Positions 1-64,000 of a DNA stretch of 64,000 nt are shown here, piece by piece; position 1 is the first letter of the stretch; each line of letters starts with the position of its first letter. The stretch comes from Ignavibacteria bacterium (GTDB lineage Bacteria; Bacteroidota; Ignavibacteria; Kapaibacteriales; UBA4661). The stretch lies in the NCBI GenBank assembly GCA_014654705.1, contig JACVZY010000025.1, positions 4,640 through 68,639 on the forward strand, given 5' to 3'. The translations under genes were made by a program, and so were the position numbers. The notes below the pieces were generated by a model. That model was given only the letters and a program-made list of their open reading frames with translations. It was not told the DNA's origin and did not search any database.

Positions 1-78
1 CAGATAGCCGAAATCCGCAAAAACCTTGCCGAAGCCTGCGAAGAACTCAATGTAGCAACCGCATTTACTATTTTTTAG
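1..78 (+). CDS. 3' end of an unidentified CDS (C-terminus ...IAEIRKNLAEACEELNVATAFTIF*)
   Basis: Frame +1 is open from the window edge to a TAG at 76-78. There is no start within the window. Confidence 0.3.
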   Translation, partial: QIAEIRKNLAEACEELNVATAFTIF

Positions 79-97
79 AATTTTTTTACACCCCGCT

Positions 98-889
98 ATG
101 ACACACGCTCTTAAATCGGATACTTCTACCAACGTTGTAACGCTTTTTACAGTATTGTTTCTCTTGAGCATCTGTTTGCATACGGCTGTCCTCCGGGGAC
201 AAGAACCCAAAATACGATACGAGGGAACAATCAAAAACATTCCTATTCGCATGACACTTCAGCAAAAAGGTACGGGTGTGATTGGCACGTATCAATACAC
301 CAAAATTGGCAAAGATCTTGGTTTGGAAGGTGAACTGCGCGGAAAAGACAGTTTGATCTTATTTGAATACGATCCCAATGGCAAGCAAACCGGTATTTTC
401 AAAGGTGTGTGCAATGGCTCTGCCACCATACCTATCGAAGCCATTACCGGAGTATGGTTAACGCCCAACGGCTCTAAATCGCTCTCCTTTTCCGTGCGTC
501 GTGTCGAACAGTGGAGCGCACAGCCGCCTGTCGTCGGTGGTATTCGCGGTGATGCCATTTCTGGTTTGTATAAGCGACCGGGCAAACATGGAGCAAGTCT
601 GAACGTGTGGCTCAGAAGCGAGAATGAAATAGAAATTGAAGGTCAGGCATTTTGGCAAGGAAGCTCAGAGAATATCAACATGGGCGATATATTCGGCAAA
701 TGCCGCATAGAAAACAACCAAGCAGTATACACCGACAAAAATATGCCATGCCGTTTGATACTGACTTTCAGCAATAAAAAACTTGTCATTAGTGGCGACG
801 ACGGTGGATGTGGTGGGCAAAATGTTACCTTTAACGGCTCTTACTCGCTTGCCGGAAAGCCTGCGAAACCTAGCACCGATAGAAGATAA
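98..889 (+). CDS. secreted hypothetical protein with an N-terminal signal peptide
   Basis: ATG at 98. A hydrophobic N-terminus (VVTLFTVLFLLSICLHTAVLRG) is followed by a Gly/Asn-rich, beta-like sequence. It lies immediately upstream of the RND efflux pair. Confidence 0.55.
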   Translation: MTHALKSDTSTNVVTLFTVLFLLSICLHTAVLRGQEPKIRYEGTIKNIPIRMTLQQKGTGVIGTYQYTKIGKDLGLEGELRGKDSLILFEYDPNGKQTGIFKGVCNGSATIPIEAITGVWLTPNGSKSLSFSVRRVEQWSAQPPVVGGIRGDAISGLYKRPGKHGASLNVWLRSENEIEIEGQAFWQGSSENINMGDIFGKCRIENNQAVYTDKNMPCRLILTFSNKKLVISGDDGGCGGQNVTFNGSYSLAGKPAKPSTDRR

Positions 890-963
890 CACACGCATAC
901 AACCTTTCGCAATCATCACGCAAATTCACGACTTTTGAACTTTCTCATTTCGGTCATTTACCA

Positions 964-2118
964 ATGAAATCTTTTTGTATAGACGAACAAAGATCAACCG
1001 AAAAGCAAACCATATTGCCTCTCAAAGCCTTGAACGCTTTATGCTGGTTAATACTTGGTACTCTACTGACCATACTAGCGCCAGGCTGTGCCGACAAGCA
1101 TAGCGCACCGGAGACCAAAGAGCAGTTTGTTCTTTCGGATACCATGCTGCATAATATGACGACGAGCGCCGCAAGCTATGATTCGCTGCGCAATGAACTC
1201 AAATTCTACGGTAAAATTGCAGTTGATAATAACAAGCTCATTGAAGTTTTTCCTATTGTCGGCGGTAATGTCCAGCATGTGTATGTTGCACTCGGCGATT
1301 ATGTGAAAAAAGGGCAACTGCTGGCAACTATTCGCAGCACGGAAGTCGCGGGATTTGAAAAAGACTTCAAAGATGCACAAAATGATGTAGTGGTGGCAAG
1401 CAACAACCTTCGTGTGGCACAGGAACTCTATGCTGGCAAACTGAGTGCAGAAAAAGATGTGCTGGAAGCAAAGAGCCAATTAGACAAAGCAGAATCTCAG
1501 TTCAATCGTATCAAAGAGACGTACAACATCTATAATATGAAGCAAGGGGCTATTTACCAAATAGTCGCACCGATGAATGGTTTTGTGATTGAGAAAAAAA
1601 TCAACCAAGATATGCAGCTTCGTAGCGACCGCAGCGACAACGTATTTGATATTGCTGAAATTGGCGAGGTATCAGCGATTGCGAATGTCAATGAAAGTGA
1701 TATTGCTCAAATTGGGCTTGGAATGGATGCTTCGGTGGTAGTATTAAGCTATCCTGACAAAATCTATCGCGGCAAGGTGGATAAAATCTACACGATTATT
1801 GACCCCACGACAAAAGCCATGAAAGTCGGCATCAAGCTGAAGAATACGGACTTCCTGCTCAAGCCTGAGATGCGAGCAACTATCCGCATCACGCACACGG
1901 ACCGCGAGCAAATGCTTACTATTCCAACCAAAGCCGTCATTTTCGACAAAAGTAAATACTTCGTGATGGTCTTCAAAGACCGCGAGCACATTGAAACCCG
2001 CCAAGTGGAGATTTTCCGGCAAGTAGGTGACATAACATACATCCGTGCAGGTGTGCAAGCAGGCGAACAGGTTATCACCAATGGGCAACTGCTTATTTAC
2101 GATGCACTCAATGACTAA
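964..2118 (+). CDS. efflux RND transporter periplasmic adaptor subunit (membrane fusion protein, CzcB/CusB-like)
   Basis: There is an N-terminal TM/lipobox-like segment (LAPGCADK), a coiled-coil central region and C-terminal beta-barrel-like motifs. It sits directly upstream of the CzcA-type pump. Confidence 0.8.
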   Translation: MKSFCIDEQRSTEKQTILPLKALNALCWLILGTLLTILAPGCADKHSAPETKEQFVLSDTMLHNMTTSAASYDSLRNELKFYGKIAVDNNKLIEVFPIVGGNVQHVYVALGDYVKKGQLLATIRSTEVAGFEKDFKDAQNDVVVASNNLRVAQELYAGKLSAEKDVLEAKSQLDKAESQFNRIKETYNIYNMKQGAIYQIVAPMNGFVIEKKINQDMQLRSDRSDNVFDIAEIGEVSAIANVNESDIAQIGLGMDASVVVLSYPDKIYRGKVDKIYTIIDPTTKAMKVGIKLKNTDFLLKPEMRATIRITHTDREQMLTIPTKAVIFDKSKYFVMVFKDREHIETRQVEIFRQVGDITYIRAGVQAGEQVITNGQLLIYDALND

Positions 2119-2204
2119 TCACACCGCTTTTCATTTGCAGCATTGTTGACTATAATATTGCCTCCAGTCTTGCTTCACGCACCGCTTACAAAGACATACC
2201 AATC

Positions 2205-5200
2205 ATGACAAAATTCATTCGCAATATAATCGCTTTTTCACTCAAGAACCGTGCCTTTACATTCTTTTGGGTGGGGGTGCTGGTCATAGCTGGCATTATT
2301 GCCTTCCGCACGATGCCTATTGAGGCATTTCCGGATGTTACCAATACACAGATTATCATTGTCACAGAGTGGAACGGACGGAGCGCTGAAGAAATTGAGC
2401 GCTTTGTCACAACACCCATAGAAATCGCCCTCAATCCGGTGCAGCGAAAAACCAGTGTCCGTAGTATCACGATGTTCGGTTTGTCCGTCATAAAGGTCAT
2501 TTTCGAGGACGATGTAGAGGACTTTTTCGCACGCCAGCAGATAAACAATCAACTGCGGGGTGTTTCACTGCCGGAAGGCGTAGAAACTGACGTGCAACCA
2601 CCATACGGACCAACGGGCGAGATTTTTCGTTATGTACTGCAAAGTGCCTCACGCGATACGCGCGAACTCTTAACGATTCAAAACTGGGTCATTGACCGCC
2701 GCCTTCGCTCTGTGCCAGGCGTGGCAGATGTGGTCGCATTCGGCGGACAGGAAAAAGTGTACGAAATCAGTGTTGACCCGGGTTTGCTCTCCAAATACGA
2801 TATTACGCCTTTGGAAGTCTTTCGTGCCATCAGTGCAAGCAACCTCAATGTTGGCGGCGATGTCATCGAAAAGAACGGTCAGGCATATGTTGTGCGGGGC
2901 ATTGGATTGCTGCAATCAATTCCAGATATTGAAAATATTATTGTTGACGAATTTGGTGGTAATCCTGTTTTGGTCAAGAACCTTGCTCACGTGCGCGAAA
3001 GCTCGCTCCCACGTGTGGGACAAGTAGGATTGAACGGTAGCGACGATGTTGTGGAGGGTATTGTCGTTATGCGCAAAAACGAGAATCCGAAAGAAGTATT
3101 GACGCGAGTAAAAGCAAAAATTGAAGAACTTAATAATGGAATCCTCCCTTCCGACGTGAAGATGGAAACGTTCTACGACCGCGATAATTTGATGAATTTC
3201 ACGACCACAACCGTCATGCACAACCTCGTGGAAGGTATAGTGCTGGTAACAGTGGTCGTCTTTTTATTTATGGCGGATTGGCGTACAACTCTCATTGTTT
3301 CTATCATCATTCCGCTTTCGCTTCTTTTTGCCTTTTTGTGCTTGAAGTTGAAAGGCATGAGCGCCAATCTGCTCTCACTGGGAGCGGTGGATTTTGGTAT
3401 CATCATTGATGGGGCGGTGGTAATGGTCGAGGGACTCTTTGTCTCTCTTGACCACGTGGCGCATAAGCGAGGAATGGAGCGCTTTAATCTCCTCGCAAAA
3501 GGTGGGCTTATCAAGCAAGCCGGAACGCAAATGGGCAAAGCAATATTTTTCGCCAAGCTCATCATTATCACCGCTCTTTTACCCATTTTTTCGTTTGAAA
3601 AAGTGGAAGGAAAAATGTTCTCACCCTTAGCATACACGCTGGGGTTTGCACTCTTGGGTGCGCTACTTTTTACGCTGACGCTTGTACCAGTGCTGTCAAA
3701 TATCTTGCTCAACAAAAATGTCCGTGAAAAGCACAATCCCTTTGTCAATTTCTGGAACCACATCGTGGAGCGTGGGTTCTTGTTTACCTTTTATCACAAA
3801 AAAAAGACTTTAGTTGCGTCTTTGGTGCTGCTCGTCCTGACATTCTTTTCGGCAACGTTTTTAGGAACAGAATTTTTGCCCCAATTGAATGAAGGTGCAC
3901 TCTGGGTAGAAGCAAAATTGCCAATGAGCAGTAGTCTGAACGAAACGGTGAAAATGGTCACAACGCTCCGAAAAGAATTACAATCCTTCGAGGAAGTCAA
4001 CGGTGTACTGTCGCAAACCGGACGAAGCAATGACGGCACAGACCCTAGCGGCTTTTATTATGTGCAGATGCAAGTGAATCTGAAACAAAAAAGCGAATGG
4101 AAGCGCAATATCACGATGGACGGCTTGGTGGACGAAATGGACAATAAACTGAAGAAATATCAAGGCATTGTCTATAACTACTCGCAACCGATTATTGACA
4201 ACGTTGCCGAATCAGTTGCCGGTATTAATGCTTCTAATGCCGTCAAAATATATGGTGATGATTTAGACAGGCTGGACGAACTTGCTAATGAGGTCATCAA
4301 AAATATTGATAACGTCGAGGGTATCAAAGACGTGGGGATTTTGAGGAATGTGGGGCAACCGGAAATAAGCGTCCTTCTGGACAAAGAACGTATGGCTGTT
4401 TACGGCGTAACGATTGCCGATGCAGAAGCAGTGCTGGAAATGGCGTTCGGTGGCAAAACGGCAACACAGAAATACGAAGGCGAGCGGAAATTTGATGTAC
4501 GCATCCGCTATGAACAGGATTATCGCAAGGACGAGCAAGACATTACCAATTTGAAAGTACCGACTATTAGCGGGTCGAAAATCCCGATGAAAGAAATTTG
4601 TACTATCAAGAAAATCACGGGACCGGCATTTATTTACCGTGACAACACCAAGCGATTTATCGGCGTGAAGTTCTCTGTGCGCGGGCGCGATTTGGGTAGT
4701 ACGATTGCCGAAGCACAAGCAAACGTCAAACAGCGTGTCCGTTTGCCGAAAGGCTACAGTATCGGCTGGACAGGCGAATTCGAGAATCAAGTTCGCGCCA
4801 CCAAGCGTTTGGGCGAGGTTGTACCTGTAAGTTTGATAGCGATTTTCCTGCTTCTTTTTATCATGTTCGGCAATATGAAGGATTCCCTTCTGGTCCTCGC
4901 AAATGTGCCGTTTGCGCTCATTGGTGGTATTATCGCACTGCATCTGACGGGTATCAACTTTGGTATTTCGGCGGGTGTGGGTTTTATAGCGCTGTTTGGG
5001 ATTTGTATTCAAAATGGAGTCATTCTCATCACTGAATTTCACAACAACATCAAAGCCATGCTCCCGCTTGATGAAGCCATTCTCGCCGCTATTCGCGTAC
5101 GGACGCGCCCTGTGGTGATGACTGCGCTCATGGCTTCTATTGGGCTTCTTCCGGCAGCCATCTCGACAGGTATTGGTTCAGAATCGCAAAAGCCGCTGGC

Positions 5201-5312
5201 GATCGTGATTATTGGCGGATTGGTAACTGCAACAGTACTGACGCTTTTGGTGTTTCCGATTATTTTTTGGATATTCCATCGTCCGCAGAAACACCATCTC
5301 GGAGAAATGTAG
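2205..5312 (+). CDS. czcA: CusA/CzcA-family heavy-metal efflux RND permease
   Basis: 1035 aa with 12-TM RND architecture. The N-terminus MTKFIRNIIAFSLKNR...AFPDVTNTQIIIVTEWNGRSAEEIE is typical of the HME-RND family. Confidence 0.9.
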   Translation: MTKFIRNIIAFSLKNRAFTFFWVGVLVIAGIIAFRTMPIEAFPDVTNTQIIIVTEWNGRSAEEIERFVTTPIEIALNPVQRKTSVRSITMFGLSVIKVIFEDDVEDFFARQQINNQLRGVSLPEGVETDVQPPYGPTGEIFRYVLQSASRDTRELLTIQNWVIDRRLRSVPGVADVVAFGGQEKVYEISVDPGLLSKYDITPLEVFRAISASNLNVGGDVIEKNGQAYVVRGIGLLQSIPDIENIIVDEFGGNPVLVKNLAHVRESSLPRVGQVGLNGSDDVVEGIVVMRKNENPKEVLTRVKAKIEELNNGILPSDVKMETFYDRDNLMNFTTTTVMHNLVEGIVLVTVVVFLFMADWRTTLIVSIIIPLSLLFAFLCLKLKGMSANLLSLGAVDFGIIIDGAVVMVEGLFVSLDHVAHKRGMERFNLLAKGGLIKQAGTQMGKAIFFAKLIIITALLPIFSFEKVEGKMFSPLAYTLGFALLGALLFTLTLVPVLSNILLNKNVREKHNPFVNFWNHIVERGFLFTFYHKKKTLVASLVLLVLTFFSATFLGTEFLPQLNEGALWVEAKLPMSSSLNETVKMVTTLRKELQSFEEVNGVLSQTGRSNDGTDPSGFYYVQMQVNLKQKSEWKRNITMDGLVDEMDNKLKKYQGIVYNYSQPIIDNVAESVAGINASNAVKIYGDDLDRLDELANEVIKNIDNVEGIKDVGILRNVGQPEISVLLDKERMAVYGVTIADAEAVLEMAFGGKTATQKYEGERKFDVRIRYEQDYRKDEQDITNLKVPTISGSKIPMKEICTIKKITGPAFIYRDNTKRFIGVKFSVRGRDLGSTIAEAQANVKQRVRLPKGYSIGWTGEFENQVRATKRLGEVVPVSLIAIFLLLFIMFGNMKDSLLVLANVPFALIGGIIALHLTGINFGISAGVGFIALFGICIQNGVILITEFHNNIKAMLPLDEAILAAIRVRTRPVVMTALMASIGLLPAAISTGIGSESQKPLAIVIIGGLVTATVLTLLVFPIIFWIFHRPQKHHLGEM

Positions 5313-5384
5313 CAGAACAGCCACTACCTCTCACGTAAGATTCTGAGCAGAATAGGATCTTACTTAATCCCAAGGAGATACCCG

Positions 5385-6347
5385 ATGTATCCTATTCTCA
5401 TCAATATGCTCAAAAAATCGGAGCTCACACCAAAGACCATCTCGCAGTATCAAAAAGCAAAAAACTTCCACCGACGAAGACAGGTCTGTCGGAATATTAT
5501 TCAAGATTCAATCTTTATGGTCTTAGGAGTGTTGACTGCCGGATTCGGACTGAAGGGATTTTTATTACCGAACAACTTTATTGACGGTGGCGTAACGGGT
5601 ATTTCCTTGCTTATCGCTGAAGTGACCGTCTTAACGCTGCCGCCGCTCCTTATCATCATCAATGCGCCGTTTATTATTCTGGGGTATTTTCAAATGGGCA
5701 AAGCATTTGCCTTCAAAAGTGCACTGGCTATATGTGGTCTGGCACTTGTTGTGGCTGTTTTCCCTTATCCAATTATTACTCACGACAAACTACTCATAGC
5801 CGCTTTCGGTGGCTTTTTTTTAGGTCTTGGTATCGGTTTTGCAATGCGTGGCGGTGCAGTGCTCGACGGCACGGAGGTACTGGCAATTTATCTGACGCGC
5901 CAAAGCAGTCTAAGTGTGGGGGATGTGATTCTGGGATTTAATATCGCCATTTTTTCCGTAGCAGCGTATTTGCTCGGTATTGAAACTGCCCTCTATGCGA
6001 TTCTGACTTATTTTACAGCATCAAAAGCGCTTGATTTTATCTTGGAAGGCATCGAAGAATATACGGGCGTCACGATTATTTCGCATCGTAGCGAAGAAGT
6101 TCGACGGATGATTATTCACACACTTCGGCGCGGTGTAACGATTTATTCCGGCAAAAGTGGCTTCGGTAAACGCGGCGAAGGTCATGCGGAAATTGATATT
6201 ATTTACACCGTTGTTACACGTCTTGAGGTATCGCGCCTCCAACAGGAAATTGAGGTAATTGACCCGCTTGCGTTCGTCGTCATGTCGAGCATCAAAGATA
6301 CCAAAGGCGGCATGATAAAGAAGCGGGCACACAAACTCCTCCATTAA
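5385..6347 (+). CDS. YitT-family membrane protein (DUF161/DUF2179)
   Basis: A multi-TM N-terminal half carries the GGVTGISLL motif. The soluble C-terminal domain is DUF2179-like. Confidence 0.7.
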   Translation: MYPILINMLKKSELTPKTISQYQKAKNFHRRRQVCRNIIQDSIFMVLGVLTAGFGLKGFLLPNNFIDGGVTGISLLIAEVTVLTLPPLLIIINAPFIILGYFQMGKAFAFKSALAICGLALVVAVFPYPIITHDKLLIAAFGGFFLGLGIGFAMRGGAVLDGTEVLAIYLTRQSSLSVGDVILGFNIAIFSVAAYLLGIETALYAILTYFTASKALDFILEGIEEYTGVTIISHRSEEVRRMIIHTLRRGVTIYSGKSGFGKRGEGHAEIDIIYTVVTRLEVSRLQQEIEVIDPLAFVVMSSIKDTKGGMIKKRAHKLLH

Positions 6348-6401
6348 GCCCCTCCCATCCACCGCCTCTGCAAAAACAGAGAGGCTAATCTCATACTCAC
6401 C

Positions 6402-7757
6402 ATGCGACAACAATCCTCACGCAATAGGCTTCCTCATCGGATTCTTGCAACTATCAAGCATCCGTTTGAGCAATTCATTCATGCCGAAACCTCAAGTGGA
6501 CTACTTTTGCTATTCTGCGGCATAATTGCTCTTCTCTGTGCAAATTCTCCGTTCAAAGAAGCATACCAACACCTCTGGGAAACACCCTTTAGCATCGGCT
6601 TCGGCAAGACGGTGATGGCAAAACCGCTCCACCACTGGATAAACGACGGTCTCATGGTGATTTTTTTCTTTGTGGTGGGACTGGAAATCAAGCGCGAACT
6701 GCTCGTAGGCGAACTTTCCACGGCAAAAAAGGCTGCTTTGCCTGTTATTGCGGCATTAGGCGGCATGGTCGTGCCGGCGCTTCTCTTCGCATCGTTGAAT
6801 GCAGGCACCCCTGCCGAGCGTGGCTGGGGAATACCAATGGCAACGGATATTGCCTTCGCGCTTGGCGTGGTAGCGCTTATGGGCAAGCGCGTTCCTTTCG
6901 TGCTGAAGGTATTTCTGGCAGCGCTGGCAATTGCGGATGATTTGGGGGCGGTTTTGGTTATTGCCATTTTTTACACAGCTGATATTCACGCCATGATGCT
7001 CCTTGCAGCCGCGGGCGCATTTGCACTCGCGCTTCTGGGAAATTTGCTGGGAGTTCGGAGTGTCCTCTTTTACTTGCTTGTGGGATTGCTCCTTTGGTTC
7101 TTTGTGCTGGAATCCGGTATTCATGCAACGATAGCAGGTGTGCTTCTTGCAATAGCGATACCCGCCAAACAGCGCATCAATGCTGATGAATTCACAGACA
7201 AAGCACGGGTGCTTATTAACGAATTTACGCGCCAAACGCACGAAAGCAAAAGTGTCCTTGCAAACCAGCAAGCACAAAGCGCTGTGCGTGATTTGGAGAT
7301 TTCCTGCGAGCAGGTACAAACGCCCCTGTCGCGTTTTGAAAATAATCTCCACCTTTGGGTCGCTTTTCTCATTATGCCAATTTTTGCTCTGGCAAATTCC
7401 AGCGTTACATTGGAAGGAAATCTCGGCGAAATGCTTATGCGACCATGCACAATGGGTATTTGGCTTGGATTGGTCATCGGCAAGCCCGTTGGGATAACAC
7501 TTTTCTGCTGGGCTGCTTGCCGACTGAAGTTGGCTCAACTGCCCGAAGGAGTGGGCTGGTTCGATATTCTTGCCATTGGCGCGGTGGCAGGCATTGGCTT
7601 CACCATGTCGCTATTTGTGCAAGGACTGGCATTTTCGGATGCGACACTTGCAATGGAAGCAAAGGTAGGAATTTTTGCTGCGTCGTTTTTGGCGGGTACT
7701 CTGGGCTTTCTTCTCTTTCGTCTTCGGCGCGGTGAGAAAGCAGCACTTTCATCGTAA
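6402..7757 (+). CDS. nhaA: Na+/H+ antiporter NhaA
   Basis: It aligns colinearly with E. coli NhaA. Shared motifs include WINDGLMVIFFFVVGLEIKRE, ATDIAFALGV, LAIADDLGAV and LKLAQLPEG. Confidence 0.93.
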   Translation: MRQQSSRNRLPHRILATIKHPFEQFIHAETSSGLLLLFCGIIALLCANSPFKEAYQHLWETPFSIGFGKTVMAKPLHHWINDGLMVIFFFVVGLEIKRELLVGELSTAKKAALPVIAALGGMVVPALLFASLNAGTPAERGWGIPMATDIAFALGVVALMGKRVPFVLKVFLAALAIADDLGAVLVIAIFYTADIHAMMLLAAAGAFALALLGNLLGVRSVLFYLLVGLLLWFFVLESGIHATIAGVLLAIAIPAKQRINADEFTDKARVLINEFTRQTHESKSVLANQQAQSAVRDLEISCEQVQTPLSRFENNLHLWVAFLIMPIFALANSSVTLEGNLGEMLMRPCTMGIWLGLVIGKPVGITLFCWAACRLKLAQLPEGVGWFDILAIGAVAGIGFTMSLFVQGLAFSDATLAMEAKVGIFAASFLAGTLGFLLFRLRRGEKAALSS

Positions 7758-7780
7758 GTTCCGCTTGTGCGCTGCCCCCC

Positions 7781-8479
7781 CTAGCGCATCACCAGTTTAT
7801 ACCCCGACCCATGCACATTCATTATTTCCACAGTCGGGTCGAGTTTAAGATATTTTCTGAGCTTGGTAATGAACACATCCATGCTGCGCCCGTTGAAGTA
7901 GGAATCATCACCCCAAATCGTTTTGAGTGCTACTTCGCGCTTCATCACGTGGTTCGCATGGAGACAGAGCAAACGTAGAAGTTCTGCTTCCTTGCTGGTG
8001 AGTTGTGTGTTTGCCTCTGGGTGGCGTAGAAACTGATTAGGATAACTAAAGATATAATCGCCGATAGGAAAATTATCAGGGAGATTTTGCTCGGAAGTAG
8101 CGGGAGAAGTCTTTGCACGTCGCAAAATAGCTTGCACGCGCAGCATCAGCTCTTCGATGCTGAAGGGCTTGGTGATATAATCATCAGCACCGATATTAAA
8201 ACCCTCTATTTTGTCGGTCTGCATAGATTTTGCCGTTACAAAGACGATAGGCACGTGCTCATTATTTGCACGGATAGAGCGGGCAAGTGAGAATCCATCC
8301 TGCTTAGGCATCATCACGTCAATTATGCACAAATCAAACGTGCCCTTCTGAAAAGCAGTCCAGCCCGCATCGCCATCACGACTCAACTCAACGGCGTAGC
8401 CTTTGATGGATAAATATTCCTGCAAGACGCCACCCAAATTTGTGTCGTCTTCTACAAGCAAGATTTTATGCTGTTCCAT
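7781..8479 (-). CDS. OmpR-family response regulator transcription factor; probable start at the internal ATG MEQHKILLVEDD
   Basis: The receiver domain carries the LLVEDD and D-x-MMP motifs. The winged-helix C-terminus has the ...LT.KE..LL..L motif. It lies immediately downstream of the sensor kinase on the same strand. Confidence 0.88.
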   Translation of the reverse strand: MEQHKILLVEDDTNLGGVLQEYLSIKGYAVELSRDGDAGWTAFQKGTFDLCIIDVMMPKQDGFSLARSIRANNEHVPIVFVTAKSMQTDKIEGFNIGADDYITKPFSIEELMLRVQAILRRAKTSPATSEQNLPDNFPIGDYIFSYPNQFLRHPEANTQLTSKEAELLRLLCLHANHVMKREVALKTIWGDDSYFNGRSMDVFITKLRKYLKLDPTVEIMNVHGSGYKLVMR

Positions 8480-8588
8480 GATTAAGCCTTCGTTTGAATA
8501 TGTAGAAATTACCATCTCCAGCGCTGTACGCAAAATGGACGCTTTGGTTACAGGAACTTAACGCCCCACCAATGACCACACACGCTCC

Positions 8589-11165
8589 TTACGCCACAAA
8601 TCCAGATTTTGAAAGCGGCATCATCACCTCAAACGTACTGCCTTTACTTTGCTCGCTCTTTACCGATACCGTGCCACCATGCGCTTCTACAATCGTTTTG
8701 ACGTAGTTCAGCCCCAAGCCAAACCCTTTCACATCATGCCTGTTACCGGTTGGAACACGATAAAATTTCTCAAAAATCTGTTTCTGCGCTTCTCGTGTCA
8801 TACCGATACCGTTGTCCTGTATCGTTACCGCAAGTCCAGATGCAGTGTTGCGCGTTGAAACGATAATGTGTGGCGCATCTGGTGTGTATTTATTCGCATT
8901 GTCTAGTAAGTTGACGATGACGTTTCTGAAATGCGCTTCGTCCGCCTGCAAAATGGGCGTATGTGCTTCTAAACGCAGTTCAATACGACCTTGCTTTTGC
9001 TCTAACTGCAGCGCCAATGATTCAGCGACCGTCTCGATAAGTTGGTGTACATTGGTGGGAACAAGTTTGAGATTAAGCTCACCCCTGTCCATCTGTGCGG
9101 CTTGCAGCACTTTTTCAACGTGACCGGCAAGGCGCTTATTTTCGTCGTGGATGATATTCACAAAGCGCTCCACACGGACGCTTTCGCTCCGCACGTGGTT
9201 ATCTTTTAGCGCCTCGCTTGCAATAGAAATAGTCGCAATCGGCGTTTTGAGTTCGTGCGTCATGTTGTTGATAAAGTCCGTTTTCATGTCCGAGAGCTTT
9301 TTTTGCTTCACGAGCGCAAGCAAGGTAAAACCAAAGCAACCCATAATCAGCATCAAGAAGAGTGCCGACGAACCCAGCACAGGAGCGATACCTGCCAGTG
9401 TCAGTCCTTGCTGTTGGTCAGGAAAATGAATAGTCAAATAGTCTTTTTCGTCGCCACCCAGAATATCATTGGGAAAAAGCTGCACCCGAAATTCAGAGGT
9501 ACGAAGTGCTGCTGAAGCATGAACCGTTACGCGCTCAGGGTTGCTCGCGGTGGAAGCACGTACTATCAGCATAGAATCTTGCTTTTTAAGCACCTTGCGC
9601 CGCACTGAGGCGGGCATTTCTGCCCCGTGCAGAATTCCGTACTCATAACGTGCATTTACGCCGTTGCCACGCAGTTCAGCCGCCAGCAACGCATCCAAAT
9701 CGGTAAGCGGAACGCGCTCTAGTGCGGATTGCTTCCGACCAACCATATTTTCAAGGATATTTTCAATAAGGTCAACCTTATCAAGAATTTTACCAATGGT
9801 GTCACGTGATTGTGTGCGAGGTTCGGTAGAATTTTGTGCGTGGGCTTCCTTTTGCTTGTTTGCCGCCACACTCTGCTCGGCTCTGTGGAGCTGCGGTGCG
9901 GAGTGTTTCTTTGCTACCGATGGCGATTTCGGTGCAGCCTCTACGGAAGAAGCCGGTGCGGAGGGCTGTTCGGGCGGCGGGGACGGATTCATTGGGCTAC
10001 CCAATGGCATCATACGCATTTCAAAGCCAAACGAAGCCATATCTTGCCACGTCTGGCGAACTGCCATATTAAAGAGCGAATCTAAATCGCGTGTGTTTAC
10101 GCCCTGCATACGACGCAAACGCTCAATTTGTTGTTGCGACTTGGCAAATTCTCGTTGAAAATGGGCACTGAGTTGCCGTTCATTCAGGCGCATCAACTCT
10201 CGTTGGGCTTCTCGTTGAGCGTCGCGCGGGGACTCACGCTTGGTTATTACTTCACGGCGGTCTGTGCTGCCACTACTTGTGCTGCCACTACTTGGGTTTT
10301 CTATGCCGCGCTCTGCTGCGCTCATCTTATCTTCGAGTGTTTTTGAACCGTAAACTGAGTATGCTCCCGTTGCTCCTGATGCACGACGAAAACGCTGAAG
10401 AATAGAGTCGCGTTTATTGGCTTTTCCGTTCGGAATAAAGAATCGAAAGGGCTGCCCGTTGCCCGTCGGAATTGTTACCACAAGCCCTTGTGGTGGAGCA
10501 GGCGTCTGGGGAGGCATTTGGTGCTGGACATTGGGTGCGGGCTGAGAATGAGTAGCATCAGAGCGTTCGCTGCGAGCACGCGCACCAGATGAGCGCTCAC
10601 GCGATGAGGAGCTTTCGCGCGAGGAATTAAAAGAGACGTTGCCTCCATCAATGTGCATCTCAAAACTATTGCTACCATCCTGAACGCTTAGAAAAGGGGC
10701 ATTGTTTTTTGAAAATGCATTTTTCTCTGCACTTGATGATGATTTATTCGAGTTCGCTTTGTTCATAGTCACCGCAGAGGAATCTGTCATAGCTTGTTTT
10801 GCTGTTTCCGTGGCTTTCCGACTTAGCGGTGCTGTGCGTGGTGGTAATACGGAAGGATTTGTCGGTGCTACATCCGCTTCCGTAATTTGCAAAGGCTCGG
10901 CTTTACGGCTTGTTGGCATAGTCCGGCGCAATTTTGCTGCCTCTGCTGTTTTACGCACATCATTGAGACTCTGCATAATCAGCGCTTTGGTCTCTTTGAT
11001 TTCGAGCTGACGTGCAACATTGTTAAGCGCACGATGGACGTGCTCCTTGAAAAGACTTTGCTCTAGCGCCGACGCCCGCGCAAGCCAATATACTTGCACA
11101 ATAATGATACCCAACAACCCGATGAGCATCAGTGCGAGAATTGTCCAGATGGTTCGCTTTTTCAT
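8589..11165 (-). CDS. sensor histidine kinase with a very long low-complexity region between two TM helices
   Basis: TM1 is at the N-terminus (ILALMLIGLLGIIIVQVYWLA). About 570 aa of Ser/Pro/Gln/Ala-rich sequence follows. TM2 is LFLMLIMGCFGFTLLALV. The HisKA H-box is MTHELKTPIATI, and the HATPase_c domain carries the DNGIGM and GLGL motifs. Confidence 0.85.
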   Translation of the reverse strand: MKKRTIWTILALMLIGLLGIIIVQVYWLARASALEQSLFKEHVHRALNNVARQLEIKETKALIMQSLNDVRKTAEAAKLRRTMPTSRKAEPLQITEADVAPTNPSVLPPRTAPLSRKATETAKQAMTDSSAVTMNKANSNKSSSSAEKNAFSKNNAPFLSVQDGSNSFEMHIDGGNVSFNSSRESSSSRERSSGARARSERSDATHSQPAPNVQHQMPPQTPAPPQGLVVTIPTGNGQPFRFFIPNGKANKRDSILQRFRRASGATGAYSVYGSKTLEDKMSAAERGIENPSSGSTSSGSTDRREVITKRESPRDAQREAQRELMRLNERQLSAHFQREFAKSQQQIERLRRMQGVNTRDLDSLFNMAVRQTWQDMASFGFEMRMMPLGSPMNPSPPPEQPSAPASSVEAAPKSPSVAKKHSAPQLHRAEQSVAANKQKEAHAQNSTEPRTQSRDTIGKILDKVDLIENILENMVGRKQSALERVPLTDLDALLAAELRGNGVNARYEYGILHGAEMPASVRRKVLKKQDSMLIVRASTASNPERVTVHASAALRTSEFRVQLFPNDILGGDEKDYLTIHFPDQQQGLTLAGIAPVLGSSALFLMLIMGCFGFTLLALVKQKKLSDMKTDFINNMTHELKTPIATISIASEALKDNHVRSESVRVERFVNIIHDENKRLAGHVEKVLQAAQMDRGELNLKLVPTNVHQLIETVAESLALQLEQKQGRIELRLEAHTPILQADEAHFRNVIVNLLDNANKYTPDAPHIIVSTRNTASGLAVTIQDNGIGMTREAQKQIFEKFYRVPTGNRHDVKGFGLGLNYVKTIVEAHGGTVSVKSEQSKGSTFEVMMPLSKSGFVA

Positions 11166-11261
11166 AATTCACAGAAAACAGAATGAGCACAAATGATGAA
11201 CACCACAAATCTACAACACAAGCACCAGAACACAAGCAATCATGCGGGGCTTTAACATTTT

Positions 11262-12530
11262 TTAACGACTTGGTCTGCCCAAACGACCACGAAATAGCAC
11301 ACGGCGGTACACTACCCACGCCATACTACCATACACCATAAACCACAGAACCATAGACAATGCGGTTTTGAAAAGGCTCACCATTGCAGAAGCGTGTGGC
11401 GATGAACCGTTTGCTGTGCGGAAAACAGGATTAAGAGCAATAGTGGTGTTCGGCGAAATGACCTCAATACGGATGTAGGTATCATCAGCGCGGAAACGGT
11501 ATCCGGTGGTATTTTGCCCCGTCACGACGCTGCGGACAGCACCCGATTGTCCCACAAAGCGCATCATCACAACGTTTGAGTCCATCATTACCGTCAGCGA
11601 ATCGCCCTGAATAGTGAGACGTTGCAAGCGGCAATCATTCAACGCATTCAAACAGCTATCCCGCAAATGCCCTTCGCCCAGCCCGCGCCAGCGATCTCTG
11701 AGAAGACTGTTTAATTTGACAGCATAACAACGACCTTCTTGCAATGCGCTTAAGACGCTATCCTTCTGTGATGAAGTGGCATATAGCATTGTCCAACACA
11801 CACCATTTTCACCCACACCGTTCACATCATGCGAATCATCGGCGCCCATTGCCCAGGGAGTACGCCCCGCAGACCATGCAGAATCAAACAACTCTAAGGA
11901 TTCGCGGAAATGATTGAATACTTCCATCCCATCATAATCTGTCAGAAAGCGCATAGATTCCGGCGAGTACGCACCCTGCCAAATAGGATGCGCCAGAATA
12001 ACCACAGGCGTAACTTCTTTCAAACGCTTGATATTATGCTGCTTCTGCGGCATCCAATGCCCGAATACATAATCCGTCCAAACGACATCTTGCGCACCAA
12101 CGCAGATTTGATGTGCCTTGCGGACATTATATCCATGCTCGTAGGAAGAAATATAGTTCGTGGCAAAGTCCGGCAACGTGTCCATGCGATGATAGTTGGA
12201 CACCGCCGCAACATCGTACCCAAGACGTTTGTAGGATGCACTGAGCGCTGCAAGCGACGAATTGCCATGCGATAGACCACTCCACGCCACAGAATGGGCG
12301 TGAAAGTTTGCTTTCCGCCACGTTGCTTTAGAGGTTGTGTCGTTAATTGCAGAATAGGGATTCAACAACACTGCGCCTGAATGGGGTACGGTTGCAGGCA
12401 TATCATAGATAGGACAAAGTGCGTAGGGAATGCTTGCAAGAACGATTGCAGTAAGTAGAATACCACAAAGTATCTTCAACGGCAAAAAAATGGTATAACG
12501 TACAAAGCGCTTCCACACAGATTTTCTCAT
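11262..12530 (-). CDS. membrane-anchored putative PHP-domain / metal-dependent phosphoesterase-like protein
   Basis: An N-terminal TM is followed by His-rich motifs (FHAHS, NYH, ILAHP, DDSHD) that resemble the PHP/CehA-McbA metallohydrolase fold. This identification has not been confirmed by any search. Confidence 0.4.
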   Translation of the reverse strand: MRKSVWKRFVRYTIFLPLKILCGILLTAIVLASIPYALCPIYDMPATVPHSGAVLLNPYSAINDTTSKATWRKANFHAHSVAWSGLSHGNSSLAALSASYKRLGYDVAAVSNYHRMDTLPDFATNYISSYEHGYNVRKAHQICVGAQDVVWTDYVFGHWMPQKQHNIKRLKEVTPVVILAHPIWQGAYSPESMRFLTDYDGMEVFNHFRESLELFDSAWSAGRTPWAMGADDSHDVNGVGENGVCWTMLYATSSQKDSVLSALQEGRCYAVKLNSLLRDRWRGLGEGHLRDSCLNALNDCRLQRLTIQGDSLTVMMDSNVVMMRFVGQSGAVRSVVTGQNTTGYRFRADDTYIRIEVISPNTTIALNPVFRTANGSSPHASAMVSLFKTALSMVLWFMVYGSMAWVVYRRVLFRGRLGRPSR

Positions 12531-12901
12531 TGTCGTTGCTCCCAGTACCGTTTTGCTTCATTCAAAAAAAGTCGCGTGTCGCGCACAGCCATACGAAACA
12601 TCAGCACATTGTCAGCAGCAAGCAGTTTCTTTGCTGATTCACTTGTGGCAAGCACCATCATTGCGGTCAAGTGCGCTTTGCAGAAAAGCGCGTCGTCATG
12701 GGCTGCACGGGTGATGCGGACGAGAGAATCAATCTTCACCGAATCACGCTGCTGCACGGTGGCAAATGCTGCAATCAGTGTGTTGGCTTGGTCAAGAGCG
12801 TACGTAGTTTTTGCACAGGCGGTGGTGTCAGCCGTTGCGGCAAATACCGTTTCTGCTGAACACGACAAAACAAATATGACGGAAAGGAAGTATAATCGCA
12901 T
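12527..12901 (-). CDS. small secreted hypothetical protein
   Basis: It has a signal peptide (LSVIFVLSCSAETVFA). Its stop overlaps the start of the downstream PHP-like gene by 4 bp (ATGA), which suggests translational coupling. Confidence 0.5.
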   Translation of the reverse strand: MRLYFLSVIFVLSCSAETVFAATADTTACAKTTYALDQANTLIAAFATVQQRDSVKIDSLVRITRAAHDDALFCKAHLTAMMVLATSESAKKLLAADNVLMFRMAVRDTRLFLNEAKRYWEQRQ

Positions 12902-12965
12902 TGTGTTTTCGTGAAAATCGCCGTTAATCTATTCAAGAGTAGAAGATTGCATTACGGCTACAATC

Positions 12966-14015
12966 TTACATCCCGCCACCATCCACATCCTTGATGAATT
13001 TCACCACACCCGTCATAAATACTTGCTGGTCGTCCCACATAGCAAGGTGACTTCCATTAGGGCAATAGAGATACCGCCCCTTTTGAACCATTTTGCTTTG
13101 CTCTTCCATTGCTTTCGGGTCCATCGTGTCATATTTTGCCCCAATCATCAGCGTCGGCACGGCAATTTCTTTCAAACGATTTTTTATATCCCACTGAGCC
13201 AAACGCCCGCTCACGCCAAACTCGCTCGGACCTTGCATGAGCGTATAAACCTCATTGTTGACGTGCTTCAGTGCGCGGTTCAAACCGTCGGGCCAGTCCT
13301 GCAAGCGGCATAAATGCTCGTGGTAAAAGTTTGGCAGGAGAAGTTCCATATAGCGCGGATTCGCAAAATCTTTCTTTGCTTCGAGTGCGCGGATTTCTGC
13401 CAGTATTTCAGGTTTCATTTGCTTTGCCAGCACTTCTTCGGCGTATTTCCCATATTCGGGCGCACTTGCCATCATGTTCGCAACAAGCAGCCCTTTGAGG
13501 TTTTGCTGATACTTCAGCGCATACTCCATTGCCAAAATACCGCCCCATGAATTGCCGAGAACGTAGAAATTGCTCTTGTCTGCACCGATGGCTTTGCGCA
13601 CCTGCTCAACTTCTTCCACAAAGCGCTCTGTTGTCCAAAGACTGCTGTCTTTGGGTTGGTCGCTGTAATAGGAACCTAACTGGTCGTATTCGTAAAATTC
13701 AAATCCTTCGCGCTGAAAAAAAGTCTCAAAACACTCCGTATATTCATGCGTCATCGCCGGACCACCGTGCAAAAGCAGAACTTTAATTTTCGGGTTTGTA
13801 CCGAAGCGTTTCGTCCAGACCTTAAATTCTCCAACAGGCGTTTTGATAGGAATCATGCGCACTCCGCCGGATTCGACTGAATCACGATACTGAAAATACT
13901 CGGCAACAGAAGGAGAAGATGATGAAGCAGATTTTGTGCTGCTTGTATCGGTTTTTTGAGAGCAAGACAAAGTGCAGCACAAGGCTACAAGAGCAATAGC
14001 AAGGAGGTAGCGCAT
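12966..14015 (-). CDS. proline iminopeptidase-family alpha/beta hydrolase (S33), lipoprotein
   Basis: The LLLHGGPA and GNSWGG motifs are present. A lipoprotein signal (ALVALCCTLSCSQ) is found when translation starts from the internal ATG MRYLL. Confidence 0.75.
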   Translation of the reverse strand: MRYLLAIALVALCCTLSCSQKTDTSSTKSASSSSPSVAEYFQYRDSVESGGVRMIPIKTPVGEFKVWTKRFGTNPKIKVLLLHGGPAMTHEYTECFETFFQREGFEFYEYDQLGSYYSDQPKDSSLWTTERFVEEVEQVRKAIGADKSNFYVLGNSWGGILAMEYALKYQQNLKGLLVANMMASAPEYGKYAEEVLAKQMKPEILAEIRALEAKKDFANPRYMELLLPNFYHEHLCRLQDWPDGLNRALKHVNNEVYTLMQGPSEFGVSGRLAQWDIKNRLKEIAVPTLMIGAKYDTMDPKAMEEQSKMVQKGRYLYCPNGSHLAMWDDQQVFMTGVVKFIKDVDGGGM

Positions 14016-14047
14016 GGTGTTTTCTCGAAAATATGGTGATAAAGAAA

Positions 14048-14084
14048 GCGGCTTCAAGGTTAGATAATCCTAAAAGCCGCTTGA
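14048..14084 (-). terminator. hairpin downstream of fumC (putative intrinsic terminator)
   Basis: The inverted repeat is gcggctt ... aagccgc. On the minus strand a moderately T-rich tract follows it. It lies between the fumC stop and the start of the hydrolase gene. Confidence 0.35.
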
Positions 14085-14104
14085 ATTCTTCATTTTAAAA
14101 CAAT

Positions 14105-15499
14105 TTAATCCATTCCCGGCTTCGTCATTGCTGCCGGATTGATGGCAGAATCAAATTTCTCGCCGGTGATTAAGCCGAGTTCGATGCCCGCATCGCGCAG
14201 CGTGCCACCCGTTTTGTGGGCGTGTTTGGCGATTTTCGCCGCGTTGTCGTAGCCGATATGCGGGTTCAGAGCCGTAACGAGCATGAGCGAATTTTTCATG
14301 TAATAGTCAATTTTCTCGCGGTTCGGCTCAATGCCTTCTGCGCAATGCTCCTCGAACATAATGCACGTGTCGGAAAGCAAGCGAACACTTTGGTTGAAGT
14401 TGTAGATAATAAGCGGTTTGAAAACGTTTAGCTCAAAGTTCCCCGACGCGCCGCCGATGTTGATTGCCACGTCGTTACCCATCACTTGCGCCGCCACCAT
14501 CGTCATTGCTTCGCTTTGCGTGGGGTTCACTTTGCCAGGCATGATGGAGGAGCCGGGTTCATTTTCAGGAATTGTGAGTTCGCCCAAGCCACAGCGCGGA
14601 CCCGAAGCCAGCCAACGCACATCATTGGCAATTTTCATCAAACTGGCAGCCAAGGTTTTCAGCGCTCCGTGTGCAAAAACGAGTGCGTCGTGTGCCGCAA
14701 GCGCCTCGAACTTATTCGGTGCTGACACAAAAGGCAAACCCGTTTCTTTGGCAATTTGCTTTGCTGCTTTTTCGGCAAATTCGGGATGGGTGTTTAGCCC
14801 CGTACCAACAGCAGTACCGCCCAGCGCCAATTCATACACACCCGGAAGCACAGCATTGATGCGGCTGAGAGCCTGTGTGAGTTGATGCACATAGCCCGAA
14901 AACTCCTGCCCCAGCGTGAGTGGCGTTGCGTCCATGAGGTGTGTCCTGCCAGTTTTGATGATGTCGTTGAACGCTGTAGCCTTGTGCTGAAGCGTATCGC
15001 GGAGTTTCGTTACCGCCGGAATGAGGCGTTTCACCAATTCCTCTGCCGCAGCAATGTGCATGGCGGTTGGATAGGTGTCGTTGGAGCTTTGCGCTTTGTT
15101 TACATCATCGTTGGGGTGAACGGGCTTTTTGCTACCCATTTCGCCGCCTGCTATTTCAATGGCGCGATTGGAAATTACCTCGTTTACGTTCATGTTGGTT
15201 TGTGTGCCGGAACCGGTCTGCCAGACGGCAAGCGGGAAGTGGTCGTCGAGTTTGCCTGCGATAACTTCATCGGCTGCTTTAACGATTAAATCACGCTTTT
15301 CCGCCGTGAGCAAGCCAAGTTCGGTGTTCACAATCGCTGCCGACTTTTTCAAAATGCCCATAGCACGAATAACCTCACGGGGCATTTTTTCGGTGCCAAT
15401 GGCAAAGTGAATGAGGGAACGCGCGGTTTGTGCGCCGTAGTATTTATCGTTGGGGACGGCAATTTCGCCCATCGTGTCTTTTTCAATGCGTGTGGACAT
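14105..15499 (-). CDS. fumC: class II fumarate hydratase
   Basis: 464 aa. The signature [17 protein letters not shown] is present, and the N-terminus [28 protein letters not shown] is typical. Confidence 0.95.
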
Positions 15500-15609
15500 G
15501 AGGCATAAAACAAAGTGTGAGTGAAAATATGAGCATTCGCTCTTGTTAAATTTAGCTATTCTATCGAATCAATTTATCTTACTCGGCTCTGCCTAGGAAA
15601 GACCGAAAT

Positions 15610-16134
15610 TTACCGTTCTATTTCCAGCTGCAACAATGCAAGATACAAGTTTCTGTGTTGAGATGGGAGTTCTTCGAAGCTAGGGGTGGTGTAATTTTCC
15701 ACAAAATTAAACCCAAAACTTGTGTAATACGCTATAATTTGCGGGTTGTCGCCCCATGTATCCATCCGAATAAACCTCAGATTCTTCTCTCTTGCGGTTG
15801 CTTTTGCCCAATCTACGATTTTCTCAAACTGTTTTTGTCCTTTGTGCTGCGGATTCACCACTATTCTGTGCAAGTATATCGCATTCTGCTGTTCTTTTTC
15901 TCTCCAAATCACAGGGTCAGCATAGCATACACTGAAAACGCAGAGAATATTTGCATCGTTATCAACAACTTTATATTGTAGCTTGGCTTCAATATCACGT
16001 TGCAGAGCGCCTTTATCGTAACCATTCCAAACTTTGTACTGCTTGCGTTTTTGGTACGAAATAGCCTCCTCAAAAAACGAGTATATCATCTCTAGGTCTG
16101 CTTTTGTGGTATTGACGATGGTGTAGTTTGTCAT
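15610..16134 (-). CDS. GNAT-family N-acetyltransferase
   Basis: 174 aa with the GNAT fold motifs (IYLHRIVVNPQHKGQKQ..). Confidence 0.7.
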   Translation of the reverse strand: MTNYTIVNTTKADLEMIYSFFEEAISYQKRKQYKVWNGYDKGALQRDIEAKLQYKVVDNDANILCVFSVCYADPVIWREKEQQNAIYLHRIVVNPQHKGQKQFEKIVDWAKATAREKNLRFIRMDTWGDNPQIIAYYTSFGFNFVENYTTPSFEELPSQHRNLYLALLQLEIER

Positions 16135-16169
16135 AACTATCGAGAAATTTAGCGCTGCATTAGCGGACG

Positions 16170-16703
16170 TTATCGGGGTTTATTCTCTACGATGTATTTT
16201 CGTAGCAAATAGGTCATTTGTGCCAAATGATGGTCGTCATGCTCAGCTACAAAAAAGGCTATATCAACTATCCTCATCGGCATACCCAAGCGTGGATGCA
16301 CTGCGGAGCGTTCTAAGTGTTCATCTTCCGCCTCTTGCAGCGCGGTGATGAGTAATTGTCTTTGTTCTCTCAATATCTGAATAAGCTCTGCTATACTACG
16401 GCTATTATGGTCTGCTTGATATGTTTTGGTATTCGACAAATCTGCTATTGTTAGATGTTGATTTCCTGCCATTATATCCCGCACCCTTTGCAACCATAAG
16501 GGTTCAAGGTCTATTAAATGACCAACCTCTTGACTGATACTCCATTTTTCAGTACTATCTGAACGTGTCAAATCAATGGACGTACCGATAAGTTTTTCGT
16601 GAAGCCGAGCAGGTGTACCCGATAAACGCTCAATAATACAGGGCAGTACGCCATTATCGGTAATGGGCGGAAATGTTCTATCAAACCAGTTTGTTCGCTG
16701 CAT
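16170..16703 (-). CDS. DinB/YfiT-like (DinB_2) metal-dependent hydrolase/transferase-family protein
   Basis: 177 aa. His-containing motifs (HLIDLEP, HDDHHLAQM) and overall size fit the DinB_2 family. Confidence 0.5.
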   Translation of the reverse strand: MQRTNWFDRTFPPITDNGVLPCIIERLSGTPARLHEKLIGTSIDLTRSDSTEKWSISQEVGHLIDLEPLWLQRVRDIMAGNQHLTIADLSNTKTYQADHNSRSIAELIQILREQRQLLITALQEAEDEHLERSAVHPRLGMPMRIVDIAFFVAEHDDHHLAQMTYLLRKYIVENKPR

Positions 16704-16748
16704 TTTGCGTTCACCTTGGATGGAAGATGTACGAAATGTTCTTACCCT

Positions 16749-18476
16749 TTAATTCGTCTTACCCGGCTCGGTTGGAAAGCCCAGAATTGGCGGCTTTGCT
16801 TGCGATTTCGCTTTTTTCTGTGCTTCTATCACATTCACGAGCAAACTGGGCGACGATGCCGAAACCGGCACACCACCTGATTCCGCACCGCAAACACCAT
16901 TAAAAACACCCATATCATTTCCGGCAACAGTAATCTGCTTGAATGTTGTGAGTGGTGTCCCGATGAGGTCAACACCGCGTACAACCTCGTCGGGGCGACC
17001 ATCGGTGAAAATTTTATAGACCAGAAGCGGCAGCACATTGAACGCATTCGGCATCGTGCGGTTCGTGAAGGTGAAGCCGCCTTGAATTTCCACAAAGTAT
17101 AAGCCGTATTCCTTGCCTTGACGCTTGCACTCAGCGCGGAGCATGGTGCGGAGCGTGTCGAAAGGAACGGTCTTTGCTGCTTTCACAAGCAGGTTTGATT
17201 GGCGCGACACGACGGGGAAGCCTGCTTGTCTGCGCCCGTGTCCGTTGGAATTGGGCATTTGGTCAATGGGAGCGCGGGACATCAGAAACTCGCGGAACAC
17301 ACCATTTTTCACGGTTGTTACCTGTTGCCCCGGCACACCTTCATCGTCGAATTTGTAATATCCGGCAAGGTTCTGCCCGGCAAGCGAGCGCAAAGCTGGA
17401 TCAAAAACAACATCTACAAAGTCAGGAAGTATGCGCTCTCCAACAAGGTTTTTGAACGTTTGGCTCGAATTGACATCTTTCTGACGATGCCCTTCGATGC
17501 GATGCCCAAAAATTTCATGGAAAAACACGCCTGCCGCTTCGCCGGATAAAATCGCCGGACCGGAATATGTCTCCATGAGAGGCGCAGTGCGGAGTTTACC
17601 CAAAAGCGTCGTCATGTCAAGAATTTCTTTGCGCATCACGCTTTCGCTGGGAACGCTGTCTGCCGTGAACGCAAAATAGCTGCGGAAGAGCGGCAATGAC
17701 ATTCCGTCATCAGCTTTGGTGCGCCCTTGAGAGAACACGCGCACGTAGGAATCGCTCGTCTGAATCGTCGTGCCTTCGCTATTGACAAAGTACCGATGAA
17801 TTACTTCTGCACGGAAATATACTTCTCCACCATAGATTTTCGGGTCGGCAGCAAAAAGCGCCGAAAGCCGACGCAAGCGCTCACGCCATGCGTCTGTGTT
17901 CACCACAAGGGTTTGGAGCGGCTCGCTGTACGAGGACGGCTTTTCTCTGGAGAAGTCGCCGGATGAATCTTCTTCTTTCACCTTCACAGCACGGTTGCTG
18001 ACAACCTTCAAGTAGCGCTCTGCGGCTGATTTGTACTGGCGGTCGGTTGTTGCCCAAATTGTCGTCCGAATTGAACCAATATCATCATCAAGCGGAATCT
18101 GTGTGCCTCGTGAAAATCCACCCATCTCGAAGTTTGTACCACGAATCTGGCGTTTATTATCAAGGTCATAATTGCCGACACGCACCTCCACATCAAGTGT
18201 CCGCGTGCGGTTGGAATCGTCAATGACGATTTTTCCGAAGGATGCGGTTAGAGTAACATACTGCGTTTCGGTGATGGCATATGAGACAAAATACGGCGGG
18301 TTTGCTTCTCCTTTGAGGTCCGTCATGGTGCGCTGCATCTCGGTTTTCATTGCCTCCAGAATTGGCGATTGTTTGGTCTGTGCGAGAGTATTACTGACAA
18401 ACAAGTATTGAATGGGTACGAAAATGACCGTTGCGACAGCTATACGAAAGAACGAGCGTTGTGGGCGTTGAGACAT
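16749..18476 (-). CDS. secreted TldD/PmbA-family metallopeptidase (TldD-like, catalytic motif intact)
   Basis: It has a signal peptide and the HExxxH-type motif HEIFGHRIEGH. It is a paralog of the gene at 54671..56458. Confidence 0.75.
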   Translation of the reverse strand: MSQRPQRSFFRIAVATVIFVPIQYLFVSNTLAQTKQSPILEAMKTEMQRTMTDLKGEANPPYFVSYAITETQYVTLTASFGKIVIDDSNRTRTLDVEVRVGNYDLDNKRQIRGTNFEMGGFSRGTQIPLDDDIGSIRTTIWATTDRQYKSAAERYLKVVSNRAVKVKEEDSSGDFSREKPSSYSEPLQTLVVNTDAWRERLRRLSALFAADPKIYGGEVYFRAEVIHRYFVNSEGTTIQTSDSYVRVFSQGRTKADDGMSLPLFRSYFAFTADSVPSESVMRKEILDMTTLLGKLRTAPLMETYSGPAILSGEAAGVFFHEIFGHRIEGHRQKDVNSSQTFKNLVGERILPDFVDVVFDPALRSLAGQNLAGYYKFDDEGVPGQQVTTVKNGVFREFLMSRAPIDQMPNSNGHGRRQAGFPVVSRQSNLLVKAAKTVPFDTLRTMLRAECKRQGKEYGLYFVEIQGGFTFTNRTMPNAFNVLPLLVYKIFTDGRPDEVVRGVDLIGTPLTTFKQITVAGNDMGVFNGVCGAESGGVPVSASSPSLLVNVIEAQKKAKSQAKPPILGFPTEPGKTN

Positions 18477-18551
18477 GGATTTTTGTTGGTAGTTTTAACG
18501 GTAAAGGCAGATAGCGTCCGTACCGCGAAGATAGAGTCTTACAATTTCGAT

Positions 18552-19178
18552 TTAATGAGTATTGCTAAATTCCGCCAAATACCGCTTACTAACGACCTTC
18601 AGCGAATCATCCAATTCATACAATGCCGGAATACCCGTCGGGATATTCACTTCCAAAATCTCTTCCGGCGTGAGATTGTCGAGATACATGACGATAGAGC
18701 GGAGCGAATTGCCGTGCGCTGCAATCATCACATTTTTGCCTTCACGGAGTTTGGGTTCGATGACGTCTTTGTAGTACGGAATGCAGCGCTCTTGCGTGTC
18801 TTTGAGTGATTCCCCGTTGGGCGGCGGAACGTCGTAGCTGCGTCGCCAGATTTTTAGTTGCGCGTCACCATATTGCTTCGCAATGTCGTCTTTGTTCAAT
18901 CCTTGCAAATCGCCATAGTGCCGCTCATTCAGCTTTTCGCTACGCTCGGTGGGAATGCCTGACTTCCCGGCAGCGCCCAGCGCGAGTTCTGCAGTGTTCA
19001 TAGCCCGCTTCAGCACAGAGGTAAAGAGCATATCAATTTGAAATGGCTTCAGAAGTTCACCCGCAGCACGGGCTTCTTCTTCGCCTTTGGCGGAGAGTTC
19101 CACGTCCACCCAGCCGGTGAAGCGGTTTTCGAGATTCCATTGGGATTGCCCGTGACGCAATAAAATGAGTTGTGGCAT
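18552..19178 (-). CDS. gpmA: 2,3-bisphosphoglycerate-dependent phosphoglycerate mutase
   Basis: The LILLRHGQSQWN motif and the RHG phosphohistidine signature are present. It is 208 aa. Confidence 0.93.
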   Translation of the reverse strand: MPQLILLRHGQSQWNLENRFTGWVDVELSAKGEEEARAAGELLKPFQIDMLFTSVLKRAMNTAELALGAAGKSGIPTERSEKLNERHYGDLQGLNKDDIAKQYGDAQLKIWRRSYDVPPPNGESLKDTQERCIPYYKDVIEPKLREGKNVMIAAHGNSLRSIVMYLDNLTPEEILEVNIPTGIPALYELDDSLKVVSKRYLAEFSNTH

Positions 19179-19304
19179 AATGACGACTTTCTAGTGAAAT
19201 GAAGTTCATAAAGCGGTTTTGTTACAGTCTTGCAAAATACTCTTTTTACACAATTTTGCCGATACTTTTGTGCGACAAATTTGTACGCTCTCTGTGTTCA
19301 TAAT

Positions 19305-20974
19305 CTACTTCGCCGCAGCCTTCCACCAATTTATCAAGCCATTGGTCGAAGCATCGTGCGAGGAAACAGCGTCTGCAGTCTGAAGCTCAGGCAGAATGCG
19401 GTTTGCAAGCTGCTTGCCGAGTTCTACACCCCATTGGTCAAAAGCGTTCAAATTCCAAATTGCACCCTTCACGAAAATTTTGTGCTCGTACAGCGCTATC
19501 AGACTTCCGAGCGTGTGCGGCGTGATTTGCTTGCAGAGAATGGAAGTCGTTGGTTTATTTCCGGCAAAGACTTTATGCGGTGTCAGCGCTGCTATTTGCT
19601 CTGGTGTTTTTCCGTCTTTTTCAAGTTCTGCACGGGCTTCGTCGGCGGTTTTACCCATCATCAGCGCTTCGGTTTGAGCAAAAAAGTTAGAAAGTAACTT
19701 GCGATGATGGTCTCCCGACGGCGTTCCGACAGGGTTATGGGATAAGGCAGGCGCAATAAAATCACACGGAATGAGCTTCGTACCTTGATGAATAAGTTGG
19801 TAAAAAGCGTGTTGCCCGTTTGTCCCCGCCTCGCCCCACAGCACCTCGTTTGTTTGATAATTGACCGCTTCGCCGTTGATTTGGACGCTTTTGCCGTTGC
19901 TCTCCATTTCGCCCTGCTGCAAATATGCCGGAAGATAGCGTAAATACTCATCATACGGCAGAACAGCGTGGGATTCGGCACCGAAAAAGTTCGTGTACCA
20001 CACATCCAGCAAGCCCATGAGCATAGGCAAATTGCGTTCTACGGGCGCAGTACGAAAATGCTCGTCCATCTCAAAAGCACCTTGCAAGAGTGCCTCAAAA
20101 TTCTCCGCCCCGATAGCCAAACAAATCGGCATTCCGATTGCGCTCCACAGCGAAAAGCGCCCGCCAACCCAATCCCAAAAGCCGAACATATTTTCGGTGT
20201 CAATCCCGAAGGCGCTGACAGCCTTACTGTTGGTGGAAACAGCGATAAAGTGTTTGGCAATATCGTTCTCGGTGCGTCCATCCTTCAAAAACCAATCTCG
20301 TGCCGTTTGAGCATTAGTCATCGTTTCTTGGGTGGTGAAGGTCTTGGAAGCAATGATAAAGAGCGTCGTTTCGGGATTCACAACACGCAGCGTTTCGGCA
20401 ATATGCGTTCCATCCACATTCGAGACAAAATGTACCCTCAGCCCACGATTGCCAAATGGTGAACGCCCGTAGGGTTTAAGAGCTTCGACGACCATTTTCG
20501 GACCCAAATCCGAGCCGCCGATACCGATATTGACCACATCCGAAAATGGCAAACCCGTGTAGCCTTTGCGTTTGCCCATCCGAATCTCCTCGGCAAAAGC
20601 CCTAACTCTTCCCAGCACTTCTAACACATCCGGCATAACGTCCTTCCCGTCCGTTATCACAGGCTTACCAGAACGATTTCGCAAGGCTGTATGCAGTACG
20701 GCGCGTCCTTCGGTAGAATTGATGAGTTCGCCGGCAAACATCGCATCACGCTTTGCTTCCACGTCGGTCGCTTTTGCCAAGTCAGTGAGTAATTTCACCG
20801 TGCCAGTAGTAATACGGTTTTTAGAGAAGTCAATAAAAATGTCATTGAATGAAAGGGATAGCTCTTCAAACCGCTTTGGGTTTTCGGCAAACATTTCGCG
20901 CAAATGTTTGTGCTGAATGGCTTCACAATGGCGCTGGAGAGCGCTCCATTCGGATAGTTGGGTGAGCATCATAA
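19305..20974 (-). CDS. pgi: glucose-6-phosphate isomerase; start placed at the internal ATG-ATG (MMLTQLSEW...)
   Basis: PGI signatures are present, including [11 protein letters not shown] and the C-terminal GVELGK region. The ORF as given extends about 30 codons further upstream, to 21062. Confidence 0.9.
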
Positions 20975-21058
20975 GTATTGTATAAATATAAAGAAATTTG
21001 TTATCTCGTAGAAACCGCTTAGTAACACCGTTTATGACCGCCCCAGTACTTACACTGT

Positions 21059-22351
21059 TCAATCATAAAGCAGATACTTCTTTCGCATTTCGGTAAATTC
21101 CTTCACACCGCGTTGCGCCATGCGCCTGACCTCATCATCCGGCACCTTTTTGAGAAAGAGTGCTTCAAATATTTTGTCCGTGCCGCAGACTTTCGCAAAC
21201 ATGGCTTTTTGTGCATCGCTGATGTTTTTCACTTGAAAAAGTTCAGGTTGCAATGCTTTGAGCGCAAGCAAAATATCAATACTTGCCGCAAAGGGCTTAA
21301 AACGGATAGCATCGGGCGCAAAGGCAAAAAGAATCCCGTTGCAGTCAGTATTGGCAAATTTCCCGTAGAATGGGCGGTAGCGCGTCGGAATCATCGTTAT
21401 TCCCGTCAAGTTCTGCTTTTTTACGCCTTCCACGAGGAGCGGCACATTTAGCGTCGGCGTGCCCAGCATCTGGAATGGTAGTACGTGACCAATACCAATG
21501 TTCATCAAACTCAGTTCACCGTAAATGCCCGTGATAGCCATACCGCGAATTGATTCTACGGTCGGAATATGCGGCGAAGTCGGAATCCACGTAAAATCGG
21601 TATCTTCCCATGTCATCCAGCGTTGCCAGCCCTCAGCTCGAATGATAGTAAGGGGGCACTTGCGCGGCTTACCTGTGGCAACATCGCGCTGAAGCCAGCC
21701 CTCGCCGTTTATCATCATTGCCATTTCGCCTAAGGTGCAGCCGTGCACATATGGCACGGGCACAATTCCGACGAATGATGTGAATGCGGTGTCCAGCACC
21801 GCACCGTCAACTATTTTACCGCCAAGCGGATTCGGGCGATCAAGCACATACAGCGTTTTGCCGTACTCCGCGCAGGCATCCATTACCCAGTACAACGTCG
21901 AAAGATAGGTATAGCTTCGCAGACCAACATCTTGAATATCAAAAACCACAGCGTCGAAGCCCTCCAGCATAGTCTGCGTCGGGCGACGGCGGTCTTTGCC
22001 AAAGAGCGAAACTGCCTTAATGCCGCGTATGGTTTCTAAAGAATCTTTGACGAGTTCGCCAGCTCTGGCAAGCCCATAATACCCATGCTCCGGTGTAAGA
22101 ATCGAACCAACAGTACAGTTTTTTGCTTGTAAAAATGCGTCGAGCGTAGATTGAAGGCTGCGCGTACGCCCGCTTTGATTTGTTACTAAAACAATTTTTT
22201 TTCCTTCAAAGAGTGTAAAATTCTGCAAGACAAGCACATCCACACCGTTTTTGACATCATAGCGAAAAGCTGCTTGCGTCCGAGCTTGCTGCGGAGCAGT
22301 GATAAGCAGGCAGAGAAAAAAAAGAACGATTGGATGAAAGCGATAGGTCAT
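21059..22351 (-). CDS. DUF1343-family protein (putative exo-beta-N-acetylmuramidase NamZ-like) with a signal peptide
   Basis: 430 aa. The family assignment rests on overall size and organisation and is recalled from memory, not verified. Confidence 0.45.
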
Positions 22352-22454
22352 AATGGTTTATGGTGCGAATGGCGTAAGTGGAATGCTGCTTGACGTTGCT
22401 TATCATCAAACAGATATACAATGCGGTACTTGTATTAGCGCAAGTACACAAAGA

Positions 22455-22489
22455 TAAAAAAAATCCCGCTCCTACGAGAGAAGCGGGAT
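22455..22489 (-). terminator. intrinsic terminator downstream of the LysM-protein gene
   Basis: An 8-bp stem (atcccgct / agcgggat) with an 11-nt loop. The forward-strand A-run at 22455-22463 reads as a U-run after the hairpin on the minus strand. Confidence 0.6.
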
Positions 22490-22533
22490 AGATTTATCTT
22501 CAACTAAAGACGAGAATCAAGCACATGAGTCTT

Positions 22534-23361
22534 TTAATTATTCACGCCGGTTTTAAGCGGTTGTGTTGTAGTGCTTGTGCCTGTGGCAGCACCGCGCTTT
22601 GAACGCCAGTATTTGCGCTCTGCTTTGACTTCTTCGGATGTTTTTTCTGCTTTAGCAGGAATTTGGAATTCTTGACCCGGGTAGATAATATCAGGATTAC
22701 GGATGATGCCTTTATTAGCAACCCAGATTTTGGGCCAAAGAAACGCGTCGTCATAAATTTCATTGCGTGCAGAGATATTCCACAAACATTCACGATTTTC
22801 TGCCCACGTACCAACGGTATAACTACCGGTATTCTTTTTCTTTTCGCGGTAGAGTCCCTTAATATCTTTTGCTGTTGCTATAATACGGTTGAAGAATTCC
22901 GGTAAAAGGGCAATTTTCTCTTTGCGCATAGCATTAAGCTCATTTTCGAGAGCGCGTACTTGGTCTTGTTTCTCTTTTTCTGCAAGCGCATCATCCGATA
23001 GTGCCTTGAGTTCACGTACTTTTCCTTCCAACACACCAAGCCGTTGGCGAAAAGCATCTACTTCTGCTTTGGAAGCATTCACGAGTCCGTAGAATGATTC
23101 ATCACAATCAGCAGCGGCTTTTTGGAGGTCAGCGAGTTTCTTGGTCGCAGCATTAAATTTTTCATCGCCCTGCTTCATTTGCGCCTCTAGCGATGTTACC
23201 GTCTCACGGAATTGTTTTATGCGCACATCGGCTTCGTCTTTTGTAAGCTGCTCATCAGGCTTGTTTGGGTCGAGAGCCGCAGGCTGCTGCTGGGAGTAGG
23301 CGGCAGAGGAAGTTACCAACAGTGCGACAAGAATGGAACGAAGATAAGAATGAAATTTCAT
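22534..23361 (-). CDS. secreted coiled-coil protein with a C-terminal LysM peptidoglycan-binding domain
   Basis: A signal peptide is followed by a long heptad-like region and then a LysM-like segment (YTVGTWAENRECLWNISARNEIY...IYPGQEFQIP). Confidence 0.7.
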   Translation of the reverse strand: MKFHSYLRSILVALLVTSSAAYSQQQPAALDPNKPDEQLTKDEADVRIKQFRETVTSLEAQMKQGDEKFNAATKKLADLQKAAADCDESFYGLVNASKAEVDAFRQRLGVLEGKVRELKALSDDALAEKEKQDQVRALENELNAMRKEKIALLPEFFNRIIATAKDIKGLYREKKKNTGSYTVGTWAENRECLWNISARNEIYDDAFLWPKIWVANKGIIRNPDIIYPGQEFQIPAKAEKTSEEVKAERKYWRSKRGAATGTSTTTQPLKTGVNN

Positions 23362-23402
23362 AATAGTATCGAATGGGAGTGAAAAGGTTATTCTGAACAG
23401 GC

Positions 23403-23732
23403 TTATTTTTTCTTACCCGTGTTTGTTTTAACGGTATCTTTAGCCGGTTCGGTATAATCGGGCCAGGCATTCGGATATTTTGCCAAGCGCTGCTCTAGAG
23501 CAAGTTTTTCTTCATTACACTTTGTTACGGCACGTTCGCGGTCAGCAATTTCTGTCTCTAAACGAGCAATTTCACTTTGGCGCACTTTAATTTTCTCGCC
23601 TAATGAAGCCTGTTGACGGCGCAGCTCGCTGATTTGGGCTTTCTGCTCGTCGGTGATTTTCGCTGCTCCGCAGGAGGTCAGCAGTGCAACGGCAACAAAG
23701 CCGCCGATAGCAAAAAAGTGTTTGTGTTGCAT
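23403..23732 (-). CDS. small coiled-coil lipoprotein
   Basis: Starting at the internal ATG gives MQHKHFFAIGGFVAVALLTSCG, which contains a lipobox. A strong RBS (AAAGGAG) sits immediately upstream of that ATG. Confidence 0.6.
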   Translation of the reverse strand: MQHKHFFAIGGFVAVALLTSCGAAKITDEQKAQISELRRQQASLGEKIKVRQSEIARLETEIADRERAVTKCNEEKLALEQRLAKYPNAWPDYTEPAKDTVKTNTGKKK

Positions 23733-24151
23733 TGTTTGGTCTCCTTTAATAATCAAATGTATCTTGCAGCAAATCGGTAAAAATTTATTGTTTTTTATGT
23801 CCAAGAGGTTTCAAACGCCTTATTGAGCAGCATCTCAGCGAAGTTTATGCCTAAGGCTTTCGATTACGGCGTTTTATGTTTTCCAAGCGGCGATTCGTTT
23901 TTTTTGTTGCTTTTCCCGCAGCGTGGCGCATAGCTTTAGTACTATTTCCGACATCAGCACGAGCATTTGTGCCGCCTACTTGTCGGTTATGGCGTCACAA
24001 TGTTTAATTACGCGAATGGAATAGTTTCGGAATATAAGAAAGTCATGCTATCTACCCAAATATTTTCCATCCGAGCATAAAACCATTTGTAGGAGTTCTT
24101 CGTCCTACCGATAGGTTTAATGCCCATTTTTTCATTTTCAACACTGCTTTT

Positions 24152-24775
24152 ATGTTGACACATTTTTTTGCCCTGTTTTCTACTGTACTTCTTTTCGGAA
24201 CAGTAGCCTTCGCTCCCGCGCAAACACTGCCTAGTGCAGACGAAGTATTCACTGCTGCACAAAAAAAATATGCAGACGGAGCATCAATGCGTATAAAATT
24301 TGTCATGAAAAGCGAGGATATTCGGGGGTCGCTTGCACTCAAGCGAGGCAACAAATATATTCTTGAACTGTCTGGGCGTACGATTATTTGTAATGGCAAA
24401 ACCGTCTGGAATTATGACGTGGCACAAAAAAAAGTCGTTATGAGTGATTTCCGCGATAATCCCGATAATATCTCACCGGAGAGAATTTTTTTGAATTTCC
24501 CTCGCAATTACAAACCCGCCCTGACCATCGAAAAAAGCAGTAACGATTTTCTTCTCACGCTTGCGCCAGCCAAAGCCCGCGACCAAATTAGCGATATGCA
24601 GCGAGTCGGTCTGCGCCTTTCGCGGGAAATGCGCTTGAAAGCAGTTGCTATCTTTGATGGCTCCGCGCTCCACGAATGGGATATTACCGACATCAAACCC
24701 GATGCCGGCTTGGCAGACAGTGTTTTTGAATGGAAGCCGCCGCAGGGTGTACAGATTATTGATTTGCGAGATTAA
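24152..24775 (+). CDS. LolA-like outer-membrane lipoprotein carrier protein
   Basis: 207 aa with a signal peptide. Its size and sequence are typical of the LolA family. Confidence 0.6.
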   Translation: MLTHFFALFSTVLLFGTVAFAPAQTLPSADEVFTAAQKKYADGASMRIKFVMKSEDIRGSLALKRGNKYILELSGRTIICNGKTVWNYDVAQKKVVMSDFRDNPDNISPERIFLNFPRNYKPALTIEKSSNDFLLTLAPAKARDQISDMQRVGLRLSREMRLKAVAIFDGSALHEWDITDIKPDAGLADSVFEWKPPQGVQIIDLRD

Positions 24776-24798
24776 CTTCTTCGTGGAAAGTTTCTGCC

Positions 24799-25947
24799 TT
24801 AACCCTTGCGGTCATTGCGCAAAATTTGTCCTTTCCACTCAACACTAGATTTTAAGCCGAGAAATGGTGTCATTAGCTCCACAAGCAAGAAAAAAGGCTC
24901 GGCAAGAGGCATCAAAAATACCTTTGCTGGTATGCGTAATTCTGCGAACGCCGGATATGTAAGAGCCATATCCGCAAGAACACGCACCACCAGCAGTACT
25001 GCTAACAAATCCCACGAAGCGCTTGCTACTGCACCCACAAGCCCCAACCACATCGCCACGGATGACACGACAAAAACTGCTCCACGCCACCCCAACGCTT
25101 TACCGCCATTCACCCAACGATGATGCTGTTTGATAAATGAACCCACATCAGGACAAGGAAGTGTGTCAATTTTTGTTTCATGAGCACAGATATACCGCGC
25201 TTCGTAGCCCGCAGTAGTTACAGCCTGCAAAAGCGCCAAATCTTCGGTTACTGAAAAACGAATGCTCGGGTATCCGCCCAGTTCATCGTACACTCGACGA
25301 CGAACACTGAGATTATTCCCAAAGCAGCCAAGCGGCTGCCCCAAGCCCACTCCGGCGCTCGCCATTGTGTTGTTGATGAGCCATTCCAGCATTTGCATCA
25401 GGTCAAAAAAGCGTGAGCCTTTTGCCAGTGTGTAGGAAGCAATCAAACCAATACGCGGGTTTTGAAACGTATGCGCAATGGCTGAAATCCACGTAGGCGG
25501 CACTGTACAATCCGCATCGGTCATAAGAACAAATTCACCCCGTGAGCGCATAATTCCTTGATGGACAGCGCGCGGCTTCCCTTGAAGATTTGCATTGGTA
25601 CGGTCGTCAATGGTGTTATGAACGATTACATTTGGAAACCGCTCGTGGAGTGCACCTACAATATCACCGGTGCTATCGGTAGAACGGTCATTTACAATCA
25701 CTACTTCAAAGCGCTCCGGCGGGTAATTGCTTCGCATCAATGAAAGCACACAATTTTCGATGTTCTCTTCTTCGTTGCGGGCAGGGACAACGACCGATAC
25801 AAATGGTGTAAACAATGATGGTGTATCGTAGGCAATCCTTTTTTTGCGCTCCCGCCAAGCACCCAAGGCAAACACAAGCGTCCGCAAGCAATACACCGCA
25901 ATAGCAGTTACAACCAGAATGTAAACCAGATGTGCAATCTCAGGCAT
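24799..25947 (-). CDS. family 2 glycosyltransferase (membrane-anchored; cellulose-synthase-like, DxD type)
   Basis: An N-terminal TM is followed by the VSVVVPARNEE, DRSTDSTGDIV and TDADC motifs. The ORF could alternatively start upstream at 26097. Confidence 0.8.
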   Translation of the reverse strand: MPEIAHLVYILVVTAIAVYCLRTLVFALGAWRERKKRIAYDTPSLFTPFVSVVVPARNEEENIENCVLSLMRSNYPPERFEVVIVNDRSTDSTGDIVGALHERFPNVIVHNTIDDRTNANLQGKPRAVHQGIMRSRGEFVLMTDADCTVPPTWISAIAHTFQNPRIGLIASYTLAKGSRFFDLMQMLEWLINNTMASAGVGLGQPLGCFGNNLSVRRRVYDELGGYPSIRFSVTEDLALLQAVTTAGYEARYICAHETKIDTLPCPDVGSFIKQHHRWVNGGKALGWRGAVFVVSSVAMWLGLVGAVASASWDLLAVLLVVRVLADMALTYPAFAELRIPAKVFLMPLAEPFFLLVELMTPFLGLKSSVEWKGQILRNDRKG

Positions 25948-26152
25948 GGTAATCGGGAATCGTGATAAAAACAAGAACGATGAAATTACTATGATTTCCG
26001 GCGAAAAAAAACTATGCTCGTGCAAAATCTTGGTAACACATCCAAAGGTGCTTGAAACAAGAAGCCTCCAGCGCTGCGCGGATTGAGTATCCGACACTTT
26101 TGCTGGAGGCTTGATATTTTAGAGCAGACTATCCGACAAGCAAATGATGCTG

Positions 26153-26947
26153 TTAATAGTTGAAGCGAACATCAGTCGAGCGAAGCATATTTTCAATTCT
26201 GCGCAACTCGGTTTCCGAAATTGGATTTGCATTGAGTTGAATCATCTCAAGATTTTTGAGCTTACCCATTGTGGTCGGCAATTTATCAATCTTGTTGAAA
26301 CGCAAATTAAAGATGCGCAGTTTTGTTAGCTTTACCACATCTGCCGGCACTTCGGTGAGGCGATTGCCACCGAAATCCAAGATAGCGAGGCTGGTCATCC
26401 CGCATACTTCTTTCGGAATCTTGGTAATTTGATTTGCCGTAAAGTACAATACCTTCAGGTTTTTCAGTTTTGGAATAGACGCCGGTACTTGCGTAAATTC
26501 ATTTTTGCCAAAATCTACGGATTTGAGTTTTTTGAGATTAGCAAACTCAGCCGGAACAGTTGTCAATTTGTTACCGTAAAGGCTAAGGGTGTGCAGGTTC
26601 ACAAGTTTGCCGATTTCGGGTGGCAAGGAGGTGAGATTTTTCTCGTGCAAGTCCAAAAATTCTACGTTCTCCGGCTCTTTCAGAGCATCTTCGATGGACT
26701 CAAAGCGCTTCGCATTTTTTTGGAGCGAATCCAGCACTCCCATTTCGGGGTCCGGTTTACGGTCGGGTGCGAGCGAAGCAGGCTTGCCACCTGATTCTGT
26801 CGGCAGTGTCGCTTGTGTGGTGCTTACTTTCTTTTTTGCTTTTTTGTTAGCGGTGGATTTTGCTTGCTGTGCTTGTGTGCTGTTTGGCGCGAGGCTTACT
26901 CCAAAGAGTAATGCGCAGGTAATAATGCCGGAAAGAATACGCTTCAT
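26153..26947 (-). CDS. leucine-rich-repeat (LRR) surface protein with a signal peptide
   Basis: A signal peptide and a Lys/Ala-rich linker precede tandem repeats of the form LxxLPxxIGxLxNLxxLxLxxNxL. Confidence 0.8.
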   Translation of the reverse strand: MKRILSGIITCALLFGVSLAPNSTQAQQAKSTANKKAKKKVSTTQATLPTESGGKPASLAPDRKPDPEMGVLDSLQKNAKRFESIEDALKEPENVEFLDLHEKNLTSLPPEIGKLVNLHTLSLYGNKLTTVPAEFANLKKLKSVDFGKNEFTQVPASIPKLKNLKVLYFTANQITKIPKEVCGMTSLAILDFGGNRLTEVPADVVKLTKLRIFNLRFNKIDKLPTTMGKLKNLEMIQLNANPISETELRRIENMLRSTDVRFNY

Positions 26948-27063
26948 GCGTTTACCATCTCCTTCAAAGTGAAACGAAATAGTACATTGATGTACAGTAG
27001 TTGTTGATTTTTACGAGAGCGTGTAAGACTATTTTTTCATTTGTTTATGAGTCGTGTGCAATT

Positions 27064-27477
27064 TCAGTCTTTCTGTTCGGGTGGCGCGCAAAGCTCCATC
27101 AGCACACCATTTGTAGATTTCGGATGCAGAAAGGCAATCATCATATCGTGAGCACCTTTTTGCGCGGTGGTGTTGATAAGCTGTACACCGCCAAGCGCCA
27201 AGCGCTGCAATTCTTCATTCACACCTTCTGTTGTAAAGGCTACGTGATGAATGCCTTCACCTCGCTTTTCGATAAACTTTGCTATCGGCGAGTCTGCATC
27301 GGTGGGAGCGGTAAGTTCTATCAAGACATCACCAACTTTGAACGAAGCCACATCTACTTTTTGGTCGGCGACAGTTTCGCGGTGGAATGATTCTACACGA
27401 AAAATCTTTTGAAAGAGATCCATGCTCGTCTGCAAATCGCGGACAGCAATTCCAAGATGATTAACACCACTAATCAT
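27064..27477 (-). CDS. mce: methylmalonyl-CoA epimerase (VOC/glyoxalase family)
   Basis: 137 aa. The motifs NHLGIAVRDL and GEGIHHVAF are present. Confidence 0.8.
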   Translation of the reverse strand: MISGVNHLGIAVRDLQTSMDLFQKIFRVESFHRETVADQKVDVASFKVGDVLIELTAPTDADSPIAKFIEKRGEGIHHVAFTTEGVNEELQRLALGGVQLINTTAQKGAHDMMIAFLHPKSTNGVLMELCAPPEQKD

Positions 27478-27527
27478 AATCGTCCTTCAATCGGTAAGAT
27501 AAAACATTGAGTTTGCCTGCCCTCTAC

Positions 27528-28292
27528 TTAGGCGAGTTCTGCTTGGAGCGCCTGCTCCATGATGCGCTGCGCATCGGCAAGTTGGTCTATGGTGTTGACG
27601 CCTAGAACCTCGGTGAAAGCATCGCATTTCCAGGCAGTAACTCCTTCGCCATGCTCACGAAGAATGCTAATAATGTCCGTCAGATAGTATTCACCTTGTA
27701 CGTTAGAGTTTGAGACTTCTCGCAACGCCGTAAAAAGGGCAGACGCACGAACAAGATAAATGCCGCTATTAATTTCGGTAATGGCGCGTTCCGCCTCGCT
27801 TGCGTCTTTATGCTCTACGATACGCTCGAAGTTGCCGCCCATACGCACAATGCGCCCATACCCTGCAGGATTCGGAGCATCTACGGACAGCACCGACACC
27901 ACTGCTCCGCTGGCAGCATGAGCCTCAGCAAAGGCGCGTAAGGTCTCTGCACGGAGCAAGGGTACATCGCCTGACAAAATCAGGACATTGCCCGCAAAAC
28001 TGCCTAAAAGATGCTCTGCTTGCTGTACCGCATGACCGGTGCCGAGCTGCACGTCTTGATGGGCATATTCCAACCGACCGGGAAACTCCGCACTGAGGTA
28101 CTCCATCACCGATTCCTTTTGAAAGCCCACCACAGCGACAATACGCCGAGGGGAAAGCGATTCAGCTTGGCGAACAACATACGCTATCATCGGCTTGCCG
28201 GAGAGTTCAAACATTACTTTAGCTTTGTCTGGATTATTCATGCGCGTACCTTTTCCGGCAGCGAGAATGATTACAGCAAGAGATTGAGACAT
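27528..28292 (-). CDS. sugar-phosphate nucleotidyltransferase (GlmU N-terminal-domain-like; the LbH acetyltransferase domain is absent)
   Basis: The N-terminus LAVIILAAGKGTRMNNPDKAKVMFELSGKPMIAYVV matches the GlmU/MobA-like NTP-transferase fold. At 254 aa it is too short for the full bifunctional enzyme. Confidence 0.7.
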   Translation of the reverse strand: MSQSLAVIILAAGKGTRMNNPDKAKVMFELSGKPMIAYVVRQAESLSPRRIVAVVGFQKESVMEYLSAEFPGRLEYAHQDVQLGTGHAVQQAEHLLGSFAGNVLILSGDVPLLRAETLRAFAEAHAASGAVVSVLSVDAPNPAGYGRIVRMGGNFERIVEHKDASEAERAITEINSGIYLVRASALFTALREVSNSNVQGEYYLTDIISILREHGEGVTAWKCDAFTEVLGVNTIDQLADAQRIMEQALQAELA

Positions 28293-28615
28293 GAAAAGAA
28301 CGAAATAATGTGCAAAATTACGAAATTTGATGAGTGAAGCAGCAAAAAGCCGATGTTAAAGAATGTTAAGTTGCAATCTGACATACACGATTATGTCGTT
28401 GTGAAATAAGCAATAACAGTCTTTTACTTTTACTTTTATAGCCGACGTTGCGAAAGTAGCCAAGACTACAAAGTTATGACAATTTTATTTGCTGTACAAA
28501 TTTTCGCAGATATGTTGTAAATTCGCGCAGCCAAAGCAACATTCTGCACCCATTCCATTCGCAATTTATTTATACTCATTATTCTTTATAGATGCTCCGG
28601 AAAGGACAAACGTTT

Positions 28616-28945
28616 ATGCGTATTTCTCTTGCAAAACTGGCTCATGCTCGAAGTGGCGACAAAGGCGATGCCGCAAATTGTGGTGTCATCGCTTTCAGAG
28701 AAGAGTGGTATCCCATTGTGCGTGATGCACTCACCACCGAGCGCGTCAAGAAGCACTTTGAAGGCGTGTGTTTGGGCGAGGTGGAGCGCTATGAACTCCC
28801 GAACATTTGGGCACTGAACTTCGTCCTGCATAACACACTCGGCGGCGGCGGCACGGTCTCGCTCAAATTGGATGCACAGGGCAAAACAATCGCCTCAGCA
28901 ATGCTGATGATGGAAATTGATGTGCCGGATACGTTGGCGGTCTAA
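28616..28945 (+). CDS. small conserved hypothetical protein, possibly DUF4387-like (AtuA-associated family)
   Basis: The AHARSGDKGD motif is present. An RBS (GGAAAGGA) lies 9 nt upstream of the internal ATG MRISLAKL. It sits alone on the plus strand, convergent with the S8 protease gene. Confidence 0.4.
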   Translation: MRISLAKLAHARSGDKGDAANCGVIAFREEWYPIVRDALTTERVKKHFEGVCLGEVERYELPNIWALNFVLHNTLGGGGTVSLKLDAQGKTIASAMLMMEIDVPDTLAV

Positions 28946-28949
28946 CAAT

Positions 28950-30788
28950 TTACCGCACCACACTCACCAGACCGCTTTGCGTCTTGCTACCTGCTTCCAA
29001 GCGGTAGCCATATACGCCGCTTGGAAGCCCGGCACTTTGCCAAACTAACTGATGCCGACCTGCCGAGAACACGTTATCCACGACCGTTTGCAATGGTGCG
29101 CCCAGCATTGTGTACGTCGTCAACTTGACGTTACTCGCTGTTGGCAATGTGAACGTAAAGGTTGCCTCATCGCTCGTCGGGTTTGGATAGACAGCTTCGA
29201 GTGTCGGCTCTCCTCCCTTCGTTTCTTGAACTGCACTCATCACTCGCAGCGCTTTTGCTGCTTGCACTGCGGCAGCTGCGTTTACTCGTCCCCAACCGTA
29301 GTACATATCCCACCCTGGCACGTCTTCACTTGCCGAACCGACACCATCAATAGCTGTATTTTTCAGAATAGTACGCACTTCGTCAAGCGTCAGTCTGGGC
29401 TGAACGCTCAACATTAACGAGACGATACCACTAACAATGGGGGTTGCTTGCGATGTGCCGCACCAATTAGTTACTACGCCATCGGTGTTTCGATAGCCAG
29501 AGATTTGCTCTCCGGGCGCAACCACGAGAAGGTGAGCACCATAGTTACTGCCACTGGTGGTACTAAAGCAAAATGGCACTGCACGTGCGCCCTGATTATT
29601 GATTGCTCCGACGGCAATAGATTCGGTAAACGCCGCCGGATAATAGGGAACATTGTTATTTGTGTTCATCATACACGCCACGACAATAGCACCCTTGCTA
29701 TGCGCATAGATTATTGCATCCTCCAAAGCACTGCTTCTTCCTGCACCTCCTACGCTCAAATTCAGCACTTTCGCACCTTTGTCCACAGCAAAGCGTATAC
29801 CGTTAATCCACCACGAATACTGCCCCGAATTACTGCTGTTCAGAATTTTTACCGATAAAATTTTACATTTCCAGTCCACTCCCGCAATACCAACGCCGTT
29901 ATTACCCTTTGCCGTAGCTATACTCATTACGTTCGAGCCGTGTCCGTGGTCGTCTGTTGGGTCGGCATCGTTATTTACGTAATCATATCCCTCAAGCAAA
30001 CGCCCAGCAAAATCAGGCATTGCAGCAGCCCCGACTGGTTGTCCAGAGTCGAGAATAGCAACAATTATGGAATCAACCCCTTGCGTGAGAGACCATGCTG
30101 GCGTAAGATTTGCATCGACACCAATGCTACCGTTCTTTGTACCAATTCTTTGTCCCGTATTTTGCAGCCCCCATTGTTGCACAAAATAAGGATCGTTGGG
30201 GGTAAGTGATTGAAGTTTAGCTACGTTTTTTCGCACATCGTCATCGGCTTTTTCCATCACCTGCTCTGAATTATCCCCTTCACCTGCAAACACACCACCA
30301 CCACTGCCGATATAATCTGGTTCGGCATATTCCAGTGATGAAGCGAGTGAGCCAGATGCTGCTATTGCTTGCAGGACACCTTGCGCTTCATATCCTGACC
30401 GGCATTCCGCAACATAAATTCTATCCAGCCCACACTGATAGGCTTCTTTGTTGGTATGGTCAAGATTCGGGCATAATTGCTGCAATGTTTGAATGCCAAC
30501 ACCGTGCGCCAGCGAGAGTATTGGTGCTGACTGCTGCCCCGCAATCTCGCCGATATTCCATACTGCGCCCACTTCGGAACTTCCTTTTCGGCTTTGCACG
30601 GGCAGCGCGGCTTTGAGTGCTTGCACTTCGGCTTCTAGTGCCGATTGTGCTTTGACTTTCAGAAGCATCCGCTTCGGATGTGCCGGATGAGTCAGCGACT
30701 CTTGAGCAAGAATTGGAAAAGAAGCCGCGCAGAAAAAAAGTACAACACTGCATACCATTGGGATAAAAACATGAATCCTTGTATTCAT
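28950..30788 (-). CDS. S8-family subtilase with a T9SS C-terminal sorting domain
   Basis: It has a signal peptide and an I9-like propeptide. The catalytic Asp, His (DDHGHGSNV) and Ser (GTSQATPIVSGI) are present. The C-terminal ~80 aa (LEAVYPNPTS...GVYGYRLEAG...) form a T9SS CTD. Confidence 0.88.
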   Translation of the reverse strand: MNTRIHVFIPMVCSVVLFFCAASFPILAQESLTHPAHPKRMLLKVKAQSALEAEVQALKAALPVQSRKGSSEVGAVWNIGEIAGQQSAPILSLAHGVGIQTLQQLCPNLDHTNKEAYQCGLDRIYVAECRSGYEAQGVLQAIAASGSLASSLEYAEPDYIGSGGGVFAGEGDNSEQVMEKADDDVRKNVAKLQSLTPNDPYFVQQWGLQNTGQRIGTKNGSIGVDANLTPAWSLTQGVDSIIVAILDSGQPVGAAAMPDFAGRLLEGYDYVNNDADPTDDHGHGSNVMSIATAKGNNGVGIAGVDWKCKILSVKILNSSNSGQYSWWINGIRFAVDKGAKVLNLSVGGAGRSSALEDAIIYAHSKGAIVVACMMNTNNNVPYYPAAFTESIAVGAINNQGARAVPFCFSTTSGSNYGAHLLVVAPGEQISGYRNTDGVVTNWCGTSQATPIVSGIVSLMLSVQPRLTLDEVRTILKNTAIDGVGSASEDVPGWDMYYGWGRVNAAAAVQAAKALRVMSAVQETKGGEPTLEAVYPNPTSDEATFTFTLPTASNVKLTTYTMLGAPLQTVVDNVFSAGRHQLVWQSAGLPSGVYGYRLEAGSKTQSGLVSVVR

Positions 30789-30837
30789 ATTTCGAGCCTC
30801 AAAAAAGAATCAGAAAAAAAACTTGCTGAAAGAAAAT

Positions 30838-32325
30838 TTACCGCACAACATTCACAAAACCGCTTTGCACCGAAGCGCCGTCCACTTCCAAACGGTAGCC
30901 GTACACACCGCTCGGCAAACCCATGCTCTGCCACGTCATGCTGTGCCGTCCCGCAGGGAACGGGGCGTCCGACACCGTTTGCAGGATGCTTCCAAGCGTC
31001 GTGCAGACCGTGAGCTTTACACGGCTTGCTTTGGAAAGGCTGAGAGCGAAGGTAACATCGCCGCTCGTGGGATTCGGATAGACCGCTTCCAGTAATGGCT
31101 CCAAAGCCTGTGCATCCCGCACTGACGTTATGGTGTAAGCATAGGGAACAGGCTGCGTGGCGAGAGCTTCCAAGCGCAAAAGACCATGACTGCGGGAAGC
31201 ACACGAATCATTCGCCACGTAGCGGATAATGGGGAAATTCTGCCCAATGGATTGCGGCGTGTACCGCAGCCATAAGCGTTCCAGCTTTGGCTGCCCGCTT
31301 CGCCATTCCGCTCGCAAGGAAGGCTGCCACGTGCCTGTGGAAGAAAGCGAATACTCGACACCGGAAACGGCACTCAAGGACAGCCAGCCGCTTGTAGCAG
31401 TGCTACTCGTCAGTATTGGGACAGAGGCGATAGTGCTTCGAGCGATGGACATTTGCCCGAAGGTAAGTTTCACTCCTTGAAATTGTCGTTGCTCAAGAGA
31501 AATCCCCTCAGCCTGTGGCACTGACATACCGAAGACTGATGTTCGTGGTTGAACTAGAAAGAAACATGGAACAGACCAACCAAGATTGTCTGTTGCAATT
31601 ACAGTACAAAGTATTGACTGACAAAGGTTGGAGGTCTTATTAAGACCGTAATACAGAGTCGGTCTTGGGTTTACATTACCCTGAATGAGTGTGCTATCTA
31701 AATTCTTTACACGCACTGCTACAACAGATTGATTCTCAGATTCGGCACTATATTTCATTCCTGTTTGCAAAGAAATAGTGTTTTGAGAAACTCCTATTGC
31801 AACGTTATTAAAATTGAAAAAAACTGAATTGACTCCACCAAAATCGTTTCGCCATTGCGGAGATTCAAGTTCAATACGGTCTTCGGTAGGTGTTTGTCCC
31901 GTAGGAATCAAAAGTGCCTTATCTTGTATTTGGTTGGTCACTATCGGCGGCACTGTCTTCGGCACAGGCATCGTGAAGCGCCACACTTCCGACCATGCAC
32001 CAACATTCATGCTGTCCAGCCGTGCGCGGACACGCCAGAATGCCGTCAGTTCCGCAGGCACATATGGAAGCGATGTTCGGCGAATGGTGATGGTGTTTTG
32101 GGTGGCACTCAACGTCTGCACCGTTGGCAGAGTAAAGAGGCTATCCCACCCGATAGCAACTTCATAACGCGAGGCATCAGAAAGAGGCTTCCACCGAAGG
32201 CGGATAAGAGAATCGGCTACGAGAGTAGCATTTGGAGGAGTAACTAAGCGAGGCTGCGCGTAAGCAAGGGGCATAGCACCAAGCGACAACGCAGCAATCA
32301 TAACAAACATGAGTACGGAACGCAT
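30838..32325 (-). CDS. T9SS-CTD cargo protein with an N-terminal fibronectin-III-like domain (tandem paralog 1)
   Basis: The start is the internal ATG MRSVLMFVMIAALSLGAMPLAYAQ, which gives a signal peptide. The upstream in-frame extension is the duplicated intergenic block and is not coding. The C-terminal CTD is YPNPTSGDVTF...GVYGYRLEVDG. Confidence 0.8.
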   Translation of the reverse strand: MRSVLMFVMIAALSLGAMPLAYAQPRLVTPPNATLVADSLIRLRWKPLSDASRYEVAIGWDSLFTLPTVQTLSATQNTITIRRTSLPYVPAELTAFWRVRARLDSMNVGAWSEVWRFTMPVPKTVPPIVTNQIQDKALLIPTGQTPTEDRIELESPQWRNDFGGVNSVFFNFNNVAIGVSQNTISLQTGMKYSAESENQSVVAVRVKNLDSTLIQGNVNPRPTLYYGLNKTSNLCQSILCTVIATDNLGWSVPCFFLVQPRTSVFGMSVPQAEGISLEQRQFQGVKLTFGQMSIARSTIASVPILTSSTATSGWLSLSAVSGVEYSLSSTGTWQPSLRAEWRSGQPKLERLWLRYTPQSIGQNFPIIRYVANDSCASRSHGLLRLEALATQPVPYAYTITSVRDAQALEPLLEAVYPNPTSGDVTFALSLSKASRVKLTVCTTLGSILQTVSDAPFPAGRHSMTWQSMGLPSGVYGYRLEVDGASVQSGFVNVVR

Positions 32326-32374
32326 AGACACGGGGACAATAAGGGGACAAAACTGATTGTCGGCTAATATACGC

Positions 32375-32410
32375 AAAAACGCCGAAAGAGAATGCTCTTT
32401 CGGCGTTTTT
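32375..32410 (-). terminator. intrinsic terminator after paralog 2 (copy of the rplQ terminator)
   Basis: The sequence aaaaacgccgaaagag-aatgc-ctctttcggcgttttt forms a 16-bp stem flanked by A and T runs. Confidence 0.7.
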
Positions 32411-32431
32411 GCGTAATCATCTACAACTTCA

Positions 32432-33964
32432 TTACCGCACAACACTGACAAATCCGCTCTGCACCGAAGCGCCGTCCACTTCCAAACGGTAGCCGTACAC
32501 GCCGCTCGGCAAGCCCGCGCTCTGCCACGTCATGCTGTGCCGTCCCGCAGGAAACGGAGCATCCGACACCGTTTGCAGAATGCTCCCAAGCGTCGTGCAG
32601 ACCGTGAGTTTCACACGGCTTGCTTTGGAAAGGCTGAGAGCGAAGGTAACATCACTACTCGTGGGATTCGGATAGACCGCTTCCAGCACTGGCTCCAAAG
32701 CCTGTGCATCCCGCACTGACGTTATGGTGTAGGCGTAGGGAACAGGCTGCGTGGCGAGAGCTTCCAAACGTAAAAGACCGTGATTACGAGTATCGCATGA
32801 ATCATTCACCACATAACGGATAATGGGAAAGTTCTGCCCGATGGCTTGCGGCGTGTACCGCAGCCATAGGCTTTCCAGCTTCGGCTGCCCACTTCGCCAT
32901 TCCACACGCAAGGAAGACTGCCATGAACCTGTAGAAGAAAGTGAATACTCCACGCCGGGAACTGCACTCAAGGACAGCCAGCCGCTTGTAGCGGTGCTGC
33001 TCGTCAGGATTGGGACAGAAGCGATAGTGCTTTGTGTGATAGGCATTTGAATACTTTGTTTAATGGGCATTTGACCAGAGATAAATTTTACCCCACTATT
33101 ATATTGAATAATTTGCCCAAAAGTCTCAAGTGAAAGTCCGACAACTTTGGGAAATATTGTGGTTATGCTGGGGCATGGTTTAACTAAATAGTAGCAAGGA
33201 GTTGACCAACCAGAGCGACTTGTAGCGATAACAACATTCAATATTGATTGACAGGTATCTGCACCCCGATATATGGTATAGTAGCAAGTTGGTCTCGGAT
33301 TCCACCCAGTAACTACACTGTCCCACTCAATTATTCGAGATTTAGCCACATTTATCTGGGCAAATGAATATGCTTCATATTTTATTCCTGCTGGTACAAT
33401 ATAGTATGAAGAAATGCTTTGAAATGAATTTGGATACCTGAATGTATTAGGGTCTAAAAATATATGACTAGGAACATTATCTGGTCGCCAATTTGGAAAT
33501 TCGAGTTCAAAGCGGTCTTCATTGTAAGGTGCTTGTCCAGTAGGAACAAGGAGCAATTTATCCGGTATTTGATTAACCACTATCGGCGGCATTGTCTTCG
33601 GCACAGGCATCGTGAAGCGCCACACTTCCGACCATGCACCCGCGTTCACACTGTCCAGCCGTACGCGGACACGCCAGAATGCCGTCAGTTCCGCAGGCAC
33701 GTATGGAAGCGAGGTGCGGCGAATGGTAAGGGTGTTTTGGATAGCACTCAACGTCTGCACCGTTGGCAGAGTAAAGAGACTATCCCACCCGATAGCGACT
33801 TCATATCGCGAGGCATCAGAAACGGGATTCCACCGGAGGCGGATAAGAGAATCAGCTACGAGAGTAGCATTTGCAGGAGTGATTAAGCGAGGCTGCGCGT
33901 AAGCAAGGGGCATAGCGACAAGCAACAACGCAGCAATCATAACAAACATGAGTACGGAACGCAT
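32432..33964 (-). CDS. T9SS-CTD cargo protein with an N-terminal fibronectin-III-like domain (tandem paralog 2)
   Basis: Same architecture as paralog 1. The N-terminal ~180 aa and C-terminal ~170 aa are nearly identical to paralog 1, while the central ~170 aa are only ~35% identical. Confidence 0.8.
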   Translation of the reverse strand: MRSVLMFVMIAALLLVAMPLAYAQPRLITPANATLVADSLIRLRWNPVSDASRYEVAIGWDSLFTLPTVQTLSAIQNTLTIRRTSLPYVPAELTAFWRVRVRLDSVNAGAWSEVWRFTMPVPKTMPPIVVNQIPDKLLLVPTGQAPYNEDRFELEFPNWRPDNVPSHIFLDPNTFRYPNSFQSISSYYIVPAGIKYEAYSFAQINVAKSRIIEWDSVVTGWNPRPTCYYTIYRGADTCQSILNVVIATSRSGWSTPCYYLVKPCPSITTIFPKVVGLSLETFGQIIQYNSGVKFISGQMPIKQSIQMPITQSTIASVPILTSSTATSGWLSLSAVPGVEYSLSSTGSWQSSLRVEWRSGQPKLESLWLRYTPQAIGQNFPIIRYVVNDSCDTRNHGLLRLEALATQPVPYAYTITSVRDAQALEPVLEAVYPNPTSSDVTFALSLSKASRVKLTVCTTLGSILQTVSDAPFPAGRHSMTWQSAGLPSGVYGYRLEVDGASVQSGFVSVVR

Positions 33965-34013
33965 AGACACGGGGGCGATAAGGGGACAAAAGAGATTGTC
34001 GGCTAATATACGC

Positions 34014-34049
34014 AAAAACGCCGAAAGAGAATACTCTTTCGGCGTTTTT
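34014..34049 (-). terminator. intrinsic terminator at the end of the ribosomal supercluster (after rplQ)
   Basis: The sequence aaaaacgccgaaagag-aatac-tctttcggcgttttt follows the rplQ stop at 34075. Confidence 0.75.
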
Positions 34050-34074
34050 GTATTTTTGGCATTCAGCAAAGAAT

Positions 34075-34671
34075 TTATTCCGCTGCTTTTTCTTCCGGTG
34101 CTGCCTCTGGAGCGGCATCTTCTACAACGGCTTCCGCTTCTTCTACTTGCGCTACGGCTGCTGCTACGCTTGCGGCTACTTGCTGCTGAACGCGCTGCTG
34201 TGCGGGATTTTGCGGAACGTCTTTGCGTTTTTTCTTGCGCCCGAGTGTGCGCTTACCGTCTTGTGCTTCTGCCCAATCAACCAATTCAATCACGGCTGTG
34301 CGACCACCATCACCATGACGGGTACCGGTTTTGATGATGCGGCAATAGCCACCGGGGCGATTTTCGACAACGGGAGCAATCGCATCAAAAAGCTCTTGCA
34401 AAACAGCTTTGTCTTTGATGTAGCGCCCCACGGTACGGCGTGCATGAACGTCAACGGTGTGACCATTTTGCAATTGACCGGCTTGTTCAGCCAAGTACGC
34501 ATTTTTCGCTTTGGTAATAAGTCGCTCAACGAAGGGGCGCAATTCTTTTGCTTTTGCTTCGGTGGTAGCGATTTTTTTATGCTGCAAGAGCGAGGTCGCC
34601 ATGTTGTTGAGCATTGCTCTGCGATGGCTCGCCGTGCGCTTGAGTTTTCTGCCGGAACGTAAGTGTCTCAT
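34075..34671 (-). CDS. rplQ: 50S ribosomal protein L17 with an acidic/Ala-rich C-terminal extension
   Basis: Starting at the ATG gives MRHLRSGRKLKRTASHRRAM..., which is colinear with E. coli L17 as far as IELVD. About 65 extra C-terminal residues follow (QQRVQQQVAASVAAAVAQVEEAEAVVEDAAPEAAPEEKAAE). Confidence 0.92.
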   Translation of the reverse strand: MRHLRSGRKLKRTASHRRAMLNNMATSLLQHKKIATTEAKAKELRPFVERLITKAKNAYLAEQAGQLQNGHTVDVHARRTVGRYIKDKAVLQELFDAIAPVVENRPGGYCRIIKTGTRHGDGGRTAVIELVDWAEAQDGKRTLGRKKKRKDVPQNPAQQRVQQQVAASVAAAVAQVEEAEAVVEDAAPEAAPEEKAAE

Positions 34672-34788
34672 TGTAATTGAGTACGAAAATAAAGTGTGAA
34701 TGATTATCGTCGAAAAGCCGCGCAAGAACATCGCTGAACCGCTTTTCACAAAGCGCTATTTTTCAGCGTTAGCTTTCTACAACCGTCT

Positions 34789-35787
34789 TTAGTCTTCAGC
34801 TGGTTGTTTTTCGTCTTCTTGCAGGTACTTCTCAACGTCCATACCGAAATGGAGGTTAAATTGCTGTACGATTTCTGTCAATTCGGCAAGCGATTTACGA
34901 CCGAAGTTGCGGAACTTCAGCATATCGCCTTCTTGCTTGCGCACAAGGTCGGCAAGCGTTTTGATATTTGCTGCTTTGAGGCAATTGTGGGAGCGCACCG
35001 AAAGTTCAAGGTCGTCCACCGAGGTATTCAAGATGCGGCGAACACGAGCAAACTCAGCATCGCGCGATTCGTCTTCTGCTTCGGGTTCTTCTTCAAAATC
35101 AAAATTGATGAACAGCTGGATGTGGTCGCGGAGAATACGTGCAGCCTGCTCCATTGCTTCTTCGGCAGAGAGTGTACCGTCTGTTTCCACGTCCATTGTG
35201 AGGCGTTCGTAGTCAGTTTTCTGACCCACACGGAACGGCTCGACGCTGTACTTAACGTTTTTAATCGGCGTAAAAATCGAATCCATCGGAATGGTATTGA
35301 GCGGATACTCAGGATCACGATTTTCGTCGGCAGGAACATATCCTTTGCCGCGCCCAATCATCAACTCAACTTCGATATCAGCATCTTTGGAGAGAGTGGC
35401 GATATAGTGGTCGTGATTCATTACTTCCACTTGGTCGCTGGCGGTTTGAATATCTTTTGCGGTGAAAACGTGCGGACCTTTGAGGCGGAAAGCGATTTGA
35501 GCGCCCTTTTTATCCATAATTTTCAGGCGAACACCTTTCAAATTCAGGATAATTTCGCACATATCCTCGATAACACCGGGAATAGTCTGGAATTCATGCA
35601 GAACACCACTAATGCGCACAGCGACAATGGCAGCGCCCTGAATGGAAGAAAGCAGCACACGGCGGAACGAATTGCCGATAGTAACGCCATAGCCGCCTTC
35701 GAGAGGCTGAAGAATAAAAATACCGTGATTCGGAATTGAGTTTTCGTGTACAATGACACGCTCTGGCATTTGCATGGAAAGACTCAT
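34789..35787 (-). CDS. rpoA: DNA-directed RNA polymerase alpha subunit
   Basis: 332 aa. The N-terminal domain is colinear with E. coli RpoA (..GNSFRRVLLSS..VLHEFQTIPGV..). An alpha-CTD is present. Confidence 0.95.
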   Translation of the reverse strand: MSLSMQMPERVIVHENSIPNHGIFILQPLEGGYGVTIGNSFRRVLLSSIQGAAIVAVRISGVLHEFQTIPGVIEDMCEIILNLKGVRLKIMDKKGAQIAFRLKGPHVFTAKDIQTASDQVEVMNHDHYIATLSKDADIEVELMIGRGKGYVPADENRDPEYPLNTIPMDSIFTPIKNVKYSVEPFRVGQKTDYERLTMDVETDGTLSAEEAMEQAARILRDHIQLFINFDFEEEPEAEDESRDAEFARVRRILNTSVDDLELSVRSHNCLKAANIKTLADLVRKQEGDMLKFRNFGRKSLAELTEIVQQFNLHFGMDVEKYLQEDEKQPAED

Positions 35788-35959
35788 GGTGTGTGTCCTT
35801 TGTCCGTGAAGAATTTTATCCGATTACATCAAAAAAGGAAAAATTCTGTACTATGTGAGTTTGAAGGAAATTGAAGCGGACTGCCCTGCACAACAACAAG
35901 AAAGCACCGCGTGGGCATAGTGTATGCACACACGGTACTTCCTTACATAATGCGTAAGA

Positions 35960-36349
35960 TTAGACTCTTCTGCGCTTGGGAGGGCGGCAGCCGTTGTGCG
36001 GAACGGGGGTACGATCAAGAATGATTTGTACCTCAAGACCAGATTGGTTCATTGCTCGCACAGCTGCTTCACGACCGGATCCGGGACCTTTGACAAACAC
36101 ATCTACTTTGCGCAAGCCCATATCGTATGCTTCTTTAGCAGCATTCTCTGCTGATACCTGAGCGGCATATGGGGTGTTCTTTTTAGAGCCTCGGAAGCCA
36201 TTGCGTCCGGCTGACGACCAACTAAGTACGTTGCCATAAACATCGGTTATGGTCACTTGTACGTTATTGAACGTAGCGCGAACAAAGGCTTTTCCATGAA
36301 TATCGGAAACTGTCTTTTTCTTGGCGCGTTTCGCGTAGGTTTTAGCCAT
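35960..36349 (-). CDS. rpsK: 30S ribosomal protein S11
   Basis: 129 aa. It ends with the ..[16 protein letters not shown] motif. Confidence 0.95.
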
Positions 36350-36433
36350 AGTACGTTGAGAAATGAAAGAGTACGTTGAAATAATTCGATGTTCTGAAAG
36401 GTCGGCAATGAAGAATAGCTTTTAGACAACAGT

Positions 36434-36456
36434 AGCACAGACAGTATGTCTGTGCT
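36434..36456 (-). promoter_or_regulatory. perfect 9-bp stem/5-nt loop hairpin in the unusually long rpsM-rpsK spacer
   Basis: The sequence is agcacagac-agtat-gtctgtgct. It lies inside a 210-bp gap between two genes that are normally nearly contiguous. Confidence 0.4.
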
Positions 36457-36560
36457 GCTGTGATTGCGTTTCTTTATTGCAATTGCTGAATGGTAAAGCG
36501 AATTTGGCAGAGAATAACGCCTTGTGTAACATAGAACACAAGAACCATATTCCGAAAGAA

Positions 36561-36941
36561 TTACTTCCGTGCTGCTTTCTTTTTACCGGCAACTGTTTTA
36601 CGGCGACCTTTGCGAGTACGAGAGTTTGTCCGTGTCCGTTGACCACGAACAGGGAGTCCTCGGCGGTGGCGCAAACCACGATAGCATCCAATATCCATAA
36701 GGCGCTTAATATCAAGCGAAGTCTCGCTACGCAATTGACCTTCAACGCTATATTCGTTTTGGATAATCTGGCGCAAACGCGCTATTTCTTCATCCGATAA
36801 TTCTGAAACACGCTTATTAACAGGAACGTCTGCTTTTTCGAGAATCTCGAAACAGCGAGTTTGACCAATCCCGTAGATGTATTGCAGCCCAATGAACGCG
36901 TGTTTATTTTTGGGCAAATCGACGCCAGCTATACGTGCCAA
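36561..36941 (-). CDS. rpsM: 30S ribosomal protein S13
   Basis: The N-terminus [10 protein letters not shown] is typical. 126 aa. Confidence 0.95.
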
Positions 36942-36965
36942 GTTTCTGCTCCTTAAATTGAAAAT

Positions 36966-37082
36966 TTAACCTTGACGTTGCTTATGACGTGGGTTTTTCT
37001 TGTTAATAACATAGACTCTGCCTTTACGACGAACAATTTTGTCGTCGGCGCTACGTTTTTTTACTGAGGCTTGAACCTTCAT
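36966..37082 (-). CDS. rpmJ: 50S ribosomal protein L36
   Basis: Not in the ORF track because it is under 60 aa. My own translation gives [38 protein letters not shown] (38 aa). Confidence 0.85.
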
Positions 37083-37166
37083 TATGGTAATCCTTAAGAA
37101 GAATGTCGTTAGTATGCGATTTTTCGGTAGTAAGCGAAAAACGAGTACAGAATTGCAAATATAACA

Positions 37167-37385
37167 TTATTTGTAACGATATACAACTCTACCTTTTGTT
37201 AAATCGTATGGCGAGAGTTCAACCGTCACTTTGTCGCCTTGAATAATCTTGATAAAATTCATCCGCATCTTACCAGACACGTGCGCAAGCACTTTATGCC
37301 CGTTTTCCAACTTCACAATAAACTGTGCGTTTGGGAGAGTTTCTTCGACAAGACCATCAACTCGTATTAAGCCTTGTTTTGCCAT
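37167..37385 (-). CDS. infA: translation initiation factor IF-1
   Basis: Starting at the internal ATG gives [30 protein letters not shown]... (72 aa). Confidence 0.92.
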
Positions 37386-37431
37386 AGAAAATGATGCGTA
37401 AATGAAAACAGTGTTTGTGAGCAATAAGCGC

Positions 37432-38256
37432 TCAATCAAGCAAGGTCAAAATAATCGGTTTTTCTTTTTCTTGTACAATCACGGTATGTTCAAAATGTGC
37501 GGATGGCTTACCATCTGAGGTTCTCACAGTCCAACCATCGCTGTCAGTGAACACCTTGAGCTTACCTGCATTTACCATCGGTTCGATTGCAAGAGTTTGC
37601 CCAGCGCGAAGTCGTGTATTCGGATAACTCTCACGGTGCATAAGCGGCGGTATAAAGTTTGGGATGGATGGCTCTTCGTGAATTGTCTCACCGACACCAT
37701 GCCCCACTAATTCTCTGACGCATGAAAAGCCGTTTTTTTCGACGTGCTTTTGAATTGCTCCAGAAATAGAATAGACTTTATTACGCCCTGTGGCTTGCTC
37801 CAAACCAAGCATTAATGCTTCTTGAGTAACGCGAAGAAGCTTTTTCTTTTCATCGCTTACCTCACCAATTGCAAATGTATAAGCACTATCACCGTGATAA
37901 CCATTTTTATAGGCAAGGCAATCAAAAGAAACAATATCGCCTTCTTTGAGAATTACGTCTTTGCTTGGCAAGCCATGAACGACAGCATCGTTGACAGATA
38001 TGCACGTTGCATACTGATAAACCAAATAGCGCGGCTTACCATTTGCATTATTACTCCATGGAACTTGATAGTTCTTAATGGAAGGAACTGCGCCGCGAGA
38101 GCAGATGTAATCGTCAGCAATTTGGTCAATCTCGAAGGTTGTTATACCCGGCTTCATTGATTTACTGACAAGCATGATTGTATCGGCAACTATCCGACAG
38201 GCTTCCTCAATATAATCAAGAGCATTTTTGACTTTAACCGACGGCGCACCAACCAT
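37432..38256 (-). CDS. map: type I methionine aminopeptidase
   Basis: It is colinear with E. coli MAP, sharing YVKPG..T.E.D......YI, the metal ligands (..DGY.GD.., HG.G, ..EPM) and other motifs. Confidence 0.93.
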
Positions 38257-38304
38257 AGCCGTATCCTGAATATTCTTAGAAAGAACTTTTTACAATTCTA
38301 TGTG

Positions 38305-39678
38305 TTAATAGCCACCCGGCGCACCAACGTTGACATTCCCAGAGGAACGACCACGGAGTTTACCGCTCTTCATAAATCCGTCATAGTGGCGCATAAGCAG
38401 GTATGATTCGATTTGCTGCAATGTATCAAGCGCTACCCCTACAATAATAAGGAGGCTTGTGCCGCCAAAGAACGAAGCGAACAGAGATGGAACCGCAAGT
38501 GCGTTCGAAACAAATACAGGAAGAATGGCAATAATAGCAAGGAAGATAGATCCTGGAAGTGTAATTCGAGTCAGGATGTTATCCATGTATTCAGCTGTGG
38601 GAGCGCCGGGGCGAACACCTGGCACAAATCCACCTTGCTTCTTCATGTTATCGGCAACGTCTTTAGGATTAAAAGCAATAGCAGTATAGAAGTATGTAAA
38701 GAATACAATCAGTACTGCATAAAAGGCAGCATAAACAAAAGAACGATCACTCCATACCCGAGCAAGGGTAGCCGCCCATTGAGCATCAGGAAAGAAACTC
38801 AATATCGTGCTTGGAATAAACATGATTGATTGTGCAAAGATAATCGGCATTACGCCAGCAGTATTAACACGAAGCGGTATATACTGAGTCGTGCCGCCAT
38901 ATACTTTACGACCGACTACTCTTTTTGCATACTGCACTGGAATACGCCGCGTTCCTTGTGTCATCAAAATGACAAGAGCAATAATCACTACGAGCAACCC
39001 AAGCAGAATCACATCTACAATCCATACACGTGAACCAGCCTGAATGAGCTTGAACTCTTGTAAGAACGCTACCGGAAGTTGTGCGATAATACCAATGAAA
39101 ATAATCAATGATATACCATTACCAATACCGCGCTCAGTAATTTGCTCTCCAAGCCACATCAGTAGAACTGTGCCGGCAGTCAAAAGAATTATTGCCGTTA
39201 TAGTAAAAAGGAATCCTGCATCCGGAACTACCGAAACGCCACCGACTCCTTGTGTGCTGGAAATTTTTATACTAACAGCCCATGCTTGAAGCGCAGCGAG
39301 AATAACTGTTGCAACACGTGCATAATTATTCAGGCGGCGGCGACCTTCTTCACCTTCTCTTTGCATACGCTGAAGCTCAGGAATAAATATGCCACCTAAC
39401 TGCAAAATGATAGTTGCAGAGATGTACGGCATAATTCCAAGGGCGAAAATAGCTGCATTTGAGAATGCACCACCAACAAAAAGGTCAAAAAGCCCAAAAA
39501 GTGTATTGGAACTAGAGGAGTTTGCACTTGCGGCTTTTAAGGCGGCCACATCTACGCCCGGAAGCGTAATAAAGGCACCAATGCGCACAACAAGCAATAC
39601 TCCGGCGGTGAAGAGAATTCTCTGCCGGAGTTCTTCAATTCTGAAGATGTTTTTGAGGGTTTCAATAATTCTATTCAT
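38305..39678 (-). CDS. secY: preprotein translocase subunit SecY
   Basis: 457 aa with 10 TM segments. It overlaps rplO by 8 bp. Confidence 0.95.
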   Translation of the reverse strand: MNRIIETLKNIFRIEELRQRILFTAGVLLVVRIGAFITLPGVDVAALKAASANSSSSNTLFGLFDLFVGGAFSNAAIFALGIMPYISATIILQLGGIFIPELQRMQREGEEGRRRLNNYARVATVILAALQAWAVSIKISSTQGVGGVSVVPDAGFLFTITAIILLTAGTVLLMWLGEQITERGIGNGISLIIFIGIIAQLPVAFLQEFKLIQAGSRVWIVDVILLGLLVVIIALVILMTQGTRRIPVQYAKRVVGRKVYGGTTQYIPLRVNTAGVMPIIFAQSIMFIPSTILSFFPDAQWAATLARVWSDRSFVYAAFYAVLIVFFTYFYTAIAFNPKDVADNMKKQGGFVPGVRPGAPTAEYMDNILTRITLPGSIFLAIIAILPVFVSNALAVPSLFASFFGGTSLLIIVGVALDTLQQIESYLLMRHYDGFMKSGKLRGRSSGNVNVGAPGGY

Positions 39679-40141
39679 GAACCGTTACCGTGCCTCCGGC
39701 TGATTCAATTTTTGATTTTGCGGATTCAGAGAACTTATGAGCTGATACTTTGAGCGACTTAGAAATTGTACCGTTGCCCAAGATTTTGAGCGGTACATTA
39801 CTTTTACTCAGCACACCAAGATCGAAGAGTGCATCAAAATCCACAGTGTTATTTACAAACACACCTTCGTTTGCTAATTCTTCTAAACGAGCAACGTTAA
39901 TGCATTGGTATTCAATGCGGAAAGGATTTTTGAAGCCATGCTTCGGCAAACGACGGTTCAGGGGCATTTGTCCGCCTTCAAAACTGCGTTTGCGTTTGAA
40001 GTTGCTGCGAGACTGGTGCCCTTTGTGACCACGTGTTGAAGTTCCGCCATGACCGGATCCGGTGCCGCGACCTATACGCTTTACGTTTTTGCGCGAACCG
40101 GGACTAAATGTCAAATTGCCAACGTGTTTCATTGATGTCAA
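39671..40141 (-). CDS. rplO: 50S ribosomal protein L15
   Basis: 156 aa with a Gly/Arg-rich N-terminus (GSRKNVKRIGRGTGSGHGGTSTRGHKG). Confidence 0.93.
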   Translation of the reverse strand: MTSMKHVGNLTFSPGSRKNVKRIGRGTGSGHGGTSTRGHKGHQSRSNFKRKRSFEGGQMPLNRRLPKHGFKNPFRIEYQCINVARLEELANEGVFVNNTVDFDALFDLGVLSKSNVPLKILGNGTISKSLKVSAHKFSESAKSKIESAGGTVTVHE

Positions 40142-40158
40142 CCTTGAAAGGATGATTA

Positions 40159-40344
40159 TTACTCTGATATTTCTTCGACTTTTACAAGATGTTGAACGAC
40201 GTTCAACATTCCGAGTGTGGTTGCGCTTTTAGGCTGCACGGTCGTCGAATGTGGACGACCAAGCCCAAGCGCTTTGATGGTGCGCTTTTGAGCTTCTTTG
40301 CAGTTAATTGTACTGCGCGTCTGGGTAATTTTCAGCTTTGCCAT
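40159..40344 (-). CDS. rpmD: 50S ribosomal protein L30
   Basis: 61 aa, MAKLKITQTRS... Confidence 0.9.
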   Translation of the reverse strand: MAKLKITQTRSTINCKEAQKRTIKALGLGRPHSTTVQPKSATTLGMLNVVQHLVKVEEISE

Positions 40345-40422
40345 AACAAAAATAAGAAGTATTGTTCGTGTATCGCTTTAGTATCGGTTATCTATGCGAA
40401 GGAAAAAGGGCGCATTTTCCAT

Positions 40423-40926
40423 TTAGCCGAACATTACCTTACGAGCATCAAGCCCGCGGCGCTCGGCGATGGTTTGTACATCCTGCAACTGCGTGAGCGC
40501 CTGAAAGGTAGCTTTTACGGTATTATGGGGATTCGATGAACCAAGACTTTTTGTTAAAACGTCTTGTACACCCGCCATCTCCAAAACTGCACGAATACCA
40601 CCTGAAGCAATAACCCCCGTACCCGGTGTAGCTGGCTTTAACAAAACCTTTCCTGCACCGAATTTGCCAAAAACTTCGTGCGGGATTGTATTTGCACTAA
40701 GCGTAATTTTGACAAGGCTCTTACGAGCAGCTTCTGTCGCTTTAGTGATAGCATCGGCAACTTCATTTGCCTTACCAAGACCATAACCGACATGACCGTT
40801 ACCATCACCAACAACAACGATAGCACTAAAGCCAAAGCGACGACCGCCTTTGACCACTTTCGCTGTTCTGGCAACGTTTACAAGTTTGTCTTTGAGTTCT
40901 AACTCAGATGTTTTCTGTCTAGCCAC
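40423..40926 (-). CDS. rpsE: 30S ribosomal protein S5
   Basis: 167 aa; the VVKGGRRF motif is present. Confidence 0.95.
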
Positions 40927-41064
40927 AGCAACACTCAGTAAATTTGTGATAGTTTTTGTTTACGATATTTTATCAACAATACGACTACATTGTAGCTGTA
41001 CCATTTAGCATTTTGTTAGTATTTTGCCAAGAAAAGATGCAATATCTTTTTTAGCATAGACCTT

Positions 41065-41433
41065 TTAGAAATTCAAGCCTGCTTCACGGGCGGCATCCGC
41101 AAATGCCTTTACTCTTCCGTGATAAATATAACCATTACGGTCAAATACAACGCTTTTGATTCCTGCTGCTGCTGCTCGCTGAGCAAGCAACTCACCGACC
41201 ATTTTACTCACATCAGACTTACTGGTAGCAGAAGCAACCTTGTCTTTGAGTTCTTTGTCAGCACTAGAAGCGGCTGCAACGGTATGCATTTTAGCATCGT
41301 CAATCACTTGAGCATAAAAGTGGCTCAAACTGCGATAGACGCTTAGACGCGGACGCTCTGTTGTGCCTTGCACTTTACGGCGGACACTTTTTTTGCGACG
41401 CGCACGACGCTCAAGTTTATTCGTGGTAATCAT
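41065..41433 (-). CDS. rplR: 50S ribosomal protein L18
   Basis: 122 aa; the ..VFDRNGYIYHGRVKA.AD.AREAGL.F motif is present. Confidence 0.94.
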   Translation of the reverse strand: MITTNKLERRARRKKSVRRKVQGTTERPRLSVYRSLSHFYAQVIDDAKMHTVAAASSADKELKDKVASATSKSDVSKMVGELLAQRAAAAGIKSVVFDRNGYIYHGRVKAFADAAREAGLNF

Positions 41434-41529
41434 ATTCTCAGACTAAACAAATGGAATGGTCGAATCGTTGAAAGTACGCCATTGAAAAAAACAGATATTT
41501 TACAAACACTGGCGCAACGTGGACAGAGG

Positions 41530-42075
41530 TTACTTACCCTTACCGCCAGATTTACCGGCTTTGCGGACAATATGCTCACCCTGATACCGAACGCCTTTAC
41601 CTTTGTAAGGCTCTGGCGGACGTAAATCTCGAAGCTTTGCCGCAACTTCGCCGACCAACTGCTTATCAATACCAGTAACGCTGAACTGAGTTGCAGTTGT
41701 CGCTGCAAAAACAATACCCGGAGGCGGGATAAACAAAATTGGATGGGAATAACCAAGCGAAAGAAAGAGATTTTTGCCGCGCAACTCAACTTTGTAACCC
41801 ACACCCTCAACATCAAGAGTCTTGGTAAAGCCCTTGGTTACACCCTCAATCATCGAAGCAACCATTGCGCGGGTAAGTCCATGCAATGCACGACAATGCT
41901 TCTCATCGGAAGCGCGAGCAAAGGACATAGTACCATCTTTCATCTCTTGCGAGATACCAACGGGCAAAGCAAATTGCAATTCGCCTTTGGGTCCCTTTAC
42001 TTTAATTTGCGTACCATCCACAGCAACTTGTGCTTCTTTAGGAATAGTAATGAGTTTTTTACCGATACGAGACAC
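41530..42075 (-). CDS. rplF: 50S ribosomal protein L6
   Basis: 181 aa, MSRIGKKLITIP... Confidence 0.94.
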   Translation of the reverse strand: MSRIGKKLITIPKEAQVAVDGTQIKVKGPKGELQFALPVGISQEMKDGTMSFARASDEKHCRALHGLTRAMVASMIEGVTKGFTKTLDVEGVGYKVELRGKNLFLSLGYSHPILFIPPPGIVFAATTATQFSVTGIDKQLVGEVAAKLRDLRPPEPYKGKGVRYQGEHIVRKAGKSGGKGK

Positions 42076-42160
42076 GGCAAGTTCTCCTTAAAAATCTTTG
42101 AGTTCTAGTAAAATCGCAGAACAGTGATTGAGTGTAAAAAAACAATCAGTGTAGAACGGT

Positions 42161-42556
42161 TTAGTAAATCGTGCAGAGGACTTCACCACCAACGTTCAGC
42201 TTGCGAGCTTCTTTGTCAGTAATAATACCTTTTGGTGTTGACAGAATCGCTATTCCAAGACCACTGCGTACACGCGGTGCCTCCGCAGACGGCGTATAGC
42301 GACGCAGACCCGGACGACTGATGCGCGTTATTTTATCGAAAGGCGCACGACCATTGAAATATCGAAGCGATACGCGCAAAATATTTTGCTTGTTATCTTC
42401 GATGACCTGATACTCGCCAATGTAACCCTGCTCTTTAAGAATTTTTGCAATAGCAATTTTCATTTTAGAGGAAGGAACATCAAGGCGCTTATGACGCGCT
42501 TTCGAGGCATTACGCACACGGGTCAGAAAATCGGATATTGGGTCTGTAACCTGCAT
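42161..42556 (-). CDS. rpsH: 30S ribosomal protein S8
   Basis: 131 aa, with the MQVTDPISDFLTRVRNA motif. Confidence 0.95.
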   Translation of the reverse strand: MQVTDPISDFLTRVRNASKARHKRLDVPSSKMKIAIAKILKEQGYIGEYQVIEDNKQNILRVSLRYFNGRAPFDKITRISRPGLRRYTPSAEAPRVRSGLGIAILSTPKGIITDKEARKLNVGGEVLCTIY

Positions 42557-42631
42557 TGTACTTAGACAATTGATGATACTATTTTTATTGATTAGTCATT
42601 GTTTTATCAAACAAACTCTCTGTCGAAGAGT

Positions 42632-42901
42632 TTACCAGCTTGATTTGCGTATGCCTGGAATCTTACCATCAAGGGCAAGTTCGCGAAATTTATTTCGCCC
42701 CAGACCAAATTTGCGATAGACACCTCTGCCACGCCCCGTCAGACTGCAGCGACTGCGCAAACGAGTAGGAGAACTGTTGCGTGGAAGCTTTTGAAGAGCA
42801 TCCCAGTCGCCTGCTTCTTTCAAGATTGCGCGTTTTTCAGAGTATTTATCAACGAGTTTTTGTCGTTTTTGGTTTCGTGCTACGATTGCTGTTGTTGACA
42901 T
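42632..42901 (-). CDS. rpsN: 30S ribosomal protein S14 (long type)
   Basis: 89 aa, ending in ..[11 protein letters not shown]. Confidence 0.92.
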
Positions 42902-42938
42902 GGCGGTACAGGAAGATAAAAAAATTCTTCGTTAGTGT

Positions 42939-43586
42939 TTACGCTACAGGCTCTTGCTGCTTGCGGAATGGGAAGCCAAATTCTTTAAGAAGCGCATACG
43001 CCTCTTCATCTGTTTGCGCCGTGGTTACGAATGTAATATCCATACCACGAATTTTGGACACTTTATCAACATCAATTTCAGGAAAAATAATCTGCTCTTT
43101 GATACCCATTGAGTAGTTTCCACGTCCATCAAATGATTTATCCGAAAGACCACGGAAATCTCTAATACGGGGAGCTACGATATTAATAAAGCGGTCAAGA
43201 AACTCATACATATGAGCGCGACGGAGCGTAACTCGACAACCAATCGGCTGATTAACACGCAATTTGAAGTTAGAGATAGCTTCTTTTGCCAATGTAACAG
43301 CAGGGCGCTGACCGGTTATTAATTCCATTTCCGTAATCGCAGATTGCATGATCTTTTGGTCTTGAGTGGCAGCACCAACCCCCATGTTAATCACGATTTT
43401 ATGCAATTTCGGTACTTGCATCACGGAACTATAATTGAACTTCTTCATTAGTGCCGGAGCAACGTTTTCTTTATAGACAGATGCCAGACGCGCATTAGGC
43501 GCCTTAGGAGCATTCTCTGGTAATCTTCCACCCTCAAGGGTGAATTCTGTCTTTTTTGTTTTGACTGGTGTTTGCTGCTTTGCCAT
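42939..43586 (-). CDS. rplE: 50S ribosomal protein L5 with a ~33-aa N-terminal extension
   Basis: The conserved L5 core begins at ..[29 protein letters not shown]. No alternative in-frame ATG exists near the core, so the extension is probably real. Confidence 0.9.
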
Positions 43587-43675
43587 TGCTATTATTATTC
43601 AAGAAGTAGATAGTTTCTGACTGAAGAGATACGGTAGAAACAAGAACGATGCGAGAAGCATCAAATCCTTAGTAC

Positions 43676-43996
43676 TTAGACCTCTTCGCCAGTGGTTCTA
43701 GCGATACGAACTTTCTTTGTTTCACCATTTTGCTCAACTGTTTTTACGCCAAGCCGTGTGGTCTTACCAGCACCATCAAGGAGCATTACATTTGAATAAT
43801 GGATTGGCATTTCGCGCTCAATAATTTGTCCTTGCTGAGCATTGGGCGTAGGTCGCATATGACGCTTCCGTACATTGATACCTTCGACAACAACGCGCAT
43901 TTTTTCGGGAAGAAGCTCAAGAACTCGACCTTCTTTGCCTTTATCATTACCGGCGAGAATGCGGACGGTATCGCCTTTTTTAATTTTGAGTTTCAT
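43676..43996 (-). CDS. rplX: 50S ribosomal protein L24
   Basis: Starting at the internal ATG gives MKLKIKKGDTVRILAGNDKGKEG... Confidence 0.92.
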   Translation of the reverse strand: MKLKIKKGDTVRILAGNDKGKEGRVLELLPEKMRVVVEGINVRKRHMRPTPNAQQGQIIEREMPIHYSNVMLLDGAGKTTRLGVKTVEQNGETKKVRIARTTGEEV

Positions 43997-44069
43997 AGCA
44001 GTATGAAAGAAAAATATCTTCGTCAAATTCTTTGTAGTGTAACTCTACATCACATTTATAGTGAAGTAT

Positions 44070-44438
44070 TTAGAGTACTTCAGGCGCAAGCGATACAATT
44101 TTCATAAAACTCTTATCCCGCAGCTCACGCGCAACCGGTCCAAAAATACGAGTACCACGTGGCTCGCCTTGAGTATTCAGAAGTACAGCAGCGTTTTCGT
44201 CGAAGCGAATATACGAACCGTCTTTACGACGGATTTCTTTTTTGGTACGAACGATGACAGCACGCGATTTATCACCTTTTTTTACACCTGCGTTTGGAAT
44301 TGCATCTTTGACAGATACAACAATAATATCTCCAATGCCCGCATAACGCTTTTCATGTCCGCCTAAAACGCGGATACAGCGTACTCTTCTTGCGCCGGAA
44401 TTATCGGCAACTACGAGGTTTGTTTCTTCTTGAATCAT
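44070..44438 (-). CDS. rplN: 50S ribosomal protein L14
   Basis: 122 aa, [17 protein letters not shown]... Confidence 0.96.
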
Positions 44439-44488
44439 CGCTAGAATTCGCTCACTTTCTTAGTGAAAAGTTGTCTCGGTAAAAATAA

Positions 44489-44779
44489 TTACTTCGCACG
44501 CTCAAGTACTTCCACCAGTCTCCAGCGCTTATGAGCACTGAGCGGACGGGTTTCCATAATCCGAACTGTATCACCTTCATTGCAGGTATTTTCAGCATCG
44601 TGAGTCATGAACTTGGTCGTCTTTTTGAAGTACTTCTTGTAGAGCGGGTGCGCTACTTGACGTTCAACCGCGACAATGATTGTTTTGTCCATTTTTTTGG
44701 CGCTGACAACCTTACCGATTTTTACTTTGCGTCTTCCGCGCTGAGGCTGTGTTTGTATCGTTTCCATAGTGGAATCCAT
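44489..44779 (-). CDS. rpsQ: 30S ribosomal protein S17
   Basis: 96 aa, ..[14 protein letters not shown].. Confidence 0.93.
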
Positions 44780-44791
44780 TTGTCTTAATCG

Positions 44792-44995
44792 TTATTTTGA
44801 ACGTTGGCGCTCACCAATAATGGTGTTAATGCGAGCAATATCTCTACGAAGTGTTGCCAAATATGCTGTGTTTTCGAGTTCGCCAAGAGTCTTTTTGAAC
44901 CGAAGGTTTGTCAAAGTTTCTTGAGAATCTTTAAGATTCATTGCTAAGTCTGCGTCATTTAATTTGCGCAAGTCTTCGGGTTTACGAGCTTTCAT
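44792..44995 (-). CDS. rpmC: 50S ribosomal protein L29
   Basis: 67 aa. Confidence 0.9.
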   Translation of the reverse strand: MKARKPEDLRKLNDADLAMNLKDSQETLTNLRFKKTLGELENTAYLATLRRDIARINTIIGERQRSK

Positions 44996-45009
44996 TATTC
45001 TTTGCTCCT

Positions 45010-45435
45010 TTAGTGATGCTCTTGCGCATCAACGCGTGTTACAAATTTCGTTTTTATCGGCAATTTGTGCGACGCAAGGCGCATTGCCTCCATTGCTTTT
45101 TCCTTCGGCACGCCGTCAAGCTCGAAGAGAATCCGACCGGGCTTGATAACAGCAACGTAGTATTCAGTACTACCCTTACCGGAACCCATTCGCACTTCGG
45201 CTGGCTTTTTGGTATATGGCTTGTCAGGGAAAATTCTAATCCAAACCTTACCATCTCGACGGAGGTAACGGTTAATCGCAATACGCGCCGATTCAATTTG
45301 ACGATTAGTAATCCAAGCCGGTTCAAGTGCTTTCAAACCAAAAGTACCGAAAGCTACTTGCGAACCACGAAATGCTTTACCTTTCATCCTACCGCGCTGT
45401 GTTTTGCGATACTTAACTCTTTTTGGTAGCAGCAT
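45010..45435 (-). CDS. rplP: 50S ribosomal protein L16
   Basis: 141 aa, [18 protein letters not shown].. Confidence 0.96.
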
Positions 45436-45516
45436 GATATTTCCTTAATTGCTTTTGATGCGTTATTGCTGATTTCAAACGCTTACTTTGTCAACGGATA
45501 CCCGATTGACAAGAAT

Positions 45517-46206
45517 TTAACGTGATGATTTGGGATTTCCGCTTGGCGTAGCAGGCTTTTCTTGATACATTGAAGCACTACCGCCTAATACTTCGCCCAG
45601 ACAAATCCACACCTTGATACCAATAGCGCCATAAATAGTTTGCGCGGTACCAGTTGCGTAGTCAATGTTTGCTCGAAGTGTATGTAAAGGAACACGTCCT
45701 TCGCGATACTTCTCCATCCGAGACATATCTGCACCGCCCAAGCGGCCATTGCACACGATGCGCACACCTTCTGCACCCATGCGCATCGCAGCACTTACGC
45801 CCTGCTTCATCGCACGTCGATAGGATATACGGCCTTCAAGCTGTTGAGCAATTGTATCTGCAACAAGCTGGGCATCAATTTCAGGACGCTTGATTTCACT
45901 AATCAGGATTTTTACTTCTTTGGAAGTAATTTTTTTAAGCTCTTCTTCAAGCTGAGCAATTTCTTTACCGGAACGCCCAATCACAACGCCAGGACGCGAG
46001 GTCTTAATTGTAAGACGAATTTGCTTTGGCGTGCGCTCAACAATAATGCGCGAAATACCAGCTTTTTTTAAGCGCTCATGAAGATACTTGCGTACCATCA
46101 TATCCTCGGATAGTTTACTGGCGAAGTTTTTTTCATCAAACCAGTTTGCATCCCAAGCGCGGATGATTCCAAGACGGAAACCAATGGGGTTAGTTTTCTG
46201 ACCCAA
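45517..46206 (-). CDS. rpsC: 30S ribosomal protein S3
   Basis: 229 aa, MGQKTNPIGFRLG.. with a KH domain. Confidence 0.96.
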   Translation of the reverse strand: MGQKTNPIGFRLGIIRAWDANWFDEKNFASKLSEDMMVRKYLHERLKKAGISRIIVERTPKQIRLTIKTSRPGVVIGRSGKEIAQLEEELKKITSKEVKILISEIKRPEIDAQLVADTIAQQLEGRISYRRAMKQGVSAAMRMGAEGVRIVCNGRLGGADMSRMEKYREGRVPLHTLRANIDYATGTAQTIYGAIGIKVWICLGEVLGGSASMYQEKPATPSGNPKSSR

Positions 46207-46243
46207 GGCTAATCTCCTAATCGAAATTGTACGTTGTGAATAA

Positions 46244-46597
46244 TTAGCTTACGGATTGAACGACGATTGTCAGGTGGTTCATACGCTTACGAATACGGTA
46301 AGCGCGACCCATCGGAGCAGGACTGATGCGTCGCAGCATCGGACCGCCGTCCACAAACGCGCCTGTTACTGTCGCGCCTTCCATATCGAAACGAGCATTT
46401 TGATGCTTGTCTTCAAGATTTGCATAAGCGGAACGCAGGACAAACTCCGCATCGCGTGCCGCGTGTTTTGGGTTGAATTTTAGCAGCGACATTGCTTCAG
46501 CGACACTTTTGCCACGAATCATGTCAATAACAAGACGCATTTTGCGGGGCGAACCTGGCAAAAAACGCTTGGTTGCTTTTGCTTCAAACTTTTGCAT
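46244..46597 (-). CDS. rplV: 50S ribosomal protein L22
   Basis: 117 aa. Confidence 0.93.
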   Translation of the reverse strand: MQKFEAKATKRFLPGSPRKMRLVIDMIRGKSVAEAMSLLKFNPKHAARDAEFVLRSAYANLEDKHQNARFDMEGATVTGAFVDGGPMLRRISPAPMGRAYRIRKRMNHLTIVVQSVS

Positions 46598-46617
46598 TGG
46601 TGTAACCTTTGGAAAAA

Positions 46618-46899
46618 TTATTTGCCTTTAAGATCTTTTCTGTTGCCTGCGTGACCCTTGTAGGTACGTGTTGGTGCGAACTCGCCCAGTTTATGACCAA
46701 CCATATTTTCTGTCACATAGACCGGAATAAATTTATTCCCGTTATGCACAGCAAATGTATGACCGACAAATTCCGGCGCGATAGTCGAAGCGCGTGACCA
46801 CGTTTTGACAACAACTTTTTTGTTGGACGCATTAAGGGCAGTAATTTTCTTTGCCAATTTAATGCTGATAAAGGGTCCTTTTTTAAGCGAACGTGCCAT
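46618..46899 (-). CDS. rpsS: 30S ribosomal protein S19
   Basis: 93 aa, [10 protein letters not shown].. Confidence 0.96.
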
Positions 46900-46933
46900 T
46901 GTACTTTAATTCTAAAGTGTTACGTGGTTGGAA

Positions 46934-47770
46934 TTACTTCACTCTACGGCGAACGATGTATTTGTTGGAGAGCTTGCGCTTCTTTCGGGTCTTCAAACCT
47001 TTGGCAAGCTGACCCCATGGTGAGCGTGGATGTTGACGACCACCGCCTGATTTGGAACGCCCCTCGCCACCACCCATTGGGTGATCAACTGGGTTCATAG
47101 CCATACCACGCGATTGTGGGCGTACACCGAACCATATCATTCTACCTGCTTTACCGTAGGAGATATTTTCGTGATCAGAATTACCTATCGTACCAAGTGT
47201 TGCCAAGCATGTTACGGGAACCAACCGAACTTCACTAGAAGGTAGTTTGATTTGTGCATTTTTTTCATCCCGCGCAACCAAGACAGCTGAGTTTCCAGCG
47301 CTACGTGCTATTTGACCACCCTTACCCGGCTTCATTTCAACATTATGGATAAAAGAGCCGACGGGAATTTTCGAGAGAGGTAATGCATTTCCATCACGAA
47401 TCTCTGCATTCGGACCAGATTGCAAGACATCACCTACTTTTACAGAATTCGGCGCAAGAATATACCGAAGCTCGCCGTCATCATATTTTAGAAGAGCTAT
47501 CCTTGCAGTACGATTTGGATCGTATTCGATAGCCTCAACACGAGCGTTGACACCATGCTTATTACGCTTAAAATCAATAATACGATAACGTCGCTTATGT
47601 CCACCACCACGGTGGCGCGAAGTAATACGACCCGTATTATTACGCCCGCCTGATTTTTTCAGAGGCGCAAGAAGGCTTCTTTCAGGCTTTGATTTAGTAA
47701 TCTCCTCAAACGTGCTCACAGAATAGAAGCGCGTTCCAGGTGTAATCGGTTTAAGTTTGCGAAGGGCCAT
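46934..47770 (-). CDS. rplB: 50S ribosomal protein L2
   Basis: 278 aa, with the ..[13 protein letters not shown].. motif. Confidence 0.97.
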
Positions 47771-47853
47771 AATTCTAAGTTCAGTAAATCGAATCTTGAT
47801 AGAAACAAAATTCGGATATAAAAGCGAAGATTCTAGACAAAAACAACAGCAAT

Positions 47854-48147
47854 TTACTCGTTAGCGCCAGTTCCGATGTCAATAACTTGACCAGTTTTAA
47901 GAGTAACATACGCTTTTTTACGAGCGGCTGTTTTTCCCGCAAACCGACCACGCTTTGTAAATTGTACAGTCCGCTTGGGGCGTACACGAATGGTACGAAT
48001 GCTAATGACATCTACTGTAAATTGTGCTTCGATTGCCTTACGAATCTCAATTTTGTTTGCTTTTAAGTCAACCTCAAAAGCATATTGTCGAGAAGTGTTC
48101 AGCTTCGTAGCTTTTTCGGTAATAATTGGTCGTTTTAGAACTTGCAT
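47854..48147 (-). CDS. rplW: 50S ribosomal protein L23
   Basis: 97 aa. Confidence 0.92.
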
Positions 48148-48170
48148 CGTAGTTTCCTCGTAATTGACCT

Positions 48171-48797
48171 TTACTCTGCAAAGGTTTTAATAAGGACATC
48201 CACCGCGCTTTTATGAACAAGGATTTTCTTGTTGCTCAGGATGTCATATGTTGAGATTTTGTCAGCAACTTGTGTCGTAAGGCGCTCAATATTGCGCGAT
48301 GACAAGTATACGTTGTCGTCGTTAGCAGGAAGCAGATGCAATACCTTTTGACCCGTCAGACTTAGCGCAGAGAGTACATCAACCATCTGCTTCGTCTTGA
48401 TCGAACCAAAATTTAAGTCTTCTATTACAACAAAGTTATTTTCGCGAACGCGCAATGTAAGTGCGGACTTTCTAGCAAGACGTACAACTTTTTTCGGCAA
48501 TTTGACCGAATACTTGTGAGGACGTGGACCAAAGACAGTACCTCCACCAACCCAAAGTGGAGAGCGCGTTGAGCCGGACCGGGCAGTCCCGCGACCTTTT
48601 TGTCGCCAAGGCTTTTTGCCACCACCAGAAACTTCGGCTTTCTCTTTTGTTTTGTGGGTACCCTGTCTCTGATGTGCTAAATATTGGCGCACCGCAAGGT
48701 ACATCGCATGTTCATGTGGCTCAATGTTAAAAATCGAATCCGGTAAATCTACTTGACCGGCGACTTTACCATCTTTTGAAAAGATGTCAGCTTTCAT
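48171..48797 (-). CDS. rplD: 50S ribosomal protein L4
   Basis: 208 aa. Confidence 0.94.
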   Translation of the reverse strand: MKADIFSKDGKVAGQVDLPDSIFNIEPHEHAMYLAVRQYLAHQRQGTHKTKEKAEVSGGGKKPWRQKGRGTARSGSTRSPLWVGGGTVFGPRPHKYSVKLPKKVVRLARKSALTLRVRENNFVVIEDLNFGSIKTKQMVDVLSALSLTGQKVLHLLPANDDNVYLSSRNIERLTTQVADKISTYDILSNKKILVHKSAVDVLIKTFAE

Positions 48798-48860
48798 AGT
48801 GAATTTCCTTCAAGAGAGTCTTTTACAACTCACTTCGAGAGTTAATCTATCGTAATCGTG

Positions 48861-49481
48861 TTAAATCTTGACAATCTCAACTATTGAGTTCGGCGCACCA
48901 GGAATGCTACCCTTAACAATAAGGAGATTGGACTCCGGTACAACACGCAACACTTTAAGATTGCGCACCGTAATTCGCTCACCACCCATTCGTCCAGCCA
49001 TACGCATTCCCTTAAAAACGCGTGATGGATATGAGGACGAACCGATTGAGCCGGGGGCGCGAGGACGATCTGACTGCCCGTGCGTTGTCATACCAACACC
49101 ACCAAAATGGTGACGCTTAACAACACCTTGAAAGCCACGACCTTTTGAATCACCGGAAACTTTGATTTTATCTCCCACGGCAAAGTCAGCTACGGTTATT
49201 TCGTCACCTACTTTGACTTGCTGTCGTATATTGCGAAACTCACGGAGATATCGCTTGAACTCTACTTTTGCCTTTGCGAAGTGACCCGCAAGAGGTTTAT
49301 TTACTTTACGAGCCGGAATCTGACCAAAGCCAATTTGTACGGACTCATAACCGTCGTTTTCTTTCGTGCGAACTTGCACGACTGGACAAGGACCAGCTTC
49401 AATTACTGTGCAAGGGATATAATCCCCTGCTTCTGTAAAGATGCTTGTCATGCCGATTTTTCTGCCGAGTAATACGCTCAT
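48861..49481 (-). CDS. rplC: 50S ribosomal protein L3
   Basis: 206 aa. Confidence 0.95.
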
Positions 49482-49495
49482 TATTGTTTGGCTCC

Positions 49496-49804
49496 TTAGA
49501 CTTTGATTTCAACATCTACGCCGGCAGGTAGCTCCAAGCGCATGAGGGAATCCACTGTTTTAGGCGTGGAGTTCAGAATATCTATAAGACGCTTATGAGT
49601 GCGTGATTCAAACTGCTCTCGTGATTTTTTATCAACGTGAGGAGAACGCAGGACGGTATAAATTTGCTTCTCAGTCGGGAGCGGAATCGGTCCGGAAATC
49701 ACGGCACCGGTTTGCTTCACTGTGCGAATAATTCGCTCTGCCGACTTGTCAATCAAATTGTGGTCGTAGGACTTCAGCTTTATGCGGATTTTCTGACGTG
49801 CCAC
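49496..49804 (-). CDS. rpsJ: 30S ribosomal protein S10
   Basis: 102 aa, [15 protein letters not shown].. Confidence 0.96.
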
Positions 49805-49944
49805 TTGTGTGCCTCTTTCAGTGAAACCTTGTAATGCGAATTTGTTTGTTTTATTTTGAAGGCTTGCTCAAAGCGACTTTATATTTTATCAAAACTTACA
49901 AAGCCGCTTTAGCAATTCCGTTCCTCTATAAGGAACAATACATT

Positions 49945-51153
49945 TTATTGAAGAATTTTCGTAACAACGCCAGAACCCACAGTACGTCCGCCTTCGCGAA
50001 TTGCGAAGCGAAGTCCCTCTTCCATAGCGATTGTTGTGATAAGCTCAATACTAAGGTTATCAAGGTTGTCACCAGGCATAACCATTTCTGTGCCATCAGG
50101 TAGAGTAGCTACGCCCGTAACATCTGTTGTACGGAAGTAGAACTGAGGACGATAACCGTTAAAGAACGGAGTATGACGACCACCTTCTTCTTTTGAAAGT
50201 ACATACACTTGAGCGGTAAACTTTTTGTGCGGCGTAATCGAACCAGGCTTTGCAAGAACCATTCCGCGCTCTAGTTCATTTTTATCTACGCCACGAAGAA
50301 GAAGACCTACGTTATCGCCAGCTTGACCTTCGTCAAGAAGCTTACGGAACATCTCAATACCCGTTACAAATGTCTTTTTATTCAAACCCAAACCAATAAT
50401 CTCTACTTCTTCATTGACTTTCACAATACCACGTTCGATACGCCCCGTACCTACTGTACCGCGTCCAGTAATAGAAAACACGTCTTCAATCGGCATAAGG
50501 AATGGCTTATCAACTGCACGCTCAGGCATAGGTATGTAGCTATCTACAGCATCCATAAGCTCATAAATGCATTTCAAACGCTCATCATCAACTTTCACCG
50601 CAGGGTCGGCACCAGCATCAAGTGCTTGAAGCGCAGAACCTTTTACAATGGGAGTATCATCACCAGGGAAGTTGTAGCGGCTAAGAAGCTCACGAATTTC
50701 CATTTCTACAAGCTCTACAAGGTCGGGATCTGCAATATCAATTTTATTCATGAACACCACAATACGAGGCACACCTACCTGACGAGCCAACAAAATGTGC
50801 TCGCGCGTCTGCGGCATCGGTCCGTCGGTAGCAGCAACTACCAGAATAGCACCATCCATTTGAGCAGCACCAGTAATCATGTTCTTCACGTAATCAGCGT
50901 GCCCAGGACAATCGACGTGCGCATAGTGACGCTTTTCTGTTTCGTATTCAACGTGTGCAGTAGCAATGGTAATCCCACGTGCCTTTTCTTCGGGCGCGTT
51001 ATCAATCGAATCATAACCACGGAATTGCGCATTACCTTTTTTTGCAAGACCCGCAGTAATAGCAGCCGTCAAAGTTGTCTTACCGTGGTCAACGTGTCCG
51101 ATTGTACCGACGTTCACGTGCGGTTTATTACGCTCGAATTTCTCTTTAGCCAT
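49945..51153 (-). CDS. tuf: elongation factor Tu
   Basis: [28 protein letters not shown].. together with the G-domain motifs. Confidence 0.98.
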
Positions 51154-51222
51154 TGTAGTAGCTCCTCAATGCAGTGAAAAATTGTGAAAGAGATAAAGTG
51201 TATTTTGAGATTATTTTCAGTT

Positions 51223-53280
51223 TCAGTACGAGGGCGTATTTAATGCAGGCTCATAGCGAGCAAATTTCATCGTATATGATGCGCGTCCTTGTGTAATTGA
51301 GCGCAGTCGCGTCACATAACCAAACATTTCCGAAAGTGGTACAAACGCTTTAATAGCTTGCAAATCTATGCCTTGCTGTGCTATACCTTCTATTTTACCG
51401 CGCCTTGCGCTTAAATCACCAACCACATCGCCCATGTTTTTATCTGGCGTGACAACTTCAACTTCAAACACCGGCTCCAACAGGACTGGTGATGCGTTGC
51501 GCATCGCTTCCCTAACAGCATTGGAAGCGCTTATTGTAAATGCAACTTCATTTGAGTCCGTTAGGTTAAAAAAAGCACTCACAAGTTGAACCTTCACACC
51601 CAAAACAGGGTAACTCATCAGAGGTCCATTCTGCAACCCTTGTCGTACGCCTTGCTCTACAGCATTTACGTAGTTTGTGGGCAGTGCCGAAGGCGCTAAC
51701 TTGTTTTCAAAGATTACATTTGTACTAACATCACCGGGGGAAACATTTAGAACAACGTGCGCAAACTGTGCCTTCCCGCCGACATTACGATCCAGTATTT
51801 CTTCCTGTTGAGCGGAGGATGTAACTGTTTCACGGTAAGCCACTTGCGGCTTCCCAACATTTACACCTACACCGAACTCTCGCTTCAAACGATCAACCAT
51901 GATTTCGAGCTGCAACTCACCAACACCGCTGATGAGCATTTGCCCTGTTTCTTCATCTGTTTTGAAACGGAACGTAGGATCTTCGTCTATAAGTTTTTGC
52001 AGTGCGTCGTTAAGTTTTTCTTGATCGGCTAGAGTTTTAGGCTCGATGGCTTGGTTAATCACGGGCTCAGCAAACTCTATTTTTTCGAGGAGGATGGGAT
52101 GGGCTGCATCACAAATCGTATCACCTGTTCGCGCATTTTTCAACCCAACAACTGCGACAATAGAACCGGCATACTCTTCCTCAACATCTTCTCGCTGGTT
52201 TGCTCTCATGTGAAGCAAACGACCGATACGCTCTTTTTTTCCGGTGGTAGCATTTAACAAGTATTCACCTGTTTTTAGCGTACCGGAATAGACACGCATG
52301 AATGTCAAGCGACCAACAAATTGGTCTGAAACAACTTTGAAAACAAGAGCCGAGAGTGGCTCATTATCTTGAAAGCTGCGATACAACTCCTCGTGCATAT
52401 CAAGTCCGTACCCTTTTACACCGCCTATATCTAGTGGGGACGGCAGGTACTCAATTACGGCATCTAGCAATTGCTGAACGCCTTTGTTCTTGAAAGAGGC
52501 ACCACAAAGAACTGGAGTAATCACTGTTTGAATTGTTCCTCTGCGAATTGCAGATTGAATTTCATTGCTCGTAAGCTCGCCTTGTTCAAGATATTTTGCT
52601 AACAACTCATCGTCTACCTCTGCGGCAGATTCAACAAGCAAAGCGCGATACTCTTGCACTTGCACGCTCATGCTTAAAGGAACTTCCTCAACGGAATACT
52701 TTAAGCCAAGCGAATCTTCGTCATACACAAGCGCTTTCATTTGAACAAGATCTACAACTCCTCTAAAGTCTTCTCCAGACCCTATTGGCAATTGCAAGAC
52801 AACAGGACGCGCATTTAATCGGTCTTTCATCATCTGAATTACGCGAAAAAAATCCGCTCCGATGCGATCCATTTTATTAACGAAAGCTATGCGAGGCACA
52901 TTATACTGTTCTGCTTGCCTCCAGACTGTCTCAGACTGAGGCTCAACACCACTAACAGCACAATAAAGCGCGACAGCACCATCAAGAACACGAAGAGAAC
53001 GCTGAACTTCAACACTAAAATCTACGTGCCCGGGCGTATCAATCAAATTAATTTGACAATCACGCCATTGGCAATATGTAGCAGCGGAGCTAATAGTGAT
53101 ACCACGTTCGCGCTCTTGCTCCATAAAATCCATTACAGCCGTACCGTAATGCACCTCACCCATTTTATGAACTACTCCTGCATAAAACAGAATACGCTCA
53201 CTCGTGGTTGTCTTGCCCGCATCAATATGCGCCATTATGCCTATGTTGCGTACCTTTTCTATCGGCGTTACACGTGGCAT
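51223..53280 (-). CDS. fusA: elongation factor G
   Basis: 685 aa, ..[20 protein letters not shown].. Confidence 0.97.
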
Positions 53281-53347
53281 AATTTCAACCTAACACAAAG
53301 AAACAATTCTATCAAAGAACGAAATTTTCTATTTTTACAAACTCACA

Positions 53348-53815
53348 TCACCATTTAAAGTGCGCAAACGCTTTATTTGCGTCCGCCATACGATGCATAT
53401 CATCGCGCTTTTTAATCGCAGAACCTTCACCATTTGCAGCAGCAGTCAACTCATTCGCCAAACGCTGCGCCATTGACTTATCACGACGCTGACGAGCAGC
53501 ACCTTTCAGCCAACGAATTGCCAAAGCAACACGACGCGCCTCAGGTACCTCAGAAGGTACTTGATAAGTAGCACCACCGACACGACGCGCACGAACTTCA
53601 ACCGCTGGCGCAGCATTTGCCATCGCCTTACGGAAAAACTCCAACTCATCCTGACCGGTTTTCTCGCGAATAATATCGAGAGCACCATACATGATTTTTT
53701 GCGCTGTCAACTTCTTTCCGTCATACATAATACTGTTAATGAATCTTGTAATGATTACATCTTTGTACTTCGGATCTGCTGGCGTCGGAAAACGCTTTGC
53801 TCTTGCTTTTCTCAT
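53348..53815 (-). CDS. rpsG: 30S ribosomal protein S7
   Basis: 155 aa. Confidence 0.96.
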   Translation of the reverse strand: MRKARAKRFPTPADPKYKDVIITRFINSIMYDGKKLTAQKIMYGALDIIREKTGQDELEFFRKAMANAAPAVEVRARRVGGATYQVPSEVPEARRVALAIRWLKGAARQRRDKSMAQRLANELTAAANGEGSAIKKRDDMHRMADANKAFAHFKW

Positions 53816-53898
53816 TGCTTCAAATGGTAAAAATCTTGTAAGATTTTGTATTCAATTTCTATTATTTAAATAAAACCGCTAAAGCAGGAAATATCAAC

Positions 53899-54306
53899 TT
53901 ATTTCTTTTTGCCTTTTGTTTCAGGAGCAGCGCCCGGTTTCGGACGCTTTGCCCCATACTTGGATCGCGCCTGCTTGCGGTCTTTCACACCCTGCGTATC
54001 GGCAGTACCACGAATAATGTGATATCGAACACCGGGCAAATCTTTAACACGACCACCACGAATCATCACGATAGAGTGCTCTTGCAAATTGTGCCCTTCG
54101 CCTGGAATATACGCCGTAACCTCAATTTGATTCGAGAGACGAACACGAGCTACCTTGCGAAGCGCAGAATTTGGCTTCTTGGGGGTAGTCGTATAAACTC
54201 GCGTACACACGCCGCGCTTTTGGGGACAAGAATCAAGCGCAGGCGATTTACTTTTATATTCGACTACGGTTCTACCTTTGCGAATGAGCTGATTAATTGT
54301 AGGCAT
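53899..54306 (-). CDS. rpsL: 30S ribosomal protein S12
   Basis: [12 protein letters not shown].. with the K-PNSALRK motif. 135 aa. Confidence 0.97.
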
Positions 54307-54670
54307 AACGTCCTAGAATTTCTGTCGTGAGTGATGTTAAATCAACAATGTCGTGCGATATGCAGCAAGTGTAATTCAAGTGAGCAACAAAACTACGATA
54401 CTTTTCTTTGTTGTCCAAATTTTTTTTACAGATTTCGTAAAATTATTATCTATCGCACCACATTTATTGACGACAGAAGAACGCTTTCCGGCTTGCTACA
54501 ATCTACTCTGTACGGCATTTAGATTTTATTTTTCTTTTGATTCCACGTCGAGAAAGTTTATCAAAATAAGGGAAAATAATTGTAGATTAGGTATATCATT
54601 ACCAAAGTAACCATGCGCTACTTCCTCACAATCTTGTTTCTGACATACTAATACAGGTTCGCTTAACACT

Positions 54671-56458
54671 ATGTTCAAGACCCTTTTACTTTCTAGTTTT
54701 ATCCTCTCGTATTGCTTGCCAATTCTTACTTACTCGCAACTAAGTCAAGCACAGACACCACAAAACCAAGAGATTCTGCGTGCTATGCGCGACGAGATTA
54801 AGCGCTCCATGCAAGATCTACGACTTCCGGCTTTAGAAAAACCGTATTATATTCAGTATTCTCTTGTGCAGAACGCATCAACCAATATCAAGGCATCTTT
54901 TGGAAGCCTTACCGAATCTCATCTCTCCCAAGACAAGCGCCTTACTGTTGGCTTGCGCGTCGGCTCGGCACAATTCGATAACACGAATTTTTTTGATCCC
55001 GCGCTTGGCTTCTTTGGCTCCAGCGACGATGAAGAGCGCTTCAAAAGCCGTTCTATTCCCAGTGAATTAGACTATTCAGCGCTTCGCCGTGAACTTTGGC
55101 TTGCTACCGATGCCGCCTATAAGCAGTCAGCCGAGCTGTACGCAAAAAAACAAGCCGCTCTCAAAAACCGCGTTCGCATAGATACTCTTGCAGATTTTAC
55201 GCTCTTTCCCGCTGCTTCAAGTGTTGACACGATTCCCATACCGACACTCGACAAAACCTATTTTGAGCGACTTGCAGTAGATTTATCGGCGATATTTCGA
55301 GACTTTCCTGCCGTTACACTCTCCACCGTTGCAGTTGAATACAACACCAAACAAGAACTTTTCGTGAATACCGAGGCACGGGAATATGTACGTACAGATT
55401 TGATTATCGGAATAGAGATAGTTGCCACGGCGCAGGCAAAAGACGGAATGCCGCTTGCACAGGTGTACAGCACATACAGCCGCACTCCAAGCGGTCTGCC
55501 AAGCCGAGATTCTTTGCTCAAAGCCACGCGGGCATTGGCGCAAAAACTCTCTCAGAGCCTTACCGCCCCCATTGCACAGGCATATTCCGGACCCGTTCTC
55601 CTAGAAGATCAAGCAGCAGCAGAAGCCTTCTTACAGATATTTGCACCTAACCTTGTGACACAAAGGTCTCCCGTTACCGAGCGAGGTATTAGTGATAACT
55701 CACAAAATGCAACCTTCCAGAACAAAGTTGGTGCGCGAGTCATGCCTGAGTTTCTGTCTGTCTCGGTTACACCTTCACAAGCGGTTTACAATACCACACA
55801 ACTCGTAGGCGCATACCGCATTGACGACGAGGCAATTCCGGCGGAGTCTTTCCAAATTATCAAAGGCGGCTATTTGAAAGGTCTTATGGCTTCGCGCACT
55901 CCCACACGGCGCATAAAAACGTCCAACGGACATAACCGTGGTGGCGCGGCTATGTTCAGCATTCTGGACGTTTCAGCAGGCAAAGACCGTACCCAACCCT
56001 TCAAAAAACTGCGTGCGAGAATGCTGCAACTCTGCAAAGACCGCGATTTGCCATATGGAATAGTTGTTCGGAAAATCCTGAATCCGAATATCCTGATGAC
56101 GACCCTTTACAGCCTCACTGAAGGCGAATTTCCCTTTGCCCGCACGCCCGGGCAAATGACCGCACTTGAAGCCTATCGTGTCTATCCCGATGGACGAGAA
56201 GAACTTATACGAGGATGCGATATTGCCGGAATGACAGTCCAATCTTTTAAGGAAATCCTTGCTGTTGGCGACCGCAAAGCTGCCTACAACTGCTATGCGT
56301 TGCCTGTTACCGCGGCATTCTTTTCCGGTGGGGCGCAGTTTTTGCCCGCTTCGGTTATTTTACCGGCACTCCTCTTTGAGGATATCGAAATTCGCCCTAT
56401 TGAAGATGATTTTACCAAACCACCCATCTTGCCGCATCCTTTCTTTTCTCGCAAGTAA
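54671..56458 (+). CDS. secreted TldD/PmbA-family protein lacking the HExxxH motif (TldE/PmbA-like pseudoprotease partner)
   Basis: It has a signal peptide. It is clearly a paralog of the gene at 16749..18476 (ILRAMRDEIKRSMQDL versus ILEAMKTEMQRTMTDL). The position of the catalytic HEIFGH motif reads LQIFAPNL here. Confidence 0.7.
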   Translation: MFKTLLLSSFILSYCLPILTYSQLSQAQTPQNQEILRAMRDEIKRSMQDLRLPALEKPYYIQYSLVQNASTNIKASFGSLTESHLSQDKRLTVGLRVGSAQFDNTNFFDPALGFFGSSDDEERFKSRSIPSELDYSALRRELWLATDAAYKQSAELYAKKQAALKNRVRIDTLADFTLFPAASSVDTIPIPTLDKTYFERLAVDLSAIFRDFPAVTLSTVAVEYNTKQELFVNTEAREYVRTDLIIGIEIVATAQAKDGMPLAQVYSTYSRTPSGLPSRDSLLKATRALAQKLSQSLTAPIAQAYSGPVLLEDQAAAEAFLQIFAPNLVTQRSPVTERGISDNSQNATFQNKVGARVMPEFLSVSVTPSQAVYNTTQLVGAYRIDDEAIPAESFQIIKGGYLKGLMASRTPTRRIKTSNGHNRGGAAMFSILDVSAGKDRTQPFKKLRARMLQLCKDRDLPYGIVVRKILNPNILMTTLYSLTEGEFPFARTPGQMTALEAYRVYPDGREELIRGCDIAGMTVQSFKEILAVGDRKAAYNCYALPVTAAFFSGGAQFLPASVILPALLFEDIEIRPIEDDFTKPPILPHPFFSRK

Positions 56459-56488
56459 AAAATTTTGCTACGATTTATGGTAAAGATC

Positions 56489-59461
56489 ATGCACACTACA
56501 CGAAGAAGTCGGACATATCTTTCTATAAGCCTTGATAAAGCGCTCTCCAAAGCCTCACAAACGATTTTTTATCGAATTTCTAGCCTTTGTACGGGGGTAA
56601 GACTCGTCATTCCCTCAAAGGCATCAATAAGGTTTTTAGTAGGTACATTATTTTACCTCTCCTCGCTATCTGCTCAGGCACAAACACCTTCATACCCCCA
56701 ACATGTTGTATTGGTCAAATTTAGAGCTAATTCCCCACTCTTCACCAAATGGGAATCTAGTAAGCGGCGGGGTACTATTACAGAATGGCAGGATATTCTT
56801 CACACCCACACAACTGAAGCGCTCTTCGACGATAACTTAGTGCAAAGCGTCATTGAACGTTTCAGCCGTCTAACCGAAGACAATCCCGCAAAACGCGCCT
56901 CCACCCTAACTCGTTGGTGCAAAATTCGCTTCTCTGCACCAATAGACCCTGCTTTGCTGTCGGGCAAACTCAAGAATTTGCCCGATGTGGAATATGCCGA
57001 ACCGCTTTACCGCCGTACACTCACAGACACTCCCAACGACCCGTTTATTAACTCACAGCAGTATTTGTCAGTCATTCGAGCTTTTGAAGCGTGGGATGTT
57101 GTGCGGACGCAAGCTGATACGTCGCAGCGCGTCATTGTGGCAATTGTTGATAGCGGAGTTGACTATACCCATGAAGATTTAGCAGCAAATATTTATGTCA
57201 ATCCGGGCGAAAGCGGCAACGATGCACAAGGGCGCGATAAACGCACCAATGGCGTTGACGATGACCGCAACGGCAGAGTGGATGATTGGCACGGTTGGGA
57301 TTTCAGCACCGATGCCGATGCCACAACGGAAAGCAACGACCCCATGCCCATCGGCAATACACACGGCACACACGTCGCAGGAATAGCAGGAGCCGTGACA
57401 AATAATGGTAAAGGCGTAGCAGGTGTAGCCAGAGGCATTTGGCTTTTACCAATCAAATGCAGCCCTCCAAACTCAGGGGATGTACCAAACGGTTTTCGTG
57501 GTATTATCTATGCGGCAACCATGGGTGCAAAGATTATTAATTGCAGTTGGGGCGATACTTCGCGCTCCCAAGCAGAGCAAGAAACGATTGATATTGCCAC
57601 CGAACTCGGTTCATTAGTGGTCGCAACCGCCGGTAATGATCGTCGCTATACAGCTTTTTATCCGGGTTCTTACGACAACGTTTGCTCAGTAGCATGGTTG
57701 GAAAATGATGACACTCATTTTTTCGGCAATTACCACGAAACAGTAGATATTGGCGCTCCCGGCTCAAGTATTTATGCGACATTTACTGATAATCGCTATG
57801 GCTCTATGGGCGGAACATCTATGTCTGCTCCTATGGTTTCGGCAGCAGCAGCACTTGTCAAAATGCGCTTCCCACAATATTCACCCCAACAAATTTTCTC
57901 CCAACTGAAAGCTACTGCCGACAATAACGACCGCCAGAATCCCGACCTTGTGGGCTTCATCGGCACTGGTCGGCTGAATGTTTTAGCTGCCGTTCAAACC
58001 GTCAATCCGCCGTTTATTGAAATTCGTGGCTATACCGTGCAAGATGAAAATAATAATGGACTTCTCGAATCGGGCGAGCGTGTAACGGTGCAACTCAACC
58101 TTGCCAATGTCTTTGCCCCTATTGCGGGAGCACGTATCGCAATGCGGACGACTATCACTACCGGCAGTATGTTCTACCCGTTCTTCGACGATACCGTGAG
58201 GCAAGTTCCTACCTTAGCAGCAAATGAAACACGTACAAATGCTGTCAACTTCAGCTTTCGCCTCACGACGAATTTATCGCAAGATTTTGCCGTCCCCCTG
58301 CTTTTTTCCATTTTTGATGCGAACGGAAAACTCATTGGTCGTGATGCTCTCAGGCTTTCTGTCAATAAATCGTACCAAACCCTGCGCGGTAATGCGCTTG
58401 CGCTCACCGTAAACAGTCGTGGTAGCTTTGGCTTCAATGACTTCCCAATCAATATGCAAGGCGACGGATTATTTTATCAGTTGCGCGATACCAATAATCT
58501 CATTTACGAAGGCGGAATCATTGTAGCAAGCGGATCGGACAGCATCTCATCTTCTGTGCGAAACACCTCAACGCAACGTGACTTAGCTTTTCTAGCAACA
58601 TCGCTCCTTACTGTTTCGACAGCATCAGATTCATCACTTCTGACCGCCAAGGCAAGTTTCATCGACCGCGCTTCCGATACCCAAGCAGGCGTGAAGATTG
58701 ACCAAACAGTGCAGCAATACCGACAATTCCCACGCCCAAATATGGTCATCTCGTCGTACATCATCACGAACACATCAAACCGTGCCTTTTCCAATTTATC
58801 CGCAGGATTATTTTTTGATTGGGATATTGCCAACTATAACATCAATGAGACATTTTGGGATACCGATTGTGGATGCGGTATTGCAAAAAGCATCAATGGC
58901 AACTTCCCTGTCATCGGCGTAAAGCTCCTTTCTCCACAAACACCAACATTTTACCCGATTCAGCTTGGAGATACGGCACAAAACGCAATCACGCTGAACG
59001 ATGGCTTCCCCCGCAGCGATAAATACCGCGCCCTTTCCAGTGGCATTATTTCATCGCGCAAATCCGGCGATATTGCTCACGTCGTCGGTGCAAGCGGCAT
59101 GACACTTCAGATTGGTTCATCCGCTTCAGTTCGGTTCGCCATCGCAGGTGGATTGTCTTTGGATGAAATTCGTACTAGCTTTCGAGTACTCAATCAATCA
59201 GATAGCACTCCCAATCGCCTCTATCCTAATCCCGCAAGCAGCAGTGCTTTTTTGGAATACGAACTCGCAAGTGACCAAATAGTAACCGTAGAACTTTTGA
59301 ACATACTTGGACAAATAGTCGCAACACCCGTAAATCACCTTCAGACTAAGGGCTGGCAGCAAATAGCATTTGCCCTAGATTCACTCAGCCCGGGTGTCTA
59401 TTGGATTCGTTTGCGCGGTGCAACGCTCTCCTTTAGCAAGCCGCTTGTTATCTCACGTTAG
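56489..59461 (+). CDS. large S8-family subtilase with an I9-like propeptide and a T9SS C-terminal sorting domain
   Basis: The catalytic Asp (VAIVDSGVDYTHEDL), His (HGTHVAGIAG) and Ser (GTSMSAPMVSAAAAL) are present. The C-terminus YPNPASSSAF...GVYWIRL is a T9SS CTD. The start is uncertain: the in-frame ORF opens at 56465, and the hydrophobic signal-like segment begins about 45 aa after the first ATG. Confidence 0.85.
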   Translation: MHTTRRSRTYLSISLDKALSKASQTIFYRISSLCTGVRLVIPSKASIRFLVGTLFYLSSLSAQAQTPSYPQHVVLVKFRANSPLFTKWESSKRRGTITEWQDILHTHTTEALFDDNLVQSVIERFSRLTEDNPAKRASTLTRWCKIRFSAPIDPALLSGKLKNLPDVEYAEPLYRRTLTDTPNDPFINSQQYLSVIRAFEAWDVVRTQADTSQRVIVAIVDSGVDYTHEDLAANIYVNPGESGNDAQGRDKRTNGVDDDRNGRVDDWHGWDFSTDADATTESNDPMPIGNTHGTHVAGIAGAVTNNGKGVAGVARGIWLLPIKCSPPNSGDVPNGFRGIIYAATMGAKIINCSWGDTSRSQAEQETIDIATELGSLVVATAGNDRRYTAFYPGSYDNVCSVAWLENDDTHFFGNYHETVDIGAPGSSIYATFTDNRYGSMGGTSMSAPMVSAAAALVKMRFPQYSPQQIFSQLKATADNNDRQNPDLVGFIGTGRLNVLAAVQTVNPPFIEIRGYTVQDENNNGLLESGERVTVQLNLANVFAPIAGARIAMRTTITTGSMFYPFFDDTVRQVPTLAANETRTNAVNFSFRLTTNLSQDFAVPLLFSIFDANGKLIGRDALRLSVNKSYQTLRGNALALTVNSRGSFGFNDFPINMQGDGLFYQLRDTNNLIYEGGIIVASGSDSISSSVRNTSTQRDLAFLATSLLTVSTASDSSLLTAKASFIDRASDTQAGVKIDQTVQQYRQFPRPNMVISSYIITNTSNRAFSNLSAGLFFDWDIANYNINETFWDTDCGCGIAKSINGNFPVIGVKLLSPQTPTFYPIQLGDTAQNAITLNDGFPRSDKYRALSSGIISSRKSGDIAHVVGASGMTLQIGSSASVRFAIAGGLSLDEIRTSFRVLNQSDSTPNRLYPNPASSSAFLEYELASDQIVTVELLNILGQIVATPVNHLQTKGWQQIAFALDSLSPGVYWIRLRGATLSFSKPLVISR

Positions 59462-59467
59462 TTCTGG

Positions 59468-60667
59468 TTAGTCACGTGCTTGATTGTGAATGATTGTCTC
59501 GAAAAGTTCGTGAATATGCGCAAATGCGTTACTATGCACTCTGGAGCGGACGTGCGCTGCATAATCTGTTATGGGGCGAAGGGCATAAAATTTCCGCACT
59601 GCTTCAGCAAGCGCTTCTGAAGACTCCGGTTGCACGACAAAGCCCGTCTTACCCTCGTCCACTGATTCTGCAAGTCCACCGACATTAGTAATGATGACCG
59701 GACGCTCAAAACCATATGCAATACCCAAAATCCCACTCTGCGTGGCGCTTCGGTAAGGCAGCATCACAACATCACACGCGGCATAAAACTTGGCGACTTC
59801 TTCATTGGGGATGAAGCGGTTTATCATCCTGACGTGCGACTCCAAAGCATTGTCGCGGATGAGGTCGTGATACGGCTTCGGGTCGTCGTAGAACTCCCCC
59901 GCAATAAGCAATTTTACACGAGGGTTGTCTTTTACCATCGTCGGCATGGCTCGTAAGAGAATATCCAGCCCCTTGTATTTGCGGACATAGCCGAAGAAAA
60001 GCAATACTTCATCCTCCGGTGAAAAACCGAAATCTTTTTTTGCGGCTTCTTTGCTCATCTGAAGCGCTGTTTGGGCATAAAAATCACCAAAGACAGGAAG
60101 CTCCGAACGATACACGGGCTTATCCCCGGCAAAGGGCTTCACATCGTCTGCGACTTGGCTGGAAAGCGTTAGAAATGATGAAGCATTAACCAAGCCTAGT
60201 TTTGTGAGTACGGTATCAATCGCACGCGCTTCATGGGAAATCACGTTTTCGGTAATAAAAAGAATCTTGCGGCGAAGCTCTTTCCCCAAAAGGCTGGAAA
60301 CCGCATAATGACTTGGTCCAAAGAATGGATTCCACCAATCGAAAACGACTAAATCCGGCTTCAGTTCACGCACCCGACGAGCCACACGCAGCCACGAAAG
60401 CGGGTTAACCGAACTCAGCAAGCGCTCCGACGGTACTTGCTTCGTCATTGCTTGGCTTTGGTCGTACTGAGTGGTTCCGGGAAAAAGCAGCGACGGATAG
60501 AGCAGCGTATAGTTAATGAAGTGAATGCGAAAATGCGGTTCCAGCGCCTCGTAGAGATGCGACATAAAAAGCGCATTCCCACCGCGATACGGGTAGGCAG
60601 GACCGATAAGAACGATGTTTTTTTGCGATGTCTGGGGCATCATTAACCTTTGTACACCTTGTGTCAA
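59468..60667 (-). CDS. family 4 glycosyltransferase (GT4)
   Basis: 399 aa with the ..FVVQPESSEALAEAV.. GT4 C-terminal motif. It is convergent with the S8 protease gene. Confidence 0.8.
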   Translation of the reverse strand: MTQGVQRLMMPQTSQKNIVLIGPAYPYRGGNALFMSHLYEALEPHFRIHFINYTLLYPSLLFPGTTQYDQSQAMTKQVPSERLLSSVNPLSWLRVARRVRELKPDLVVFDWWNPFFGPSHYAVSSLLGKELRRKILFITENVISHEARAIDTVLTKLGLVNASSFLTLSSQVADDVKPFAGDKPVYRSELPVFGDFYAQTALQMSKEAAKKDFGFSPEDEVLLFFGYVRKYKGLDILLRAMPTMVKDNPRVKLLIAGEFYDDPKPYHDLIRDNALESHVRMINRFIPNEEVAKFYAACDVVMLPYRSATQSGILGIAYGFERPVIITNVGGLAESVDEGKTGFVVQPESSEALAEAVRKFYALRPITDYAAHVRSRVHSNAFAHIHELFETIIHNQARD

Positions 60668-60881
60668 TGCCCCTCAAGCGTCTTTTCCGTCCGAAAAAAA
60701 TCCTTCGGGGCTTTGACAATTGAGAGATGCTGGATTGAAACGAAGTTTCAAGAACAGTCAATTTACCATAAATTTCGCCAAGTTCAAAAGGCTCGCCGAC
60801 CCTTATCCTGAAGATGCTGAGTGATGTTCTTGGCATCGTGGACTGCGAGTATTACTCGGTCGTCAGGTACAAGTGTGGTGT

Positions 60882-61916
60882 TCAAACATTCTCCAACTCC
60901 ACCATACCCATTTTCTTATACGCCTTGCGGAGCGTCCGCGTGGCGCGGCGGTTTGCTTCTTCCGCACCTTTTTTCAAAATGGCGTTTAGAGCGGCTTTGT
61001 CGTTGCGAATTTCCTGATAGCGCTTGCTGATTGGCTCCACCATTGCCACCATCGCGTCAGCAAGTGCCGACTTGAACTCCGCATAGCCTTTACTCTCGAA
61101 TTGTGCTTCGGTTTCTGCTTGCGTATATCCCGTTGCTATGCCGTAGAGTTCAATCAAATTTGTTACTGCCGGACGGTCTTCGGCAGCGCGTATATCCGTG
61201 CCGGAATCAGTAACGGCGCGTTTGATTTTGTTGCGAATTTCATCGGCTGAGTCGGTCAGAAAAATCGTTGCTTTCGGGTTTTCATCGGATTTCGACATTT
61301 TTTTCGTCGGGTCTTGCAGGCTCATTACCCGTGCGCCGACCTTCGGAATAAAGACTTCCGGCACGGTGAAGGTATCGGAATAATAATGATTGAAGCGCTC
61401 GGCAAGATTCCGAGAAAGCTCCAAATGCTGCTTCTGGTCTGCACCGACGGGAACAAGATTGGTCTGGTAAAGCAAAATATCGGCAGCTTGCAACACGGGA
61501 TAGGTGAACAACCCCACGCTGGCGCTGTGCTTTTCAGATTTTTCCTTGAACTGCGTCATTTTCTGGCACTCGCCCATCGAAGCAAAACAATTCAGTAACC
61601 ATGCGCATTGCGCGTGTGCTGGCACGTGGGATTGCGCAAAAATTACGCTTTTATCGGGGTCAATGCCGCTTGCAATGTACATTGCTGCCACGTCGAGCGT
61701 TTGCTTGCGCAGTGCTGCCGGTTCAGGACGGATTGTCAAAGCGTGTAAATCTGCAATAAAGTAAATGCAGTCGTAATCATTTTGCAACTCTACCCAGTTT
61801 TTGAGTGCGCCGATGTAGTTACCAATGGTCAAGCCACCCGCTCCGCTTGTGGGCTGCATTCCACTAAAAATAATGGGGCGTTTTGTGGGTTGTTCTTTTT
61901 GTGCTTGTGTGCTCAT
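60882..61916 (-). CDS. trpS: tryptophan--tRNA ligase
   Basis: The start is the internal ATG MSTQAQ. The GMQPTSG..TIGNY (HIGH-like) and KMSKS motifs are present. Confidence 0.93.
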   Translation of the reverse strand: MSTQAQKEQPTKRPIIFSGMQPTSGAGGLTIGNYIGALKNWVELQNDYDCIYFIADLHALTIRPEPAALRKQTLDVAAMYIASGIDPDKSVIFAQSHVPAHAQCAWLLNCFASMGECQKMTQFKEKSEKHSASVGLFTYPVLQAADILLYQTNLVPVGADQKQHLELSRNLAERFNHYYSDTFTVPEVFIPKVGARVMSLQDPTKKMSKSDENPKATIFLTDSADEIRNKIKRAVTDSGTDIRAAEDRPAVTNLIELYGIATGYTQAETEAQFESKGYAEFKSALADAMVAMVEPISKRYQEIRNDKAALNAILKKGAEEANRRATRTLRKAYKKMGMVELENV

Positions 61917-61950
61917 GGTTCGTCTTTGAAAAAATAAAATACTTCGTTGA

Positions 61951-63126
61951 TCAATCTTTATACGGGTCAACTTCGTCTTCGCCCGCCATTGCTACGCCGA
62001 GCGGGGTAAGCGTGTGCAGCACCCGCACCGTGCCAGCATGGTGCGCTAACACGTCCGGCAAACGCTTGTAGCAGTGCGGTGATTCGTCCACTCCCGCGCC
62101 GCGCAGTTCCACACCTTTGCCCGACACCCAATTATCCATCATTTCACGACTGATGAGTCCGGGTGAAACAACTTTTTTGGTGTGATAATTGAGTTTGCCG
62201 CGAGCTTTCGTACGGCTCATCACGCGCCCTGCGCCGTGAATGGTGGAATAGAGCGCCGTTTGGGATTCCGATGACTCCACTCCTTCCAAAATAACCGAAA
62301 TGTCGCCCATCGAACCACCCACAAAACCACGCTGTCCAGGAAAAGCAGGCGTAGCGCCCTTGCGCACCACCCAATATTCTTCGCCGCCGTGCTCTTCTTT
62401 CCACGCAAAATTATGATGATTGTGAACTTCGTCCAAAATGTTCGCACCCAGCAAACGTGAGACTTCGGCACAAACCCAATCACGTCCGGCGTAGGCATAG
62501 CGCCCCGCAAGCCTCATAGATTCGAGATAATCTGCTCCTAAAGCAGAAGACTCCTCAATAACAAGCGGCTCAGCATCAATAGAATCTTTTGCACCACCTT
62601 GCTTTAGATAGTACGTTGCAATCGTGTGCCCAAGCCCGCGGGAGCCAAAATGTACGCCAATCCAAACGCGGTCTTGTTCATCGGTGAAAATGTCCACGTA
62701 GTGATTACCGCTTCCGACCGTCCCAAGCTGGTTGCGTGCTTTGTCCTTGATAGCACTGGCTGGACGCAGCTTCCAAGCGTCGTCATCGAAGAGTTCGTGG
62801 TCAACCTTTGTGGCGTTTTTGCGTCCCATGCCGAAACTAACGGCTTTCCAAAGGTCATCCATAATGGTTTTGATATTACGGCGCACATCGTTCGGGTCGG
62901 CATCGGTGAGCACTGCCTTATTGCCACACGCAATATCATACCCCACGCCCGAAGGACTGATGCGCCCCTTGTACGCTACCACGCCACCAATCGGCACAGC
63001 ATAGCCCTGATGATGGTCGCCCATCAGCGCCGTTTTATCGGCTGTCTGAGCGCATAAGCGAATTTGCTTCAGTGCGCCTTCGTCTATCGGATCGCCCCAG
63101 ATGGGGATGTTGTCTATGAGTTGCAT
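61951..63126 (-). CDS. rtcB: RtcB-family RNA 3'-phosphate ligase
   Basis: RtcB-like sequence, including ..HHQGYAVPIGGV..GYDIACGN.. and His-rich metal-binding motifs. The start is either ATG 63126 or 63165. Confidence 0.85.
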   Translation of the reverse strand: MQLIDNIPIWGDPIDEGALKQIRLCAQTADKTALMGDHHQGYAVPIGGVVAYKGRISPSGVGYDIACGNKAVLTDADPNDVRRNIKTIMDDLWKAVSFGMGRKNATKVDHELFDDDAWKLRPASAIKDKARNQLGTVGSGNHYVDIFTDEQDRVWIGVHFGSRGLGHTIATYYLKQGGAKDSIDAEPLVIEESSALGADYLESMRLAGRYAYAGRDWVCAEVSRLLGANILDEVHNHHNFAWKEEHGGEEYWVVRKGATPAFPGQRGFVGGSMGDISVILEGVESSESQTALYSTIHGAGRVMSRTKARGKLNYHTKKVVSPGLISREMMDNWVSGKGVELRGAGVDESPHCYKRLPDVLAHHAGTVRVLHTLTPLGVAMAGEDEVDPYKD

Positions 63127-63165
63127 TATTTGCAGGGTGCTATTTTGGCGATTGTGAAGGAACAA

Positions 63166-63570
63166 TCATCGTGCTTTTAGGGTGTATTTTACCCCTTCGC
63201 TTGCAGAAGAAAATCTGAAACTCATCTCTGTTAATTCATCAATATTGAGAATACCTACATTTGTACCGATAGTGTGAGTAAGTTGCTTATTCTCCAATTT
63301 CCATGTTCCTGAATTGGAATACGTCGCTAATGAACCTTTGAGTACAAAAGTATTAGTATATGAGCCATCACGCTTGTAAATATACGTGTTCGATTCAAGA
63401 GTGAGACCAATACTTTCTGAACCATTGGAGCTAATAATACTCGTCGTATTCCACGTTTTAGAAGCCGTACCAGCCAAAAGCTCTTCGGACGATTTAACAG
63501 GTGTTGCAGGATTGGTGCAAGCAGAGACAAAAACATAAGCAAGAAAACCCAACATTGCAAGAAAACGCAT
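63166..63570 (-). CDS. small hypothetical lipoprotein
   Basis: Starting at the internal ATG gives MRFLAMLGFLAYVFVSACTNP, a lipoprotein signal. Its stop abuts the rtcB start. Confidence 0.5.
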   Translation of the reverse strand: MRFLAMLGFLAYVFVSACTNPATPVKSSEELLAGTASKTWNTTSIISSNGSESIGLTLESNTYIYKRDGSYTNTFVLKGSLATYSNSGTWKLENKQLTHTIGTNVGILNIDELTEMSFRFSSASEGVKYTLKAR

Positions 63571-63892
63571 ATAGAATACTCCAAAAAAATTCTGGTAAAA
63601 ACGACGGGCACGTAATTCTGTTTCCCGTCTTATTTCTACCGCCAATATCGCTGTTTTAGAGGGTAATTTCAAGCAGTTTTTGACCATCAATGCTTCAACT
63701 CCCGTATCTCCTCTGCAAGAGCTTTGGGGAGCATCTGCAAGAAAGGGAGATTGCGCGAAGTCCAGTTCGTTGTGCGTTTCGCCAAGTGCTTGCAAATTTG
63801 CGTAATATTCCGAACGGTGCTGTCCGCTAGGAACATCAACGTTTAGTTTCAAACAGATTCAAGAAAAACGACGTTCAAAAACCCACCATTTC

Positions 63893-64000
63893 TCAAAACT
63901 CCTCTTCGTCCTTGCCCGGCTTCATTGAAAACATACTTTGGAAGAGGTCTTTGAAGCCCGTGCCGCCGCGCTCCAGCTGGTACTTGCTCAGAAGCGAGTA
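63893..64000 (-). CDS. 3' end of an unidentified CDS (C-terminus ...FKDLFQSMFSMKPGKDEEEF*)
   Basis: An open minus-strand frame runs in from the window edge to a TGA at 63893-63895. Confidence 0.3.
   Translation of the reverse strand, partial: YSLLSKYQLERGGTGFKDLFQSMFSMKPGKDEEEF

Follow-up and report, generated by a model that had tools for sequence, protein, structure and literature searches.

The kinase gene, its neighbors and membrane topology

The window is a 64,000-nucleotide stretch of an Ignavibacteria bacterium contig. At positions 8589..11165 it carries a gene for an 858-aa sensor histidine kinase, assigned to the RprX family on the basis of its open reading frame, domains and family matches. 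This gene and all other features located below lie on the reverse (-) strand. From its N-terminus, the protein consists of TM1 (residues ~7-29, 11079..11147, preceded by MKKR), a post-TM1 helix (residues 30-82, 10920..11078, delimited by AF2 and family matches), a clade-specific insert matched by close relatives only (residues 83-449, 9819..10919), a pre-TM2 alpha/beta module (residues 450-597, 9375..9818, delimited by family matches, hhalign and AF2), TM2 (residues 598-620, 9306..9374, within an AF2 helix spanning 588-626), the HisKA/DHp domain (residues 627-695, 9081..9287; Pfam PF00512, E 2.9e-12) and the HATPase_c domain (residues 742-852, 8610..8942; PF02518, E 9.1e-27). The phospho-acceptor His637, in the motif MTHELKTP, is invariant in the homologue alignment. 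HisKA and HATPase_c are the sole Pfam matches, with no match to HAMP, PAS or Cache, and a search of residues 1-623 against NCBIfam returned nothing meaningful. The architecture recurs in 15 homologues of 823-957 aa from independent assemblies; as the same frame stays open in all of them, an assembly artefact was rejected.

The first-pass annotation had placed TM1 at residues ~7-30 and TM2 just before HisKA, with the ~570 residues between them outside the cytoplasm, and this layout stands. Kyte-Doolittle 19-residue averages peak only at residues 3-34 (maximum 2.67) and 587-621 (maximum 2.54), and both hydrophobic segments are nearly invariant among homologues. In TM1, Q24, Y26 and W27 are invariant and form a family-wide Q..YW motif that is also kept in the short forms. 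The flanks of the two helices carry seven Lys/Arg residues on the inside and three on the outside. TM2 ends at ~620, six residues before HisKA begins at 627, and runs straight into the DHp helix. The two conserved hydrophobic helices, the Lys/Arg flanks and the catalytic domain directly after TM2 together support a predicted topology with the N-terminus in, the long loop out and the kinase in. The loop could be cytoplasmic only if the first hydrophobic segment did not span the membrane or if the topology differed in some other way. This is scarcely credible given that both segments are nearly invariant and exceed 2.5 over 19 residues, that an ATP-dependent kinase domain follows TM2 so closely, and that the charged flanks favor an N-in/C-in arrangement. 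The PDZ domains that some relatives carry in the loop and its conserved O-glycosylation-type sequons, described below and absent from the cytoplasmic part, also argue against it.

As annotated at first pass, an OmpR-type regulator lies immediately downstream, and a PHP-like membrane protein and a small secreted protein lie upstream on the same strand. The regulator, which contains Response_reg and Trans_reg_C domains and resembles RprY (7781..8533), is separated from the kinase frame by 55 nt; a regulator adjoins the kinase in 77 of 80 related loci. The membrane protein (422 aa, 11262..12530) has a weak match to the CehA/McbA model NF038032 (38.5 bits, cutoff 80) and was rejected as an obligate partner, being present in only three related loci. 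The secreted protein (124 aa, 12527..12901) has a signal peptide, overlaps the next gene by 4 nt and has no Pfam or NCBIfam match. It lies upstream of the long-form kinase in five Kapaibacterium-type loci (L001-L004 and L006), is missing from every short-form locus, and is a possible accessory partner of the kinase. Promoter and terminator scans gave background levels.

A sensor core shared with RprX

RprX and RprY form a two-component system of Bacteroides fragilis, found also in Prevotella, Tannerella and some Porphyromonas, in which the kinase gene precedes that of an OmpR-type regulator, the gene order seen here. RprY has been studied in P. gingivalis (PMC3646045, PMC6032018), and control of an envelope, porin or Na+/oxidative-stress regulon is a candidate physiological role of such systems. 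For comparison, a 519-aa protein cluster (P0277) that includes a B. fragilis protein was taken as RprX because the gene directly downstream encodes a regulator scoring 447.6 bits on the NCBIfam RprY model, above its cutoff of 370. The 858-aa kinase shares the plan of this protein, namely TM1, a periplasmic loop, TM2 and HisKA plus HATPase_c, with neither HAMP nor cytoplasmic PAS, and the similarity extends into the sensor region beyond the kinase core. BLASTP aligns residues 1-76 of the two proteins (E 9e-8) and residues 466-851 with 155-515 (36% identity, E 9e-75), the latter including the pre-TM2 module. An hhalign comparison with the RprX-type alignment gives a probability of 100% from residue 449. 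The similarity is collinear in both halves of the core and includes the junction motif RQKKLSxMKxDFINNMTHE. The major difference is the loop, which is ~250 aa in RprX and ~570 aa here; ~367 aa of the present kinase stand where RprX has ~60 residues (77-137).

The best NCBIfam model for the regulator is likewise RprY (NF051850), at 315.5 bits with the next best model at 184. This score is below the equivalog cutoff of 370, so strict orthology to RprY and RprX is not established; regulators beside family kinases in four other orders score 305-334 bits on the same model. Two automatic names carried by homologues were rejected. The NCBI name "HAMP domain-containing" does not fit a protein without a HAMP match in Pfam, in which TM2 ends at ~620 and HisKA starts at 627. 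The JGI name PhoR does not fit scores of 167 vs 334 on TIGR02966 and 110 vs 500 on the Bacteroidetes PhoR model, and the PhoR-model matches span the kinase core only. A gene for an NhaA Na+/H+ antiporter adjoins the operon, an arrangement also reported for rprXY of P. asaccharolytica and P. uenonis (PMC6032018). A family-wide functional link was rejected since just three of the 80 loci, all of them close relatives, have NhaA in the vicinity of the kinase.

The loop is made up of three parts: the family-wide sensor core (residues 30-82 and 450-597), ~231 aa of linkers and four clade-only islands totalling 136 aa. The core is common to hundreds of Bacteroidota kinases of 480-550 aa, including B. 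fragilis RprX. An exhaustive phmmer search with residues 1-623 returned 768 cluster representatives at E<=1e-3. Among the matches listed, the closest long-form relatives align either over the entire loop or over a C-terminal part of it that starts at residue ~200-310, and those beyond them are centered on residues 1 to ~70 and/or ~450-623. By tblastn, homologues of 476-550 aa that are collinear with residues 1-850 occur in Chitinophagales, Cytophagales, Saprospiraceae and Bacteroidales, and a profile of short-form sensor regions matched at least 2830 clusters, mostly of 494-560 aa. The consensus of the pre-TM2 module reads DTIxKIxDKVDLIENILENM ... YEYGI ... LFPNDI ... YLxxxFP.

Structure prediction relied on two AF2 runs. 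The first, on the full-length protein with 14 sequences, had a mean pLDDT of 49 and is usable for secondary structure only; the second used a shallow alignment of 29 sequences and reached a pTM of 0.45. In the second model, TM1 and the post-TM1 segment form one continuous helix (3-82; pLDDT 86-96 to residue 80), and the pre-TM2 module contains helices at 450-475, 481-500 and 548-555 and strands at 508-513, 532-537, 560-563 and 575-580 (pLDDT 70-95). By region, pLDDT is at least 86 over residues 1-80, 70-95 over 451-520 and 85-90 over 551-627. The first-pass annotation implied that the loop contains no canonical globular sensor domain, and searches of Pfam, NCBIfam, PDB sequences and PDB structures detected no PAS, Cache, PBP or 4HB domain in it. 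A PDB sequence search with the sensor profile matched the first turns of HisKA and nothing else, a Foldseek search of PDB structures with the AF2 model yielded nothing at E<2.7, and Pfam found no known domain in 11 short-form sensor regions.

These negative searches, along with the large stretches of low pLDDT described below, fit a reading in which the whole ~570-aa loop is intrinsically disordered and has no folded sensor, with polymer or envelope binding or cleavage as the input. This reading is very unlikely given the properties of residues 30-82 and 450-597. They are conserved in hundreds of family clusters that have no insert, with conservation of 0.74-0.89 in the homologue map, and they are predicted to be helical and alpha/beta with pLDDT of 70-95. 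They also plot as ordered in the Uversky analysis and have a dN/dS of 0.087, and RprX has only ~60 residues against the ~370 here. The earlier description of a "long disordered sensing region" thus holds for a large part of the loop, which does behave as disordered, but not for the core, which is conserved and predicted to fold. The core is more likely than the disordered material to be the site of sensing.

The protein is therefore best described, with a probability of roughly 0.8, as a Kapaibacterium-lineage RprX-type kinase with two TM helices, an RprY-like regulator, a conserved core and a ~367-aa insert that would serve as a flexible extension. The system is a known one, and this kinase is an unusual variant of it, not a new type of sensor. 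Signaling is most likely canonical, from an RprX-like kinase to an RprY-like regulator. The conserved core would read the signal, which would travel through TM2 and, with no HAMP intervening, straight on into the DHp helix; this input would control how His637 autophosphorylates and hands its phosphoryl group on to the regulator. The insert would leave the sensor in place and not substitute for the core. Judging from the clusters in the profile search, few two-component systems of Bacteroidota are as widespread as those of the RprX/RprY type, and yet the RprX-type sensor domain has neither a Pfam model nor a solved structure nor a known signal. Even if the insert has no part in signaling, the locus delimits the family's minimal sensor core (residues 30-82 and 450-597 here), a help to structural and ligand work.

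Linkers and conserved islands of the insert

Within the insert, five linkers (residues 83-157, 181-225, 263-272, 282-319 and 387-449, all within 9819..10919) alternate with four islands. The sequence strings that first drew attention to the loop are all present: SSSSAEK at 142-148, ESSSSRERSSGARARSERS at 184-202, MPPQTPAPPQ at 216-225, SSGSTSSGST at 292-301 and PSPPPEQPSAPASS at 394-407, together with the charged, coiled-coil-like segment, a helical stretch ELMRLNERQ...ERLRR at 323-352. The loop as a whole had been called mostly compositionally biased; this applies to the low-complexity linkers, ~231 of ~565 residues, and not to the 136 aa of islands or the ~200 aa of core. The linkers are net basic and rich in Ser, Pro, Ala and Thr, 65% of their residues being S/T/P/Q/N/G/A (51-68% in 14 homologues), and a Uversky plot places them among disordered sequences in all 14 homologues. 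They are rich in indels and evolve fast, with 1.3-4.1 alignment columns per residue. In the 29-sequence AF2 model, pLDDT is below 50 over residues 93-165, 183-223, 264-276, 285-310 and 380-449. Taken together, these proxies (pLDDT from a shallow alignment, composition and evolutionary rate) predict that the linkers, and not the rest of the loop, qualify as an intrinsically disordered region. An origin of the low complexity in tandem repeats was rejected, as the only repeat is a 15-nt unit in 2.1 copies encoding SSGST SSGST.

The islands are conserved in this clade only, at 0.66-0.76 in the conservation map compared with 0.41-0.52 for the linkers. Island A (residues 158-180, 10626..10694, FLSVQDGSNSFEMHIDGGNVSFN; conservation 0.66) is a predicted beta-hairpin with strands at 167-172 and 175-180. 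Island B (residues 226-262, 10380..10490, GLVVTIPT..GQPFRFFIP..KRDSILQRFRR; conservation 0.71) is predicted by AF2 to form a beta-hairpin (227-232 and 240-245) followed by a helix (255-264). Island C (residues 273-281, 10323..10349, SKTLEDKMS; conservation 0.76) is the short conserved start of a helix at 277-285. Island D (residues 320-386, 10008..10208; conservation 0.71) corresponds to predicted helices at 313-353 and 359-377, ends in FGFEMRM and has pLDDT of 80-92 over 311-350. When the islands were compared with the short variable region of RprX, hhalign left them unaligned, and homology to RprX residues 77-137 is accordingly not claimed.

The evolutionary rates bear on whether the insert has a role at all. 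It could be nearly neutral, a low-complexity growth tolerated at a permissive surface loop and with no part in signaling. In keeping with this, the insertion site is hypervariable in the family, other clades have independent long inserts, and the linkers gather indels and evolve 3.5-4 times faster than the core. Relative to L001, however, dN/dS is 0.072 for the islands, as low as for the core, and 0.318 for the linkers, still well below 1 (0.030 for the kinase). All 14 Kapaibacterium-type long forms carry the insert, at 339-433 aa and a net charge of +9 to +21, and its length, positive charge and composition are kept down to ~33% identity. D128 is invariant within an otherwise unconserved linker. 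A near-neutral insert is consequently improbable. In this one lineage, selection has maintained the length, charge, composition and embedded motifs of a disordered insert.

Since the constraint on the islands equals that on the core, and since they have regular predicted secondary structure, as in the helix at 313-353 with its pLDDT of 80-92, islands and core might together form one large discontinuous folded sensor. The linkers would then be surface loops, and the insert would elaborate a ligand-binding fold. Between the islands, however, run stretches of 38-75 residues whose pLDDT is below 50, an unusual feature for a single domain, and the pTM is only 0.45; such a fold is a doubtful, though not negligible, alternative to the flexible extension.

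The embedded motifs include candidate O-glycosylation sites. The Bacteroidota O-glycosylation motif, D-(S/T)-(A/I/L/V/M/T), has been described as confined to non-cytoplasmic proteins (PMC8550257, PMC12871550). It occurs four times in the loop against 1.3 expected, and not at all in the cytoplasmic part. The four sequons are D253-S-I in island B and D362-S-L in island D, each present in 14 of 14 sequences, and D455-T-I and D530-S-M in the core; three of the four are conserved in all 14 sequences and the remaining one in 12. In addition, D128-S-S fits the wider motif of PMC12871550. In crudely sorted open reading frames of the lineage, the motif is 2.26-fold over expectation in "secreted" and 1.28-fold in cytoplasmic proteins. 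The position of four to five conserved copies in a non-cytoplasmic segment is as in the general O-glycoproteins of Bacteroidota. In the present kinase, these are candidate sequons that may be structural. Three of the four lie 0-3 residues from predicted helix N-termini, and the fourth, D530, precedes a predicted strand; because Asp/Ser/Thr capping boxes are common at helix N-termini, conservation of the sequons need not mean glycosylation.

A hypervariable site between conserved pieces

The insert is located at the hypervariable site of the family, between the post-TM1 helix and the pre-TM2 module, where loop length varies from ~200 to >600 aa. Its role can be proposed from sequence and predicted structure. 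The insert is most likely a flexible extension, probably O-glycosylated, that would present the islands to a partner, with the envelope and the small secreted protein conserved alongside the kinase as candidates; it may thus act as a tether, a docking region or a glycan carrier. Alternatively, it may shield or space the core and thereby tune the kinase. A more elaborate version would have the glycosylated, net-basic loop span the periplasm, with the islands docked on an envelope component or the 124-aa protein, so that the kinase senses the outer envelope remotely and the variable site of RprX acts as a plug-in slot for input modules. This version is speculative and, on present evidence, has a low probability. 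If true, the kinase would combine a conventional sensor core with a disordered "fishing-line" input.

Disordered, low-complexity tethers that span the periplasm include the Pro-rich spacer of TonB and the linker of LpoB, which are terminal and bear one end domain. The insert may be compared with them in being Pro/Ser/Ala-rich and extracytoplasmic, and in keeping its length and composition rather than its sequence. It differs in being an internal loop that leaves and rejoins a membrane-proximal core. Searching the literature for histidine kinases with a long disordered stretch in the periplasmic sensor brought up no direct precedent; if the insert does signal, it would offer a rare example of periplasmic kinase input that works through a long disordered region.

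Other members of the family have filled the same site differently. The long inserts of other clades are also compositionally biased, and Pfam recognized no domain in the loops of 10 other long-loop members. Two kinases of uncultured Bacteroidota (L042 and L073) share the family core and the insertion point with the 858-aa kinase but carry a folded PDZ domain there (Pfam E 1e-11 to 1e-16), in place of disordered linkers and short islands of no known domain. The RprX-type sensor thus consists of two conserved pieces around a hypervariable slot, in which either a PDZ domain or disordered sequence hundreds of residues long can be accommodated.

Topology and assignment to the RprX type

The 858-aa kinase of the window, encoded on the minus strand (8589..11165), is an RprX-type sensor kinase with an unusually long insertion, predicted to be largely disordered, at the variable site of its family. 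The insertion is real and reproducible, and the more useful outcome of its analysis is that the sensor core of the RprX-type family, previously uncharacterised, and its putative plug-in site are delineated. Strong hydrophobicity on the Kyte-Doolittle (KD) scale is confined to two segments, residues 3-34 (19-mer KD 2.67) and 587-621 (KD 2.54). Pfam detects HisKA (residues 627-695), HATPase_c (residues 742-852), and no further domain in the 858-aa protein, and residues 1-623 have no meaningful match in NCBIfam. Six residues separate TM2 from the catalytic core, and because this core depends on ATP, the loop between the TM helices necessarily lies on the opposite side of the membrane. This spacing, the Lys/Arg flanks (seven residues on the proposed cytoplasmic side, in MKKR before TM1 and KQKK...K after TM2, versus three on the loop side), and the near invariance of TM1 and TM2 among homologues all point to a periplasmic loop of ~565 residues.

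The protein is a canonical HisKA-type kinase in which TM2 runs directly into the DHp helix without a HAMP domain. The database name 'HAMP domain-containing sensor histidine kinase' carried by homologues was rejected, since HAMP is absent and there is no space for one, as was 'phosphate regulon sensor kinase PhoR', for which the PhoR model scores far under its cutoffs. In one 'Ignavibacteria' MAG (L006:8883-11353), the orthologous kinase is broken into ORFs of 662 and 166 aa by a frameshift within the kinase domain, either as a pseudogene or through an assembly error.

The OmpR-type regulator encoded 55 nt downstream of the kinase (7781..8533, minus strand) has RprY as its top NCBIfam model, with 315.5 bits against 184 for the runner-up, a score under the RprY equivalog cutoff of 370 bits. 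Regulators adjoining family kinases in four other lineages score 305-334 bits on the same model, likewise below the cutoff. An RprX query sequence, used to find a database cluster, is 98% identical to the cluster representative P0277 (519 aa), whose cluster includes one B. fragilis protein. P0277 is identified as RprX because the product of the gene directly downstream reaches 447.6 bits on the RprY model, above its cutoff, and rprX adjoins rprY in B. fragilis (PMC6032018). The window kinase aligns with P0277 in two collinear blocks, residues 1-76 with 1-76 (E 9e-8) and 466-851 with 155-515 (36% identity, E 9e-75), the second of which is pushed out to residue 449 by profile-profile comparison (probability 100%). 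Thus ~370 residues of the window kinase occupy the place of ~60 in RprX.

Core, linkers, and islands of the periplasmic loop

A search with residues 1-623 found 15 proteins, some named Candidatus Kapaibacterium or Bacteroidota. Fourteen are full-length (823-957 aa) and cover 98-100% of the loop at 33-96% identity, so that the architecture recurs. In a scan with each species represented by a single genome, this long form is confined to Kapaibacterium and to MAGs labelled 'Ignavibacteria' (L001-L007). Short homologues, collinear with query residues 1-850 and spanning only ~1500-1620 nt (476-550 aa), occur in Chitinophagales, Cytophagales, Saprospiraceae, Sphingobacteriales, and Bacteroidales. 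A multiple alignment reveals the elements common to the family: TM1 with a Q..YW motif, a post-TM1 helix with the pattern E..F...V..AL..V...LE, a pre-TM2 module (...R.....LD.LL...L...GI...YEYGV ... LFPND ... L.V.FP), and TM2 followed by the junction RQKKLSDMKTDFINNMTHELKTP. Run exhaustively against 1.84 billion representatives, phmmer produced 768 matches at E<=1e-3. The best 150 of these 768 mostly align in two or three stretches, the top-scoring one at query 1-~70 or 450-623. The closest long-form relatives depart from this pattern and align either over the entire loop or over its C-terminal portion, starting at ~200-310. A profile of the short-form sensor region retrieves at least 2830 clusters, mostly of 494-560 aa.

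A conservation map of the 14 long forms divides the loop into three classes of sequence. The core (residues 31-75, 453-513, and 553-597) is indel-free with a conservation of 0.74-0.89. The linkers (76-157, 181-225, 263-272, 282-319, and 387-452) have a conservation of 0.41-0.52, 1.3-4.1 alignment columns per residue, and an S/T/P/Q/N/G/A content of 55-70%. Between them lie island A (158-180, conservation 0.66), island B (226-262, 0.71), island C (273-281, 0.76), and island D (320-386, 0.71). In a codon comparison with the closest genome locus (dS ~0.7), dN/dS is 0.087 for the core, 0.072 for the islands, 0.318 for the linkers, and 0.030 for the kinase. The insert measures 339-433 aa with a net charge of +9 to +21 in all 14 long forms, and in each of them the linkers (51-68% S/T/P/Q/N/G/A) plot in the disordered region of the charge-hydropathy diagram. 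Recent tandem repeats were ruled out as the origin of the low complexity by a repeat check.

The AlphaFold2 model of residues 1-627, built on a 29-sequence alignment, has a mean pLDDT of 63.9. Its pLDDT is >=86 at 1-80, 80-92 at 311-350, 70-95 at 451-520, and 85-90 at 551-627, and it is <50 at 93-165, 183-223, 247-256, 264-276, 285-310, and 380-449. In the islands, beta-hairpins (167-180 and 227-245), short helices (255-264 and 277-285), and long helices (313-353 and 359-377) are predicted; the core is modelled as helices 450-475 and 481-500, strands 508-513 and 532-537, helix 548-555, and strands 560-563 and 575-580, followed by the TM2 helix. The biased strings quoted in the first-pass annotation are all found (residues 142-148, 184-202, 216-225, 292-301, 323-352, and 394-407). 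Its description of ~570 mostly biased residues holds for ~231 aa of true linker, but 136 aa belong to constrained islands and ~200 aa to the family-wide core, predicted to be folded.

A (S/G)FEM(H/R) motif occurs twice in the window kinase, at the close of the first strand of island A (residues 167-171, nt ~10653-10667) and at the close of island D (residues 380-384, nt ~10014-10028). Short forms, among them RprX (SEFELKM), have similar F/Y-x-F-E/D-M/L strings in their variable region; hhalign gave no demonstrable homology between these strings and the two copies.

Invariant residues of the insert include D128, D253-S254, and D362-S363; D455-T456 and D530 are likewise invariant. The motif D-[ST]-[AILVMT] is the general O-glycosylation motif of Bacteroidota, restricted to non-cytoplasmic proteins and usually fully occupied (PMC8550257; PMC12871550). 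The loop contains four copies versus 1.3 expected (shuffle p ~0.035), and the cytoplasmic part of the window kinase contains none. Three are kept in 14/14 homologues, with the third position limited to allowed residues, and one in 12/14. Across the window and seven Kapaibacterium-type loci (L002-L008), with crudely assigned classes, the motif is enriched 2.26-fold in secreted ORFs (63 versus 27.9 expected) and 1.28-fold in cytoplasmic ORFs. From this enrichment, the lineage probably possesses the general O-glycosylation system. D253, D362, and D455 lie at or near the N-terminal ends of predicted helices (about 0-3 residues, with D455 five inside 450-475), where such residues are common as caps, and D530 stands before a predicted strand. 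The strongest candidate for a true sequon is D128, whose motif reads D-S-S/L/A in 12/14 sequences and which is located within an unstructured linker.

Neighbouring genes and a proposed mechanism

The kinase is followed by the regulator in 77/80 related loci. Upstream on the minus strand are genes for a 422-aa membrane protein that weakly matches CehA/McbA (PHP-like; 11262..12530) and a 124-aa signal-peptide protein (12527..12901), an arrangement already described in the first-pass annotation together with the regulator. The PHP-like gene is present in three loci. The 124-aa protein has two Cys and two D-S-V/L motifs and no family match. Its gene precedes the long-form kinase in five Kapaibacterium-type loci, two of them without the PHP-like gene, and was found in no short-form locus, a distribution that points to a possible accessory role in the periplasm.

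The RprY-like regulator gene adjoins, in tail-to-tail orientation, a gene for an NhaA Na+/H+ antiporter (6402-7757, plus strand; PF06965, E 1.8e-150), which echoes the rprXY-NhaA adjacency reported for Porphyromonas asaccharolytica and P. uenonis (PMC6032018). The adjacency is repeated in two close relatives, L001 and L002, and NhaA lies within 8 kb in L004. As a family-wide association it was rejected, because the adjacency occurs in just 3/80 loci and is missing from the other 77. In P. gingivalis, published work connects RprY with Na+ depletion and oxidative stress (PMC3646045).

The window kinase is paired with an RprY-like regulator, and its periplasmic core is conserved and consists of two pieces. 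This core would read the signal, as in the short forms, and helix movements would be relayed via TM1 and TM2 to His637. The insert would be an accessory element maintained by selection, with the linkers as flexible, basic, probably glycosylated spacers and the islands as sites of contact with the core, the envelope, or the small secreted protein. The initial proposal of a disordered sensor is supported only in part: the long insertion, predicted to be largely disordered, exists, but the predicted folded core is the likelier reader of the signal.

The variable insertion site across the family

Among family members predicted to have two TM helices (257 proteins), loop length has a median of 258 aa and a 95th percentile of 566 aa; on the same scale, the loop of the window kinase is 577 aa. 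Exactly at the insert site, two kinases of the same family from uncultured Bacteroidota (MAG-134, L042:2119-4068, and MAG-29, L073:7579-9549) harbor a PDZ domain detected by Pfam (E 1e-11 to 1e-16, residues ~141-227), which suggests that input modules can be plugged in at this site. In several unrelated clades, the loops measure 400-600 aa, are moderately biased in composition, and contain no recognisable domain. A separate metagenomic clade of the family (P0046, at locus L081, with P0057, P0084, and P0102), with the N-terminus MKKYTIRWIIGLISIALLGL, has independently gained loops of 470-590 aa that are rich in Gln, Pro, Arg, and Ser (e.g. QQQPVQQQPAQQRPVQQQPARQQRQQ) and contain no Pfam domain. 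An OmpR-type regulator follows the kinase in this clade too.

Follow-up and report, generated by a model that had tools for sequence, protein, structure and literature searches.

Two adjacent genes on the minus strand, designated A and B, lie between rplQ and a subtilase gene in the 64-kb stretch of DNA that was analysed (the window). The locus of the window that carries both genes is referred to as W, and its features are as follows.

28950-30788, minus strand: S8 subtilase with a T9SS CTD (Pfam, NCBIfam), separated from the upstream gene A by a gap of 49-50 nt
30838-32325, minus strand: gene A, the downstream copy, 495 aa (ORF list; MBD1207735.1; identical to P0001)
30838-31449, minus strand: conserved 3' block of copy A, pre-CTD domain and CTD, 89.5% nt identity to copy B
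30841-31092, minus strand: putative type-A T9SS CTD of gene A, residues ~412-495 (PF18962, TIGR04183)
Residues ~293-405 of gene A, minus strand: predicted Ig/Fn3-like pre-CTD ("stalk") domain, conserved
31450-31941, minus strand: variable core of copy A, residues 129-292
Residues 263-292 of gene A, minus strand: variable linker after the cadherin-like domain
About residues 125-262 of gene A, minus strand: predicted cadherin-like beta-sandwich (core model)
31942-32412, minus strand: conserved 5' block of copy A (90-97% nt identity to copy B), made up of the hairpin, the leader, the putative signal peptide and the Fn3-like domain
31966-32253, minus strand: putative Fn3-like domain of gene A, residues 25-120 (transitive homology)
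32373-32412, minus strand: terminator-like hairpin, second copy, between gene B and gene A
32432-33964, minus strand: gene B, the upstream copy, 510 aa (ORF list; MBD1207736.1 / H9535_04875; identical to P0010)
32432-33043, minus strand: pre-CTD domain plus CTD of copy B (conserved 3' block)
33044-33580, minus strand: variable core of copy B, residues 129-307
34012-34051, minus strand: terminator-like hairpin, upstream copy, 17-18-bp stem, after rplQ and before gene B
34075-34671, minus strand: rplQ (ribosomal protein L17), last gene of the ribosomal-protein/rpoA cluster (ORF list)

The start of each gene was placed at the methionine that opens the signal peptide (MRSVLMF...). A preliminary description had reported two minus-strand ORFs of 495 and 510 aa with alike ends and divergent cores, and the ORF list and sliding nucleotide identity confirm both points. 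A and B are tandem copies of a 1.64-kb unit. Identity between them is 90-97% over a stretch that opens ~105 nt before the ATG and reaches about codon 128, falls to 33-58% in the core and is 78-97% (in most places 85-95%) between codon ~293 and the stop codon; just beyond the limits of the unit it drops to the random level. Identity is therefore not uniform along the gene. Residues 1-128 match at 92.7% (nt) and 90.6% (aa), residues 293-495 at 89.5% (nt) and 91.6% (aa), and residues 159-292 (~135 residues, with many indels) at 39.5% aa at aligned positions, a re-measurement that upholds the core divergence given earlier as ~35% protein identity. The conserved blocks also stand, with their lengths changed from ~180 to 128-158 aa at the N-terminus and from ~170 to about 203 aa at the C-terminus.

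The upstream hairpin (RNA fold -27.3 kcal/mol, z = -9.3; also found by a terminator scan) delimits the repeat unit on its upstream side and is kept in all related loci, as seen in an alignment of 13 upstream regions. Its second copy folds with -35.2 kcal/mol (z = -10.3). The tandem junction consists of the stop codon, TGAAGTTGTAGATGATTACG and then the hairpin. Since three independent assemblies, which represent two divergent lineages, have the same junction, the tandem layout is real and not an assembly artefact. An artificial tandem or mosaic, mis-assembled from strain alleles that co-exist, would be suggested by the nature of the data, which are all MAGs or contigs, and by the difficulty of assembling repeats that are 90% identical. 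However, the junction occurs in NCBI, ENA and JGI assemblies of different lineages, identical proteins recur in independent data sets and come from several independent runs, and single-copy loci are contiguous with long flanks; we regard mis-assembly as highly improbable. It should also be noted that, as all sequences come from metagenome assemblies, strain-mixture assembly could inflate some of the mosaicism reported below. A scan for sigma-70-like promoters upstream of A and B returned none, although the sigma-70 type may not be that of the host. The 106-nt and 49-nt intergenic gaps (B/A and A/S8) contain no small ORF. A polymorphic toxin/immunity pair was considered and rejected, as about 200 conserved residues come after the variable part, which is thus internal, and the gaps hold no small ORF.

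Profile, homology and model evidence bears out the domain layout first proposed (signal peptide, Fn3-like domain, variable core, pre-CTD segment, T9SS CTD); the order in A and B is putative signal peptide, Fn3-like domain, predicted cadherin-like beta-sandwich, Ig/Fn3-like domain and type-A T9SS CTD. The putative signal peptide was read from sequence only (MRS, a hydrophobic stretch, then AYA followed by QP), and AF2 places a helix at residues 2-15. The Fn3-like domain has no direct Pfam match at E <= 0.1. P0023, P0026 and P0030 contain 4-6 tandem repeats, and BLASTP aligns residues 25-120 to every one of them (E = 1e-8 to 1e-5). Pfam labels these repeats Ig_Rha78A_N / fn3 / Pur_ac_phosph_N, and the domain would count as Fn3-like by this transitive homology only. 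At the C-terminus, full-length matches to PF18962 (cut-off 27 bits) and TIGR04183 (cut-off 23 bits) fall slightly below the cut-offs for both gene A (22.0 and 22.5 bits) and gene B (21.7 and 21.9 bits). In NCBI, protein A is annotated as a T9SS type A sorting domain protein. The CTD of the adjacent S8 protease scores 29.1 with TIGR04183 and so exceeds the cut-off of 23. The last 97 aa of A and B share 60-62% identity with this CTD (E = 1e-29 to 1e-30), and this similarity argues that the A/B C-terminus is homologous to a bona fide CTD. Both proteins would be exported via Sec and then T9SS, and probably displayed on the surface. Pfam scans of ORFs in the 64-kb window detected no domains of the T9SS machinery; use of T9SS is suggested by two more subtilases with a CTD, encoded at 28950-30788 and 56465-59461 of the window.

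A full-length AF2 model from the 15-sequence family alignment was too poor for a fold search (pLDDT 52). The core was re-modelled separately with distant homologs added to the alignment, and this model folds with high confidence. By fold similarity the core is predicted to be a cadherin-like (dystroglycan-type, CADG) beta-sandwich, and because of this model the adhesin or binding module first suggested for the displayed protein is plausible. The cores of A and B are homologous rather than unrelated insertions, a possibility raised beforehand, and share the motif NPRPT.YY....C.SIL..VIAT...GWS.PC..LV.P. Across the family, Y192, P222-T223, C235 and G249-W250-S251 are invariant and are called fold-defining; of the conserved cysteines originally described, Cys235 thus holds family-wide and the second (C254) does not. 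Hypervariability is greatest in the linker after the domain and in an insert replacing the DDNYxP loop of distant relatives. At the position where these relatives keep an acidic loop, FYDDNY[DN]P, A reads FFNFNNVAIGVSQ... and B reads FLDPNTFRYPNSF..., with the variable insert. A/B lack acidic DxDxD- or DxNDN-type loop motifs, which bind Ca2+. The most distant full-length relative is P0018.

A profile search placed the core in a ~150-aa domain that lies directly before the CTD in other T9SS cargo, including P0052 (domain E-value 6e-32) and P0058, P0060, P0061, P0062, P0067, P0073, P0085 and P0087. The C-terminal half of this domain weakly matches HYR repeats. When the family profile was compared with Pfam-confirmed HYR proteins, it matched the C-terminal half of the repeats weakly and periodically, at 2-20 bits per repeat, with whole-protein E-values of 4e-18 to 2e-5. 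On A and B themselves, neither the HYR (PF02494) nor the cadherin Pfam models were significant, and a PDB sequence profile search with the core and pre-CTD region gave chance-level matches only (E about 0.8).

The A/B family is rare, with about 20 known sequences. A genome scan added three matched loci, one of them informative (L013), and a metagenome scan added two. The preliminary description had suggested looking at strain variation, and both cores and copy number do differ among near-identical assemblies. W and the related loci L007 and L011 are 98-100% identical in rpoA, rplQ (99%), S8, NTP-transferase and AtuA-ferredoxin, and their core content is IV + I' (W; gene B is of type IV and gene A of a type related to I), II' + II (L007) and III only (L011). 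Between W and L007, identity is 100% until gene B begins and about 90% from precisely that point; it is 30-65% in the cores and 99-100% again once the stop codon of gene A is reached; divergence is confined to the two genes, with flanks 0-2% divergent (nt). L016 and L017, whose background is similar (97.8% identity in S8), have a sixth core type, and at least six types are present in related backgrounds. Copy number is one or two among assemblies with 98-100% identical flanks. Divergent alleles thus sit in near-identical backgrounds, with divergence peaking at the core and falling into the flanks, as in a variable island. The S8 gene shares this island: it is present, absent or replaced in relatives (synteny tables), and is missing from L004, L005, L008 and L013. 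The conserved upstream anchor is rplQ, with Ribosomal_L17 found at this position in all related loci.

Core types are also shared between lineages. The cores of L004_2 and L001 are 97% identical (nt), compared to 71% at the N-terminal and 83% at the C-terminal end, and those of L011 and L010 are 87% identical, compared to 73-75% at the ends. The flanks of L013 are no more than 76-88% identical to W, but its A-type gene is 91.8% identical over the whole length. The core types of A and B are found again in other metagenomes, in P0012 and P0016 (P0016, of B type, in a JGI metagenome). Within a core type, conservation across lineages is 97% (nt) with omega 0.18 in one case and 95% with omega 0.19 in another. 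The nearest neighbours of A and B switch every ~40 codons and are usually foreign alleles. Family genes of L009 and L010 bear the S8-type CTD, showing that CTD types are exchanged between neighbouring genes.

Between A and B, dS is 0.21 in the N-terminal block, 1.56 in the core, 0.48 in the pre-CTD domain and 0.27 in the CTD, with omega of 0.21, 0.33, 0.11 and 0.09, respectively. Synonymous divergence is saturated in the core, compared to a dS of 0.2-0.5 in the ends. Within allele types, dN/dS in 20-codon windows has a maximum of about 0.5 in the core and reaches about 0.8 only in the signal peptide; no window exceeds 1. The dN/dS check proposed in the preliminary description reveals elevated dS in the core and omega below 1 throughout, and our data do not support diversifying selection, in the dN/dS sense, on the core.

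The other process invoked at the outset, gene conversion between A and B homogenising the ends, fares no better. Identity of A to B in the ends (89-93%) is the same as to alleles in other genomes, some of which are as close or closer, and the longest exact tract between A and B is 48 nt, compared to 105-183 nt for some between-genome pairs. We found neither paralog ends that are closer than foreign alleles nor long identical tracts, the marks of concerted evolution. A recent tandem duplication followed by intragenomic conversion of the ends and positive selection on the core would explain the adjacent direct repeats with ends about 90% identical, as well as the higher omega of the core relative to the ends (0.09-0.21). 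However, the contrast in dS means that the cores are older rather than merely faster in amino acids, both core types occur in other samples, and the junction is common to lineages whose flanks are 86-92% identical, which means that the duplication is not a recent one. With omega below 1 everywhere, this scenario is unlikely and largely refuted.

Relaxed constraint, in which the core is a dispensable spacer drifting neutrally and its alleles are not maintained, could account for a core omega two to four times that of the flanking domains and for the frequent core indels. Drift in place, however, cannot saturate dS between strains whose flanks are 98-100% identical, and the within-type conservation across lineages, the family-wide invariant residues and the high-confidence core model all speak against it; we consider this very unlikely. 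Programmed hypervariation, by a DGR or by a cassette or shufflon with silent copies, would be in keeping with variation localised in an otherwise conserved gene. Against this, Pfam detected no reverse transcriptase or recombinase domain in the 29 ORFs scanned, which take in the window apart from its ribosomal-protein cluster and a few short ORFs, no further core-like DNA lies elsewhere in the 64 kb, indels are frequent, variation spans about 160 codons and the same alleles appear unchanged in other samples. The original judgement that this is not a DGR, with neither reverse transcriptase nor template repeat in the window, is upheld, and programmed hypervariation is refuted for the 64-kb window, with next to no probability left to it.

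We think it probable that this is a T9SS surface-protein locus at which population-level homologous recombination shuffles old core alleles, because saturated core dS is combined with young ends, core types cross lineages and cores differ between near-identical flanks. Candidatus Kapaibacterium is an uncultured lineage of the phylum Bacteroidota. The stretch from rplQ to AtuA-ferredoxin would be a replacement-type variable island in a Kapaibacterium population, in which at least six or seven old core allele classes may circulate. With the conserved gene ends, the terminator hairpin and the flanks as its anchors, homologous recombination would transfer cores, whole genes and even CTDs among strains and species-level lineages. 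Tandem stacking would provide some strains, W included, with two different variants, and unequal crossing-over between the 90%-identical ends could reduce two copies to one. Judging from the genealogy, the core alleles are presumably maintained by negative frequency-dependent (balancing) selection, and the selective agent would be one that recognises the exposed domain, most likely phage, with grazers or partner recognition as further candidates.

By analogy, the cadherin-like domain might instead be a homotypic receptor for self or kin recognition or for cell-cell adhesion (TraA-like or protocadherin-like), a reading we find rather unlikely. On this view the alleles would mark recognition groups, and a second copy would broaden or combine specificities. 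Homophilic adhesion molecules have the modelled fold class, the allele classes are discrete and persist from lineage to lineage, near-clonal strains vary in both allele and copy number, and TraA follows the same logic of a polymorphic domain in a conserved receptor (PMC6626042, PMC5562445). However, no TraB-like partner, toxin or immunity genes were found near A/B, and enemy-driven selection accounts for the pattern equally well. To our knowledge, nothing is known of social behaviour in Kapaibacteria. In a variant to which we attach a similarly low probability, the proteins would form a T9SS-displayed "protocadherin-like" barcode for kin discrimination among Kapaibacterium cells. Tandem stacking would then yield combinatorial identities, and strains that are near-clonal but differ in allele would represent separate social groups, not phage-escape variants.

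If shuffling of old alleles is correct, the locus would be a clean natural case of one surface-protein domain existing as multiple ancient alleles traded across strain and species boundaries, while the surrounding genome, including the adjoining ribosomal-protein operon, stays almost clonal. The core would be the most likely contact point with a recogniser such as phage, grazers or other cells. The analysis also recognises an undescribed small T9SS cargo family and a ~150-aa CTD-proximal domain, predicted to be cadherin-like, common to this family and much larger T9SS proteins. In practice, the locus could serve as a strain-typing marker for the group and as a warning spot for MAG assembly. 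Conceptually, conserved ends with a divergent core in tandem paralogs need not mean gene conversion and positive selection.

A/B belong to a new protein family and show, in a clear form, an evolutionary pattern that is not unprecedented; we found no paper on hypervariable T9SS cargo in Kapaibacteria or Ignavibacteria. Flagellins (FliC; flaA/flaB of Campylobacter) have conserved export and assembly ends, a hypervariable exposed centre and mosaic alleles formed by recombination, with tandem paralogs in some species and documented intragenomic conversion of flaA/flaB. A/B share the conserved ends, hypervariable centre, recombining mosaic alleles and tandem paralogs, but the fold and secretion route are unrelated and the A/B ends are not preferentially homogenised. 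Gingipain and HagA, T9SS cargo of Porphyromonas gingivalis, are adhesin-domain mosaics that exchange near-identical repeats within a genome. Here too, T9SS surface proteins and a protease are encoded together and modules are recombined (the CTD swaps with S8), although the domains are different and A/B represent ancient allele classes. Compared to CADG domains and bacterial cadherin-like modules (SraP), A/B have a 15-20-aa variable insert in place of the loop, and an additional Cys. DGR variable proteins also have a localised hypervariable putative binding domain in a surface protein, whereas the A/B window holds neither reverse transcriptase nor template repeat, and A/B show abundant indels and alleles that are stable across samples.

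TraA has a PA14-like variable domain and MYXO-CTERM sorting. It is an outer-surface kin-recognition receptor of Myxococcus xanthus whose polymorphic variable domain forms discrete natural allele groups (PMC6626042, PMC5562445). One polymorphic domain within conserved parts and discrete allele groups are common to both systems; set against the description of TraA, A/B differ in their predicted cadherin-like fold, T9SS CTD and lack of a TraB-like partner. Finally, replacement-type flexible or "metagenomic islands" encode surface structures, as in the constant-diversity model, and their variation is usually ascribed to phage-driven negative frequency-dependent selection (PMC3909814, PMC2800850, PMC3782348). 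The A/B island likewise holds a fixed position between conserved genes and carries different surface-component versions in near-identical strains. Unlike a glycosylation or O-antigen cluster, however, it consists of one small gene or pair with an optional protease, and its variation is concentrated in one protein domain.

Genes A and B lie in tandem on the minus strand, with rplQ, which closes the ribosomal-protein/rpoA cluster, on one side and an S8 subtilase gene on the other. Both open reading frames are counted from the methionine of a signal peptide read from the sequence (MRSVLMFVMIAAL...AYA/QP). The source MAG of the two proteins is labelled 'Ignavibacteria bacterium', and among species-representative genomes the nearest is a MAG of Candidatus Kapaibacterium sp.

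Features of the gene pair and its surroundings
28950-30788, minus strand, S8 subtilase with a T9SS C-terminal sorting domain (CTD)
30838-32325, minus strand, gene A, 495 aa, MBD1207735.1
32373-32412, hairpin copy 2, duplicated along with the gene unit (folded as RNA, -35 kcal/mol, z-score -10)
32432-33964, minus strand, gene B, 510 aa, MBD1207736.1 (H9535_04875)
34012-34051, hairpin copy 1, 3' of rplQ (folded as RNA, -27 kcal/mol, z-score -9)
34075-34671, minus strand, rplQ

The rplQ product has 198 aa (179-204 aa in relatives), about 70 residues above the usual length of L17, and ends in an Ala/Glu-rich, low-complexity tail (...AAVAQVEEAEAVVEDAAPEAAPEEKAAE). Elsewhere in the window, a second, larger S8 subtilase of 998 aa (56465-59461, plus strand) has a clear T9SS CTD (PF18962, 39.5 bits) and directly follows a gene for a PmbA/TldD-like protein (54671-56458, plus strand); a further PmbA/TldD-like reading frame lies at 16749-18476.

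Sliding nucleotide identity between A and B is 90-97% from about 105 nt 5' of the ATG as far as roughly codon 128, drops to 33-58% in the core, and recovers to 78-97% (mostly 85-95%) from about codon 293 to the stop codon, reaching random levels just beyond the repeat limits. Residues 1-128 are 92.7% identical in nucleotides and 90.6% in amino acids, and residues 293-495 are 89.5% and 91.6% identical, while residues 159-292 share 39.5% of amino acids with many indels. This profile confirms the conserved ends and divergent core reported in the preliminary description, with revised limits: the N-terminal block is shorter (about 128-158 aa rather than about 180) and the C-terminal block longer (about 203 aa rather than about 170).

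Substitution rates between A and B
Fn3-like block: dS 0.21, dN/dS 0.21
Core: dS 1.56, dN/dS 0.33
Pre-CTD segment: dS 0.48, dN/dS 0.11
CTD: dS 0.27, dN/dS 0.09

The cores share a far older ancestor than the ends, because purifying selection cannot hold synonymous sites. The ends, too, are much older than the flanks, which diverge by 0-2% between the window and L007, a related locus. In no sliding window did dN/dS exceed 1, including comparisons within allele types with unsaturated dS; the maximum was about 0.5. The suggestion of diversifying selection on the core thus meets with no signal of positive selection.

A strong hairpin opens the repeat unit, which spans 1,639 nt. An identical tandem junction (stop codon, TGAAGTTGTAGATGATTACG, then hairpin) occurs in the window, L007 (ENA) and L004 (JGI). 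The flanks of these loci share just 86-92% identity with each other, so the tandem arrangement is genuine and not of recent date. Since the junction is shared, the two-copy states are probably of single origin. Independent recurrences make mis-assembly unlikely.

Each hairpin comprises an A-tract, a GC-rich stem of 17-18 bp and a T-tract. It is kept 5' of the family gene in all 13 of the related upstream regions aligned, and shows a compensatory G-C to A-U change at L006. The hairpin looks like an intrinsic terminator of the rplQ operon, and it probably serves as a bidirectional intrinsic terminator and an upstream recombination anchor. The stretch from hairpin to ATG showed no recognised promoter.

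The sole Pfam/NCBIfam detection on A and B was the T9SS type-A CTD, slightly below curated cut-offs; it is 60% identical to the CTD of the adjoining S8 protease, which scores above the cut-off. Larger T9SS proteins contain tandem modules to which residues 25-120 align repeatedly, and because Pfam labels these modules Ig_Rha78A_N/fn3, the earlier assignment of an Fn3-like domain is correct by transitive homology. Pre-CTD residues (about 293-360) match other Fn3/Ig-like repeats of about 80 aa.

For the core, a search of 1.84 billion representatives with a family profile lacking the Fn3 domain and CTD gave only 46 matching proteins. A handful cover the whole core (profile positions 2-158) in one stretch directly before a T9SS CTD: P0052 (2,921 aa; domain E-value 6e-32) and likewise P0058, P0060, P0061, P0062, P0067, P0073, P0085 and P0087. 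The other matches are repeat proteins, among them Pfam-confirmed HYR-repeat proteins with a weak, periodic match to the C-terminal half of the core and a separate subset aligning with the pre-CTD part. Once distant relatives were added, the AF2 model of residues 121-263 was a seven-strand beta-sandwich (core pLDDT 75 overall, mostly 72-95 over the fold except for a low-confidence insert). This insert, of 15-20 residues, varies more than any other part of the core and is modelled with the lowest confidence; in the A/B family it replaces a FYDDNY[DN]P.TY loop kept in distant relatives. The cores of A and B are homologous versions of one domain rather than unrelated insertions, the case that the preliminary description had named as weakening its reading, and its structural interpretation was right. 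As modelled, A and B are shown to be modular T9SS-type cargo with one hypervariable domain predicted to be cadherin-like. P0052, which is a giant T9SS protein and comes from a different organism, has a CTD-proximal domain (residues 2695-2844; PPVITNAIQDKQLLRPTGTAPTEDRIELESPQWRPD...DPRPTLYYAV) that is very similar to the core of conserved type, which suggests that the small family arose via capture of a large adhesin's terminal module.

The gene family is new and very small: only about 18 related proteins were found among 5.8 billion clusters, all in one narrow clade. Its alignment repeats the pattern of A and B, with nearly invariant ends and a hypervariable middle. The family gene directly follows rplQ and the hairpin in every locus with the upstream region recovered, and in all recovered loci the same two genes, AtuA-ferredoxin and NTP-transferase, lie downstream of it.

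Island content at the window and related loci
One copy with S8: L001, L006, L009, L010, L011, L016
Two copies with S8: window, L007
Two copies without S8: L004, L005
One copy without S8: L013
One copy with a HicA/HicB pair in place of S8: L008

The S8 subtilase is itself part of the variable island, being missing at L004, L005 and L013; its copies in the window and L006 share only 82% identity, with flanks there 94-98% identical. Nearby, a leucine-rich-repeat protein of 264 aa with an apparent N-terminal signal sequence (26153-26947, minus strand) is kept in place in related loci, where it has no Pfam hit on record. In one relative, L010, an IS element (DDE_Tnp_1 and DUF4096 reading frames; 9867-10650), absent from the window, lies between the 264-aa gene and a glycosyltransferase.

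Near-clonal strains differ at this locus. In rpoA, rplQ, S8, AtuA-ferredoxin and NTP-transferase, the window, L007 and L011 share 98-100% identity, yet they differ in core and copy number. Between the window and L007, identity is 100% up to 34037, about 90% from the start of gene B, 30-50% in core B, 84-98% across the 3' end of B, the spacer and the 5' end of A, 51-67% in core A, and again 99-100% by the gene A stop codon. The divergence island is exactly genes A and B. These clonal flanks contradict the idea of a core drifting neutrally as a spacer, and so does the strong conservation seen among members of an allele type (omega 0.18-0.19).

Paralog ends within one genome are no more alike than alleles between genomes, the longest exact tract shared by A and B is 48 nt, and nearest neighbours of A and B switch every 40 codons or so. 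Intragenomic gene conversion, one of the two readings suggested earlier, is not what keeps the ends similar. Cores and ends travel separately between loci: L004_2, a family gene at L004, matches L001 at 97% of core nucleotides with ends 71% and 83% identical, and L011 matches L010 at 87% in the core and 73-75% in the ends. Over its full length, the L013 gene matches gene A at 91.8% identity, with flanks only 76-88% identical to the window. Gene ends are about 90% alike between 'alpha' and 'gamma' backbones, versus about 72-76% for the phylogenetically closer 'beta' backbone, and the A and B core types recur in other metagenomes as P0012 and P0016. An S8-type CTD is found on family genes at L009 (8001-9470) and L010 (3555-5081), with 82-85% nucleotide identity to S8 CTDs, and at L010 the S8 gene ends in a family-like CTD ('...EVDGA...'); the CTD module has been swapped between adjacent cargo genes. 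Each of the four parts, leader/Fn3, core, pre-CTD and CTD, has a history of its own.

The locus is a recombination hotspot fed by a pool of old core classes, at least six or seven in number, and is shown to be a replacement-type island in which old alleles recombine within and between lineages. A recent duplication followed by gene conversion and positive selection is contradicted by the discordant dS values, the lack of dN/dS above 1, the lack of paralog homogenisation and the spread of core types across lineages. While the initial observation stands, its explanation by events between two paralogs gives way to one in which ancient alleles are shuffled across the population at a hotspot for a surface protein. 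For this window, both a DGR, as judged earlier, and a cassette system are excluded: no reverse transcriptase or recombinase was found in the 29 window reading frames scanned, no extra core copy is present in the window, and the cores differ by indels.

We propose that CTD processing would leave the protein anchored at the cell surface, in the manner described for T9SS cargo (PMC10202324), and that an antagonist or partner would recognise its exposed domain. Rare alleles would be favoured by negative frequency-dependent selection of the kind proposed for 'metagenomic islands' (PMC3909814, PMC2800850, PMC3782348); phage would be our first, speculative choice of selective agent. The conserved hairpin and gene ends may supply homology for allele replacement, and two copies could collapse to one by unequal crossing-over between the ends (about 500 nt, 90% identical). 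We consider a TraA-like or protocadherin-like role in kin recognition improbable. In its behaviour, the A/B family resembles other polymorphic surface proteins such as flagellin and TraA, and replacement islands; the pattern is already known from these systems, and the family is new.

Follow-up and report, generated by a model that had tools for sequence, protein, structure and literature searches.

In a stretch of DNA of 64,000 nucleotides, referred to here as the window, two paralogous genes appear to encode the subunits of an exported metallopeptidase of the TldD type (MEROPS M103). In the explanation that we favour, and that we consider reasonably probable as a whole, a protein of 575 residues would supply the single metal site, composed of an HExxxH motif and a Cys, and a protein of 595 residues would be a dead, TldD-derived partner that closes a hollow shell in the manner of E. 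coli TldE. The complex, probably periplasmic, would trim or degrade unfolded oligopeptides in the cell envelope or periplasm. Its genes would descend from an ancestral operon with the order His_Phos_1, active gene, (small membrane protein gene), inactive gene. In the lineage of the window the inactive gene, together with the gene of an S8 subtilase downstream of it, would have moved beside the rpsL operon, and the active gene would have stayed where it was. Dedicated processing of the subtilase by the pair forms no part of this explanation. Heterodimer formation, the periplasmic location and the substrate are the elements of it that we infer.

The two proteins and their metal site

The two genes had been described in an earlier note, made from the letters of the window, as paralogous members of the TldD/PmbA family, and this description is borne out. 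Both open reading frames are found where that note had placed them (Table 1), and both products match the Pfam model PmbA_TldD_3rd (PF19289) above its gathering score, with E 2e-11 for the 595-residue protein and 7e-28 for the 575-residue one. The two proteins align with each other from end to end at 30% identity (E ~1e-63 to 3e-64), and the NCBIfam TldD models match both below cut-off. Source databases label these proteins "TldD/PmbA family" or "metallopeptidase TldD-related".

Table 1. Features of the window that bear on the TldD-like pair and its neighbours
Feature	Position	Strand	Basis
Catalytic TldD-type metallopeptidase subunit, 575 aa, with signal peptide	16749..18476	-	ORF, Pfam, NCBIfam, PDB match
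Cys529, predicted third metal ligand (E. coli TldD Cys454)	16890..16892	-	Alignment; ligand role from PMC5810440
HEIFGH zinc-binding/catalytic motif, residues 320-325	17502..17519	-	Alignment to E. coli HEAVGH; invariant in 28 orthologues
Predicted Sec signal peptide of active subunit, residues 1-32, ending TLA before Q	18381..18476	-	Heuristic
His_Phos_1 (phosphoglycerate-mutase-like) gene, conserved upstream neighbour of active gene	18552..19178	-	Pfam
Intergenic region of 364 nt, divergent rpsL to inactive gene; presumed promoter for inactive gene, possibly S8	54307..54670		ORF map
Non-catalytic TldD-like partner, 595 aa	54671..56458	+	ORF, PF19289, AF2 fold, dN/dS
Predicted Sec signal peptide of inactive partner, residues 1-27, MFK + hydrophobic core + SQA before Q	54671..54751	+	Heuristic
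Near-invariant motif FDNTNFFDxxLGFFGSSDDEE, residues 102-122, specific to inactive partner	54974..55036	+	Invariant alignment columns (18 homologues)
Degenerate metal site LQIFAPN, residues 321-327, replacing HExxxH	55631..55651	+	Pairwise alignment; F[AV]PN in 18/18 homologues
S8 subtilase with T9SS C-terminal sorting domain, maximal ORF 998 aa	56465..59461	+	Pfam, triad motifs
Por_Secre_tail (T9SS type A sorting domain), residues 919-996 of maximal ORF	59219..59452	+	Pfam/NCBIfam

With regard to known structures, the 575-residue protein matches E. coli TldD (PDB 5NJ5) by sequence, with E 7e-19. For the 595-residue protein, searches of the PDB sequences returned nothing significant, whether a single sequence or a profile was used, and only a fold search placed it. 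Its AlphaFold2 model, with a mean pLDDT of 74.7, matches nothing but TldD, TldE and PmbA structures, with E from 1e-20 to 1e-16. Purifying selection on its gene is strong, the dN/dS being 0.02-0.04 against its counterparts in three related loci (L007, L006 and L009), so that its product is to be regarded as a functional pseudoenzyme and not as a decaying one. The 575-residue and 595-residue proteins exceed E. coli TldD (481 residues) by 94 and 114 residues, respectively, which agrees with the excess of about 100 residues given earlier, and they have in common a C-terminal KPPIL tail that is absent from E. coli TldD and TldE. No third TldD-like copy was found by tblastn across the 64-kb window. 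Many unpaired paralogues were also considered and rejected, given two copies in the window and 80 distinct related loci from separately titled assemblies.

As for the active site, the zinc-binding motif that had been noticed in the 575-residue protein is intact, and so is the distal Cys. The segment HEIFGH aligns with HEAVGH of E. coli TldD, and the segment GVCGAE lines up with the strand that bears Cys454. In this way H320, E321, H325 and C529 align with His262, Glu263, His267 and Cys454 of the E. coli enzyme, and all four are invariant in the 28 orthologues extracted from related loci. The metal ligands of E. coli TldD are His262, His267 and Cys454, and none of them is conserved in TldE (Ghilarov 2017, PMC5810440).

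Does the 595-residue protein retain a metal site of any kind? Where the active paralogue has HEIFGH, pairwise alignment places LQIFAP (residues 321-326), and all 18 of the diverse inactive-family homologues that were aligned have F[AV]PN at this position, with HExxxH replaced in each. The alignments of 18 and of 83 inactive-family sequences contain no invariant His or Cys, and the loss of the catalytic residues proposed in the earlier note is borne out. Among the 83 homologues, no Cys reaches 80% conservation (C541 is present in only 11%), and the sole His that does so, H421 (89%), belongs to an NGH brace motif that is found in the active subunit too. An alternative His/Cys metal site was rejected on these grounds, H421 having no second conserved ligand beside it; a site made up entirely of acidic residues may still be present. 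The motif FDNTNFFDxxLGFFGSSDDEE, which distinguishes the inactive partner, falls in a region of the AlphaFold2 model that has low confidence.

A related question is what kind of partner this is. The likeness to PmbA/TldE that had been drawn at the outset holds for the lost ligands, but not for the rest of the protein, which keeps brace and clamp segments and has no match to the PmbA model. Because TldD and TldE of E. coli scored equally weakly in hhalign and hmmsearch comparisons with the inactive family, orthology to TldE was judged by the pattern of insertions. In a MAFFT alignment the 595-residue protein has a brace-like segment (NGHNRGGAAMFSILDVS) and a long clamp-like one where E. coli TldE has gaps, a reading of moderate confidence, as the aligned sequences are very divergent. 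Since these TldD-type insertions are kept here and absent from E. coli TldE, the inactive partner looks like a degenerate TldD copy. NCBIfam gave no PmbA match for it, only a weak match to archaeal TldD, and blastp against E. coli TldE gave E 0.01 over 75 residues. The inactive partner and the active one share 30% identity (E 1e-63), versus 20% (E 1e-16) for E. coli TldD and TldE. With moderate confidence, and judging from the sequences, the inactive partner would derive from the exported TldD by degeneration, and would not belong to the classic PmbA orthologues.

Probable export and location of the pair

Both proteins begin with a short, positively charged stretch followed by a hydrophobic core of 12-20 residues and a cleavage motif of small residues. 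Cleavage is predicted after residue 27 of the 595-residue protein and after residue 32 of the 575-residue one. These segments were recognized heuristically, by hydrophobicity and the -3/-1 rule, which do not distinguish a cleaved peptide from an uncleaved membrane anchor. With this reservation the signal peptides attributed earlier to both proteins are supported, and their orthologues bear similar segments. All 18 of the aligned inactive-family homologues have a variable, hydrophobic N-terminus before a conserved mature start, and the orthologues of both proteins vary in their N-terminal sequence, with a hydrophobic stretch in nearly all and a few low scorers. No such N-terminal extension is present in TldD (481 residues) or TldE (450 residues) of E. 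coli.

Neither TldD-like protein contains a twin-arginine motif, a lipobox or a T9SS C-terminal domain. The most economical reading is that both are exported via Sec to the periplasm, an uncleaved membrane anchor being also possible. Because neither protein has a T9SS domain, the pair is probably periplasmic and not secreted. "Periplasmic" is thus a better word than the "secreted" or "co-secreted" used before, as no Por_Secre_tail is present on either TldD-like protein. Signal-bearing TldD/PmbA pairs are annotated in other Bacteroidota as well.

Gene order among relatives and the subtilase neighbour

The closest relatives are MAGs of Kapabacteria/Kapaibacterium and Ignavibacteria. For the comparison of gene order, 80 loci were fetched from species-representative genomes with two inactive-family motifs, FDNTNFFDxxLGFFGSSDDEE being one of them. 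Five further loci from contig look-ups were added, and the active, S8 and small intervening genes were mapped by tblastn. In total, the search with the inactive-family motifs confirmed 192 stretches as relatives. Among the mapped loci pairing prevails: of the 76 with enough upstream sequence, 54 have the active gene immediately before the inactive one and in the same orientation, which argues for a specific, ancestrally co-transcribed pair. In 21 loci the two are separated by a gene of ~175 aa whose product is membrane-protein-like and DUF6141-like, the latter below the Pfam cut-off.

In the remaining 22 of the 76 informative loci the active gene is absent within 10 kb of the inactive gene. 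These split loci fall in at least three separate clades of an approximate neighbour-joining tree, and the separation has thus arisen independently at least three times, which fits a coupling weaker than that in a strict operon. All of the relatives whose inactive protein is at least 65% identical to that of the window, and whose upstream sequence is long enough, are split. The orthologues of the active protein (98%) and of the inactive protein (96%) each lie on a contig of 347,221 bases, probably one and the same. The ancestral position of the pair is marked by the His_Phos_1 gene, which lies upstream of the active gene in the window, in the split loci L086 and L087, and in at least 13 loci in which the pair is adjacent. 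Since the active gene keeps this neighbour in split and unsplit genomes, it is the inactive gene that moved. A tRNA scan of the window found none, so there is no obvious integration landmark. The tldD and tldE genes of E. coli are likewise unlinked (by their genome positions and according to PMC5810440), and the distance of 38 kb to which the earlier note drew attention is not remarkable when pairs have split at least three times among the relatives. The separation and the S8 neighbour are a lineage-specific rearrangement, not a new system.

The neighbour is a T9SS subtilase on the same strand, as had been stated. It matches Peptidase_S8 (PF00082) with E 5e-48 and Por_Secre_tail with E 7e-10, and the Asp/His/Ser triad is recognizable in the motifs VDSGVD (residue 228), HGTHVAG (300) and GTSMSAP (450), numbered along the maximal ORF. 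Where the gene begins is less certain. The gap of 6 nt to the inactive gene presupposes the TTG start of the maximal ORF at 56465, and the sole other canonical starts before the core of the S8 signal peptide are ATG 56477 and ATG 56489, which would give gaps of 18 and 30 nt. Counted from ATG 56489, the first 48 codons have a dN/dS of 0.75 in a small sample, versus 0.11 for the rest of the gene, and such near-neutrality suggests that the true start may be ~115 nt downstream of the stop of the inactive gene. At position 56576 the window has ATT and its 96% relative has ATG. Translation may thus begin at ATG 56477, at ATG 56489 or near 56576. The spacing of 6 bp reported earlier is an artefact of the maximal ORF, the true start being probably further downstream.

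Of ~69 informative loci, 11 have an S8 gene no more than 1.5 kb downstream of the inactive gene and in the same orientation. These 11 loci all belong to one clade (the window, L001, L006-L009, L012, L013, L015 and L017), and they span 53-96% protein identity. The order active-inactive-S8 occurs in L013, L015 and L017. Other members of the clade, L003 and L026, lack the S8 gene, and in L011 it is found inverted at a distance of 2.5 kb. What precedes the inactive-S8 unit varies as well: it is rpsL in the window, L006 and L007, and other genes in L001, L008, L009 and L012. Elsewhere, the commonest genes downstream of the inactive gene are Wzz and Wzy_C (19-23 loci). It is likely that an active-inactive-S8 row was ancestral and that the inactive-S8 unit later moved away from the active gene. 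As this unit is kept in different flanking contexts, co-transcription or a functional tie within the clade is possible. A scan of positions 54200..59800 for promoters and terminators gave matches that were no commoner than in shuffled controls, with a consensus that may not suit the promoters of the host, and it revealed no match of either kind, and so no terminator-like site, between the inactive and S8 genes. Of the arrangement proposed at the outset, the S8 and T9SS domains and the common strand stand, but the linkage is confined to 11 of ~69 loci, all in one clade. No evidence emerged that the pair processes the T9SS protease. The neighbour is a case of clade-restricted synteny, which gives no sign that the pair is dedicated to processing the subtilase.

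Could the inactive protein work with the subtilase after all? As the product of a co-transcribed gene, it might be a periplasmic chaperone, an inhibitor or, with the active subunit, a factor that processes the pro-peptide or the C-terminal domain of the protease before export. The common strand, the short gap and the missing terminator-like site would suit such a partnership, as would the persistence of the S8 gene behind inactive genes over the whole range of identity given above and in at least three contexts (rpsL, other upstream genes, and the active-inactive-S8 row). However, S8 is absent in ~58 of the 69 informative loci, a single historical event is enough to fit 11 loci of one clade, and even there the linkage has been lost (L003, L026) or the gene inverted at a distance (L011), and in most other clades Wzz/Wzy_C lie downstream instead. 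Moreover, the 5' region of the S8 gene looks like an untranslated leader, so S8 may have a promoter of its own. On balance this partnership is rather unlikely. A more elaborate proposal is that, in this Kapabacteria clade, the exported shell of TldD and pseudo-TldD is dedicated to the maturation or quality control of T9SS cargo in the periplasm. It would thread and trim the S8 pro-peptide or unfolded termini before translocation across the outer membrane, with substrate specificity set by the dead subunit, whose gene accompanies that of the cargo; we hold this to be decidedly improbable. Another view would have the two TldD-like proteins no longer act jointly, the active one being a homodimer and the inactive one having a separate, non-enzymatic role, for instance that of a binding protein or of a homodimeric shell like PmbA. 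Genes that drift apart, with a split that arose at least three times, are what one would expect in this case; an invariant motif (FDNTNFFD..GSSDDEE) is peculiar to the inactive family, and both TldE/PmbA homodimer crystals and an active TldD homodimer from Sulfolobus have been reported (PMC5810440). Yet in E. coli only the heterodimer is active, despite the unlinked genes, most of the informative loci (54 of 76) keep the pair adjacent, the lineage-specific KPPIL tail is common to both partners, and both genes are kept in the window and in its 96-98% relative, there probably on one 347-kb contig. Such uncoupling is improbable.

The chemistry may also be questioned. TldD/E homologues of an N-deacetylase type are described in lincosamide biosynthesis. 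If the pair were a hydrolase of the TldD/E type other than a peptidase, for instance of the N-deacetylase type, it could act on a component of the envelope or on a polysaccharide, and the Wzz/Wzy_C polysaccharide genes that follow the pair in 19-23 loci would agree with this; N-deacetylases of this family are treated in a review (Vobruba 2022, as cited in PMC10885120). The HExxxH/Cys site and the conserved residues flanking it nevertheless match the peptidase TldD, and the neighbouring genes vary among clades and include housekeeping genes, so that this possibility must be rated as very improbable indeed. The exported TldD-type heterodimer is the reading that we retain, and in it the S8 neighbour would denote, at most, a shared part in protein foraging, in which the subtilase would act extracellularly and the peptidase would act in the periplasm. 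Three observations run against it: the separations, which number at least three; the Sulfolobus TldD homodimer (cited in PMC5810440); and the inactive-S8 link in at least three contexts.

Relation to known systems and meaning

The nearest known system is TldD/TldE of E. coli (MEROPS M103, PDB 5NJ5). Its fold is that found here, it likewise combines one subunit bearing HExxxH and a distal Cys with a paralogous subunit lacking them, and its two genes can be unlinked. TldD of E. coli is active only together with TldE (PMC5810440), and the two degrade unfolded oligopeptides by a mechanism that has been compared to a pencil sharpener (PMC5810440, PMC10885120). In contrast, the subunits of the pair described here have signal-peptide-like N-termini and are ~95-145 residues longer, they carry the C-terminal KPPIL tail, which E. 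coli lacks, and their dead member retains the TldD-type brace and clamp segments that set it apart from E. coli TldE. Homodimers are on record too, for TldE/PmbA in crystals and, with reported activity, for a TldD of Sulfolobus (PMC5810440 and a work cited therein). The PmbA/TldE homodimers of T. maritima (1VL4), P. aeruginosa (3QTD), B. thetaiotaomicron (1VPB) and T. kodakarensis (6J6A) are non-catalytic members of the TldD family; the AlphaFold2 model of the 595-residue protein matches them with E 1e-20 to 1e-17 and TM ~0.64-0.70, but the similarity in sequence is negligible, and the 595-residue protein is ~150 residues longer and appears to be exported. As for the neighbouring gene, its product resembles the T9SS-secreted S8 subtilases of Bacteroidota in its S8 triad and its type A sorting domain, whereas the TldD-like proteins have no sorting domain.

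To our knowledge, all characterised TldD/E peptidases are cytoplasmic, with functions in the processing of microcin B17, the degradation of CcdA and the removal of RiPP leaders. The literature that was searched, whose coverage is incomplete, yielded nothing on exported or periplasmic TldD/E, nor on TldD in Ignavibacteria or Kapabacteria. The pair represents the known TldD/E protease (M103) in an exported, as yet uncharacterised form. What had been put forward as an uncharacterised arrangement is so in respect of export, and the separation of the genes and the S8 neighbour carry little weight alone. The variant is conserved across Ignavibacteria and Kapabacteria, with the signature motifs of the inactive partner in at least 192 species representatives.

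TldD itself seems to be the source of the dead subunit, which would then stand as the second pseudoenzyme partner of the TldD family. Together with a location in the envelope, such an origin would extend the known range of this protease with respect to both its place in the cell and its evolution. Given the T9SS-secreted proteases of such bacteria, a plausible role for the pair is a periplasmic step of protein foraging or the clearance of peptides from the envelope. In heterotrophs that bear a T9SS, an envelope TldD/E could fill that periplasmic step of protein foraging.

Neighbours of the TldD pair

The gene next upstream of active TldD codes for a His_Phos_1 (phosphoglycerate-mutase-like) protein and keeps this place in split and unsplit genomes alike; in many loci a glyoxalase-family gene lies ahead of the His_Phos_1 gene. 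In 21 loci, the active gene is separated from the inactive one by a gene for a protein of ~175 aa, the N-terminal half of which is hydrophobic and which matches DUF6141 weakly; the window holds no homologue of this protein. Downstream of the pair, 19-23 loci (L005, L043, L044, L050 and others) carry Wzz-like and Wzy_C (O-antigen ligase-like) genes, a neighbourhood commoner than that of the S8 subtilase.

A few kb downstream of the locus, close relatives carry another EF-G gene, a divergent second paralogue with 44-45% identity to the fusA of the window. As for the source records, several MAGs bearing a locus of Kapabacteria/Ignavibacteria type (L015, L020, L027, L032 and others) have "uncultured Hyphomicrobiales" or "Patescibacteria group" as their title, and their stated taxonomy is probably wrong.

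Features of the TldD loci (window positions unless a related locus is named)
Feature	Position	Strand	Remark
KPPIL tail, active protein	16779..16793	-	C-terminus
His_Phos_1 gene	18552..19178	-	
FDNTNFFDxxLGFFGSSDDEE motif	54974..55036		residues 102-122, inactive protein
KPPIL tail, inactive protein	56417..56431	+	C-terminus
~175-aa protein gene	L005 9465..9992		such a gene also in 20 other loci
Divergent EF-G paralogue	L003 20217..21851		
Divergent EF-G paralogue	L006 about 16175		
Divergent EF-G paralogue	L007 about 16150		

Start of the S8 reading frame

The 5' part of the S8 subtilase ORF, before the signal-peptide core (56465..56640), evolves near neutrality, and an ATG of the 96% relative reads ATT in the window. 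The start given in the annotation is uncertain, and translation may begin at a non-canonical codon or follow a long leader.

Motifs of the two partners

Both partners carry the KPPIL tail at the C-terminus, where it occurs in 26/28 active and 75/83 inactive orthologues. The longer motif is near-invariant and restricted to the inactive partner. In the model of the inactive protein its region has a pLDDT <50, and the motif might form a loop for binding the partner or a cation.
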